A stretch of 64,000 bases of DNA from Nemertoderma westbladi (lineage: Eukaryota; Animalia; Xenacoelomorpha), in NCBI GenBank assembly GCA_032718475.1, contig JAUCBJ010007057.1:17494-81493 (forward strand). Reading direction: 5' to 3'. A program made the position numbers and the translations under genes. Shown here one piece after another: positions 1-64,000 of the stretch (positions are counted from its first letter, which is position 1; the number at the start of each line of letters is the position of its first letter). The notes beneath the pieces were generated by a model, which was not told where the DNA came from, did not search any database, and was given only the letters and a program-made list of their open reading frames with translations.

Positions 1-120
1 TATTTTTAAAATAAATGAGGTGCGTTGATTTTAATGAGAATGAATTTATTAGTCACTTAATATTATTATTAACATAAGTTTACCTATATTATTGCTTATC
101 ATATATATTCTTCATTTGTG

Positions 121-240
121 TTAATTAAAGATAACAATAGTAAAGGTTTTCAACCTACCGGTCTGCATCAGACTATATAACTAGCAACTCATTAGCAGAC
201 CGGTAGGTCGAAAACGTTTACTATTGTTATCTTTAATTAA
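121..240. repeat. Short foldback / MITE-like hairpin with 46-bp arms
   Basis: 121-166 is the reverse complement of 195-240 with 2 mismatches; 28-bp spacer; both ends read TTAATTAA. Confidence 0.8.
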
Positions 241-275
241 TATAATAAACCAGCTAAAGACCCTCAATATTTTAT

Positions 276-3200
276 TTTATTTCTACCATCCATACACTAT
301 GTTACCGCTGGTTAATGCCTACCACTTCATCCGTTCATTTATTTCTACCATCCATACACTATGTTACCGCTGGTTAATGCCTACCACTTCATCCGTTCGT
401 TTATTTCTACCACCCATACACTATGTTACCGCTGGTTAATGCCTACCACTTCATCCGTTCGTTTATTTCTACCATCCATACACTATGTTACCGCTGGTTA
501 ATGCCTACCACTTCATCCGTTCGTTTATTTCTACCACCCAGACACTATGTTACCGCTGGTGAATGCCTACCACTTCATCCGTTCGTTTATTTCTACCATC
601 CATACACAATGTTACCGCTGGTTAATGCCTACCACTTCATCCGTTCGTTTATTTCTATCATCCATACACTATGTTACCGCTGGTTAATGCCTACCACTTC
701 ATCCGTTCGTTTATTTCTACCACCCAGACACTATGTTACCGCTGGTTAATGCCTACCACTTCATCCGTTCGTTTATTTCTACCACCCATACACAATGTTA
801 CCGCTGGTTAATGCCTACCACTTCATCCGTTCGTTTATTTCTATCATCCATACACTATGTTACCGCTGGTTAATGCCTACCACTTCATCCGTTTGTTTAT
901 TTCTACCACCCAGACACTATGTTACCGCTGGTTAATGCCTACCACTTCATCCGTTCGTTTATTTCTACCACCCATACACTATGTTACCGCTGGTTAATGC
1001 CTACCACTTCATCCGTTCGTTTATTTCTACCATCCATACACTATGTTACCGCTGGTTAATGCCTACCACTTCATCCGTTCGTTTATTTCTACCACCCAGA
1101 CACTATGTTACCGCTGGTGAATGCCTACCACTTCATCCGTTCGTTTATTTCTACCATCCATACACAATGTTACCGCTGGTTAATGCCTACCACTTCATCC
1201 GTTCGTTTACTTCTACCATCCATACACAATGTTACCGCTGGTTAATGCCTACCACTTCATCCGTTCGTTTATTTCTACCATCCATACACTATGTTACCGC
1301 TGGTGAATGCCTACCACTTCATCCGTTCGTTTATTTCTACCATCCATACACAATGTTACCGCTGGTTAATGCCTACCACTTCATCCGTTCGTTTATTTCT
1401 ACCACCCAGACACTATGTTACCGCTGGTTAATGCCTACCACTTCATCCGTTCGTTTATTTCTACCACCCAGACACTATGTTGCCGCTGGTTAATGCCTAC
1501 CACTTCATCCGTTCGTTTATTTCTACCATCCATACATTATGTTACCGCTGGTTAATGCCTACCACTTCATCTGTTCGTTTATTTCTACCACCCAGACACT
1601 ATGTTACCGCTGGTGAATGCCTACCACTTCATCCGTTCGTTTATTTCTATCATCCATACACTATGTTACCGCTGGTTAATGCCTACCACTTCATCCGTTC
1701 GTTTATTTCTACCACCCAGACACTATATTACCGCTGGTGAATGCCTACCACTTCATCCGTTCGTTTATTTCTACCATCCATACACTATGTTACCGCTGGT
1801 TGATGCCTACCACTTCATCCGTTCGTTTATTTCTACCACCCAGACACTATGTTACCGCTGGTTAATGCCTACCACTTCATCCGTTCGTTTATTTCTACCA
1901 TCCATACACTATGTTACCGCTGGTTAATGCCTACCACTTCATCCGTTTGTGTATTTCTACCACCCAGACACTATGTTACCGCTGGTTAATGCCTACCAAT
2001 TCATCCGTTCGTATATTTCTACCATCCATACACTATGTTACCGCTGGTTAATGCCTACCACTTCATCCGTTCGTTTATTTCTATCATCCATACACTATGT
2101 TACCGCTGGTTAATGCCTACCACTTCATCCGTTCGTTTATTTCTACCATCCATACACTATGTTACCGCTGGTTAATGCCTACCACTTCATCCGTTCGTTT
2201 ATTTCTACCATCCAGACACTATGTTACCGCTGGTTAATGCCTACCACTTCATCTGTTCGTTTATTTCTATCATCCATACACTATGTTACCGCTGGTTAAT
2301 GCCTACCACTTCATCCGTTCGTTTATTTCTGCCATCCATACACTATGTTACCGCTGGTTAATGCCTACCACTTCATCCGTTCGTTTATTTCTACCATCCA
2401 GACACTATGTTACCGCTGGTTAATGCCTACCACTTCATCCGTTCGTTTATTTCTACCATCCATACACTATGTTACCGCTAGTTAATGCCTACCACTTCAT
2501 CCGTTCGTTTATTTCTACCATCCATACACTATGTTACCGCTAGTTAATGCCTACCACTTCATCCGTTCGTTTATTTCTACCATCCATACATTATGTTACC
2601 GCTGGTTAATGCCTACCACTTCATCCGTTCGTTTATTTCTGCCATCCATACACTATGTTACCGCTGGTTAATGCCTACCACTTCATCCGTTCGTTTATTT
2701 CTACCACCCATACACTATGTTACCGCTAGTTAATGCCTACCACTTCATCCGTTCGTTTATTTCTATCATCTATACACTATGTTACCGCTGGTTAATGCCT
2801 ACCACTTCATCCGTTCGTTTATTTCTACCATCCATACACTATGTTACCGCTGGTTAATGCCTACCACTTCATCCGTTCGTTTATTTCTACCACCCATACA
2901 CTATGTTACCGCTGGTTAATGCCTACCACTTCATCCGTTCGTTTATTTCTACCATCCATACACTATGTTATCGCTGGTTAATGCCTACCACTTCATCCGT
3001 TCGTTTATTTCTACCATCCATACACTATGTTATCGCTGGTTAATGCCTACCACTTCATCCGTTCGTTTATTTCTACCATCCATACATTATGTTACCGCTG
3101 GTGAATGCCTACCACTTCATCTGTTCGTTTATTTCTACCACCCATACACTATGTTACCGCTGGTTAATGCCTACCACTTCATCCGTTCGTTTATTTCTAC

Positions 3201-6200
3201 CATCCATACACTATGTTACCGCTGGTTAATGCCTACCACTTCATCCGTTCGTTTATTTCTACCATCCATACACTATGTTACCGCTGGTTAATGCCTACCA
3301 CTTCATCCGTTCGTTTATTTCTACCATCCATACACTATGTTACCGCTGGTTAATGCCTACCACTTCATCCGTTCGTTTATTTCTACCACCCATACACTAT
3401 GTTACCGCTGGTTAATGCCTACCACTTCATCCGTTCGTTTATTTCTACCATCCATACACTATGTTATCGCTGGTTAATGCCTACCACTTAATCCGTTCGT
3501 TTATTTCTACCATCCATACACTATGTTACCGCTGGTTAATGCCTACCACTTCATCCGTTCGTTTATTTCTACCATCCATACACTATGTTATCGCTGGTTA
3601 ATGCCTACCACTTCATCCGTTCGTTTATTTCTACCATCCATACATTATGTTACCGCTGGTGAATGCCTACCACTTCATCTGTTCGTTTATTTCTATCACC
3701 CATACACTATGTTACCGCTGGTTAATGCCTACCACTTCATCCGTTCGTTTATTTCTACCATCCATACACTATGTTACCGCTGGTTAATGCCTACCACTTT
3801 ATCCGTTCCTTTATTTCTACCATCCATACACTATGTTACCGCTGGTTAATGCCTACCACTTCATCCGTTCGTTTATTTCGACCACCCATACACTATGTTA
3901 CCGCTGGTTAATGCCTACCACTTCATCCGTTCGTTTATTTCTACCATCCATACACTATGTTATCGCTGGTTAATGCCTACCACTTAATCCGTTCGTTTAT
4001 TTCTACCATCCATACACTATGTTACCGCTGGTTAATGCCTACCACTTCATCCGTTCGTTTATTTCTACCATCCATACACTATGTTATCGCTGGTTAATGC
4101 CTACCACTTCATCCGTTCGTTTATTTCTACCATCCATACATTATGTTACCGCTGGTGAATGCCTACCACTTCATCTGTTCGTTTATTTCTATCACCCATA
4201 CACTATGTTACCGCTGGTTAATGCCTACCACTTCATCCGTTCGTTTATTTCTACCATCCATACACTATGTTACCGCTGGTTAATGCCTACCACTTTATCC
4301 GTTCCTTTATTTCTACCATCCATACACTATGTTACCGCTGGTTAATGCCTACCACTTCATCCGTTCGTTTATTTCTACCATCCATACACTATGTTACCGC
4401 TGGTTAATGCCTACCACTTCATCCGTTCGTTTATTTCTACCACCCATACACTATGTTACCGCTGGTTAATGCCCACCACTTCATCCGTTCGTTTATTTCT
4501 ACCACCCATACACTATGTTACCGCTGGTTAATGCCTACCACTTCATCCGTTCGTTTATTTCCACCACCCATACACTATGTTACCGCTAGTTAATGCCTAC
4601 CACTTCATCCGTTCGTTTATTTCTTACCACCCATACACTATGTTACCGCTAGTTAATGCCTACCACTTCATCCGTTCGTTTATTTCTACCATCCATACAC
4701 TATGTTACCGCTGGTTAATGCCTACCACTTCATCCGTTCGTTTATTTCTATCATCCATACACTATGTAACCGCTGGTTAATGCCTACCACTTCATCCGTT
4801 CATTTATTTCTACCATCCATACACTATGTTACCGCTGGTTAATGCCTACCACTTCATCCGTTCGTTTATTTCTACCACCCATACACTATGTTACCGCTGG
4901 TTAATGCCTACCACTTCATCCGTTCGTTTATTTCTACCACCCATACACTATGTTACCGCTGGTTAATGCCTACCACTTCATCCGTTCGTTTATTTCTACC
5001 ACCCATACACTATGTTACCGCTAGTTAATGCCTACCACTTCATCCGTTCGTTTATTTCTTACCACCCATACACTATGTTACCGCTGGTTAATGCCTACCA
5101 CTTCATCCGTTCGTTTATTTCTACCACCCATACACTATGTTACCGCTGGTTAATGCCTACCACTTCATCCGTTCGTTTATTTCTACCACCCATACACTAT
5201 GTTACCGCTAGTTAATGCCTACCACTTCATCCGTTCGTTTATTTCTTACCACCCATACACTATGTTACCGCTAGTTAATGCCTACCACTTCATCCGTTCG
5301 TTTATTTCTACCATCCATACACTATGTTACCGCTGGTTAATGCCTACCACTTCATCCGTTCATTTATTTCTACCATCCATACACTATGTTACCGCTGGTT
5401 AATGCCTACCACTTCATCCGTTCGTTTATTTCTACCACCCATACACTATGTTACCGCTGGTTAATGCCTACCACTTCATCCGTTCGTTTATTTCTACCAC
5501 CCATACACTATGTTATCGCTGGTTAATGCCTACCACTTCATCCGTTCGTTTATTTCTACCACCCATACACTATGTTACCGCTGGTTAATGCCTACCACTT
5601 CATCCGTTCGTTTATTTCTACCACCCATACACTATGTTACCGCTAGTTAATGCCTACCACTTCATCCGTTCGTTTATTTCTTACCACCCATACACTATGT
5701 TACCGCTGGTTAATGCCTACCACTTCATCCGTTCGTTTATTTCTACCACCCATACACTATGTTACCGCTGGTTAATGCCTACCACTTCATCCGTTCGTTT
5801 ATTTCTACCACCCATACACTATGTTACCGCTAGTTAATGCCTACCACTTCATCCGTTCGTTTATTTCTACCATCCATACACTATGTTACCGCTGGTTAAT
5901 GCCTACCACTTCATCCGTTCGTTTATTTCTTACCACCCATACACTATGTTACCGCTAGTTAATGCCTACCACTTCATCCGTTCGTTTATTTCTACCATCC
6001 ATACACTATGTTACCGCTGGTTAATGCCTACCACTTCATCCGTTCGTTTATTTCTATCATCCATACACTATGTAACCGCTGGTTAATGCCTACCACTTCA
6101 TCCGTTCGTTTATTTCTACCATCCATACATTATGTTACCGCTGGTGAATGCCTACCACTTCATCCGTTTGTTTATTTCTACCACCCATACACTATGTTAC

Positions 6201-6372
6201 CGCTGGTGAATGCCTACCACTTCATCCGTTCGTTTATTTCTACCATCCATACACTATGTTACCGCTGGTTAATGCCTACCACTTCATCCGTTCGTTTATT
6301 TCTATCATCTATACACTATGTTACCGCTGGTTAATGCCTACCACTTCATCCGTTCGTTTATTTCTACTATCC
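276..6372. repeat. 62-bp tandem satellite, left arm (~98 units)
   Basis: Head-to-tail unit CTATGTTACCGCTGGTTAATGCCTACCACTTCATCCGTTCGTTTATTTCTACCATCCATACA with scattered point variants and no unique spacers. Confidence 0.98.
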
Positions 6373-6650
6373 TGTAAAGGCTTTTGCGTAATTAGCCGGT
6401 TATTTTCCCCGTAAAGTACTCTGTAGTTGGTTTAGCAGGCATAAAAGGCCGTGTCCTTACTGTACTGTTGTTTTAGAGGACATAAAAGCCATTTCTTCTG
6501 TATGTGTACTTTAACGGACATGATTAGCAATTTTATGACGCAATGCGCCAAATCCTCTGTAAACAGTGTAGCTACCATGACGACGGCGAACAGCTGATGC
6601 TGTACACGTGTAGATTTTCTTTGTTCTCTGTGCCTTCTTTGTTCGGTCGA

Positions 6651-6712
6651 CCAATCAGAGCGTTTTTGCCTCTGTGTTGGAGATATATACAAACTCGTGG
6701 AGTTGAGTCAGT
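6651..6712 (+). promoter_or_regulatory. Candidate LTR Pol II core promoter (CCAAT, TATA-like, Inr-like)
   Basis: CCAAT 6651-6655, TATATA 6684-6689, TCAGT 6708-6712; same order in the E2 LTRs. A second conserved TCAGT lies at 6761. Confidence 0.5.
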
Positions 6713-6801
6713 ATGTGATTTTGTCCACAGCCTACAACACCGGCGTGGAACCTCCGTGTTTCAGTCTTTAGTCCAACATTAGTAGGCTTAATTATAGAAC
6801 G

Positions 6802-6813
6802 TATATCCGTTAT
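6802..6813 (+). other. Putative self-primer 12-mer in the E1 LTR (TATATCCGTTAT)
   Basis: Exact reverse complement of 7551-7562; also present at 22589-22600 in the 3' LTR. Confidence 0.75.
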
Positions 6814-7550
6814 CATACCATACCTCACTCACTTAACATATCTCATACCAATTCTGCATTCATAACCATTCATACCTTAAACTTTGTACTGCTATTTACT
6901 GTCGGTTATTCATTATATTTGTTGATGGAATATTATATTTGGAATACTGATAAACAATCAGACACCCCAATCTTCTTGATATACTAAAGGTTAGAGAGAC
7001 CGGATACATATAACGATTGCGACTTACATTAAGTGGTTTGAAGTGAATCTAATGCTATTTTATAGGCCCTACACGTATTGTCTGTTGTTCTCCTTATATG
7101 TGACTAAAATTATTGAAGGTCGGCAGATTAGTGTGCAGCATTGTGCAGTATTGTGTATGATCGTGATTGATAACGAAGCATCTCCTAAAGAATGTGCCAT
7201 ATACGTGAATCTATAGCCATCCCGTTGTGTCTAGTTTAAGTCATAACTCTGTTTATATATTTAGAGCGCCACGTCCTAAAGGAACTGTTAATATTTCCCG
7301 AAAGTGAATAATATTTGTCAGAGATTATATATATTACGATCAGTCGAATAATACAGTAGGCCTACCCCGCAATACGGTTAGGCTCCCGAATCCAGTCTCC
7401 CGGGTATATCCAGCGGGTGAATGATCGCGCATAGACTGGTTTCGGCTAATGTAGTGTATCAAATACTTGTCATAGGCTAAAGACTATCTATCATCTAAAA
7501 GACATCCAAATTTGGCAGGTTAAACTGCTAAAGGTCTGAAAGCGCAAACA

Positions 7551-7562
7551 ATAACGGATATA
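7551..7562 (+). promoter_or_regulatory. Non-tRNA primer-binding site of E1 (ATAACGGATATA)
   Basis: Abuts the terminal CA of the 5' LTR; lacks TGG; complementary to 6802-6813. Confidence 0.75.
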
Positions 7563-7833
7563 GCTTCTGTATTGCAGTAGGCAATAAAGCTGAAGTACCG
7601 GCCAACCGGTACCCAGTAGGCCTGACTACCTAACCACCCGGACCGGTACCTACAGCAGTACAGGTACAGCAGTATTATTCGATTTTGATTATTATATACC
7701 AGTAGGTCTTAATAATTAATCGGGGACGCCTGGTTTTTATTGGGATTTTACTTAGGCCTATTTCTGTCAGTTTTATTTATTTGTAGGCTAATATTGAGCA
7801 GAAGGCGTGTAAGCCTGCTCAGATTGTACAGAC

Positions 7834-8412
7834 AATTTGTAGGCTGGACTGTTGTCTGACTGTTGTTAAGTCTGAAGAGACTGTAGTGTGTGTAGAGCAT
7901 ATGTCCGAAAAAGTACTAGTTAGGAAAGTAGGGGCTGCCAGTGCTGTGAGGTGAACCCCCTCGAAAGAATAAGTCGTACTACTCGGTTAGAACGCATAGT
8001 AACTAACCATTTCGGAGTCTGCATATACTGTAGTGTATTTAGGCTTGATAGTAGTCTGTCAGCGTTTGGTCTGTACTTTGTTTGTGTAGTTTGTATGGGT
8101 AGCGTAATATTTCTTACTTAGATAATTTGTAGGCTGGATTTTGTCTGGCTGTTGTTAGGTCTTGAGAGATTTCGGTGTGTGTAGAGTGTATGTCCGATAA
8201 AGTGCCAGTTGGGAACGTAGGGGCTTCCAGAGCTGTGAGGTAAACCCCCTCGAAAGAATAAGTCGTCCTACTAGGTTAGGACGCATACTAACTAACCATT
8301 TCGGAGTCTGCATATACCGTAGTTTGTTTGGGCTTGATAGTAGTCTGTCAGTATTTGGTCTGCATTTTGTTTGAGTAGTCTGTACGCGTAGCGTAATATT
8401 TATTATTCAGAG
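7834..8412 (+). repeat. Two ~290-bp tandem units in the E1 5' leader
   Basis: Units begin AATTTGTAGGCTGGA at 7834 and 8124; homologous pair in E2 at ~46639-47213. Confidence 0.9.
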
Positions 8413-9349
8413 TTTATGCGATTATTCGCAACATTCATTCCACAAGTTTATTCCTACAGTAATTGTGCTTGTTATATATACCGTTATAGTTAAACTAACC
8501 CCGGTACTACATCAGGGCTGCTTGGCGTAGGTAAAGACTGGAGATTTTATGATTTGGTCACTCCGGCAGATACCGTGGTTCTTTTATCTGTTCAAGTATT
8601 TTTAACTACTGATTATTTGTTGTATAAGTACTTGTACCTAATTTAGGGTTTAGTGTACAGTGCTTTCCGAAGGTGATTAGTGTGTAGGCAGTATATTTGT
8701 GTTGTAAAGTGGTTAATAGGCACATTGGTTCTGGTAGACCGCGGTAATTAACTTCTAGGTAGGAACACTCCGTGATACATAATGTAGTACTTATAGCGAT
8801 ACGGCTATAAGTCGTCAGACGGTGGTATTTTCCTATCTGGACAACGCAGTATATTTACTACTACTTATTATTTTCAAATACCGTAGTACCCTGTCCTTTG
8901 TAATAACCAGATATTCTAACCCTTTGTTAGGCTGGTTAGAAGACTTCTTGTAAAATTACCCTAAAAATTCGTACTTGTAAATTTTGTGTTTATTTAGAGA
9001 TTGTAATCTCAACCCGGATTGTACGTAATTTGTAGTATTAAGTAACTTAGGTAAATTAGAATTATTTGTTTTAGTGTCCAACAAGTAGCACTCCACTGAG
9101 AGCGCACAGCTTCTGTGTAGTGACTCCCCCCAGAAATAATAACATTTATTTCAAATATTGACAAAACCCATTAAACGGGTATATATATATTATAAATCAA
9201 CTCAAAGATTTATAAATAGTAGGCCTGCCATACAACAATTAGGTCTAAATATCAGTTGGACTACTGCTTAAATAACGGTAATAAAGTAAGTTAAAGTAAC
9301 CAAGTAACCCCTGAAATTTCAGAAATTCAGTTATTCTAAAATAACTGAC

Positions 9350-9595
9350 ATACCGGTATTAACGATAGGCCTATTATATATTTATAAATTTAGGCTGAAA
9401 TTATACCGGTATTCTGTAATCAATTCTAGTCTGTAATTATACTTATATATATACTATAAGTGTAAGCTGTATACCGGTATTCACGATAGGCCTATTATAT
9501 ATTTATATATACTTGTGCTGGAATTACATACCGGTATTCTGTGACAAACCTAGTCTGTAATAATACTTATATATACTATAAGCATACCGGTATTC
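9350..9595 (+). repeat. ~120-bp tandem duplication with repeated ATACCGGTAT palindromes upstream of gag
   Basis: ATACCGGTAT occurs five times; units start near 9350 and 9471; retained in E2 near 45470-45710. Confidence 0.75.
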
Positions 9596-9729
9596 TAATA
9601 TATTATATATATATCACGCTACACTGAGTAGCAGTATCGGTAATTAATTACTAGGCTAACAGTGATACTGAATTACTAGACTTGCTTAAACTGTAATATA
9701 GCAGTAGGCATTCAACTGTACAAACGAAC

Positions 9730-12700
9730 ATGTCTGACACAAAGCAAAACCTGTCAGACAGTCTCTTAGATACAACCATCTGTGACCCAGACAGGAGTGT
9801 GGAACGTGTTAGACCGAAGTTCAACTCACCTCCTACTGTAAGAAAGATCATTCCCCCAGTAGTAATATCAGAACCTAGGCTGGTCCAACACCGTTGGTCT
9901 GTCATAGGCACTAGAGCTCAGGTCAAGCGGGACCAAGAAGCAGCGGAACCGCAACAACCCGCGAGCCAAGAACTTATTTCTCAATGGCCCGACAGCTCCA
10001 GTAGTGCGGATACTGTAGAGCTGACACCCGAGCACGGAGCAAAGATGATAGATGCGGTTTATTCGGACCCCCTTCTCATCCTTCCTGCAGCCATACTCAC
10101 TAGGTTATTGATTGCGGTGGAAGAACACCAGATCGATTGGGCGAGAAATAAGCGATCGACCAAAGATAGTTATGCGGGATATACAAGGGAAGAACTGAAG
10201 TCTATTGTCGAGTCGCAATGGAACTTCCCCGGACCCGGACTCCCGTTTGACTTATCGGAAGCTGCCTGGGAAGACATACACAGGATGGGAGTGACAAAGG
10301 AAACCAGCGATCCAGCTGTGTGGAAGAGGTCAGCAGCCGGATACACACAGGGATTCTTCAGCTCCATGGAGCGATTAAAAGAACAACTGTTTCAACAACC
10401 CCAAGGACCTCAAGAGCAGGGACAGCTGCTTTATCAAGTTAGAGAAAGAATTCTACGAATCAGGCTAATCTTATCGGCCTTTGAGGAGGCTTCTAAAAGA
10501 AGACAAGACACGTCGTTGCAAGTTGCCGTAAAGACTTGGTTTCAACGGGTGAGTCTCCAGGTTCAAGGAACGGCTCAGTGGAAAGCTCAGCTGGAGGAGC
10601 GCTCAACCCATGGAGAATCAACAGACGCTACTTTTTCCCAAGTGGAAAGTGAAGCGACGGCAGAGAAACCGCATAAGAGGGATGCCATTGACATCTATCT
10701 GTCAGACTATCAACGTTCTTTAGGTGATGAAGAGTTCAGGAGAAGGCTGGATGGACTTAGCCCTAATAGTGAAGGAACCCAGCGTGTGTTGGACGCCATC
10801 GATGTGGATATGAGAGCTGCGAACCAAGCTAAATTTGATGAACAACTCCGCATCGCTAGAGTCCAAGAAGAACAAGTAAAGAAAAAACGTATAGATGACA
10901 GAAAGATAGCAGCAGCGGCAGCAGCAGAAGCAGAAGCAGAAAGAAAGGCGGCAGAAGCAGCGGCAGAGGCAAAGGCGGCAGCGGCAGAGGCAAAAGCGGC
11001 AGAGGCAAAGGCGGCAGCGGCAGAGGCAAAAGCGGCAGCAGCGGCAGAAGCGGAAAGAAAGATAGCGGTGGCAGAAGCAGAACGGAGAGCGGCTGAAGAG
11101 ATCGCCCAACTAGAGTTGGAAAATCTTCAAGAGAGGCAAGATAATTTTAATAAACAGTTAACACCTAGTAATATGCAGATGATGAGTCGATCTACTCCCA
11201 AAAGACAAGGTTATACATCATCTGAGGAAGGCAATACCACCGATCATGAAGGCGGAGGAAATAGATCTCGTCTAAGCAGACGTAGAAGAATATCCCACCG
11301 CCAGAAACTGCCTGATTTGCCCCCAGCTGTTAGAAAACAACTAAATAACACAAACTTAGGTAGTACAGAACCCACAGACCAAATAATTGAAATAGAAAGA
11401 CTCCCTACTATAGTAGATGAGCCTGAAATAATTAGGCCTGTTCCCGAAGCCACCCCTTCGGTGATAGAGACACCTGTACTCCCTGAACCTACCTCTAAAT
11501 TCCCTCTGCACAGCACTAAGCTATCTGTGCCACACAGAACCACCCTTGAAAATGTTCATGTCCTGGACTCCGAGGGAAATATTAATGATTTGTCGCCCGT
11601 TGTCCCTCGTCGGCCCGCTACAACGTTGGCGGCTCCTGCTTCGGTGGTCGAGTGGGTGGATGAGGGACGATGGGGGATGGATCTCCTGCTCGGGCAGATG
11701 CAGGAGACTGTTCAGCAATTCAAGGGCACAGTAAGGGAAAGTAGGTTAGAGTTGCAAGAAGTGCAGCAAAGAATCGCGCTAGAACATGATAAATTAGTAA
11801 ATACACAAAAGGGTATACCACCACCCCCTGTAACAATGTGTCAACCTGTTAGGTCTGAAGTGTTTCATGCGCAAGGTGTGGAGCCTACACGCATATATAC
11901 TGCTAGCGAAGTAGAAACTCCTATAGTGAACCCTATTAAGGGTAATTATAGACCTGTTGATAATGATATTCCCTATAGACCTGATCATAATCCGAGAAAT
12001 TTATATACCGATAACTCGATATTGAATAACACGATGGCCCAAGAAAGTTTTACGCGTCAAATGGCTAGAACTGAAGCACGTCAAGCGGTAAAGGTTGGAG
12101 AGATCGTCAAGTTCAATGGAGATGAGATGAAATGGTTACCTTTTAATGAATATTATAAAGATAACATACAGAAATCTGTACTATCTAATGGAGAGAAACT
12201 TAGATTCCTCATCGAGTGCTTGGAAGGATCTCCCAAGTTAATGGCGTTAAAGTTTATTGGACATCCAGACGGATTAAGACAAGTTTGGGATACACTAAAC
12301 ATCAGGTATGGTAATAGGAATAACATAGCTAAATATTTGTATGCAAAATTAGTAGCGCCCCGAAAGTTCATTAGCAGCGGGATAATAGAGTTTTCCGATG
12401 AGATTCAAGAGATCTGTAGACAATTAGATTGGTTAGGTAAGTCTCATGAATATCAGAGTTCTATGGTTATTGGAGCTGTGGCTTCTACTTTACCGAAGGG
12501 TGGAGTAGGTACACGCTGGGATAAGAAAGTGTTATATATGATGGAACAACAACGACGAGACCCTACCATGGCTGATCTCATGTCATTCCTAGATGGAGAA
12601 GTGCTATTACAGCTCCTAAAACAGTCCAGAGAGAAGACACCGGAAAACAAGGTAAGTGAGAAACCCGTCTCTAGGAGAAAGGTAACACCAGTGTGTTATA

Positions 12701-15700
12701 CAGATGACGGCGAAAGCCAGACTTCTCAAGGAGAGGATAGCGGGAAAGACACTGAAAGATCTTATTATGTCAATAAAACGCCTAAAGAACAGGTAAGTAA
12801 ATTCAAGTCTCGAACCAATGACAGGAGAGAACAGGTAAGAAAAACTCCTCCTACGTCTCCCAAGAGAATTCAGGTGAGAAAGCCCGAAGAAAGAATGAGT
12901 GTGCACAATGTTATTCAAAATAAAGTAAGTAACATCAAACCGAAATGTGCGTTATGTGACGGGACCCACCGTTTGAATATGTGTGATGAATTCCTGAAGA
13001 AATCATTAACGGAGAGACGAGAAGTCATGTGGGATAAGCGGTTGTGTTATAATTGCCTCAGACAAGGACACCAACGGCGAACCTGTTACTCCGACACAAG
13101 GTGTGCAAAGTGCGGTGCGAAACATCATATCTTGTTGCACACTGAATTTGAGCGAAACAGCCAGAGTCAGGTAAGTGATTCCGAACTACATGTCCAATTC
13201 AGTGATGTGAACGACACTGACCAAAGTTCTGAGATGGAAGGATTCTATACAGATGAATTCTCCGACGAAGGTGAATCCTGTTACATGATAAATACCGCAG
13301 TGTATCGAGCACTTACGTATGAAAAACACACAGACAGCGACCTCACCCTCACTACTTCTGATCGACAACCATCTTGGAAAGCGCCACCTTCCAATGTAGG
13401 AATCCGAGAATTTCCTGTAGTACAGGTAAGGGTCCACGGACCTAAAAGGAGTTATGTAGTGAACGCCCTCCTTGACTCCGGTAGTACAGGAACATTCATC
13501 GACAAAGAACTAGCCGAAGACATCTTTGCTGGACAACCCAAGTTCCGAACTAAGCTAAACATGTCAGGAATTATGCAGGTTTGGAAATCTACAGTAATCG
13601 CGGATTATTATGTAGGTGCGTTGTCCACCCCCCAGGATGAACTAGGAGAACATAGTATAAGGTCAGTAAAAAGGGTGGCGATAAAGAACTTCGCTACCAC
13701 CCAAGTGGAACCTTATAACTGGGATGAGGACGATTTCACCCAGCAGCTGGAAATACCTAGATTCAACACCGATTACCCTGGAGTGCAAATACTCATCGGT
13801 CAAAACGCGCATGAAGCGCTCGAGACATTGGAGAAACGGCCCGCTCAACCGCAACCACTACAAGCTTATGCGGGAAGAACTAGAGTGGGTTGGTACTTTA
13901 CTGGCCCTTCCCGTAGAACTCTCATGGAAAGATTACCGAAAGACCAGGTATGTCAAGTGAGAGAATGGGAAGTCGAGGGCAGTGAGTTAGATGATCTAAC
14001 TGAGGGAACACCATACTCCTCAGATAATGACGATGTCCACCAACTTTTCGATGAGAAGAATACCATTGATCTCCTTAAGGAAAACGAGACTTGGCAAAAC
14101 CAAGTGAACTTATGTCAGCTCCTTCTTCCATCAGAACGAGACGACTATAACGACGAACTTAATGACGTCATTGAACGTTATAATGCCAAGACTCGGGATG
14201 AACATGCCGTACGATTCTTTACTCAAGAGGCTGTAGAGCCCAATTCCTACGATAAGGCCCTATCGGTAGAGGAAGAAAGAGCCAAGCAGATCCAAGAGAC
14301 AACTACACGTTTTCTTAAAGATCAAGGTAGATATGAGATTGGTCTACCTTTCCGAAAGCGAGAACCAAAGTTCGTAAACAACAGACCCTTGGCGGAGAAA
14401 AGAATTGCTCAACTACATCGACGCCTTACGGCAAATTCTTCAGCTAAAGAAATGTATCAAACGCAGTTGAAGAAATTTATTAGCAAGGGATATGCGGAGC
14501 TAGTACCGGAAGAAACACCTATAACTGAGAGAACGTATTATTTAACTCACCATCATGTTCCCAAACCCGGTAAACCCCATGAAGTACGAGTGGTGTTTGA
14601 CGGCTCCGCCCTCTATATGGGCCAATCCCTTAATTCTGAATTGTTACCCGGACCCAACTTACTCCAATCCTTGTTGGGAATACTCTTAAGATTAAGACAA
14701 TATTCAATTGCTTTCGCCTCAGATATAGAAGGCATGTTCTTACAAGTCAAGGCGCTGGATAGGGATCGAGATAGCCTACGATTTCTGTGGTGGCCTGAAG
14801 GAGACCTCAACCAGAAACCGGTGGAGTACTGGATGACCATCCAGGCTTTTGGGATAATCTCAAGCCCTTCAAACGCCTGTTCAGTGGTGCGCACCACTGC
14901 GGATGACAACCGAGACGCCTTCTCTAAAGAGGTGATTGACAACATCAAGCGGGATATATACATGGACGACAATCTAAAGTCCCTTCCATCAGTCGAAGAA
15001 GCTATCGATGTCGCTAAAGGAACGGTAGAGTGCTTAAAAAGAGGTGGATTTCGATTAACTAAATTCACCATTTCACACACCAATTCGATCCCGGTAGAAG
15101 ATCGAGGAGCGAAAGACCTGGATCTAATAAAAGACGATCTCCCAGAAACTAAGACCCTTGGTTTGAAATGGGACACCGAAAGAGATATCCTGTTTTTCCA
15201 ACTAAAACAGCGAGATAATCCAGTTCGGACTAAATGGATTTGTTTAAGTATCCTGAGCACTTATTTCGATCCATTAGGATTTATTAGCCCAGTTATATTG
15301 ATTGCTCGGAGTTTAGTACAACAAATGTGGCTTGAAAACCACTCATGGGACGATCCACTTAAGGGAGAATTGTTAAAGAAGTGGATGAAATGGGAAGATT
15401 CTCTACCAGCCATCGAGAACTTTATAATTTCCCGTTCATATTTTGGTCATGTTCTCCCTACGTATTCCTATCAACTCCATGTGTTTGGAGACGCCAGCGA
15501 TATGGGAATAGGTATAGTAGCCTACCTAAGGGTGGAAACTCCGGACAGAATCAAAGTCGCCTTGGTTACCTCTAAGGCACTGATAAACAACAAGTTGAAA
15601 GTTCCTCGAGCGGAGTTAAAGGCGGCGCTATACGCTACAGCCATCGGCCGGAATGTAACAGAACAGATCGACTATCCACTGGAGAAAACTGTCTATTGGA

Positions 15701-17835
15701 CCGACGCTTTGCTCGTGTTGGAGTATATAACCAATGAAGTCTGTCAGTTCAGCGTCTTCGTTACCAACAGAGTAGCCATTATACTCAGTCGCACAATGAT
15801 GGATCAATGGAGACATTGCCCCGGAACGATTAATCCAGCAGACATCGCCTCCAGGGGAGCAACTCCACAAGAACTGGTAGATACTCCAGACTGGCTAGGT
15901 GGACCCGACTTCCTCTACAAAGAAGAAGAAGAATGGCCTCCTCATCTTACTACAGCAGAGATTAGACAGGCCAAGGGAGCGGAGAAAGTCAAACCTAAAA
16001 CTCGGGCGAGTAAATCGAAGTTATTCAAACCTATGGTAGATCTGTCTGTACTACATACTTCCGGAGACGACGCTTTGGATCAGAAACCCACAGCCATAGA
16101 TAAGTCTATTGTGGAAATCCGTGAGAAGGATTGGAAATCTGGAATACCAGACGTCTCGCAAGGACTCTCACCTCTTCTGCAGAGAGCGATACATCACTAC
16201 AGTTCCTGGAATCGGCTCTGTAAGGCCGTTACATATTTAAAGAGATGTTTTCACCATCACTACTCCGGGATGAAGGCCAAAGGTGATACCGCTCCAATAA
16301 CATCAGTGCAGGTCCATGTTATTAAAGATCTTCCCAAATATAAGATATCCGACAGGTTTCTGAAGGAGAAGATCAGTTATCAGGAGCATGAAGAAACCAA
16401 CAAGCAGATGCTGAGACTCCTGCAATGCTATGAGGATTCCGATAAGTATTTCCTGTTGTTGAGAAATCCACAGATGCGCTTAAGGGATCGTTTCTCTAGC
16501 ACAATGATAGATGGGTTGATACGTGTGGGAGGAAGATTAACGAATGCTCCATTATCCTTTGACACTAAATTTCCCATACTCATTAGAAATCTTGAAATAC
16601 AAGTCAAGATGATTGTAGACGTTCACAGCAAACTTTATCATGCTGGTAGGGAACGAGTTCTTAGCGAAATTCGAACTCGCTATTATTTTTATAAACCCCG
16701 TAGAGCTCTGAACCAAGTTCTTAGGAACTGCATACCCTGTAGGAAAGCATTCAGTAGGCCTTTAACACAGCGAGAGGCAGAATTACCTAGGGAACGAGTA
16801 AGCTTCTATGAACCACCCTTTACTAATACCGGTGTGGATTTATTTGGCCCTATTGAAGTATATCGTGCTAGGACTATAGTCAAGAGATGGTGTGTCATCT
16901 TTGTTTGTATGACTTGTAGAGCTATCCATCTCGACATGGTGAACGATTTATCTACCAACAGCTTTCTATTAAGCTTACGACGACAGATCGCTCGCTTTGG
17001 CACTAGTAACACGATGAGATCTGATAAGGGAACAAACTTCATTGGTGCCAACAATGAAATCAAAGCTTACGTCAAAGATTGGAACCAAAGACAGGTGGAC
17101 GATCAGCTACGAGTAACAGCGTCTAGCTGGACCTTCAACGCCGCCGACGCCCCTTGGTGGGGAGGAAGTTGGGAGAGATTAATAAGAAGTGTGAAGACAG
17201 CATTTCACTTTATAGTGCCTTGCCGCGCGTATCTCACCAACGAACTTTTGCGGACGTTAATGGAGGAAATCGCCGCCTATCTCAACGAGAGACCGCTTAT
17301 GCCAGTCTCATCGAGTCCCGATTCCCTGGAAGCGCTAACACCCGCGCATTTCCTACTGAAGAAACCTGTAGCCATGCTCCCACAATCGGAAATCACAGAC
17401 GGAGACGAATACTGCCGGCAAACTTGGCAACTCATGCAGTTGTTATCCCGTCGTTTCGCTGACCATTTCGAAAAACATTATCTGCCCACGCTACAACTTC
17501 GAACTAAGTGGTTTGCGCAGCAAGAAAACGTCAGCGCTGGAGACATGGTTCTTATTGTGGATGTAGATCTTCCACGTAAGCGGTGGCAGACAGGTCGTAT
17601 CATCGAGACTCACATCTCGGATGATGGTTTGGTGCGATCGGTAGAACTCGTCGTCATGCGACGTAACGTCAAGAAACCGGGAATTGTCTTCGAGACACAG
17701 CAGCTCAATCGCCCAGTTGGTCGTTTATGTTTACTGGAAAGAGACAGAGAACTCTCCGGAAACTATGGGAGGCAAGATACTCTTCCCACGACCACCTCCC
17801 TAATCCAACAAACATCTAGGGACTCCCCAACTTAA
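9730..17835 (+). CDS. gag-pol: BEL/Pao Gag-Pol polyprotein, 2701 aa
   Basis: DUF1759-like capsid region (KFNGDEMKWLPF), three Cys/His knuckles, protease LLDSGS, RT YMDD, FDPLG and HVFGDAS RNase H region, integrase HAG..CIPC with DLFGP/SDKGTNF/GGSWE motifs. Small in-frame lesion near 15070. Confidence 0.96.
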   Translation: MSDTKQNLSDSLLDTTICDPDRSVERVRPKFNSPPTVRKIIPPVVISEPRLVQHRWSVIGTRAQVKRDQEAAEPQQPASQELISQWPDSSSSADTVELTPEHGAKMIDAVYSDPLLILPAAILTRLLIAVEEHQIDWARNKRSTKDSYAGYTREELKSIVESQWNFPGPGLPFDLSEAAWEDIHRMGVTKETSDPAVWKRSAAGYTQGFFSSMERLKEQLFQQPQGPQEQGQLLYQVRERILRIRLILSAFEEASKRRQDTSLQVAVKTWFQRVSLQVQGTAQWKAQLEERSTHGESTDATFSQVESEATAEKPHKRDAIDIYLSDYQRSLGDEEFRRRLDGLSPNSEGTQRVLDAIDVDMRAANQAKFDEQLRIARVQEEQVKKKRIDDRKIAAAAAAEAEAERKAAEAAAEAKAAAAEAKAAEAKAAAAEAKAAAAAEAERKIAVAEAERRAAEEIAQLELENLQERQDNFNKQLTPSNMQMMSRSTPKRQGYTSSEEGNTTDHEGGGNRSRLSRRRRISHRQKLPDLPPAVRKQLNNTNLGSTEPTDQIIEIERLPTIVDEPEIIRPVPEATPSVIETPVLPEPTSKFPLHSTKLSVPHRTTLENVHVLDSEGNINDLSPVVPRRPATTLAAPASVVEWVDEGRWGMDLLLGQMQETVQQFKGTVRESRLELQEVQQRIALEHDKLVNTQKGIPPPPVTMCQPVRSEVFHAQGVEPTRIYTASEVETPIVNPIKGNYRPVDNDIPYRPDHNPRNLYTDNSILNNTMAQESFTRQMARTEARQAVKVGEIVKFNGDEMKWLPFNEYYKDNIQKSVLSNGEKLRFLIECLEGSPKLMALKFIGHPDGLRQVWDTLNIRYGNRNNIAKYLYAKLVAPRKFISSGIIEFSDEIQEICRQLDWLGKSHEYQSSMVIGAVASTLPKGGVGTRWDKKVLYMMEQQRRDPTMADLMSFLDGEVLLQLLKQSREKTPENKVSEKPVSRRKVTPVCYTDDGESQTSQGEDSGKDTERSYYVNKTPKEQVSKFKSRTNDRREQVRKTPPTSPKRIQVRKPEERMSVHNVIQNKVSNIKPKCALCDGTHRLNMCDEFLKKSLTERREVMWDKRLCYNCLRQGHQRRTCYSDTRCAKCGAKHHILLHTEFERNSQSQVSDSELHVQFSDVNDTDQSSEMEGFYTDEFSDEGESCYMINTAVYRALTYEKHTDSDLTLTTSDRQPSWKAPPSNVGIREFPVVQVRVHGPKRSYVVNALLDSGSTGTFIDKELAEDIFAGQPKFRTKLNMSGIMQVWKSTVIADYYVGALSTPQDELGEHSIRSVKRVAIKNFATTQVEPYNWDEDDFTQQLEIPRFNTDYPGVQILIGQNAHEALETLEKRPAQPQPLQAYAGRTRVGWYFTGPSRRTLMERLPKDQVCQVREWEVEGSELDDLTEGTPYSSDNDDVHQLFDEKNTIDLLKENETWQNQVNLCQLLLPSERDDYNDELNDVIERYNAKTRDEHAVRFFTQEAVEPNSYDKALSVEEERAKQIQETTTRFLKDQGRYEIGLPFRKREPKFVNNRPLAEKRIAQLHRRLTANSSAKEMYQTQLKKFISKGYAELVPEETPITERTYYLTHHHVPKPGKPHEVRVVFDGSALYMGQSLNSELLPGPNLLQSLLGILLRLRQYSIAFASDIEGMFLQVKALDRDRDSLRFLWWPEGDLNQKPVEYWMTIQAFGIISSPSNACSVVRTTADDNRDAFSKEVIDNIKRDIYMDDNLKSLPSVEEAIDVAKGTVECLKRGGFRLTKFTISHTNSIPVEDRGAKDLDLIKDDLPETKTLGLKWDTERDILFFQLKQRDNPVRTKWICLSILSTYFDPLGFISPVILIARSLVQQMWLENHSWDDPLKGELLKKWMKWEDSLPAIENFIISRSYFGHVLPTYSYQLHVFGDASDMGIGIVAYLRVETPDRIKVALVTSKALINNKLKVPRAELKAALYATAIGRNVTEQIDYPLEKTVYWTDALLVLEYITNEVCQFSVFVTNRVAIILSRTMMDQWRHCPGTINPADIASRGATPQELVDTPDWLGGPDFLYKEEEEWPPHLTTAEIRQAKGAEKVKPKTRASKSKLFKPMVDLSVLHTSGDDALDQKPTAIDKSIVEIREKDWKSGIPDVSQGLSPLLQRAIHHYSSWNRLCKAVTYLKRCFHHHYSGMKAKGDTAPITSVQVHVIKDLPKYKISDRFLKEKISYQEHEETNKQMLRLLQCYEDSDKYFLLLRNPQMRLRDRFSSTMIDGLIRVGGRLTNAPLSFDTKFPILIRNLEIQVKMIVDVHSKLYHAGRERVLSEIRTRYYFYKPRRALNQVLRNCIPCRKAFSRPLTQREAELPRERVSFYEPPFTNTGVDLFGPIEVYRARTIVKRWCVIFVCMTCRAIHLDMVNDLSTNSFLLSLRRQIARFGTSNTMRSDKGTNFIGANNEIKAYVKDWNQRQVDDQLRVTASSWTFNAADAPWWGGSWERLIRSVKTAFHFIVPCRAYLTNELLRTLMEEIAAYLNERPLMPVSSSPDSLEALTPAHFLLKKPVAMLPQSEITDGDEYCRQTWQLMQLLSRRFADHFEKHYLPTLQLRTKWFAQQENVSAGDMVLIVDVDLPRKRWQTGRIIETHISDDGLVRSVELVVMRRNVKKPGIVFETQQLNRPVGRLCLLERDRELSGNYGRQDTLPTTTSLIQQTSRDSPT

Positions 17836-18383
17836 CAACGGCTGGAGTGGGTGTATGACTATATTTTATATTTGTTTTATTCTTTTATATTTATGTATAT
17901 ATTATTATGTAATTTTATTATAATCGTTTTCTTTAATTTTATTTAGTAGAATGTTATTTTAGCGATTATTTAGTAGATTAGTGCAATATATATTCGCGTT
18001 TATTACTTAATTACTTATACATTATATATTTAGTGCAACGGCGAGAAATAATTCTTTTTCTCCTTCCTTACTGTCCGTATTACATTACAAATACGTAACT
18101 ACAGTAAGATGAAATGTCCGTACTTATTAAAGTACAATAAAGCTCCTACTATATTTAAGTATTATTGGTAGGCAGAGTATTAGGAATGCAAAATTCAGAT
18201 CCTCGTGTCTCGGCTAAACCAAGCTCTGGGTAGACCTTGGAAACGACTTGCCTCTTCTCACTGACATTGCTTCGTGCGATATTGCTCTCATACCGTATAT
18301 TAAATAATACATATAGTAGCGTGATGTCCCTTTAACAGTAGCGTACAACGCAAATAAATCTGTTAAACCCTTTGACCATCTGT

Positions 18384-18650
18384 AATTCTCGTCGATTAAG
18401 ATATCGCGGCACCCACCGATATACTTGAAAGACAAATTCTAGAATCAGTGGTTAACGTCCCCAGACAAGTTCTGGAATAAACTGGTGCCCATCCTAAATA
18501 TTAATTATTAATATTTACAAAATCTGTCAAATTTTAGATCCTTTAAAATTCTAGTCGATTAAGATATCGTAGCACTTACCGATACTCTTAAAAGGACAAA
18601 ATTCCTAGAATCTAGGATCCCAGTCCCCAGACACATTCTGGGATAAAATT
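18384..18650 (+). repeat. Duplicated hairpin module in the non-coding region after pol
   Basis: Two diverged copies (~18384 and ~18547) of TTAAGATATCG-N10-CGATA..CTT(G/A)A followed by CCAGA-N5-TCTGG; both copies are present in E2. Confidence 0.7.
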
Positions 18651-19467
18651 ACGTCTATTTAACATTAAATAATAAAAATTACGGGAATAAATTTAAATTC
18701 ATATATTTCAATGAATTTAATAAATTGTCATTTTATACAATTTATAACATTCCCAAAATTCCATTAATTAATAGATCATGGGAGCGGAGATTCACTCTAT
18801 TAAGTGTATTGGTGTGCGAGAATCTCCAATATATAGTCAATAGCCGATAAAATTCATAAAATCATATATAGAGAGGATATTGACAATTAAAGAATTACTA
18901 TTAAATAGCATCCCAGATCTGTATGCATGAGAATTACCCTAATTCTACCGCTAGCTTTCCATAATGTCACCATGGCAACAACCACGCTAGAATTAGAAGT
19001 GAGTTAAAAGAACAATAGAAGGCTTGCCCCATTGAATAGCATAGGGAATAAATAGCGCACTGCTAGTATCCAAGGATACATAATAAATAAAGTGACATTC
19101 TGGAAGGTACTGACTAACGGACAAATGGCCCGAATGTGTACAGTTTATGGCAGTTGTGTTGAATTTGTGCGTTCATAGGTGAATGTTACTGCTAAAGTGT
19201 GTTTACAGTAGCTAGTCGCAATTGTGAAAGTAACCCTAACTCTCCAGAAAGAACCTGAAGTACATCTAAGCCTTTGGGACGGACAGTGGAGTGACTTGTG
19301 CCGGTTATCGTTGTCGTTGTGTAGCTACATCGTTGGCGAAAGCACAGCGACGACGGTACATCGGCGCTGAGGATCTTGCGCTGTCCGGGGGCAAAAGAGG
19401 GGTAGGCAGCGACGCCCGCTAGCCTAATATATAAACTCATTATAATATTGATAAACTCATAGCAGAT

Positions 19468-19845
19468 ATGACTGAGTTGATAGAAGATGATCTTAGTATC
19501 AGGGAGCGATATACTCTACCTTTACAAGCGTTTGTCGATAGCTTGATACGCGGCGACGCTGGTCCAACTACTACGGAGGATGATGGTCGTTATATCGAAC
19601 CGCCAATGTTCCCGGAGCAACTTACGCGTGAATTGGATTATAGAAAGTTCACCGCTCGCTATATGCATCGTAATGGTACGTATATGGACTTCTTAACTAC
19701 TGGCCATCCTATCGATTTACACGATACGGACGATGTAGATACCGAAAGGGAAAGGGTTTTATTTAAATATCATACCCAGCGGAGTCGGCACGATGAACCG
19801 AGAATGGAACACGAGAATTCTATTCGAAATCAACTCGAAAGATAG
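19468..19845 (+). pseudogene. E1 accessory ORF2, truncated at 125 aa; unknown function
   Basis: Homologous to the first 125 aa of the E2 ORF at 34869-35564. The TAG stands where E2 has a Glu codon, and similarity continues four more codons. Confidence 0.75.
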
Positions 19846-20291
19846 AATGTGGAAGAAGGCTTGTAAAGACAAATAGAGGAGAACCACTGGAGAAGAGACA
19901 TGGGTTAATGTCCAGGGTCCATAATGTGAATAGTTTTCCCCAGGGCACGGGTGCTCGCGGGCGGTCTCCTTCGGGAGGCTGTAATTTTCTCTTCCTTCAT
20001 CGTTTTCCTGTAATTATTGTGATCAGTGTCACAATTAAAAGGCAAGAATGAATGATGACGTGACGGAAAACATGTCCATTGTGGTATCTTATGGATACTA
20101 CCATATATCCTCCCTCCTCTTTACTTCCCTTATCCCTCTATACATCGCTATTGAAAATACAACATACTTCGTCCCACCTTCTCTTCCCAACGCGCTCGGA
20201 GCTTTGGGAGACGATCGACCGATCATTGTCGTATCGTGGTATTGATCATACCGCCTCTTAATAAACCTCCCATCCCTTACTATTAATCTGG

Positions 20292-22076
20292 ATGCTCATA
20301 TTGGAGAACATTCCATACCCTTTCGTTGATACTCAGCTGATTGCTCCCTGGGCAGAAGGCCGAGGTTTCTTCCGCACAATGTATGCCAATACACCCAGCA
20401 GCATTACTAAAGTACAACGAACCTCCATCGGACATCTTGCCTTTCAAGAATACGGATGGAATTTCAAGGTTGGAAATCCTATAAATTACCAACAAGTATA
20501 TGGAGATCATTATTCTCGTTTATACTTTGATGGACCATTGACTGCACCTGGCGCCGTGTATAGCTTTATGAGTGTTCCACTTCGTCCCTCCTTAGCTATA
20601 TACACGATCTTTGAAAACGCAGCACTTGCCGGTTGGCTAGCCGATGTGTGCAGTCGTACCATACGCGCCCATCCATTAATACTTGGAACCAAACTCGCCA
20701 AGTTAGATGAACACAATAAATTCATCCGCTTCGAATGTTTCAGGCGCTTTCTGACTCCGTTCCGTAACGTTGATAGTCAGTTCAAGGACCGCGCTCTGAC
20801 CAAACTCAGCCTAAGAGACTCAGCTGCGGAGAAGCTAAACAGCGCGGGATTTGCTCTCTTTCAGGACGTTTGTATACAGAACTTACATTCATCTGTTATA
20901 CAAAGACCCCGAATACCCACAGGTTATTCTGTCGTGGAAGTTCAGACAGTGGGTCCGCTTGCGGAGACAGCCGCACCTACCTCAGCTATGCAATTGGAAG
21001 ACGAACCAATCTGCTTAGAGTCTGAAGCGATCCAGCCTACAGCGCCCCGGAGCAGCGATAACGATTACGTCTTGGAGTGGTATCAAGGTCCACAATGTCT
21101 CACCGCATACGATTATCGACACGCCAACTATGTTTCTCGAAAACGTTGTCGATTATGCGCATCGAGAGACCATTTCACCCCTATGGACTCAGACGTACCC
21201 TGCTCCTATTTCCACGAACAGCCGATGATGGAGATCTATTGTGCGTATTGCAGACTTAATAACTCGCATATTTTTGCAGTCTGCCCCCAATTTATGACCC
21301 AATGTCACCACTGTCAACTTAAAGGACATGCCAGTTATAATTGCCCCTTTAACCGCGATTTAGAAAGCGTAGATGAGATGATTACCCTGCGCTACATCCG
21401 AGCTTGGGAAGCGAACGCGGATTTACATTGTGAGGCCCGCCATCGCTACTACCCTGGACGCTCTTACGAGGGAGTTTACGCGTTCCATCCTTATTTATTC
21501 GCGTCTGTGGAACAAAAAACACGCACACCGAGTTACGAACTAATGAAGCGTGTTGGTGAGTGTATTTCCACCAAATTTGTTCGAAAATATCTTAGGAACG
21601 TCAATCCTAATGATATTACTTCATACCATTTGATCAATTACATCCGTCAAGACCCTGAGTATGGCGATTTATTTATCAACTCGCACCCTGAGTTACAGGA
21701 AGTATCTCGACGGCCCTACGAATATCGAGCCCGAGAACGCGAGCTGGAAAGAACCATTAAACCAAGGAAGTTTCTCACCACTCACGGTCCGCCTACCGCC
21801 ATTGTCCAGACGACCCGTCAAGGACCCGTAGGAGCTGCTGTCCTAAGACGCGCCCTAAAGGCCGTTAGACCTCGCTCCACTGAAGTTGATATCGATCAAC
21901 CAGGTACCTCGACCGGAGGATACACCGATCGTAATCCTAAACCTTCTGATGCAATTGTATTGCACCCTTCACCCAGGAGCTACAGCCCTCCTAGTAAAGT
22001 GGCTCGCCCCAAAGAGAAAAGGACTCTTGCTAGCCTCAAAAAACTGCGTAAACGCCGTCCGCGTAAGAAAGACTAA
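20292..22076 (+). CDS. E1 accessory ORF3, 594 aa: triple zinc-knuckle protein with basic C-terminus (not env)
   Basis: CX2CX4HX9C, CX2CX5HX4C and CX2CX4HX4C motifs; ends KKLRKRRPRKKD; last ~50 aa conserved in E2; no evident signal peptide or TM anchor. The true start is uncertain. Confidence 0.75.
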   Translation: MLILENIPYPFVDTQLIAPWAEGRGFFRTMYANTPSSITKVQRTSIGHLAFQEYGWNFKVGNPINYQQVYGDHYSRLYFDGPLTAPGAVYSFMSVPLRPSLAIYTIFENAALAGWLADVCSRTIRAHPLILGTKLAKLDEHNKFIRFECFRRFLTPFRNVDSQFKDRALTKLSLRDSAAEKLNSAGFALFQDVCIQNLHSSVIQRPRIPTGYSVVEVQTVGPLAETAAPTSAMQLEDEPICLESEAIQPTAPRSSDNDYVLEWYQGPQCLTAYDYRHANYVSRKRCRLCASRDHFTPMDSDVPCSYFHEQPMMEIYCAYCRLNNSHIFAVCPQFMTQCHHCQLKGHASYNCPFNRDLESVDEMITLRYIRAWEANADLHCEARHRYYPGRSYEGVYAFHPYLFASVEQKTRTPSYELMKRVGECISTKFVRKYLRNVNPNDITSYHLINYIRQDPEYGDLFINSHPELQEVSRRPYEYRARERELERTIKPRKFLTTHGPPTAIVQTTRQGPVGAAVLRRALKAVRPRSTEVDIDQPGTSTGGYTDRNPKPSDAIVLHPSPRSYSPPSKVARPKEKRTLASLKKLRKRRPRKKD

Positions 22077-22144
22077 CTGTTTAGAGTATTTTTATATTTT
22101 AGAAACTGTGATTTGTTATATTTTATAGACTTAAATCCCATTTT

Positions 22145-22154
22145 CTGGGAGCGG
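22145..22154 (+). promoter_or_regulatory. E1 polypurine tract
   Basis: CTGGGAGCGG immediately before the 3' LTR; identical in E2 (33970-33979, minus strand). Confidence 0.8.
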
Positions 22155-23339
22155 TGTAAAGGCTTTTGCGTAATTAGCCGGTTATTTTCCCCGTAAAGTA
22201 CTCTGTAGTTGGTTTAACAGGCATAAAAGGCCGTGTCCTTACTGTACTGTTGTTTTAGAGGACATAAAAGCCATTTCTTCTGTATGTGTACTTTAACGGA
22301 CATGATTAGCAATTTTATGACGCAATGCGCCAAATCCTCTGTAAACAGTGTAGCTACCATGACGACGGCTAACAGCTGATGCTGTACACGTGTAGCTTTT
22401 CTTTGTTCTCTGTGCCTTCTTTGTTCGGTCGACCAATCAGAGCGTTTTTTGCCTCTGTGTTGGAGATTGTATATAGAAACTCGTGGAGTTGAGTCAGTAT
22501 GTGATTTTGTCCACAGCCTACAACACCGGCGTGGAACCTCCGTGTTTCAGTCTTTAGCTCCAACATTAGTAGGCTTAATTATAGAACGTATATCCGTTAT
22601 CATCACTCATACCTCACTCACTTAACATATCTCATACCAATTCTGCATTCATAACCATTCATACCTTAAACTTTGTACTGCTATTTACTGTCGGTTATTC
22701 ATTATATTTGTTGATGGAATATTATATTTGGAATACTGATAAACAATCAGACACCCCAATCTTCTTGATATACTAAAGGTTAGAGAGACCGGATACATAT
22801 AACGATTGCGACTTACATTAAGTGGTTTGAAGTGAATCTAATGCTATTTTATAGGCCCTACACGTATTGTCTGTTGTTCTCCTTATATGTGACTAAAATT
22901 AGTGAAGGTCGGCAGATTAGTGTGCAGCATTGTGCAGTATTGTGTATGATCGTGATTGATAACGAAGCATCTCCTAAAGAATGCGCCATATACGTGAATC
23001 TATAGCCATCCCGTTGTGTCTAGTTTAAGTCATAACTCTGTTTATATATTTAGAGCGCCACGTCCTAAAGGAACTGTTAATATTTCCCGAAAGTGAATAA
23101 TATTTGTCAGAAATTATATATATTACGATCAGTCGAATAATACAGTATGCCTACCCCGCAATACGGTTAGGCTCCCGAATCCAGTCTCCCGGGTATATCC
23201 AGCGGGTGAATGATCGCGCATAGACTGGTTTCGGCTAATGTAGTGTATCAAATACTTGTCATAGGCTAAAGACTATCTATCATCTAAAAGACATCCAAAT
23301 TTGGCAGGTTAAACTGCTAAAGGTCTGAAAGCGCGAACA
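22155..23339 (+). repeat. E1 3' LTR (1185 bp)
   Basis: TGTAAAGGC...GCGCGAACA; direct repeat of 6373-7550. Confidence 0.97.
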
Positions 23340-24196
23340 CATCCATACACTATGTTACCGCTGGTTAATGCCTACCACTTCATCCGTTCGTTTATTTCTA
23401 CCATCCATACACTATGTTATCGCTGGTTAATGCCTACCACTTCATCCGTTCGTTTATTTCTACCATCCATACATTATGTTACCGCTGGTGAATGCCTACC
23501 ACTTCATCTGTTCGTTTATTTCTATCACCCATACACTATGTTACCGCTGGTTAATGCCTACCACTTCATCCGTTCGTTTATTTCTACCATCCATACACTA
23601 TGTTACCGCTGGTTAATGCCTACCACTTTATCCGTTCCTTTATTTCTACCATCCATACACTATGTTACCGCTGGTTAATGCCTACCACTTCATCCGTTCG
23701 TTTATTTCTATCATCCATACACTATGTTACCGCTGGTTAATGCCTACCACTTCATCCGTTCGTTTATTTCTACCATCCATACACTATGTTACCGCTGGTT
23801 AATGCCTACCACTTCATCCGTTCGTTTATTTCTACCACCCATACACTATGTTACCGCTGATTAATGCCTACCACTTCATCCGTTCGTTTATTTCTACCAT
23901 CCATACACTATGTTACCGCTGGTTAATGCCTACCACTTCATCCGTTCGTTTATTTCTATTATCCATACACTATGTTACCGCTGGTTAATGCCTACCACTT
24001 CATCCGTTCGTTTATTTCCACCATCCATACACTATGTTACCGCTGGTTAATGCCTACCACTTCATCCGTTCGTTTATTTCTACCATCCATACACTATGTT
24101 ACCGCTGGTTAATGCCTACCACTTCATCCGTTCGTTTATTTCTATTATCCATACACTATGTTACCGCTGGTTAATGCCTACCACTTCATCCGTTCG
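23340..24196. repeat. 62-bp satellite, right arm (~14 units)
   Basis: The same unit resumes in register directly after the E1 3' LTR. Confidence 0.98.
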
Positions 24197-24926
24197 ATTA
24201 AATATTTACGTATACAAATACAGTACATTATCGTTATTTTGTACCTTTAACATGTATAAATTCACAGCTATTATATTTACTTATTAAATTTGTTAAATTA
24301 TTGAAATAGATACTTTTATCGCAGAAATAAATATATTAAATGCCAAAGAAAAAACTGGTGTACCACTAAAGAATAAAATAATATAAACGTTAATGTGAAA
24401 GCTGCCTAAAATATATTCTGGCTTCCTTTAGCGCATCCTTTACCTTCATTTGGAGACCAATCAATATAAACTGTAACGTAACTAACCTAACCCATCAAGC
24501 TCAGGCAATACACCATGTCCTGGAATATAGTATCGTTATTCAGGTACATGCTCCCTCCCCACCCCCCCCCCCCCCCCCCCCCCCCCCCCAAAAAAAGAAA
24601 ATTCAATTCTACAAATCTTGATGATATTGCATCAAATTTGAAACATAGATAGTTTCTCCTCCTTCCTTCTCCGTGGGTGAGAATTTTTATTCAGATTATT
24701 TATTTTCGCTTTCGTTCTTTCGCTACAAGTACATATATTTTGAAAAAATATCTTCATCGATATTACCTCAGTCGCACTGCAGTTACTTCTCAGTCTTATA
24801 AATACTCGTTCGTACTCGTTGGAAACCTTGCGTTGCAACGATTCCAAATATGTAAAAATATTTCAATTTGGTTGGGAAATAGCCAAGATATGGGCCTTCG
24901 AAAGTTGCATGTATTTGCTTCCACTG

Positions 24927-25099
24927 CAGGCCAATTATTCTATTTAATAAATACACCATGTTCTGGAACATTTTGTTTATGTATGAATATCCACGTACTA
25001 GTATTATTATTAGAGGCATTGCACTGTTGCCCAGCTACTTATGAGATAAACAAACTGTTCTAGAACATGGTGTATTTATTAAATAGAATAAATGGCCTG
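24927..25099. mobile_element. MITE-like element with ~54-bp TIRs
   Basis: CAGGCCAATTATTCTATTTAATAAATACACCATGTTCT... is matched by its reverse complement ending ...AATGGCCTG; no clear TSD. Confidence 0.7.
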
Positions 25100-25268
25100 G
25101 CTTTACTGATAGTTACGGAAAATCTAGCAAAAGTTTTGCGATAGTGATTTGCAGGAGCGCAATTTTGATGTTGAGCATTATTGCATTATTGAACATTATA
25201 AGCAATTATTCTCACTGCAGTAGGCCGATTGTGGATATAAGTTTGTAAGTATGCCTACCAACCTAAAA

Positions 25269-25900
25269 GTAAAGTATTTTATTCCAAAATTGTAACATTA
25301 CTCAACGCCGTTAGTATTAACAGCGAGTTGTTATTTAGCACTTTACAACTTTAGAGGACATTTGAAGCATTGTATTGGCCTGTACATTTAGTATTGTATT
25401 TGGTGTTATTGTTTACGTGGTAACCAATGGCGGCGTTAAGTAATGTCCACTAAGGTGACATTACTTAACGCCGTCATTGGTTACCACGTAAACAATAGGT
25501 AGAAATTTGCCTGACAGCCAGATAGGCCTACTGCATTACCTACCGGTAGGCGGGGTATAGCTATTATTAACCAGTAGCTAAATTATTAACATGGATCCAA
25601 ACACCACTATAAATATAAGCTAACTTATTTATAACATAATTTATGTCATTTTTACATTTATTTATACAGCAACTAATATAATTTGTGCAGTTTCTATCAC
25701 TTATAATGTATATGTACAATCATTTCGTAATGTTACAATTTTGGAATAAAACTACATACATACTTGTTGCAAAGTACTTTACAGTGTTCTGATCCTCGTG
25801 ACTTTATTTTCACTCACTCACTAAACGTTCGTGTAACAAAGTCACTCGGATCATCACACTGTAAAGTGCTACTTTACACACAAGTATGTAAATAGTTATT
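25269..25900 (+). mobile_element. Non-autonomous TIR element; left arm of a 3.3-kb inverted repeat
   Basis: Reverse-complement copy at 27933-28575; internal TIR pair TTTTATTCCAAAATTGTAACATTAC (~25277 and ~25727-25751); ~90-bp palindrome at ~25408-25496. Confidence 0.8.
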
Positions 25901-26736
25901 CTTTACATGCTTAAACTTTATTTAAACTATAAAAAATATTTGATTTAAACAGGACTTTGGATAAACAACGAATTCATAAACTTTAATAAATATTTTCTAA
26001 TTTTCATAAAGTAGAGAGGAATTATACACAAAAAAGTCTCTCCATACTTTATAGTACTGTAACTAATCTATAAACCCCAACTCACATTGAAAACGCTGCC
26101 ACCTAACAGCTAAATTTGTCAAATAAAAAAATGCGAATGTTTATTGTGGATAGATAGAACGGCGATGAAAGTCGTGATGATTCGACTTGTACATATTAAT
26201 GGTTCATTTAACGGAAACGGAGTGTTGTGACTGGAGGAAACAGCATATAAACTATTCAAACTGAACAATTTAGACAGCGAATTTGATAAGATAAATCGAT
26301 AAATGACATGAAGGCAAGGGAGGGGAGCCTTAACTTCATTACTGTTTGTTTCGTGAGCAGTTAATGTAGTTCCCCTAAAAACATCAGTGTCATGCAGCAA
26401 TTACTTGCAGCTTTGCAATTTTTATTGAGGAAGTTCTGACATTGTTAGGAACCAAATTAAATGCGAAATCGATTTATGCCAACAATATCCACGAATAATA
26501 TAACTGAAATTCAAATTATCCATAATTTATTTGCTCTACCATGGAATACTAAATATACACGGAACCAGATAGATGTCCGATACACTGTAGATAACTAAGT
26601 ATAATAACTCTATAGATAACTAAGTATAATAACTCTATAATAGCTTATTTTATCTTATGTACATTACTAATTCGTTTTAAAGTGTAACATTACTAATTCG
26701 TTTTAAAGTGTAACATTACGAATTCGTTTTAAAGTA

Positions 26737-27626
26737 CACCATAATCCCTTAATACAACAACCATTTTTAGGGGGTCGGAGCCCCCCCCCCCCCCCCCCTA
26801 ATTTTTTTCAAATTTCAATAAAATGCTACGAAATTCGGTATGATGATAGATCGACACCTTTTCTTACTGGTGGCCTGACCGGATTTTTCAATTTCTCAGT
26901 TATTTCCATACAACAATCCCTTAAAAAATGTCTATTTAGCAATGTTTAACCACCTCCCGTAGACTTTATTTTTACGTCTTTGAAATGTATTCTAGATATC
27001 ATTCGAAGCGCCTTCGTCTGTAGATTCCGAATCTGAAAACCGTTTTAAATTTAACCAATAATTGGTAAAGATATTATCAAAATACTATTGTGTAAATTTA
27101 GAGACCTAAATCGCTATAATTCTGATGTTTTGTTGTCTTTATTCTAGAATATTCATTATTATTTAGCTGAGCGTTTAAAACTCTCCATCTTGTTTTTTCA
27201 TTATCCATAATTAATATTCTAGAATTGAGTAAATAAAACATTAGAATTATAGCGATTTACGTCACAAAAATTTACACCTTAATATTTTGATAATATCTCC
27301 GGAAGTTCTTGGTGAAATTTTCAACGGGTTTCATATTCGGAATCTGCAGATGAAGGCGGTTCTAATGATATCTAGATCTCATTCCAAAGACGAAAAATAA
27401 AGCTGACGGAGGTGGCTAAATATTGCGAAATAGGCGATTTTTAACGGCTTGTTGTATCGAAATAGTTCATAAATTAAAAAATCCGGCCAGGCCACCAGTA
27501 AGAAAAGGTATCGATCTTTCATCATACTAAATTTCGTAGCATTTTATTGAAATTTGAAAAAAATTATGGGGGGGGGGGGGGGGCTCCGACCCCATAAAAA
27601 TGGTTGTTGTATTAAGGGAGACGGTG
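26737..27626. mobile_element. Foldback MITE, ~890 bp, TA-flanked (Tc1/mariner-type TSD)
   Basis: TA|CACC...GGTG|TA; arms of ~400 bp are imperfect reverse complements with poly-C/poly-G tracts near the ends. Confidence 0.8.
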
Positions 27627-27649
27627 TATACATATTACTAATTCGTTTA

Positions 27650-27905
27650 CACCATTTCGCTTGATACAACAACCATTTTTAGGGGGTCGGGGCGCCCCCC
27701 CCCCCCCCCCTAATTATTTTAAATTTCAATTAAATGCTAGGGAATTTGGTATGATGATTACATAGCTGCAACAAGCTGTTGAATAATTTAGCAATGCTTA
27801 GCAACGCATCTCGGTCGAATTTATTCTAGAATGTAATTCATCCAGAACCGCAGAAATCTGAAAACCGTTTTTAATTTCATCAAAAATTACCAAAGATATT
27901 ATAAT
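27650..27905 (+). mobile_element. Truncated second copy of the foldback MITE
   Basis: Repeats the left end (ATACAACAACCATTTTTAGGGGGTCGG) and an internal piece (AATCTGAAAACCGTTTT). Confidence 0.7.
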
Positions 27906-27932
27906 AACTTGGGGATTGGAATACTTTGGAAT

Positions 27933-28575
27933 AATAACTATTTACATACTTGTGTGTAGAGTAGCACTTTACAGTGTGATGATCAGAGTGGCTTTGTTAC
28001 ACGAACGAATGTTAGTGAGTGAGTGAAAATAAAGCTACGAGGATCAGAACACTGTAAATTACTTTGCAACAAGTATGTATGTAGTTTTATTCCAAAATTG
28101 TAACATTACAAAATGATTGTACATATACATTATAAGTGATAGAAACTGCACAAATTATATTAGTTGCTTTATAAATAAATGTAAAAGTGACATAAATTAT
28201 GTTATAAATAAGTTAGCTTATATTTATGGTGGCGTTTGGAGCCATGTTATAATAATATAGCTACGCCCTACTAGTTATTAATAGCTATACCCCGCTTACC
28301 GGTAGGTACAGTAATGCAGTAGGCCTATCTGGCTGTTAGGCAAATTTCCACCAATTGTTTACGTGGTAACCCATGACGGCGTTAAGTAATGTACCCTTAA
28401 TGGACATTGATTAACGCCGTCATGGGTTACCACGTAAACAATAACACCAAATACAAAATGTACAGGCCAATACAATGCTGTAATGTCCTCTAACGTTGTA
28501 AAGTGCTAAATAACAACTCGCTGTTAATACCAACGGCGTTGAGTAATGTTACAATTTCGGAATAAAGTACTTTAC
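27933..28575 (-). mobile_element. Right arm of the 3.3-kb inverted repeat
   Basis: Reverse complement of 25269-25900 with scattered substitutions and small indels. Confidence 0.8.
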
Positions 28576-29034
28576 AGCATTAACACGCATGTGCTGCATA
28601 TATATACTAGTATGTGTATGTTAGAGGGTGCAGGCTCCACTGGGTCAATGACCTCTGTGGATACAGCCACGGGTAACTGGCGACCAGGACTACTTCTGGC
28701 ACGCCCCCTAGTTGAATTAATTTACTGACATTAAAGATACCATGGAACATAACATAAACTACAGAGCGCTTACTATACGACTCAAGGCCGCACGCAGAAA
28801 CATTAAGATCTGTTGCTTGCAATACCGCGCAAGAAAAAGTGCTGCTAGACCTACAAGACACTCCCATCTATGAAACACACTGTCCCAAACTTTACTTATA
28901 TATAATTATATTTCTCTATGCTTCGAAATATTTATGTCATTACGATATTTTAGTCATACGCATGACAGCCAGACATAATTTTCAGTAGTAATTTGTTATA
29001 TAAACACATTATAGTCAATACTAAAGGCCTTTAA

Positions 29035-29946
29035 CCCTATTTGGCCCGGGGGGGGTTCATTTTAGAAATTTTTTGTAATTCATCTCTATCTTTGAGTCAG
29101 ATTTGTTGGGAAAACCAAGATTTCGTAACTAAAATTTTATGGGCTATCCAAAAGAGCAAATGCCATTTACATGGCTATGTTAGTTTTCGTGTTGTGGTCC
29201 CTTTCTGGCACCCATTTCCAGTATTTTTCGTGCTAAGACATTTCAAAAGTTTTTATGGCTCAAATTTATTTATTTGCGGTATTTAGAGTTTTTTTGGATG
29301 CTGTTCACGATTATAGAACTCAATTATAACATTCGATAAAATTTTCGGTAATTTTGATTGTACCCCCTGGGGCACGACAAAAACAAACATTGCAAATATG
29401 ATAATGAAAAATCACCACAAAATTAAATTGATCTTATGACCATATGAGTTTTTGGGATGCTGATCAAGAATATGGCATTGAAATATATCAGATTAGGGAT
29501 TAGGGAAGTTTGGATATGTGTCAATGCGCGGTACGAAAAATACAAGTAGAACAAATTTTATAATTAAAAATCATTACCAAATCAACCTGGTTTTAAGACA
29601 TTATGGGTTTTCTGGGACGTTCATCACGAATATGACACTCAAAAATATCGTATAATCCAACCAAATTCGATTTATTTTTCGTCCCACCAGACCAGCACCC
29701 AAAACGATAGTTGCGTTACCACGAATGATTTTTATCGTAATCAGCGACATCGAAAACCAGTATAGCTTCCGAATTATAAAACCAAAAACAAAATTGTTTA
29801 GTTTGACATTTTTTAAGTTGGAGGCCTACTTTTCATCCTGGGGACCAAAATAACACCAAAAATTATGTATCGTAATCAGCTACCTCGAAAACCCTTATAC
29901 TATGAAATTGTAATTTTTGAGCCAAGATCTAAAAAATTTGATAGGG
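29035..29946. mobile_element. Possible non-autonomous piggyBac-type element
   Basis: TTAA|CCCTAT ... ATAGGG|TTAA; only 6 bp of TIR match; no transposase ORF. Confidence 0.55.
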
Positions 29947-30366
29947 TTAAGAATTTCCTTGAAAATGAAACATTAGAACCTTGAGGTAATGTAAGTATTG
30001 GTAGTGAGAATTATTTTATGCGACTGTTGAGAACAAAATAATACTTATATTGATCATAATAATTGGTTGCGGTATTTATTTAAATAAGAATGTTTCACTG
30101 AATGTGAACAATCAATAAACAATCAATCAGTCTCTCACTCACCCAAAATCCGAATACAGTAATTACAAATAAATAATATAATACAAATATAAGGCAACAG
30201 CATTTAATCACTTTCGAATGTCAGAGATATTGATTTGGCCACCTGACTGTTTATAACAACTATTTATTCTAAACAATTTCTTTCCGAGATATAGAGGAAT
30301 CTGCAGGCTTAAAGGAAGATAAACTGCAAATAAAAATATCATTTGCGGGATATATAGTACCGTCAT

Positions 30367-31346
30367 AATACACAGTAGGCCTACAATAAACTGTAGGCCT
30401 ACAATACACAGTAGGCCTACAATACACAGAAGGCCTACAATACACAGTATGCCTACAATACACAGTATGCCTACAATACACAGTAGGCCTACAATACACA
30501 ATAGTCTTACAATACACAGTATGCCTACAATACACAGTAGGCCTACAATACACAGTAGGCCTACAATACACAGTAGGCCTACAATACACAGTAGGCCTAC
30601 AATACACTACAGGCCTACAATACACAGTAGGCCTACAATACACAGTAGGCCTACAATACACAGTAGGCCTACAATACAATGTAGGCCTACAATACACAGT
30701 AGGCCTACAATACACAGTAGGCCTACAATACACAGTAGGCCTACAATACACAGTAGGCCTACAATACAATGTAGGCCTACAATACACAGTAGGCCTACAA
30801 TACACAGTAGGCCTACAATACAATGTAGGCCTACAATACACAGTAGGCCTACAAATACACAGTAGGCCTAAAATACACCGTAGGCCTACAATACACAGTA
30901 GGCCTACAATACAATGTAGGCCTACCATACACAGTAGGCCTACAATACACAGAAGGCCTACAATACAATCTAGGCCTACAATACACTGTAGGCCTACAAT
31001 ACACATTAGGCCTACCGTACACAGTAGGCCTACAATACACAGTAGGCCTACAATACAATGTAGGCCTACCATACACAGTAGGCATACAATACACAGTAGG
31101 CCTACAATACAATGTAGGTCTAAAATACACAGTAGGCCTACAATACACAGTAGGCCTACAATAAAATGTAGGCCTACAATACACAGTAGGCCTACAATAC
31201 ACAGTAGGCCTACAATACACAGTAGGCCTACAATACACTGTACGCCTACAATACACAGTAGGCCTACAATACACAGTAGGCCTACAATACACAGTAGGCC
31301 TACAATACACAGTAGGCCTACAATACACAGTAGGCCTACAATACAA
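30367..31346. repeat. 18-bp minisatellite AATACACAGTAGGCCTAC (~54 units)
   Basis: Tandem array; each unit carries the palindrome GTAGGCCTAC. Confidence 0.97.
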
Positions 31347-31722
31347 TATCGTTACTACTGTTGGTTCACATGTTAATTCTGAAAAAAATAAATGATGTCG
31401 TTATTTTGCAGACAACCATTTAGTAAATTTAAACAAATTTTCTAAGTTTCGGTTCAAATCACGGTTTTTGGGTAACAATTAGGTTATATTATGCCAAAAT
31501 TAAACAAAAAAAGCCACCACTGTCAGTTAGAGAAATATAAGTTTCATATATGATTTATACATTATGATTTAGTGAGTTTAAAATTTTTATAATTTAAAAC
31601 ATTAAGGGAAACTAGCAGGTTACAGTGGCGGTGTTTTCTAACCAAAACAATTAACGAAACTTTATTTCATATGCGACCAATTTGCGCCGTTTAAAGAGCA
31701 CTTTTTACACTTACCTGTCAAC

Positions 31723-32146
31723 GTGCGCCGCTATGTGCGCCGCTATGTGCGCCGCTATGTGCGCCGCTATGTGCGCCGCTATGTGCGCCGCTATGTGCGC
31801 CGCTATGTGCGCCGCTATGTGCGCCGCTATGTGCGCCGCAATGTGCGCCGCTGTGTGCGCCGCTGTGTGGGCCGCTGTGTGCGCCGCTATGTGCGCCGCT
31901 ATGTGCGCCGCTATGTGCGCCGCTATGTGCGCCGCTATGTGCGCCGTTGTGTGGGCCGCTGTGTGGGCCGCTGTGTGGGCCGCTGTGTGGGCCGCTGTGT
32001 TCGCCGCTATGTGGGCCGCTGTGTGCGCCGCTGTGTGCGCCGCTATGTGCGCCGCTGTGTGGACCGCTCGCTGTGTGGGCCGCTGTGTGCGCCCCTGTGT
32101 GCGCCGCTGTGTGGGCCGCTGTGTGCGCCGCTATGTGCGCCACTAT
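31723..32146. repeat. 12-bp GC-rich minisatellite GTGCGCCGCTAT (~35 units)
   Basis: Tandem array with variants becoming more frequent toward the right end. Confidence 0.97.
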
Positions 32147-32788
32147 CTGAGTTGAGTACAGTACATTATATAATAAATTTAGTCAACTGGGCAACAGGAC
32201 ATTGCTTTCGCCGGGAGGACCAGCAAGTGGGAAATAAGCATGACTTTTAAGAGGCCTCTTAAAGGGCACTGGCGCAGAAACTCGACTAGCCGGCATAGCA
32301 TTCTTTATGCCCACTGCATAACAGCGAGCCAATTGTAGATTGCATTGCGGTGGTACAAAAATATTTTTGTTAAGCCAGCATAATCTCAATCTGCAGCAGC
32401 AATGCAGCAGGCCGATTATAGATAGATAGAGACAGCGCTGCCTTTACCAAATAGATACCCACGAACAAACAACCTGATCTAATAATTTTATAAAGTCAGT
32501 AGGGAGTTTATCTGCATTATGGTTTAATTTTTGTATAATTTACTTAGATATTGTTAATATATAATAACCTTCTTATAAAATGATAAATATAAAATATAAT
32601 AGAGTGAAGTCATGGAATGCTATAGAGATCTCTATATAGCATTCGATGAGTGTTGTATTATACATAAAAATATATGTCTCTACCACACCAATAAATCTGT
32701 AATTTTTTGCTTGTAATATTCTTTACAAATTTAATTTATAATACTCGCTCTCCGTTAATATTTTTTATTGTCTACCATTTTACCCCGC

Positions 32789-33969
32789 TGTTCGCGCTTT
32801 CAGACCTTTGGCAGTTTAACCCGCCAAATTAAGATGTCTTCTAGATATTAAATCGTTTTTAGTCTATGACAAGTATTTGATTCACTACACTAGTCGAAAC
32901 CAATCTGTGCGCGACCATTCACCCGCTGGATATTCCCGGGAGATTGGGTTCGACGGTTTAATTTTATTGCTATGTAAGCCTAATGTATTATTCGACTGAC
33001 AGTATTATATAATCTCTGACAATATTATTCACCTTCGGGAATATTAACAGTTCCTTTAGGACGTGGCGCTTTATCTATATAAACAGAGTTATGACTTAAA
33101 CTACTCACAACGATATGGCTTAATTATAATTCACATATATGGCGCATTCTTTAGGAATTGCTTCTTTAACAGACTCACTCATACACAATGCTGCACAATA
33201 CTGCACACTAATCTGCCAATCTTCATTGATTTTAGTCACATATAAAAGGAACACAGACTGACTCATGTAGGGTCTATCAAATAACATTAGATTCACTTCA
33301 AACCACTTTAACATAAGTCACAATCGTTTATCTGTAACCCTTCTCTCTTACCTTCGGTATATCAAGAATATTGGGTTTCGGGGTTATTTATCGTTATTCC
33401 AAATATAATAATTCATCAACCATATTATGAAGAACTGACAGTAAATAGCAGTATAAAACAACAACTGAACACTGATTGTTATGAGTTTGCAATGTTTCAG
33501 CAGTCAGTATGTATGATCAGTTAGCAGTTAAAGGATATATGTCCTTATAATTAAACCTACTAGTGTAAGACTAAAAACTGAAACACGGAGGTGCCAAAAG
33601 CCGGTTCTTAGGCTCTGGGCAAAAACATAACACTGAACTACTGAGTTTCTGTATATACCTCCAACACAGAGACAACAAACGCTCTGATTGGTCAACCTGA
33701 ACAACGAGAGAACAAAGAAACAAAGAAACGTCGACGTGGCAATATCAGCTGCTAGCCGTCGTCATGGTAGCGACACTGTTTTCAAGAGTATCGAGCTTTT
33801 ACGTCACGGAATTACGGATTATGTCCTCTAAAGTACAAATACAGAAGAAATAGCTTTTATGTCCGCTAAAACACCAGTACAGCAAGGACACGGCCTTTTT
33901 ATGCCTGGTAAACCAACTACAGAGTATTTTAAGGGAAAATAACCGACTAATTACGCAAAAGCTTTTACA
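32789..33969 (-). repeat. E2 3' LTR (1181 bp)
   Basis: TGTTCGCGC...TTTTACA on the plus strand; near-identical to 47511-48701. Confidence 0.97.
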
Positions 33970-34047
33970 CCGCTCCCAGAAGATGGGATTTAAGTTTATA
34001 AAATATAACAAATCACAGTTTCTAAAATATAAAAATACTCTAAACAG

Positions 34048-34202
34048 TTAGTCTTTCTTGCGCGGACGGCGTTTACGCAGTTTTTTAAAGCTATCAAGAG
34101 TCATTTTCTCTTTGGGGGAAGCCACTTTACTAGGAGGGCCATAACTCCTGGGTGAAGGGTGCAATATGATTGCATTAAAAGGTTTGGGTTTACGGTCGGT
34201 GT
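34048..34202 (-). pseudogene. Remnant C-terminus of accessory ORF3 in E2
   Basis: TDRKPKP...LHPSPRSYGPPSKVA...KKLRKRRPRKKD matches the end of E1 ORF3; upstream sequence does not align. Confidence 0.75.
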
Positions 34203-34868
34203 CTCGTCCATTTCGATATGCTTCTCCTCGAGCTGATTTTCCTCCGCTTGTCATGGAATACGTTCGTCCAAAACTCTCGCAGAGAATAGGGTTTTCTAAG
34301 CTTGATATCTTCTTTGAGATTCGAGGTTTCCCAATCGAACTGAGAGAAGGCCAATTTGTTTATCGATTGGACTTACTGTTGTAACTTACGTTTATCTGAA
34401 CAAACGCAGGTTTCTTTTTGATCTTTATAGAATAGCGTTTACCTCGTTTCGTACAACGCTCTCCTTCACCTTGATGAAGGGTTGTATCGCGTTAAACGGG
34501 ACGACCATACGGTTGGATAGTGATATTAGGTGTCTGCGTCATAATCCAGCTAGGTAAGATGGGCGGCTAGCTAGAAATCACTGTCGGAGTGTTACCGATT
34601 AATTGTTAGGGTAGCACTAGATCTTGAACAGTGAATACTGTCCGCGAGGATCCGCGACACCACCAGGATCGCAGGTCTGAGGTCCAACTAAGGAATGAGG
34701 AGGTTTGACCGAGTATTCCGGGACTCTGATCGTAGGTTTACTCTAGGATCGTTAGAGCCGAGTGAGCATAGGTGATACGTCAAACAAGTTTCGCTCGAAA
34801 CTCCAGTAAATATAACGAACACAACTGTGTTTAACACAACGTTTCCGTGGATGTTTATGTCTTTCCGT

Positions 34869-35564
34869 TTATTGGCTGGGTCTAGGGCATTTACCGTAAT
34901 AATACCCAAAAACGTACGTCTTGTAGGGGAAACGCGAGTGATCTTTCTCCAGCTTACAATATTCCTCCATCCGTTCGAAGCTATTCGGTACAACAGGTAG
35001 CGGTCGATCGGCGGTAAGATACATCATAGGGGAATCGAGCCGTTTGAGTTCTACCATGCGGTCATGATGTATACCTTGAGGATATCGAGTTTCTAGATTT
35101 TGTTGACTGGCAATATTGAGATATGTTTCTATCAGGAATTCCAGATAATCGTTGAAGTCGCTGCGTTTATCCGGCTCCTCAACGTCTTCTCTTTCGAGTC
35201 TGTTTCGAATAGAATTCTCGTGTTCCATTCTCGGTTTATCGTTCCGCCTCCGCTGGGTAGGATATTTCAATCGTACCATTTCCCTTTTGGTGTCGACATT
35301 GTCCGTATCGTGTAAATCGATAGGATGACCAGTAGTTAAGAAGCCCATATACGTACCATTACGCTGCGTATATCGAGCAGCGAATTTTCTATAGTCCAAC
35401 TCTCGCGAGAGCTGCACTTGGGACATTGTCGGTTCGATATAACGACCATCGTCCTCTGCAGCAGTTGGACTAACGTCGCCGCGTATTAAGCTATCAACAA
35501 ACGCTTGTAAAAGTAGAGTATATCGCTCCCCGATACCAAGACCATCTTCTATCAACTCCGTCAT
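34869..35564 (-). CDS. E2 accessory ORF2, 231 aa; unknown function, probably truncated
   Basis: ATG and N-terminal ~129 codons are conserved with E1 ORF2. Confidence 0.65.
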   Translation of the reverse strand: MTELIEDGLGIGERYTLLLQAFVDSLIRGDVSPTAAEDDGRYIEPTMSQVQLSRELDYRKFAARYTQRNGTYMGFLTTGHPIDLHDTDNVDTKREMVRLKYPTQRRRNDKPRMEHENSIRNRLEREDVEEPDKRSDFNDYLEFLIETYLNIASQQNLETRYPQGIHHDRMVELKRLDSPMMYLTADRPLPVVPNSFERMEEYCKLEKDHSRFPYKTYVFGYYYGKCPRPSQ

Positions 35565-37220
35565 GTCTGCTATATATGAGTTTATCCATATTATAAGGAG
35601 TTTATATTTAGGCTAGCGAGCGTCGCTGCCTACTCCAATTAACCCCCGGACAGTACGAGATCCTCAGCGCCGATGTGTCGTCGCCGCGGTACTTTCGCCA
35701 ACGACGTAGCCGCACAACGACAACGACAACCGGCACAAGTCACTCGACTGTCCGTCCCAAAGGCTTAGATGTACTTCAGGTTTTCCTTGGAGAGTTAGGT
35801 TACTTTTACGATTGCGACTGGCTACTGTAAACACACCTTAGCAGTAACATTCACCTATAAACTCACAAATACCACACACACAACTTGTCACAAATTACAC
35901 ACATTCGGGCCATTTGTCCGTTAGTCAATGCCTTCCAGAATGTCACTGTATTAGTATGTATCCTTGGATACTAGCAGTGCGCTATTTATTCCCTATGCTA
36001 TTCAATGGGACAAGCTTTCTATTGTTCTTTTAACTCAATTCTAATTCTAGCGTGGTTGTTGCTATGGTGACATTATGCAAAGCTAGCGGTAGAATTAGGG
36101 TGATTCCAATGCATACAGATCTGGGATGTTATTTAATAGGAATTCTTTAATAGTCAATGTCCTGTTTATACATGACTTTACGAATTTTATCGGCTATTAA
36201 CTATGTTTGGGAGACTTTCGTACACGCCATACGCATAATAATATAAATCTCCGCTCCCTTGATCTATTAATTAATGGAATTTTGGGAACTGTTATAAATC
36301 GCGTAAAATGGCAATTTATTAAATTCATTAAAAGACATGAATTTAAATTTATTCCCTGAAATTTTATTATTTGATAATTAAATGGGCATATTTTGATTCT
36401 AGAACATGTCTAGGGACACAAGATCCTTAATTCTAAGAAAATTGTCTCTTTAAGAATATCGGTAAATGCTACGATATCTTAATTGACTAGAATTGTTGAA
36501 GGATCTGAATTTTACAGATTTTGACTTATTTGATTTGTAAATATTAACTAATTAATATTTGAGATGGGCACCGATTTATTCCAGAACTTGTCTGGGGACG
36601 TTAACCACTGATTCTAGAATTTGTCTTTCAAGTATATCGGTGGGTGCCGCGATATCTTAATCGACTAGAATTACAGATGGTCAAAGGGTTTAACAGATTT
36701 ATTTTGCGTTATACGCTACTGTTAAAGGGACATCACGCTACTATATGTATTATTTAATATACGGTATGAGAGCAATATCGCACGAAGCAATGTCAGTGTG
36801 AAGAGGCAAGTCGTTTCCAAGGTCTACCCAGAGCTTGGTTTAGCCGAGACACGAGGATCTGAACTTTGCATTCCTAATACTCTGCCTACCAATAATACTA
36901 AAATATAGTAGTGGCTTTATTGTACTTTGGTAAGTACAGACATTTCATCTTACTGTAGTTACGTATTTATAATATAATACGGACAGTAAGGAAAGAGAAA
37001 AAATAATTATTTCTTCGCCGTCTCACTAAATATAATATAAGTAATTACGTACGTAATAAACACGAATATATTGCACTATTCTACAAAATAATCGCCAAAA
37101 TAATATTCTACTAAATTAAATAAAACGATTATAATAAAATTACATAGTAATACATACATAAATATAAAAATGATAAAAATAATATAAAATAATAGAGTCA
37201 CACGCCCACTCCGAACGATA

Positions 37221-40200
37221 TTAAGTTGGGGAGTCCCTAGATGTCGGTTGGATTAGGGAAGTGGTCGTGGGAAGAGTTTCTTGCCTTCCATAGTTTCCGG
37301 AGAGCTCTCTGTCTCTTTCCAGTAAACATAAACGTCCCACTGGGCGATTGAGCTGCTGAGTCTCAAAGACTATCCCTGGTTTCTTAAAGTTCCGCCGCAT
37401 GACGACGAGCTCTACAGATCGCACCAAACCATCGCTCGAGATATAAGTCTCGATGATACGTCCTGTTTGCCATCGCTTACGTGGGAGATCGGGGTCCACA
37501 ATAAGCACCATGTCTCCAGCGCTGACGTTTTCTTGCTGCGCAAACCACTTAGTTCGAAGTTGTAGAGTGGGCAGGTAATGTTTCTCGAAATGGTCAGCGA
37601 AACGACGGGATAGCAACTGCATAAGTTGCCAGGTTCGACGGCAGTACTCGTCTCCGTCTGTAATCTCCGATCGTGGGAGCATGGCTACGGGTTTCTTCAG
37701 TAGAAAGTGCGCGGGTGTTAGCGCTTCCAGGGAATCAGGATTTGAAGAGACTGGCATAAGCGGTCTTTCGTTGAGATAGGCGGCGATTTCCTCCATTAAC
37801 GTCCGCAATAGTTCGTCGGTGAGATAAGCGCGACAAGGCACAATAAAGTGGAACGCAGTCTTCACGCTCCTAATCAATCTCTCCCAACTTCCTCCCCACC
37901 AAGGGGCGTCGGCGGCGTTGAAGGTCCAGCTAGACGCTGTTATCCTTAGCAGATCGTCCACCTGTCTTTTGTTCCAGTCCTTTACGTAAGCTTGAATTTC
38001 ATTGTTGGCGCCAATGAAGTTCGTTCCCTTATCCGATCTCATCGTGTTACTGGTTCCGAAACGAGCGATCTGTCGTCGTAAACTCAACACGAAGCTGTTG
38101 GTGGATAGATCGTTTACCATATCGAGATGGATAGCTCTACAAGTCATACAAACGAAGATGACACACCATCTCTTGACTATAGTCCGGGCACGATATACTT
38201 CAATAGGGCCAAATAAATCCACACCGGTATTAGTAAAGGGTGGTTCATAGAAGCTTACTCTTTCCCTAGGTAATTCTGCCTCTCGCTGTGTTAAAGGCCT
38301 ACTGAATGCTTTCCTACAGGGTATGCAGTTCCTAAGAACTTGGTTCAGAGCCCTACGAGGTTTATAAAAATAATAGCGAGTTCGAATTTCGCTCAGAACT
38401 CGTTCTCTACCAGCATGGTACAGTTTGCTATGAACATCTACAATTATCTTGATTTGTATGTCAAGATTTCTAATAAGTATGGGAAACTTAGTGTCAAAGG
38501 ATAATGGGGCGTTTGTTAGCCGACCCCCAACACGTATTAACCCATCTATCATGGTGCTAGAGAAGCGATCCCTTAAGCGCATCTGTGGATTTCTTAACAA
38601 CAGGTAATACTTATCGGAATCCTCATAACATTGTAGAAGTCTCAGCATCTGTTTGTTGGTTTCATCATGCTCCTGGTAACTGATCTTCTCCTTTAGAAAC
38701 CTGTCGGATATCTTGTATTTAGGAAGATCTTTAACAACATGGACTCTTGCAGATGTTGATGGAGCATCATCACTATGGGTCTTTGTCCCGGAGTAACGAT
38801 GATGAAAACATCGTTTTAAATAGGTGACGGCTTTACAGAGTCGATTCCAGGAACTGTAGTGACGTATCGCTCTCTGCAAGAGAGGTGAGAGTCCTTGCGC
38901 GATATCTGGTATTCCAGATTTCCAATCCTTGTCACGGATTTCCAAGACTTCTTTCGTCGTGGCGGTGGGTTTCTGATCCAAAGCATCATCTCCGGAAGTA
39001 AATAATACAGATAGATCAACCGCAGGTTTAAACAACTTCGATTTACTCGCTCGAGTTTTGGGTTTAACTTTCTCCGCTCCCTTGGCCTGTCTGATCTCTG
39101 CTGTTGTGAGATGAGGAGGCCATTCTTCTTCTTCCCTGTAGAGAAAGTCGGGTCCTCCTAACCATTCGGGAGTATTGACCAATTCCTTTGGAGTCGCTCC
39201 TCGGGACGCGATGTCTGCTGGATTAATCGTTCCGGGGCAATGTCTCCATTGGTCCATCATCGTGCGACTAAGTATGATGGCTACCCTGTTGGTAACGAAG
39301 ACACTGAACTGACAGACTTCATTGGTTATATACTCTAACACGAGTAAAGCGTCGGTCCAATAGACAGTTTTCTCTAATGGATAGTCAATCTGTTCGGTTA
39401 CATTCCGGCCGATGGCTGTAGCGTATAGAGCCGCTTTTAACTCCGCTCGAGGAACTTTCAACTTGTTGTTGATTAATGCCTTAGAAGTAACCAAGGCGAC
39501 TTTGATTCCATCCGGAGTTTCCACTCTTAGGTAGGCTACTATACCGATTCCCATATCGCTGGCGTCTCCAAACACATGGAGTTGATAGGAATACGTAGGG
39601 AGAACATGACCAAAATATGAACGGGAAATTATAAAATCCTCGATGGCCGGTAGAGAATCTTCCCATTTCATCCACTTCTTCAATAATTCTCCCTTAAGTG
39701 GATCGTCCCATGAGTGGTTTTCAAGCCACATTTGTTGTACCAAACTTCGAGCAATCAATATAACTGGGCTAATAAATCCCAATGGATCGAAATAAGTGCT
39801 CAGTATACTTAAGCAAATCCGTTTGGTTCGAACTGGATTATCTCGCTGTTTTAGTTGGAAAAACAGGATATCTCGCTCTGTGTCCCATTTCAAGCCGAGT
39901 GTCTTGGTCTCTGGCAGATCATCTTTGATCAAATCGAGATCTTTCGCTCTGCGATCTTCCGCAGGGATCGACTCCAGAAACTCACGGGAGTTGCTGGTGA
40001 ATTTGGTTAATCGAAATCCACCTCTTTTTAAGCACTCTACCGTTCCTTTAGCGACCTCAATGGCTTCCTCAACTGATGGGAGGGACTTCAGATTGTCGTC
40101 CATGTATATGTCTTTCTTGATGTTGTCGATCACTTCCTTAGAGAAGGCCTCTCTGTTGTCCTCTGCAGTGGTACGCACTACCGAACAGGCGTTGGAAGGG

Positions 40201-43200
40201 CTTGAGATTATCCCAAAGGCCTGGATGGTCATCCAGTACTCCACCGGTTTCTGGTTGAGGTCTCCTTCGGGCCACCATAGAAATCGTAAGCTATCCCGAT
40301 CCCTATCCAACACTTTGACTTGCAAGAACATGCCTTCTATATCGGAGGCGAAAGCAATCGAATATTGTCTCAATCTTAAAAGAATTCCCAACAAAGATTG
40401 AAGCAAGTTGGGTCCGGGTAACAATTCAGAGTTAAGGGATTGACCCATGTAAAGAGCGGAGCCATCAAACACTACTCTCACTTCATGTGGTTTACCGGGT
40501 TTAGGAACGTAATGGTGGGTTAAGTAATACGTTCTTTCAGTCACAGGTGTTTCTTCCGGTACTCTCTCCGCGTATCCCTTACTAATGAATTTTTCCAGCT
40601 GTGTTTGATACATTGCTTTAGCTGAAGAATTAGCTGTAAGGCGTCGATGGAGTTGCGCGATTCTTTTTTCCGCCAGGGGTCTATTATTGATGAACTTCGG
40701 TTCTCTCTTGCGAAAAGGTAAACCGACTTCGTATCTTCCTTGATCTTTGAGGAAACGTATAGTTGTCTCTTGGATCTGCTTGGCCCTTTCCTCTTCCACC
40801 GACAAGGCTTTATCGTAGGAATTGGGCTCTACCGCCTCTTGCGTAAAGAATCGTACAGCATGTTCATCTCGAGTCTTGGCATTGCAACGTTCAATGACGT
40901 CATTTAACTCGTCGTTATAAGCTTCTCGTTCAGAGGGATAGAGAAGTTGACATAAGTTAACTTGGTTTTGCCAAGCCTCGTTTTCCTTAAGGAGATCGAT
41001 GGTATTCTCCTCATCAAAAAGCTGGTGAACGTCGTCGTTATCTGAGGAGTATGGAATTCCCTCAGTTGAATCGTCTCCTTCACTAGCATCATCTTCCCAT
41101 TCACTCACCTGGCAGACTCTCTCTTGCGGTAGTCTTTCTCGGAGTGTTCTACGGGAAGGGCCAGTAAAGTACCAACCTACTCTAGTTCTTACCGCATAGG
41201 TCTGTAGGGGCTGCGGTTGAGCAGGCCGTTTCTCTAATGTCTCCAGCGCCTCATGCGCGTTTTGGCCGATGAGTATTTGCACTCCAGGATAATCAGTCTG
41301 GAATCGAGGTATGTTAAGATGTTGGATGCTCTCATCCTCGTCCCAATTATAAAGGTCTGCTTGAGTAGTAGCGAAGTTCTTTATAGCCACCATTTTCACT
41401 GACCTTATGCTGTGTTCTCCTAGTTCGTCTTGGGGGGTGGACAACGCTCCTACATAATAATCAGCTGTTACTGTAGATTTCCAAACTTGCATAATGCCTG
41501 ACATGTTGAGCTTAGTTTGGAACTTGGGTTGTCCAGCAAATATATCTTCAGCTAACTCTTTATCGATGAATGTTCCTGTGCTGCCGGAGTCCAGGAGGGC
41601 GTTCACTACATAACTCCTCTCAGGTCCGTGAACCCTTACTTGCACCACAGGAAACTCTCGGATCCCTACATTGGAAGATGGCTCTTTCCAAGATGGTTGT
41701 CGCTCAGAAGTAGTTAGAGTAAAGTCGTTATCTGGATCCTTTTCATATGTGAGTGCTCGATACACTGCGGTATTTATCATGTAACAGGATTCGTTTTCGT
41801 CGGAGAACTCGTCTGTATAGAATCCTTCCATCTCAGATTGATCAGTGTCGTTCACATCACTGAATTGGACATGTAACTCGGAATCACTCACCTGATTCGG
41901 ACTATTTCGATCGAATTCAGCGTGCAACAAGATATGATGTTTCGCACCACACTTTGCACACCTTATGTCAGAGAAACAGGTTCGCCGTTGGTGTCCTTGT
42001 CTGAGGCAATTATAACATAACCGCTTATCCCACATGACTTCGCGTCTCTCTGTTAATGATTTCTTTAGAAATTCATCACACCTATTCAAATGGTGGATCC
42101 CGTCGCACAGCGCACATTTCGGTTTGATGTTACTTACCTTATTCTGAGTCACATTGTGTACACTTGCCTTTTCTTCGGGCTTTCTCACCTGAATTCTCTT
42201 GGGAGACGTGGGAGGAGTTTTTCTTACCTGTTCCCTCCTGTCATTTGTTCGAGACTTGAATTTACTTACCTGATCTTTAGGCAATTTATTCACGTAATAA
42301 GATCTATCCGTGTCCTTCCCGCTATCTTCTCCTTGAGAAGTCTGGCTTTCGCCGTCATCGGTATAACATACTGGTGTTACTTTTCTCCTATAGACGGGTT
42401 TTTCACTTACCTTGCTTTCCGGTGTCTTCTCTCTGGACAGTTTCAGGAGCTGTAATTTCACTTCTCCATCTAGGAATGACATGAGATCAGCCATGGTAGG
42501 GTCTCGCCGTTGTTGTTCCATCATATATAACACTTTCTTATCCCAGCGTGTACCTACTCCACCTTTAGGTAAAGTAGAAGCCACTGCTCTAATAACCATA
42601 GTGTTCTGATACTCATGAGACTTACCTAGCCAATCTAATTGTCTGCAGATCTCCTGGATCTCATCGGAAAACTCGATAATTCCGCTACTAATAAACTTTC
42701 GGGGCGCTACTAATTTTGCATACAAGTACCCAGCGATATTATTCCTATTACCATACCTGATGTTTAGCGTATCCCAAACTTGTCTTAATCCGTCTGGATG
42801 TCCAATAAACTTTAACGCCATTAACTTGGGAGATCCATCCAAGCACTCGATGAGGTATCTAAGTTTTTCTCCATTAGATAGTACAGAGTTCTGTATGTTA
42901 TCTTTGTAATATTCATTAAAAGGTAACCATTTCATCTCATCTCCATTGAACTTGACGATCTCTCCCACCTTTACCGCTTGCCGGGCTTCGGTTCTAGCCA
43001 TTTGACGCGTAAAACTTTCTTGGGCCATCGTGTTATTTAATATCGAGTTATCGGTATATAAATTTCTCGGATTATGATCAGTTCTATATGGAATATCATT
43101 ATCAACAGTTCTATAATTACCCTTAATAGGGTTCACTATAGGAGTTTCAACTTCGCTAGCAGTATATATGCGTGTAGGCTCCACACCTTGCGCATGAGAT

Positions 43201-45332
43201 ACTTCAGACCTAACAGGTTGACACATTGTTACTGAGGATGGTGGTATACCTCTTTGTGTGTTTACTAATTTATCGCGCTCTAGCGCGATACTTTGCTGCA
43301 CTTCTTGCAACTCTAGCCTACTTTCCCTTACTGTGCCCTTGAACTGCTGGACAGTCTCCTGCATCTGTCCGAGCAGGATATCCATCCCCCGCCGTCCCTC
43401 GTCCACCCATTCGACCGCCGAAGCGGGAGTCGCCAACGTTGTAGCGGGCGGACGATGGACAACGGGCGACAAATTATGAATATTGCGCTCGGGACCCAGG
43501 ACCTGAACTGTCTCTGGGGCAGTTCTACGGGGCACAGGTAGCTTAGTGCTATGCAGAGGGAATTTAGAGGTAGTCTCAGGGAGCACAGGTGTGTCTATCA
43601 CCGAAGGGGTGATTTCAAGAACAGGCCTAATTATTTCAGGCTCATCTACTATAGTAGGGAGTCTTTCTATTTTAATTATTTGGTCTGTGGGCTCTGTACT
43701 ACCTAAGTTGGTGTTATTTAGTTGCCTTCTAACAGCTGGAGCCAAATCAGGCAATTTCTGACGGTGGAATGTTCTTTTACGTCTGCTTAGACGAGATCTA
43801 TTTCCTTTGCCTTCAGTATCGGTGGTATCGCCTTCCTCCGATGATGTATATCCCTGTCTTTTGGGAGTAGATCGATCCATCATCTGCATATTGCTAGCCG
43901 TTAACTGTTTATTTATGCAGTCTTGATTCTCCTGAATGTTTTCCAATTCTAACTGGGTGGTTTCTTCAGTCGCTCTCCGTTCTGCTTCTGCCACTGCCTC
44001 TGCCGCCTTTCTTTCAGCTGCTGCTTCTGCCAAGGTCGCCTTTGCTTCTGCCGCTGCCTCCGCCGCCTTTGCCTCAGCCGCTGCCGCTTTTGCCTCTGCT
44101 GCTGCCTCTGCCGCTGCCACTTTTCTTTCTGCTTCTGCAGCTACCACTGCTGCTTTCTTTCTGTCTTCTATACGTTTTTTCTTTACTTGTTCTTCTTGGA
44201 CTCGTGTCAGGCGGAGTTGTTCATCAAATTTAGCCTGATTCGCAGCCCTCATTTCCACATCGATGGCATCCAACACAAGCTTGGTTCCTTCGCTATTAGG
44301 GCTAAGTCCCTCTAACCTTCTCCTCAACTCGTCATCACCTAAAAAACGCTGATAGTCTGACAGATAGATGTCAATGGCATCCCTCTTATGTGGTTTCTCT
44401 GCCGTCGCTTCACTTTCCACTTGGGAAAAAGTGGCGTCTGTTGATTCTCCATGGGTTGATCGCTCCTCCAGCTGAGCTTTCCACTGAGCTGTTCCTTGAA
44501 CTTGGAGATTCACCCTTTGAAACCAAGTCTTTACGGCAACTTGCAACGACGTGTCTTGTCTTCTTTTAGAAGCCTCCTCAAAGGCGGATAAGATTAGCCT
44601 AATTCGCAGAACTCTTTCTCTAACTTGATAAAGCAGCTGTCCCTGCTCTTGAGGTCCTTGAGGTTGTTTAAACAGTTGTCTTTCTACTCGCTCCATAGAG
44701 CTGAAGAATCCCTGTGCGTATCCGGCTGCGGACCTCTTCCATACAGCTGGATCGATGGTTTCCTTGGCTACTCCCATCCGGTGTATGTCTTCCCAGGCAG
44801 CTTCTGATAAATCAAACGGGAGTCCGGGTCCGGGGAAGTTCCATTGCGACTCGACAATAGACTTCAGTTCTTCACTCGTGTATCCCGCGTAACTATCTCT
44901 CTTTGACCGTTGACTTCTCGCCCAATCGATCTGGTGTTCTTCCACCGCGATCAATAACCTAGTGAGTACGGCTGCAGGAAGGATGAGAAGGGGATCCGTA
45001 TAAGCCGCATCCGTCATCTCTGCTCCGCGCTCGGGTGTCAGCTCTACAGTATCCTCACTACTGGAGCTGCTGGGCCGCTGAGGTATAAGTTCTTGACTCG
45101 CGGGTTGTTGCTGTTCCGCTGCTTCTTGGTCCCGCTTGACCTGAGCTCGGGTGCCTATGATAGACCTACGATGTTGGACTAGCCTAGGTTCTGTTATTAC
45201 TACTGGAGGGATGACCTTCCTCACAGTGGGAGGTGAACTGAATTTACGACCAGACGGTTGTACGTCTCTATCTGAGTCGCAGATAGTTACATCTAATATA
45301 CTGTCTGACAGGTTCTGCTTAGTATCAGACAT
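37221..45332 (-). CDS. gag-pol: BEL/Pao Gag-Pol polyprotein, 2703 aa, apparently intact
   Basis: Same motifs as E1; retains FTSNSREFL after YMDD and TKR..FDPLG. Confidence 0.97.
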   Translation of the reverse strand: MSDTKQNLSDSILDVTICDSDRDVQPSGRKFSSPPTVRKVIPPVVITEPRLVQHRRSIIGTRAQVKRDQEAAEQQQPASQELIPQRPSSSSSEDTVELTPERGAEMTDAAYTDPLLILPAAVLTRLLIAVEEHQIDWARSQRSKRDSYAGYTSEELKSIVESQWNFPGPGLPFDLSEAAWEDIHRMGVAKETIDPAVWKRSAAGYAQGFFSSMERVERQLFKQPQGPQEQGQLLYQVRERVLRIRLILSAFEEASKRRQDTSLQVAVKTWFQRVNLQVQGTAQWKAQLEERSTHGESTDATFSQVESEATAEKPHKRDAIDIYLSDYQRFLGDDELRRRLEGLSPNSEGTKLVLDAIDVEMRAANQAKFDEQLRLTRVQEEQVKKKRIEDRKKAAVVAAEAERKVAAAEAAAEAKAAAAEAKAAEAAAEAKATLAEAAAERKAAEAVAEAERRATEETTQLELENIQENQDCINKQLTASNMQMMDRSTPKRQGYTSSEEGDTTDTEGKGNRSRLSRRKRTFHRQKLPDLAPAVRRQLNNTNLGSTEPTDQIIKIERLPTIVDEPEIIRPVLEITPSVIDTPVLPETTSKFPLHSTKLPVPRRTAPETVQVLGPERNIHNLSPVVHRPPATTLATPASAVEWVDEGRRGMDILLGQMQETVQQFKGTVRESRLELQEVQQSIALERDKLVNTQRGIPPSSVTMCQPVRSEVSHAQGVEPTRIYTASEVETPIVNPIKGNYRTVDNDIPYRTDHNPRNLYTDNSILNNTMAQESFTRQMARTEARQAVKVGEIVKFNGDEMKWLPFNEYYKDNIQNSVLSNGEKLRYLIECLDGSPKLMALKFIGHPDGLRQVWDTLNIRYGNRNNIAGYLYAKLVAPRKFISSGIIEFSDEIQEICRQLDWLGKSHEYQNTMVIRAVASTLPKGGVGTRWDKKVLYMMEQQRRDPTMADLMSFLDGEVKLQLLKLSREKTPESKVSEKPVYRRKVTPVCYTDDGESQTSQGEDSGKDTDRSYYVNKLPKDQVSKFKSRTNDRREQVRKTPPTSPKRIQVRKPEEKASVHNVTQNKVSNIKPKCALCDGIHHLNRCDEFLKKSLTERREVMWDKRLCYNCLRQGHQRRTCFSDIRCAKCGAKHHILLHAEFDRNSPNQVSDSELHVQFSDVNDTDQSEMEGFYTDEFSDENESCYMINTAVYRALTYEKDPDNDFTLTTSERQPSWKEPSSNVGIREFPVVQVRVHGPERSYVVNALLDSGSTGTFIDKELAEDIFAGQPKFQTKLNMSGIMQVWKSTVTADYYVGALSTPQDELGEHSIRSVKMVAIKNFATTQADLYNWDEDESIQHLNIPRFQTDYPGVQILIGQNAHEALETLEKRPAQPQPLQTYAVRTRVGWYFTGPSRRTLRERLPQERVCQVSEWEDDASEGDDSTEGIPYSSDNDDVHQLFDEENTIDLLKENEAWQNQVNLCQLLYPSEREAYNDELNDVIERCNAKTRDEHAVRFFTQEAVEPNSYDKALSVEEERAKQIQETTIRFLKDQGRYEVGLPFRKREPKFINNRPLAEKRIAQLHRRLTANSSAKAMYQTQLEKFISKGYAERVPEETPVTERTYYLTHHYVPKPGKPHEVRVVFDGSALYMGQSLNSELLPGPNLLQSLLGILLRLRQYSIAFASDIEGMFLQVKVLDRDRDSLRFLWWPEGDLNQKPVEYWMTIQAFGIISSPSNACSVVRTTAEDNREAFSKEVIDNIKKDIYMDDNLKSLPSVEEAIEVAKGTVECLKRGGFRLTKFTSNSREFLESIPAEDRRAKDLDLIKDDLPETKTLGLKWDTERDILFFQLKQRDNPVRTKRICLSILSTYFDPLGFISPVILIARSLVQQMWLENHSWDDPLKGELLKKWMKWEDSLPAIEDFIISRSYFGHVLPTYSYQLHVFGDASDMGIGIVAYLRVETPDGIKVALVTSKALINNKLKVPRAELKAALYATAIGRNVTEQIDYPLEKTVYWTDALLVLEYITNEVCQFSVFVTNRVAIILSRTMMDQWRHCPGTINPADIASRGATPKELVNTPEWLGGPDFLYREEEEWPPHLTTAEIRQAKGAEKVKPKTRASKSKLFKPAVDLSVLFTSGDDALDQKPTATTKEVLEIRDKDWKSGIPDIAQGLSPLLQRAIRHYSSWNRLCKAVTYLKRCFHHRYSGTKTHSDDAPSTSARVHVVKDLPKYKISDRFLKEKISYQEHDETNKQMLRLLQCYEDSDKYYLLLRNPQMRLRDRFSSTMIDGLIRVGGRLTNAPLSFDTKFPILIRNLDIQIKIIVDVHSKLYHAGRERVLSEIRTRYYFYKPRRALNQVLRNCIPCRKAFSRPLTQREAELPRERVSFYEPPFTNTGVDLFGPIEVYRARTIVKRWCVIFVCMTCRAIHLDMVNDLSTNSFVLSLRRQIARFGTSNTMRSDKGTNFIGANNEIQAYVKDWNKRQVDDLLRITASSWTFNAADAPWWGGSWERLIRSVKTAFHFIVPCRAYLTDELLRTLMEEIAAYLNERPLMPVSSNPDSLEALTPAHFLLKKPVAMLPRSEITDGDEYCRRTWQLMQLLSRRFADHFEKHYLPTLQLRTKWFAQQENVSAGDMVLIVDPDLPRKRWQTGRIIETYISSDGLVRSVELVVMRRNFKKPGIVFETQQLNRPVGRLCLLERDRELSGNYGRQETLPTTTSLIQPTSRDSPT

Positions 45333-46638
45333 GACTATGTATACCGTTGAATGTCTACTGCTGTATTACAGTCTGAGCAAGTCTAGTAACTCAGTATTAA
45401 CTGCTAGCCTAATAATTAATTACCGGTACTGCTACTCAGTGTAGCGTGATATATATATAATATATTAGAATACCGGTATACTTATAGTATATATAAGTAT
45501 TATTACAGACTAGGTTTATCGCAGAATACCGGTATAATTTTAGCACAAGTATATATAAATATATAATAGGCCTATCGGGAATACCGGTACACAGCTTACA
45601 GTTTATAGTATATATAATTCTGGAATAGAATTAATTATAAGTACCGGTATAATTTCAGCCTAAATTTATAGAAATAAAGATAATAGGCCTATTGTAAATA
45701 CCGGTATATCAATTATTTTAAATAACTGAATTTCTGAATTTCAAGGGTTACTTGGTTACCTTACTTACTTTATTACCGTTATTTGAGCAGTAATCCAACT
45801 GATATTGAGACCTAATTGTTATATGGTAGGCCTACTATTTATAAATCGTTAGATTTGATTTATAATATATATATACCCGTTTTAATGGGTTTTGTCAATG
45901 TTTGAAATAAATGTTATTATTTCTGGGGAGTAATCACTACACAAAGCGGTGTGCTTTCAGTGAAGTGTTACTTATAGGACACTAAAATAAATAATTCTAA
46001 TTTACCTAAGTTACTTAATACTACAAATTACGTACAAGTCGGGTTGGGATTACAATCTCTAAATAAACACAAAAATTTACAAAAAACACAAAATACGAAT
46101 TTCAGGGTAATTTTACAAGAAGTCTACAAACCAGCCTAACAAAGGGTTAGAAAACCGGTTATTACAACGGACAGGGTACTACGGTATTTGAAATAATAAG
46201 TAGTAGTAAATACACTGCGTTGTCCAGATAGGAAAATACCACCGCCTGACGACCTATAGCCGTATCGCTATAGGTTCTACGTTATGTATCACGGAGTGTT
46301 CCTACCTAGAAGTTAATAGAGCTAATCGAACGTGCCTATCAACCACTTTACAACACAAATATAATGCCTACACTAATTACTTCGGAAAGTACTGTACACT
46401 AAACCCTAAATTAGGTACGAGTACTTGTACAACAGATAATCAGTAGTTAAATATACTTGAACAGCTAAAAGAACCACGGCATCTGCTGGAGTGACCGATG
46501 CACAAAATCACCAGTCTTTACCTACGCCGAGCAGCCCGTGTAGTACCGGGGTTAATTTAACTATAGCGGTATGTATAACAAACACAATTACTGTAGGAAC
46601 AAACTTAGGGAATGAATGTTGCGGATAATCGCATAAAC

Positions 46639-47213
46639 TCTGAATAATAAATATTACGCTACGCGTACAAACTACTCAAACAAAATACAGACCGAACACT
46701 GACAGACTACTATCAAGCCTAAACAAACTACGGTATATGCAGACTCCGAAATGATTAGGGAGTATGCGCTCTAACCCAGTAGTGCGACTTATTCTTTAGT
46801 TGGGGGTTTACCTTACAGCGTTCGCTGCCCCTACTGCCTAACCGTACTTAATCGGACAGATGATCTACACACGCTGCAATCCGTTCAGACCTAATAACAG
46901 CCAGACAACTATCCAGCCTACAAATTATCTAAATAAAATTATACGCTACCCGTACAGACTTACACAAACAAAGTACAGACTAAACGATGGCAGACTACTC
47001 TCAAGCCTAAATAAACTACAGGACATGCAGACTCCGAAATGATTAGGGAGTATGCGCTCTAACCCAGTAGTGCGACTTATTCTTTAGTTGGGGGTTTACC
47101 TTACAGCGTTCGCTGCCCCTACTTCCTAACCGTACTTAATCGGACAGGTGATCTACACACACTGCAATTCGTTCGGACCTAACAGCAATCAGACAACAGC
47201 TCAGCCTACAAAT
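46639..47213 (-). repeat. Two ~290-bp tandem units in the E2 5' leader
   Basis: Central segment GCAGACTCCGAAATGATTAGGG...GCCCCTACT is identical in both units. Confidence 0.9.
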
Positions 47214-47498
47214 CGTCTGTACAATCTGATCAGGCTTACACGCCTTCTGTTCAATACTGGCCTACAAATAAATAAAACTTGACAGAAATAAGTAAACCAT
47301 ATAAAGGAATAAGGGGTGATCAATCCCTAATCCCTCAAACAGCCTACCGGTATGCAACAATCAAATCGAATAATACTAGTGTACTTATACGGAAGTACCG
47401 GTTAGGACAGCTAGGCCTACGGACCTACAGAATGTACCGGTTCAGGTTTACCGGTTGACCGGTACTTTCAACTTTATTGCTTACTGCAATAAAGAAGC

Positions 47499-47510
47499 TA
47501 TATCCTTTAA
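47499..47510 (-). promoter_or_regulatory. Non-tRNA primer-binding site of E2 (TTAAAGGATATA in element sense)
   Basis: Abuts the 5' LTR; exact complement lies in the LTRs at 48251-48262 and 33528-33539. Confidence 0.75.
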
Positions 47511-48701
47511 TGTTCGCGCTTTCAGACCTTTGGCAGTTTAACCCGCCAAATTAAGATGTCTTCTAGATATTAAATCGGTTTTTAGTCTATGACAAGTATT
47601 TGATTCACTACACTAGTCGAAACCAATCTGTGCGCGACCATTCACCCGCTGGATATTCCCGGGAGATTGGGTTCGACGGTTTAATTTTATTGCTATGTAA
47701 GCCTAATGTATTATTCGACTGACAGTATTATATAATCTCTGACAATATTATTCACCTTCGGGAATATTAACAGTTCCTTTAGGACGTGGCGCTTTATCTA
47801 TATAAACAGAGTTATGACTTAAACTACTCACAACGATATGGCTTAATTATAATTCACATATATGGCGCATTCTTTAGGAATTGCTTCTTTAACAGACTCA
47901 CTCATACACAATGCTGCACAATACTGCACACTAATCTGCCAATCTTCACTGATTTTAGTCACATATAAAAGGAACACAGACTGACTCATGTAGGGTCTAT
48001 CAAATAACATTAGATTCACTTCAAACCACTTTAACATAAGTCACAATCGTTTATCTGTAACCCTTCTCTCTTACCTTCGGTATATCAAGAATATTGGGTT
48101 TCGGGGTTATTTATCGTTATTCCAAATATAATAATTCATCAACCATATTATGAAGAACTGACAGTAAATAGCAGTATAAAACAACAACTGAACACTGATT
48201 GTTATGAGTTTGCAATGTTTCAGCAGTCAGTATGTATGATCAGTTAGCAGTTAAAGGATATATGTCCTTATAATTAAACCTACTAGTGTAAGACTAAAAA
48301 CTGAAACACGGAGGTGCCAAAAGCCGGTTCTTAGGCTCTGGGCAAAAAACATAACACTGAACTACTGAGTTTCTGTATATACCTCCAACACAGAGACAAC
48401 AAACGCTCTGATTGGTCAACCTGAACAACGAGAGAACAAAGAAACAAAGAAACGTCGACGTGGCAATATCAGCTGCTAGCCGTCGTCATGGTAGCGACAC
48501 TGTTTTCAAGAGTATCGAGCTTTTACGTCACGAATTACGGATTATGTCCTCTAAAGTACAAATACAGAAGAAATAGCTTTTATGTCCGCTAAAACACCAG
48601 TACAGCAAGGACACGGCCTTTTTATGCCTGGTAAACCAACTACAGAGTATTTTACGGAAAAATAAGGAAAATAACCGGACAATTCAGCAAAAGCTTTTAC
48701 A
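47511..48701 (-). repeat. E2 5' LTR (1191 bp)
   Basis: Direct repeat of 32789-33969; differences concentrated in the outermost ~50 bp. Confidence 0.97.
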
Positions 48702-51700
48702 CCCGCTTGGGGGTGTATTTATTGCAATTATTATTATTATACATAAATATATTAATACAAATTAACGCGTTTACATTGACAACAAAAACATTTAATATTT
48801 AACGTAATTTGAACGTTAAGATTGTAACTGAGTTGTAACTGGCAGTAAATTTGTATTATACTTCTTCTGTTTTGGATACAATTAGCAATAGAACAGGACA
48901 AACCTAACTTGATTTATGTTATTCCTCATATACCTAAATGACTCCAATGACTCCTCAATGACTCTGTACTGTTTCTACACTATTATACTATCCCTTCCCT
49001 TGGGATACAGAGACAGGAGGTAGATTGAGTCACATGTGGATACTGCATGCGTATAATTACTGTACGTTATCTAAAGTATGATACCTCCAGTGACCAGGGC
49101 GCGCTCTACATTTCAGAATTACTGTATGTGTATAACCCCATGGGCCTTGCTGTTGAAAACAAACAGAACACATCCGTGGAGTCAGCTGTGTGTTAATGGT
49201 AGAACATTAAAGAACCCCTACACTAAACCGAGAGAAAGCCGCCCCAATATTAGATTATTACAACAACATATCCATTGGGTAAGAAAGTGGAGGAGAGCCA
49301 GCCCGTCTCTTAATTTTTTACTTTATATTACGCGATCAATTTTCCCTCATCTCGTCATGAACCCAACATGACGTATGTAACCTTTTGTTAAATTTGTTGG
49401 CTATGCGTTTGCGGTTATTTGGGCGGAGTGTGGTAGGCCTACACTTTTCACACTTAAATATTTTGGTTGTGAAATGTTACAGGGCATAGCGATCTGAGAT
49501 ATTTCATTTATATTTTATTATGAGAGGAAGAAGAACATACAACGTTATTTACTATATATGTAACAAAATAATTGTTTTCGGGTTTAACTTGGAAGCCTCC
49601 CCAAATAGTTGATATACAATTATATTTAAAATTATTTCCATGGTCATGGTCATTCACCCGTCTTTAATTAGAAATTTGTTTGCATGAAAGACAGTTTAGT
49701 TTAGTTTTTACTGATTTATTATCTCTTATCTGACTGGGGTAATAATAAAGAATAGGATAAATGGAAGCAAAGTGTGACAGTAACAAATATTTCCCCGTCA
49801 CCCTAGCATGTCTTAAGTATATGATATATCAAAGGGGGAAGTTTGGATTCACTGCATAAATGAAGTTCACCAAACTTCCCCCGAATGCACACTGTAACTT
49901 CCCCCTTCCCCCAAATATCCACTGTTGAATTAATTTGAAGCGATATAATAAGTACAAAATTGTGCGAGTTTTTAATTGTGTGGTCCAATTGTTATTTGAT
50001 TTCTATTTATTATTTAAAGTGCATTTAATATCACACTGGTTTTTAGAATATTATACTATACAACCTTATGTTTTATTAATTTACCCAATCGAAGCCTCAT
50101 AAGGGCCGGTTATTTGTACGCATATCCCCTAATGCGCTCAGTAAGGTTCAAACAACATATTAATATGAAAATAAAGTATCTGCAAAGAAAAGAACCCAAT
50201 ACTATATAATTTGACCTTATTAAAAAATTTGCACTTTTGCACACTTATTTGTATAGACATTTTATAGACTATTATTATAGACATAAAAAGTTAAACAAAT
50301 GTTACAATTATAGTTAGAAATCATTCCAAACTACATTTTAATCCAAAAAATAACATTCTACGATGAATAGAACTGGAAATAACAGTGTTTTGAAATATCG
50401 AAAAAATGTTCACTATTTAAGTGCATTTTGCACTAAGTGCACATAAGTCTTTTCCCAAGTTTTATCCTATTTCACACACTACAATCTATCCTCTATCCAA
50501 TGAAAAAAGTTTCAGATTAAACGGCCCTGTAGAACCGAAGTTATTTATGTTTAAAAATAGTCACTCGAAAATTTCAAATTCTCTTGGTCACATAGTCTAG
50601 TGGTTATCAATCACGTTAATGAAACCTAAGTTCGTGGGTACGAAATCCAATATTGACCTGACCATTCTTAATTTTTTTGCAAAAAAAATTATTTTTATTT
50701 TTTCACTAAAATCGCTCTAACTTCGGTTCTGGTGGTCCAAATTCAATAAAATTGGTATATTCTTTGCCATAATTTTTTTCTTAATCTTTTGAGAAGGGGT
50801 TATTTTTGTCCCCAAAAAAATTAAAAAAAAGGGCCAAAATAACGCGATATTTTTCGACCCTTAAAATTCGTAATTTTAATTATATATGTTAAGATAAAAG
50901 ATAGCGGAGTTAATTTGATACTTTTTACAGGTACTTTTGGCGCAATACGCTAAATTATAATGGAATAGCGATTTGTTAAAAAAAAAATTTTCGTCCCTTT
51001 TTATAAATATTATATTTCACACGATCGCCTGCCGCTCCAGTTTTATAATACCTCCGGCGCTGTGATTAACGCTGTTAGATAGATAATTTAACGCACTATA
51101 AGTCTGTGTAAACAAATCTCCCGTAAGTTAAGTAGTTTTCGAGCTAGACGATTTCCCGCGAAGCAAGTTTGAAGCGCGAAATTATAATTTTGGCCCTCAT
51201 TTTTTTAATATCATCCTTGGAGCAAAACCGATAGCATATTTGAATTCCCCGTATGGATATTGACTGTATAGAATGTACCTTAACCAACTAAAGTTAAAAA
51301 TAAAAAATTATTCGATAAAAACTACTTTACAAATTCTGGCCCTTTTTGGCCCCTATTGCCGACATATTTTTTGTACCCCCATTCGATAGGAACGTAGCCC
51401 CAATGGTCTTCTACGAGTTTCATAAAAGAATTAGTGGATTCCTACCCGCGTTGTCGAATTAAACATTTCGGAAATAAGTTTTCCAAAAAAGACGGACAAA
51501 AACGTACAAATTTACAGCCCCTTTTTCCACCCGAAATTTTAATAAATATCTTACCCCCATTCGATACGAAGGTAGTACCACTCTTCCCCTTTCCAACCGC
51601 GTTACTTTCGTCCCCGTACGATTAATATTAGCCGAGTTATAGCGGATCCCGCAAAGTCATTTTGTCCGTTTTTTCAACTTTGACGGACATTTTCGGAAAA

Positions 51701-52561
51701 AAGGCGTGGTAATCTTTTTTGAAAAAAAAAACGAATTCACTAATTAATCCCTTCTATCGTATCCCGGCGTCGGCTAAGCAATAACCTAGGGTTTTTTCGA
51801 GCCACTGTAGAGCGCCTTTCAAAAAAATTTTAAAATTGTCGAAAAAATGACGGATTTTTGTCCGCCGTGTCCGTCGAAGGGTTAGATTTAATAATGTTAG
51901 AGTTGCTAATATCTTAGAATTCCGAGCCGCTCCCCTGGTGAGAAAATAAAAAAATTTGGTCTGTTCCTTCATCGAAAAGTCCCCCAGAATCCCAAGTTAA
52001 CCTATATAGTTAGCGATGGCCTGCGGCTTTAGGAGCGGCCGCGGTATTCACCTCCCTCATAGCGGCCGCGGCGGTGTTGCGTCAAATGGAGAAATATTTA
52101 TCCCACCAAGCCAAAAGATAATAATATAATTATAAATTTAAGAGACAGGTGGGGAAACTGGACACAAATCCCATCTTGGCGAATTAATGTCCCGCCTCAA
52201 TATTAAATTCTCAATTTAGGAGCAGGTTACAGTGTCACGTTATTTTAACCAAAACAATAAACTCAATAGAACAGGTTGCAGTTTTATTTTTGAGAGCAAT
52301 CAGCTGTTATTTGCGTCGAATTTCCCCTGGAGATGGATGAAGTTTTATTGCGTCGGAAGTTCCCCCCCCCCCCCCCCCCCCCCCTCCCCCAATTGCATCA
52401 ATTAATTACTGGTGTATAGGGCATAGGCAGTTACTTAAGCTAATACAATATTTACTAATACTTTACAGTCCCATAAAATGCAAACTATTTTATTATATAT
52501 GTTACGGAATCGCAAACTACCAACTAATTTATTAATTAATACGTATCCGAATCCTAGTAAA

Positions 52562-53032
52562 CCTACCTAAGTCAGTAAGGCCAACCTACCTAAGTCAGTA
52601 AGGCCTACTTAAGTCAGTAACGCCTACCTAAGTCAGTAAGGCCTACCTAAGTCAGTAAGGGCTACCTAAGTCAGTAAGGGCTACCTAAGTCAGTAAGGCC
52701 TACCTAAGTCAGTAAGGCCTTCAGTACCTAACTCAGTAAGAACTACTACCTAAGTCAGTAAGACCTACCTACCTAACTAAGTCAGTAAGACCTACCTAAG
52801 TCAGTAAGACCTACCTAAGTCAGTAAGGCCTACCTAAGTCAGTAAGGCCTACCTAAGTCAGTAAGGCCTACCTAAGTCAGTAAGGGCTACCTAAGTCAGT
52901 AAGGGCTACCTAAGTCAGTAAGGCCTACCTAAGTCAGTAAGGCCTTCAGTACCTAACTCAGTAAGAACTACTACCTAAGTCAGTAAGACCTACCTACCTA
53001 ACTAAGTCAGTAAGACCTACCTAAGTCAGTAA
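52562..53032. repeat. 19-bp minisatellite CCTACCTAAGTCAGTAAGG
   Basis: Tandem units; an irregular variant block recurs 225 bp apart (52721 and 52946). Confidence 0.95.
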
Positions 53033-53284
53033 CTGAAAACATATACAGTAGAAACTGCACGGCAACATCTGAACACCTGAAGACCAGTCAGTTATATTAT
53101 GCTTAATATATATTGACTGAATTGTCCAGCTTTCGAAAAATAATTACTTTCAAAATAACACTAGCTATGAATTTGCACTAATTTTTTACACTCATTTTTT
53201 ACAAACTTCGTGTGAGTTACTTGGTTTGGGCTTATGATCTGTATAGGGTATATTATGTACGCCATAGTATAATATAGTATAGTA

Positions 53285-53595
53285 TATATAGTGGGGCGAG
53301 CGAGGAAAGTAAGCGAGCTTAGCATACAGGTACCACTAACTCAATCGGTGTGTCTGTTGTTCTGTTGATCTGTTGCTCTGTTGATCTGTTGTGTCCAATT
53401 TTAAACGTTAATAACTCAGCCAAATCTCGATAAAATATATCCAAACTTGGTACATATGTAGTCTGGCAAAAGTTTAGAAATTTTCCAAGTTGAATTTGCG
53501 TGGAGTCTTCATGCAGCATCTGAGTAACTGTCTTGCAGTTATAATAAATTTATATATCCAAAAATTATTAGGCTTGGCATTAGCTGGTTTCTAGT
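53285..53595 (+). mobile_element. Possible non-autonomous Helitron-like interspersed repeat
   Basis: (TCTGTTG)n-like microsatellite near the 5' end, CCAAACTTGGTACA core and CTAG|T end; pattern resemblance only. Confidence 0.3.
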
Positions 53596-56039
53596 TCTAG
53601 GAAACTGCAGGATATATCAAGTGGGTTTGAAATTCAGCAATACCGGTACAATGCGGCAATGATGTGGCCTTGGGAAGTGTGGTAGGCCTATTTCACTTTC
53701 AGCCACTCCAGCATTTCCAGATTGCAGAGTTGAGAGTACGACACCGGTACAATCTGCTGTTGCTGTATGTGGTAGGCCTAGCTTTCTAGACTGGTTGTCA
53801 GTCTGTCAGTGTGGTACTGCTACTGCATTATCTGAGTCCTGTAATTGCCTGAGTGATGTCTGAATTGCGATATCGCGACTATTCAGCCATATCATGTACC
53901 GGTACGGTACGGTTCTTTACCGCTACCTTAATCTTATTAAACATATGTTTTACAGTACGTGACTGGTACTGTTACAGTGGTACAGAGTTACCGGTACCGT
54001 CTTCAGGTTATTGGCGCCACCCAACCCACCAATCGGCTCTGCAACAGCAACCATGCAGCCATGGAAGTTTTGAAATTAGGCGGACTTAAGACAGACTGAC
54101 ATATTGTCAGGTTATACCAGCTGACCTTTATTCCATGTTTGGGTATCCACGACTGCACTAGGTACCCCAAGAGCCCAATACTGCAATGCCCAGCAACGTT
54201 TTGTAATTGTACCGGTACTCAAACAACTCGCCATCAAGGCCACTGCCGCTGTCTGTCGCAGTGTCGTGGGCGACCTTGACTTTTGGTATCGCTACTGCAC
54301 TAGCGCTACGGGCAAACTGGACTAACCGATGAGCGAGACCCGAGGACTGAAGAATGCATTGAATTTTTTGAGTAGTTTGACTGTAGACTTCTATGACATC
54401 GATGCCAAGCTGCTAATGCGAAAAAAAAAATTTAAGTAAAAGTTTGGTTAAATTTTCTTAAATATTTATTTAAATTTCTTAAGAACCGATTTTGGGATAG
54501 AATTGCTCAATTTTAATCTGTATCTAATAACTGAACCTCATCCTGCGCGATGGCCCCACGAACGTGTATAGTATAGAATATAGTAGGCCATGGCGAAATT
54601 ACAGTAAAGTGAACCTACCGAATATGATACTGCTGATATTAGTGATATTATGACTATATGATACTATGACTGGGATTGCCGTATACTACAACACAACAAA
54701 ATGACGTATATAAATATTAATAAAACTGGGTATGCCTAGTAGTGTAATACTATTTTACACAGATTTGTACTAATATTTATAATAGCTAATAATTTATGTA
54801 TTCCACATTCATGTTCTAAATGAAAATCGACTTAAAGTAAAATAATAACAAAATTGAAAGAAAAATATTTTATATTAAATATAAAGTCATTAAGAAACAG
54901 TGGAACCGAACCGCCTTTTTCTTTATCTAATATGAAGAAAGATTGAGCTTATTGTAGATGATTAAAGCTAACTATACATTCAGGCGATGCGATGCAATGT
55001 CAACTAGCTAGTAGAGTCGTTACCCACTCCAGATTCTCGTCTGTATTCTATCCCTCCCTTACCAAGCCAATAATATAGATAGTATTTATCACGCATTGCT
55101 ATTTGGCTGTAAATTATGACGTGAAGATCATCACGTCACATTTTCACAACCTTTTAACATATTTTCAACACTTTTTTTTCCAAACAACTCAATGTCGGAG
55201 TGATTTGTCCTGTTGTCTGCTATAGGACATTGTAAGATCAGTATGACCTGACCAAGTATCTTGACCAACATAATACAACAGCACTAATGGATGTTATTCT
55301 TTGAAACATTAAGTTAAATATATAATCAAGTTTATAAAATGAATCGTCTCTTGATTGCATTTGCTCGCTATTTATTGTGGATTAGTGTCATGTGTTATAC
55401 CATCAGTTACAGGAAAACCCAACGGTTGTCGGATAAGATATATCCCCAGGGAAATATTCGCTGAGAACGGCCTATCAAATTGTTGTTCAGTTGTAAATCC
55501 ATCATTAGTATGTGATGGAACAACCGAGTCCTGCATAATAAATATACTTCACTTTTATACTACCTAAGCGATCTCAGGGATTGTCCATCCTCTCCTCCTT
55601 ATCAATTACCCCTTGTTTGCTCAAGTAAATAATTGGTACTTCAGGCAAGTTACAGCGATCTTCCCGTTCAAATTTCGGCCAGTTTCTCGGAAGAAACTGT
55701 TTTACTAATCGCTACAATGTAATTTGTATTTCAAATTTAAAAAAAGTATTACTATATTATATAAAATATATATCACGGAAGATACCGCGGCACAGAGGAA
55801 TAAGTTGTTCGCTCGTAATCTGCACTAAGAAACGCAATATTTCACAATCGCATTTCTTTTGTTGAATAATTTTCATGGCAACTTTTTAAGAAAAAAATAA
55901 AAAAAGCAATGGTTGTCAAATATTTGTACGTTTCGTCCTAAGTAGAATATGAAAATTTGGTGCAGTATTCATTGCTGGGGGATTTGGTCTGGATAATAAT
56001 TGGGCTTGGCCCTAGCCAAATAAGTTGGTCCAACCCAAA

Positions 56040-56760
56040 GAAGGGCAACCTAACAACCCGTGGATCTTTTCGCAGAAGTTCAAAGCTATACAACAGAATT
56101 ATATTAAACCGCATCAAGGATCCCATTGAGAGACTTACGTGGGAACCAAAATGGATGGAGCCTATTCTGGCACTTAGAAGGATAATCGAAGAGATATCAA
56201 CAATGAAAGACAGACATCTGGCTATTATCTTTGTTGACTTCTTTAATAAGGCCTTCGACTCAGTCACCCGACCACGTATGTTTAGCATACTGGCAGCATA
56301 TGGGATTCATGAGGAAATTAGTACAGCTATAAAGATCACTGTGCGATGGTTCCACCACATTTGTATCTACTGCTGATTGTGACGCAGATCCTTTCGAAGT
56401 CTTATGGGAATCCTTCACGGTGACACACTTGCACCATTCTTATTCGTAGTTGTGGTTGATTATGTTCTACGCATGTCCTTAGTTTAGTTAGTTAGTTAGT
56501 TAGTTCTTAGTTAGTTCTTAGACAATCTTAATAAAGATGTGGTGATGGTAACACCCGCTACTGGCACAAGAAGTAGAGGAAATCCAGCAAAGTACCTTAC
56601 TGATCTAGACTTTGCTGATGACTTAGGGGTACTGTCAGAATCACTGGAGGGAGCCCAAGGCTCCTCTGCTCATTGGAGCAGGTTGCTTATAGTGTTGGTC
56701 TTTTTGTTAACTCCAAGAAGACCAAAATCATGACAGTGAACCTAGACGGCCCGCAAGAAA
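56040..56760 (+). pseudogene. Degenerate non-LTR (LINE, RTE-like) reverse transcriptase fragment
   Basis: KLYNRIILNRI, IFVDF..KAFDSV, GILHGDTLAPFLFVVVVDYVLR, LTDLDFADDL and VNSKKTKIM spread over several frames; (TTAG)n insertion near 56480-56521. Confidence 0.85.
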
Positions 56761-57371
56761 TGTCTGATCTTGAAATAATCAAATCAAAAAAATGAAATAA
56801 TGATGAAATGTTATGATCTGAAATAATTCTTTGGGTTGAAAATATTTAAATTATTTGATATTAAATAATTAATTTCATTAATTTCGTTACAACATTAATT
56901 GATAGCAATAAATTATAAAATATTTACGACTCGACAATAAAGTAAACCGATATAATACAATAATTATATCGCTTAGAGATACATATTTTTATGCGCAGTA
57001 AACATATAACTGCATTTGATTTTACGTGAATGTCATTATTAGTATGTTGTAAACAGCTTTAAATACCTTGGGCATCTAATATATCATGTGATTTATCTGA
57101 CGATTTAGATATCATAGTGCAAACGTTTTTACGGTAGAGCGAATATGTTAATTAGGAAATTCGGTGCATGTACTTACTATGCACTGGACTATGTGAAAAC
57201 TACTTAATCCAACTCCCGTAGGAAATATATTATAAGCAGTCGGTGTTATAAACTACGAGTTGCTACAAATAAATCAATGATGACGTATTTTAAAATATAA
57301 CTTTATATCAGTGAATTGGATGAGATCAATGAATGCATATAAGATTGTTACAGGAAATTCAACGTGATGCT

Positions 57372-57780
57372 TGTCCCGAAATAACACAGGGTAGTTGCGA
57401 TTTCCAGACTTAAAATAAACGCGATGGTTTGTTGTTACCGCGTATGTGTTTGATAGCATTTGGGAGAGCGATTTATATAATAAGGGGTTAAGTAAAAATA
57501 CTTCCTGATTCACTTATTCAATTAAGGGTATAGTATACATACATGTTGTTTAGGCCTATTTACTGACACCATGACAGACATACACAGCAGAAATCAACGT
57601 AGTCATAAGCAAGTTAAAAGAATAATAATAAAAACATAAACCGGTACCCACTTCATATCAGAATAACTGTAATCGGATAATTACTTACGTCATACTAAAA
57701 ATAACTTAAAAGAAGAGCGAGATTCAAAAACAAACGCTTTCTTATATAACAAAATACATAATGAAATAATATTTTGTACA
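57372..57780 (-). repeat. E3 3' LTR
   Basis: TGTCCCGAAA...TTTGTACA on the plus strand; repeated from 63598. Confidence 0.95.
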
Positions 57781-57998
57781 TTCCCGCCAGCCAAGGAATA
57801 AACTAAGTAAATATTTCCTCAATAAACTAATCATAAGAAATTTAACACATACAGTAAATAACTCAATAATTCCCCCAAAAACTAATTGTAAGAAAATAAC
57901 ACATACAGAAAATAACTCAAATTGCATAACATATACTAATGAACTTTGAAACATAGCACAATATATCAACTAAAATAGTTTACATAGAAAATATAAAT

Positions 57999-60900
57999 CT
58001 ATATCTCTGAGACTGATGAATCGCTATTCGAAACATCCTCGTAATATTCTTTCAGTTTCTCACGGGATCGTATTGCGGCTACACGATGGGGTTTTGTAGT
58101 GTTAACTTGCGGTGAACGAATCGGTGGGACAATTGGGACATCCGATAGATCCACTAATGGTGAAACGGGACACTCTAGAGGGTACAAGAGTTTGATAGGA
58201 CGTTTAGAGAGTCCAGTTTGGGTCTTTACGGATACAGAACGTATCCATCCGTCTTTACTAGGAAAGAGTTCAATGACCTTGCCGAGAGGCCATTGCATGC
58301 GGGGTCTACGGGAACCAACTAGGACGATATCTCCTACTTTTGGGATATGTTTGGGTTCAGAAGAATTCCATCGATGGAACTCTCGTAAAGAAGTTAAATA
58401 CTCATGGTTCCAACGTGACCAGCAATCAGAAATAAGTGTGATAACACGCTGATGACGTTTAGTAAGGGATCGTCTCTCACCATAAGAAGGATCTTTATTA
58501 AAATCCTTATCGATGAGGGGTAAAGGCAACCCAGTTAGACGACGACCATATAGGAGTTGAGAAGGTGTCAGGGGTAAGGGCTCGTCCCTATCCGCAGTAA
58601 CGTAAGTAAGGGGTCTGTCATTCATGTAAGCTTCAACTTCATAGGCTACAGTAACCAACTCTTGATAAGTAATATAAGCTCGACCTAACACTTTCTTTAG
58701 TACAATCTTAGCAATACCGATCAACCGTTCCCAGAATCCTCCCATCCAAGGTGAGGCAACTGGAATAAAAGTCCAAATCATACGTCGTGATAATAAATAA
58801 TTTTGAACAGTTGCTGTAGAATGTACAGTCTTTAGATCTAAATCAGCTGAAATAAAGGCGGAGGGGTTGTCGCTTAGCAACCGAGACGGACAACCAGAAC
58901 GAGCGGTAAAACGTCGTAATGCGAACAAGAATGATTCAGTAGAATTATCTGGCACTACTTCTAATCGTACAGCTCTAACAGTAGTGCAAGTAAACAAAGC
59001 TATGTAGGCTTTGGTGCGATCTCTGAGTAATATATGACCAGTGTAGTCTAAGCCAGTAGTTTCGAATGGAACGGAACCTGAAACCCGAAACTCAGGAAGT
59101 GGTGGAGGTGGCGGTACTGGATAAGGTCGACCAATAACACGATTACACGTCGCACACGGACGAATAATAGAACGAACTCTCTGTCTTATCTGTGGAATCC
59201 ACCAACGCTGGCGTAACTGAACGATGGTGTCAGACAGACCGCAATGGAAATTAAACTTATGAGTGGATAATATAATCAGTTCAGTGAAAATATGTTTGCT
59301 TGGAAGTATCGCGGGGAACTTAGTTTGCCAAGGAATATTAGAATGTTCAATACGACCTCTAGAACGTATAATATTGTCGTCATCTAGGAATAACCGTAAC
59401 TGACGCACTAACGGGGGTATTTTACCTTTCTCAGTACTAGAATAATTAAGAGATAGTAAATAATTGCTCTCTTTACTAAATATATTGCTTTGTACGCGTC
59501 GCAATAGGAATATCTCTGCTAATACGATATCGTTTACTGTAAGTGGACTAGAAAGAACTTTCCCTCCTCCGACCGGCGCAATTGTGGGATATACACGTTT
59601 GTGACTGTTATTAGTAAAACTATCCTTTAGGCGGCGAACAAAACGCAATACCAATGCAGTAACACGTAAGAGTTTATTATAGTCACTATAATCTGATATG
59701 TTGATGACGTCATCAACATCAGAACCTGTTTCATCCAACGTAGGTAAAGAGCTAACCGTGGTATCCATAGCAACCGTTTCTTCCTTGAAAACAATTTTTT
59801 GAATTGGCCAATCAGAAACGCACATCAACCAGACCGGCCCACAAGTCCAAAAATCGGAGGACAATAATTTGATAGCAGTAATACCTCTAGTTAGCATGTC
59901 TGCCGGATTGTCCTTAGTTGGTACATAGCGAAATATTGCATTAGGACATAGTTGGTGAATTTCATCCACACGATTCTTTACATAGACGTTATTAACACAA
60001 CCATTCATTGTCCAGTGTAGAGCTATTTCACTATCTGACCATAAAAAGATATTGGCTGGAATGAATTGGAAACTAAATACCTGTGTAATGTACACCAAAA
60101 GTCTTGCGCCAATGGATAATGCAGTGAGTTCGAGTTTGGGAAGGGAAGGGGCTTTACACTTAACGGGGACAACTTTAGCTCTAGCTATGACTAAGTCAGA
60201 GTTTTGGTTGTTCACACAATAAACAACTGCACCATATGCCGTTTTAGAGGCATCGCAAAAACAATGTAAACATGCACCATTACTTAAAGTCAATTGACGT
60301 TTGACTGAAAATGATGAAAGTAAATTGATATCAGAAACTTGTTTTGACCACTGTGTTGCAATATCGTCTGGGATAACTTTATCCCAACCGATATTTAATT
60401 TCCACAATTGTTGAATTAATATACGCATACCAATAGTCACGGGTAATAGTAAACCTAACGGGTCAAATAATTTACCAGCTCAACTAACAATACCTCGCTT
60501 AGTAAAATAAGCATCGGGTGTTTTAATTTCGCGGGATGGATAACCCAATTTATCGTTTTCGATAAACCATTTCATGCCTAAAATAGCCGGTTCATTAGTA
60601 ACTACTTTAGGTCCATCGTTATTAGATTGTATAAGTTCATTTAACTTTGGAGAGTTAGTTATCCATTCCCTTAAAGGGAATCCACCCTGTTGTAATAATT
60701 TGCTACTTTGTAAATAATAATCAATTAAATCGTTCTCGTTATCTGACATACCATGTAAGTTATCAACATATAAATTACGAATAATTATGTCAGCTATCGG
60801 CGAGTCACTTAGTTTCAAATGGTGTCTAACAGTAGCATTTAATAAAAATTGACTACAAGTAGCACCGAATAAAACTACTCTAAACCGATATGTAAGTATT

Positions 60901-63512
60901 GGACTACTTGGATCAAAGGGATCCTTAGGCCATAAAAATCTTGTTACATCTCGATCACATGGATCGAGACCTATTTGTAAAAACGCTTTCTCAATATCAC
61001 TGATAGAACAATATTTGTTCATTCGAAAGCGTAATAAAGCATCACATAGCATTTGGTTTAGACTAGGACCGGTATGTAAACAATCATTTAAACTTGGAGA
61101 TTTCGAATTTGCCTTCGAACTACAATTGAAAACTATTCTCAATGGAGTAGTTGATGAAGTCGGTTTGATAACACCGTGATGAGGCAAATAATGAAATTTA
61201 ACATTATTATTATCACCTAGCACATTATCGGTAAACCTACGAAAATCGACAAATTCCGCGGGCTCAATAAATTTTCGGTTTAATTGTTCCCTAATAATAT
61301 TATCATAACAAGATAATAAATCGCGTGATTTACGTAATTTAGATAATATACTTTGCAAACATTTTGCAGCTAATGAATAATTAATTGGTAAGATTGGGTG
61401 ATTTGACTTCCACGGTAAACTTGCCGTGTATTTATATCCGTCGAACTGGATACTATTTTCGAATTCGATTAATGTGGAATCGTTAGAAACGTCCTTGGGT
61501 GCGTCGTAACGAATTCCGATTGAATCCAGACTCCATAACCTCTCCATACTCGCTGAGAGATCGTCTTCATCTTCGTAAAAAGGTCTCGATGTCCCAATAT
61601 TAAGAGCTGTAACAACTGATGTAATGCACTCTTTATCCTCGGATTGGGTTGAGTCAATTTGGCCCAATATTACATCCCCTAAATTAGATCGAAGTAAAGA
61701 CACACCCTCTTCTATGGAAGGAATTTTTATGAAATTAAAACATTGGTCAACTCCTAAAACTAATCCAAGATCGGGTACGTTATCACCGCGAATCGGATCA
61801 GCTAAGTTAACGCCGCGAAGTATTAAGCGGTCGACGAGATCCGATCGTCCCGGCGTCGCTAAACGCATTGGTAGCGAGTCTACCACTGCTGCAGAAACTT
61901 CGATCAATCCGTCTGATGTAACCACTGAAAATTTAGTAATATCATAAGGATCCATTTCGCCACAATGTGTAAAACTATCGATAGCTAAGTATGTGCGAGA
62001 TATTATGGTTAAACCCAATAACTCGACGATACTCCGTAATATAAAAGTTCGTTGCGATCCTGGATCTAATAACGTCCGAACGTTATAGGTTCGAGATCCA
62101 TGATTATAGTATTCAATAGGCATTATGGCCGTTGGTAATAGTGAGGAATGTTCAGTGCAAACTGAACTAGAAACAGATGGATTCGATTTTTTCTTTGGTA
62201 ACCGATCTGATGACGAACTACTGGAATAATGTGCGTGTAAAACCGAGTGGTGCAATCCTCCGCAAACGTAACACCGACTAGGTCTTGGGCATTCGTTCGT
62301 AGAATGGCCAGACCGTAAACAGTTTGCGCATAGATTCAATTCATCAGTGCGAGACTTCCGTTCATCACTAGTTTTATAACGATCGCAATAACGGACACTG
62401 TGATCGCTATTGCAGAAATAACAACGGATTTTGTATCTCGGTTTTGGTTTTGTAGAATTCATTACACTCGAACCAAATGAACCGACCGAGCCGCCCTGTG
62501 GAGACGATTCCGAATGACTACCGAAGTCATTGTGTTTCTTTGAAGTATTATTTGGTTTACTTTTATTGAAGCTGGAAAGGTCCGTATCAAAGGCTGATAA
62601 TTGTTCAATTTCCTCTTGAAGCGCTTTCCGAAGGTCTTCAATATTCCAATAAGTTGTTCGTGCAGCGCGATTTATATTGTCGCGAATCTTGGTAGGGAGT
62701 TTTCGGAGGAGGATTTCAGCGAACACGTATCCGGCTTCTTCCACGTTTCCTCCTAAATTTCGAATTCCTCTTAGTTGGGCTTCATATGTCGCTCGGAAAG
62801 TGGCTAAATCACGAGCCGTAGGCTTCGGCTCATCGATGTCGAGAATTATATGTAAACGAGCCCGGAGGATTAATTGAGGTTTACCAAAGGTATCTCGGAG
62901 TAACTCAATGGCTTCCTCGTAATCTTCGTTGGTTCGCTGGAAGTTTGCTACGAGTTTGGCAGCGTTTCCCGAAAGTTGCCCTTCTAAATACGAGAACTTC
63001 GTAGCCCCAGCGATCTCTGTTCGTGAGTGAACAGCGTCATTGAAACGATCCCAAAAATTTGGCCAATCGACTGGATTCCCTGAGAATGACGGCAGCTTCA
63101 ACACGGGAAGTTTCTGCGGTTTCATCCCGATACCGATATGGGATTCCACGTTTGGTGGGTGAACGTTACTACCCGGTAGCGACTCGGCGCGACCCTTCTC
63201 GTCTACAAACTGTTCGGCTCGTCGAATAGCCGAATAGATACGCAAATCTTCTTTGGAAGACGTATCAATCTCGGTAATTATACCGTCCTCGTCATTGGGA
63301 TCCAATACCTGTTGAATTCTTTCGCTCAAATCCGCCAACCTCGTCCTTTGTCTCGCCGTTCCAGCAATGACGTCACGTATAGAGTCAATGTCTGGATCAG
63401 CTACCAACTCTCCTGACGTTCCGAACATCAGTCCATTTAGTTGGTCGAGTAAACGAGTAACTACGGATCGATGACCACGACGTTGATTTTTTAGAAATAT
63501 TAAATCTTCCAT
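57999..63512 (-). pseudogene. gag-pol: E3 gag-pol interrupted by one in-frame TGA (60480-60482)
   Basis: The 1010-aa and 813-aa ORFs share one frame: TKRGIVS*AGKLFDPLG. Capsid, knuckles, LLDPGS, YVDN, HCFCDAS and integrase motifs are present. Confidence 0.92.
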
Positions 63513-63575
63513 AGCTGGTTAATAGTAGAATACAGTTAGGCCTAATGTGTGTCAGAAAGTTCCGGCTGTCCGGTG

Positions 63576-63594
63576 ATCCCGGGTCACCGCACCA
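63576..63594 (-). promoter_or_regulatory. E3 tRNA-type PBS TGGTGCGGTGACCCGGGAT (tRNA-His-like)
   Basis: Starts with TGG 3 nt after the LTR; resembles the complement of the tRNA-His 3' end (TGGTGCCGTGAC) with mismatches. Confidence 0.75.
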
Positions 63595-63597
63595 TTT

Positions 63598-64000
63598 TGT
63601 CCCGAAATAACACAGGGTAGTTGCGATTTCCAGACTTAAAATAAACGCGATGGTTTGTTGTTACCGCGTATGTGTTTGATAGCATTTGGGAGAGCGATTT
63701 ATATAATAAGGGGTTAAGTAAAAATACTTCCTGATTCACTTATTCAATTAAGGGTATAGTATACATACATGTTGTTTAGACCTATTTACTGACACCATGA
63801 CAGACATACACAGCATAAATCAACGTAGTCATAAGCAAGTTAAAAGAATAATAATAAAAACATAAACCGGTACCCACTTCATATCAGAATGACTGTAATC
63901 GGATAATTACTTACGTCATACTAAAAATAACTTAAAAGAAGAGCGAGATTCAAAAACAAACGCTTTCTTATATAACAAAATACATAATGAAATAATATTT
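63598..64000 (-). repeat. E3 5' LTR (partial)
   Basis: Matches 57372-57774; about 6 bp lie beyond the window. Confidence 0.95.

Follow-up and report, generated by a model that had tools for sequence, protein, structure and literature searches.

Evidence consistent with self-priming from an internal LTR segment in BEL/Pao retrotransposons of Nemertoderma westbladi

Two related retrotransposons of the BEL/Pao superfamily, here called E1 and E2, lie in opposite orientation in a 64,000-nucleotide stretch of a Nemertoderma westbladi contig (the window), together with part of a third element, E3. BEL/Pao elements are usually tRNA-primed. In E1 and E2, the first 12 nt after each 5' long terminal repeat (LTR) are instead the exact complement (12/12) of a 12-mer 430 nt into the element's own LTR. 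The reading we favor, with a probability of about 0.7, is that these elements prime themselves much as Tf1 does, with a primer internal to the RNA, and that this is not a private invention of their family. The complementarity, its covariation and its spread through a clade are shown here, and the remaining steps of the mechanism discussed below are inferred.

The elements and their post-LTR sites

E1 is on the forward strand, between a 5' LTR at 6373-7550 (TG...CA, 1178 nt) and a 3' LTR at 22155-23339; the two are direct repeats, 98.65% identical, and a polypurine tract (22147-22154) adjoins the latter. E2 is on the reverse strand, with its 5' LTR at 48701-47511 and its 3' LTR at 33969-32789, 99.5% identical over the aligned 1156 nt and flanked by the target-site duplication (TSD) GCGGG. 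The LTR ends of both elements were set by the repeats and the target-site duplications. The flanks of E1, TATCC and CATCC, are one base apart, and the surrounding 62-bp satellite unit usually reads CATCC. Each element has one long gag-pol frame (E1, 2712 aa, 9697-17835, forward; E2, 2714 aa, 37221-45365, reverse; 90.6% identical) that looks intact in a motif scan, with CCHC boxes, protease DSG, reverse transcriptase (RT) YMDD, RNase H DAS and an integrase. Pfam families PF05380, PF03564, PF18701 (C-terminal DUF5641) and PF17921 are matched in both elements, the Pao-type RT-RNase H region PF05380 with E values of 6e-35 and 1e-35. The order Gag Cys-His boxes, protease, RT, RNase H, integrase agrees with the hallmarks of BEL/Pao (PMC554778, in part), the RT motif being YMDD and not YVDD, and so do the TG...CA LTRs and the 5-bp TSD. 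The closest homologues are 34-41% identical over RT-RNase H, and the named ones come from animals. Judged by their sequence, E1 and E2 are intact, recently inserted BEL/Pao (Belpaoviridae) elements; their Pol is of the BEL/Pao and not of the Ty3/gypsy chromovirus-related type, which places them outside Tf1/sushi. The family is very abundant in the contigs of the sequencing runs.

The predicted primer-binding site (PBS) of E1 (7551-7562, forward) begins at offset 0 from the LTR and is the complement of the candidate self-primer at 6802-6813 (forward), whose predicted 3' end is 6813 and whose second copy is in the 3' LTR (22589-22600). In E2 the predicted PBS, again at offset 0, is at 47499-47510 (reverse), the candidate self-primer at 48251-48262 (reverse) and its second copy at 33528-33539. 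All six 12-mers of the original prediction are present where it had placed them; pairing begins, as it had said, directly behind the terminal CA in each element, and both letters that distinguish E2 from E1 are indeed compensated, which keeps 12/12 pairs in E2. When the E1 PBS is paired with the E2 LTR, or the reverse, only 6 nt match. The predicted absence of TGG is also borne out: neither leader has one within its first 150 nt. A tRNA-type site, with a TGG start adjoining the LTR and a complement to a tRNA 3' end, is therefore not what E1 and E2 have; what they have is the Tf1-type arrangement, a PBS abutting the LTR with about 11 nt complementary to the element's own LTR RNA. ARAGORN detected no tRNA in the window.

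E3 (57372-64000, reverse) serves as an internal control. It is a distant BEL/Pao element with LTRs of ~410 nt, of which the 5' LTR is cut by the window end, and its gag-pol is split by an in-frame stop at ~60480. Its PBS (63576-63594, reverse) is of the normal TGG type that had been predicted, with the TGG 3 nt after the CA; we take it to be tRNA-His-like. It has no LTR complement, matching its own LTR over 5 nt.

The chance of a 12-nt match had been put at 7e-5, which is too low: a dinucleotide model gives 4.1e-4 for E1 and 2.6e-4 for E2. Among the 14,574 internal positions of E1, 2 have an anchored exact LTR complement of at least 12 nt, as does 1 of 13,511 in E2, for which the LTR was used from its 41st nt on; the PBS itself is counted in each case. 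Two further helices are predicted near the site. A duplex fold adds 7 bp between 6793-6799 and 7565-7571 (forward), beyond a 2x2 internal loop, and a U5-leader helix would join 7343-7354 in the LTR to 7672-7683 in the leader (forward); the E2 sequence of the latter is identical, hence it shows no covariation.

Both E2-type PBS letters are found at similar shares in the family contigs (33/33% in DNA run X1 and 27/36% in X3), so that no single host RNA fixes the PBS. Also common is a third PBS letter, G7556A, at 21% in X1 and 12% in X3, contig depth being a rough measure of these shares. It counts against self-priming, since it breaks a pair between 12-mer and PBS unless the LTR has changed too. 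CpG decay is not favored as its source, the observed/expected CpG ratio in E1 being 0.92. The PBS thus appears to be variable, unlike a site that is rewritten each cycle from one tRNA.

The window has other features of interest. Ahead of the Gag DUF1759 domain, E1 has an N-terminal extension of ~800 aa (9697-12100) with an Ala/Glu/Lys-rich repeat; the gag-pol homologues listed are 1,500-2,350 aa long, compared with 2,712 aa in E1. The 2.1-kb leader carries a tandem duplication of ~289 nt in both elements (7830-8405; 46639-47213). Between pol and the 3' LTR of E1 (17836-22154) there is a 136-aa frame (19435-19842) and a 603-aa frame (20265-22076), the latter with a weak zinc-knuckle match (E 0.017) and no env match. 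The E2 region 37220-33970 has a 247-aa frame, whose start resembles the 136-aa frame of E1, and is missing most of the 603-aa frame. About 1.6 kb downstream of pol is 88% conserved between E1 and E2 without a long frame, and ORF2 gave no confident Pfam or Atlas match. The 62-bp satellite (96% matches) fills 276-6372 (98 copies) and 23340-24200 (14 copies) and is interrupted by the E1 insertion. Inverted repeats of ~640 nt, 91% identical and 2 kb apart (25269-25903 and 27930-28575), have no ORF of 150 aa between them and are possibly a non-autonomous foldback or DNA element. Minisatellites with units of 18 bp, 12 bp and 19 bp are at 30367-31345, 31723-32146 and 52562-53032, respectively; the 18-bp unit is similar to 7347-7367 of the E1 LTR (AATAC..AGTAGGCCTAC).

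Position of the 12-mer and its second partner

TCAGT is the initiator consensus. In a motif scan, the sole TATA-like box, a candidate promoter common to E2, is at 6684-6690 (forward), and TCAGT initiator-like sites, which may be RNA starts, are at 6708-6712 and 6761-6765 (forward), the second in a block conserved in E2. The 12-mer lies 118 nt downstream of the box and 94 and 41 nt after the TCAGT sites. Because promoter-like motifs are thus found 41-118 nt upstream of it, the primer is probably internal and, unlike that of Tf1, would not open the transcript. No AATAAA or ATTAAA is present in the E1 LTR, a further point against self-priming. A primer built by splicing was rejected for E1 and E2, in which the 12-mer runs unbroken, preceded by no AG and followed by no GT; a free 5'-exon end was rejected as primer as well, there being no donor GT after 6813. 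An upstream intron at ~6711-6765 was considered, and its donor is not conserved in E2. Rfam gave three weak matches over 6300-9800, all far under the gathering score, so that neither a ribozyme nor a known RNA was recognized there.

The 12-mer has a second predicted partner inside the LTR. In E1, 6808-6814 pairs with 7169-7175 and 6799-6806 with 7199-7206. The partner of the primer 3' half (7168-7175, forward) carries both compensating changes in E2, and in the partner of the 5' half and the bases upstream of it (6792-6806 with 7199-7216, forward) the pair 6801/7204 is compensated. An independent fold of E2 places the partners of its 12-mer at 47893-47887 and 47863-47856 (reverse). The intra-LTR helices are thus found in independent folds of both elements, with three pairs compensated, among them those of 6809 and 6813, the same two positions that covary with the PBS. 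This hairpin and the 12-mer:PBS pairing are mutually exclusive, and folding favors the hairpin at 7 of 8 tested start points. The probability of 12-mer:PBS pairing is at most 0.01 for three upstream E1 starts and for all four E2 starts, where it would cost 1.7-9.8 kcal/mol; only an E1 RNA starting at 6802 favors PBS pairing (P 0.74). Relative to shuffled sequences, the hairpin region is more stable in E2 (z = -4.6) and not in E1 (z = 0.05). The 12-mer sits within a predicted 430-nt stem.

Over the whole LTR-leader, the folds suggest modest structural covariation. Among 162 confident E1 pairs, 100 are unchanged in E2, 17 are kept by one change, 11 are kept by two and 34 are broken; double changes number 14 in register, compared with 3-10 in ten slid registers. 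The helices relied on here are those in both independent folds (52 shared pairs, 4 compensated). Covariation is evidence of paired RNA and not of priming on its own: because the same two positions covary with the intra-LTR helix, the covariation with the PBS, which the original prediction had used as support, is not by itself diagnostic. Self-priming, its central claim, remains the best-supported reading and is strengthened by the relatives of E1 and E2. The three-way covarying switch appears from the folds to be an addition of the E1/E2 family itself.

Self-pairing in related BEL/Pao loci

Relatives were sought in metagenome contigs with an RT alignment, which yielded the best 80 BEL/Pao loci (35-42% identical), a sample biased to best matches. 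Nine short or duplicate loci were dropped (L004, L034, L045, L061, L066, L069, L071, L074 and L077); of the 71 analyzed, 68 had upstream sequence and 3 had under 60 nt of it. A family-specific 28-nt pattern had 0 matches in the metagenome contigs, and viral contigs held no relatives by single query or by alignment.

In eight loci the LTR end is fixed by the divergence of two LTR copies (for L005 this meant the first difference between the copies, 10 nt short of the BLAST end). Seven of them self-pair with their own LTR over 11-15 nt at offset 0-4; in five the match spans a GT-AG junction, and in two it is contiguous. The eighth, L067, has a TGG site and a score of 4. Among 400 decoys for each of the seven loci, matches of at least 11 nt number 0-2, and the best cross-family match is 9 nt. 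A blind scan found canonical GT-AG split matches of at least 11 nt in 18 of 68 loci, compared with 3 of 136 decoys. Three pairs of these hits are identical at RT (L005/6, L031/32 and L043/44) and L079, with its donor before the polypurine tract, is probably false; with each pair counted once and L079 left out, ~14 families remain, in which the LTR end was often set by the scan itself. The many other loci without a readable LTR end are untyped and not negatives.

In splice-type relatives (L001, L028, L031, L075 and others) the LTR yields a primer complement only when the two sides of a GT-AG junction are joined. Contiguous partners, as in E1 and E2, are found in L014, L039, L046, L049 and the 3' LTR of L062. 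L009, which has the intron, and L046, which does not, are 90% identical and have their PBS in common. When 15 split loci were folded, PBS binding was in every case stronger for the spliced junction than for the unspliced sequence, as is expected from the way in which these loci were picked. Of the 17 self-pairing loci tabulated, 13 pair over 11 nt. In 13 of 16 rows the predicted primer end lies upstream of an AATAAA or ATTAAA, a count that has no null; strand transfer needs such a placement. Bases just outside both LTR ends are mirrored in 10 of 11 loci at an offset of at least 2 and in none of 5 at offset 0; E1 and E2 follow the offset-0 pattern, with no mirrored bases there. The primer end is 47-222 nt from the LTR end in the relatives, whereas 737 nt separate primer and PBS in E1. 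Every related family has a different PBS, which fits only its own LTR. As read from these contigs, the self-pairing signature is clade-wide in related BEL/Pao families and not private to the E1/E2 family.

The trees place E1 and E2 differently. FastTree groups them with one split-type and two TGG-type loci. IQ-TREE (41 of 84 rows, rooted on E3) makes them a long branch that is sister to every locus included, and the TGG pair falls within the self-pairing families (support 72-81%). Since the long branch lies outside the sampled relatives, the evidence from these transfers to E1 and E2 by analogy. The trees appear compatible with both a shared and a separate origin of self-pairing; the claim that it evolved independently here is not supported as it had been put, given the spread of the signature through related families.

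Several observations on individual loci may be added. The 5' LTRs of L005, L014, L046 and L054 end in TA and not CA. L062 has acceptor-type sequence in its 5' LTR (L062:1-326) and a contiguous primer complement in its 3' LTR (L062:6694-7103), a pattern that intron loss from one LTR copy would produce; the contig may be a collapsed assembly. Predicted primers end in AC or AT in 14 of 15 split loci, mostly followed by C or G (E1, AT then C; E2, AA then C), and such ends may mark a cut-site preference. Two near-identical loci with a TGG-type PBS (L067:50-80 and L073:12-42) group with split-type L075 at modest support, which hints at switches between primer types.

Proposed mechanism, alternatives and known systems

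In the mechanism that we propose, the RNA would start inside the 5' LTR, ~40-95 nt ahead of the 12-mer. In the particle, the 12-mer would leave the intra-LTR hairpin and anneal, by the predicted pairing, to the PBS 737 nt downstream, helped by the further 7-bp helix. By analogy with Tf1, a cut after 6813, probably by the element's own RNase H, would then leave a 3' OH opposite the base adjoining the terminal CA. Strong-stop DNA of ~737 nt would be made and would jump to the 3' LTR, so the RNA must extend past the 3' copy of the 12-mer. Plus-strand synthesis would copy the primer into the new PBS, thereby handing changes in the primer to the PBS.

The 3' end of the genomic RNA would have to hold another copy of the 12-mer, and a cut in that copy would destroy the strand-transfer acceptor. 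The competing hairpin, whose pairs covary, may gate priming and hide the 3'-LTR copy. In most relatives an LTR intron would hide or split the primer until it is spliced. The E2 folds weaken the gating idea, since in them the hairpin is predicted to win in the 5' context also. A broader scheme, possible and still tentative, is that tRNA priming has been replaced in a large animal BEL/Pao branch by a self-encoded primer, gated so that only the 5' copy fires: in most members by the LTR intron, host splicing then building the primer, and in E1 and E2 by the covarying LTR hairpin, a two-state RNA switch for the start of reverse transcription.

The same pairings might have a structural role only, the 12-mer toggling between hairpin and post-LTR site for translation, dimerization or packaging while something else is the true primer. 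Two mutually exclusive partners that both covary, the preference for the hairpin in 7 of 8 folds and the stability of the hairpin region in E2 would suit such a role, whereas the E1 region is no more stable than its shuffles. We regard this explanation as unlikely, in that it supplies no primer to elements without a TGG site and leaves unexplained both the pairing 0-4 nt from the LTR end, with its modal length of 11 nt, in unrelated families and the absence of pairing in TGG elements.

Somewhat less likely again is an element-derived primer that acts in trans, such as a short transcript of the LTR, an RNA that is terminated or lacks poly(A), or a Dicer- or piRNA-type product of a long LTR hairpin, with no RNase H cut in cis. 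The 430-nt stem around the 12-mer, the abundance of the family and a gap between primer and PBS that exceeds the 47-222 nt of the relatives are consistent with it; the poly(A) signals downstream of the primer end in 13 of 16 relative rows indicate that the transcript ends elsewhere, the missing donor GT excludes a free 5'-exon end, and no Rfam family is matched at the gathering score. A host RNA as primer (half tRNA, mitochondrial tRNA or other small RNA), to which the LTR match would be secondary, is very unlikely. Ty1/copia lineages are known in which half tRNAs prime without TGG (PMC6317226, in part), and TGG sites are present in BEL/Pao elements E3, L067 and L073, yet the PBS versions differ at position 5 and at the base pairing with the primer 3' end, a third variant exists, and the PBS of each related family fits its own LTR alone. 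Self-priming with an internal primer is thus the reading that we retain.

If true, it would extend tRNA-independent priming to a third LTR superfamily and to many animal families. Elements such as E1 and E2 would then lack the target of silencing by 3'-tRNA fragments, which acts through the PBS, and annotation tools that require a tRNA PBS would miss or down-score them. It also poses the problem of how the second primer copy in the 3' LTR is protected from cutting, for which the intron in relatives and the hairpin in E1 and E2 are candidates.

To our knowledge, the one element in which self-priming has been demonstrated is a yeast element from a different group. Cer7 of Caenorhabditis elegans, a BEL/Pao element, is said to encode its own tRNA-like primer RNA near its 3' LTR; unlike it, E1 and E2 have an LTR 12-mer as partner, in a window without a tRNA. 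Tf1 RNA pairs its first 11 bases with the PBS, and the RNase H cut falls between bases 11 and 12 (PMC7175516, in part). Tj1 has been proposed to self-prime as Tf1 does (PMC4600332, in part), and hairpin priming has been discussed as possibly ancestral (PMC3601003, in part), a question of ancestry versus convergence on which the present elements bear. The available part of PMC5443660 cites self-priming for Tf1 only. The original prediction knew of no self-priming report for BEL/Pao, and none was found in our literature search, which covered few subscription papers. Term searches of PMC3118150, PMC6238403 and PMC8556966 gave no mention of primer, PBS, tRNA or priming, and the available part of PMC554778 mentions neither PBS nor tRNA.

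With tRNA-primed BEL/Pao elements (E3, L067 and L073), E1 and E2 share domain order, Pfam families, TG...CA LTRs and the 5-bp TSD. They differ from them in having 1.2-kb LTRs, a 2.1-kb leader, a longer Gag region and extra 3' ORFs, and tRNA-primed elements, unlike E1 and E2, have TGG after the LTR and no LTR complement (scores of 4-5 in L067 and E3). From the splice-built relatives L001, L028, L031 and L075 they differ in that their 12-mer is contiguous.

Self-priming is predicted for 12% of surveyed plant elements, those of the Tcn1 and TAR lineages (PMC6317226, in part). As in TAR (Houba, Osr-1; Ty1/copia) and Tcn1 (chromovirus), it is deduced in E1 and E2 from LTR-PBS complementarity, and these predictions mean that it has already been proposed in two superfamilies. 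TAR and Tcn1 are plant and fungal elements for which, in the available part of that source, no splice-built primer or competing hairpin is described. Like Tf1 and Tf2 of Schizosaccharomyces pombe, Tj1 and Tf1/sushi elements in general, E1 and E2 lack a tRNA PBS. Tf1/sushi elements have 11-12 nt adjoining the LTR that are complementary to their own LTR RNA, extra leader helices and a primer that has to be cut free (PMC7175516 and PMC4600332, both in part); E1 and E2 have such a complement, and in them such helices are predicted and such a cut is proposed. The modal 11-nt pairing of the relatives equals the length of the Tf1 primer (PMC7175516, in part). Unlike Tf1, whose case is not confined to sequence as theirs is, and unlike Tf1/sushi, E1 and E2 belong to BEL/Pao, have a primer that is probably internal and 737 nt from the PBS, and possess a competing, covarying partner within the LTR, and the primer of most of their BEL/Pao relatives would span a splice junction. 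E1 and E2 are thus probably members of BEL/Pao that work like Tf1, and not members of Tf1/sushi.
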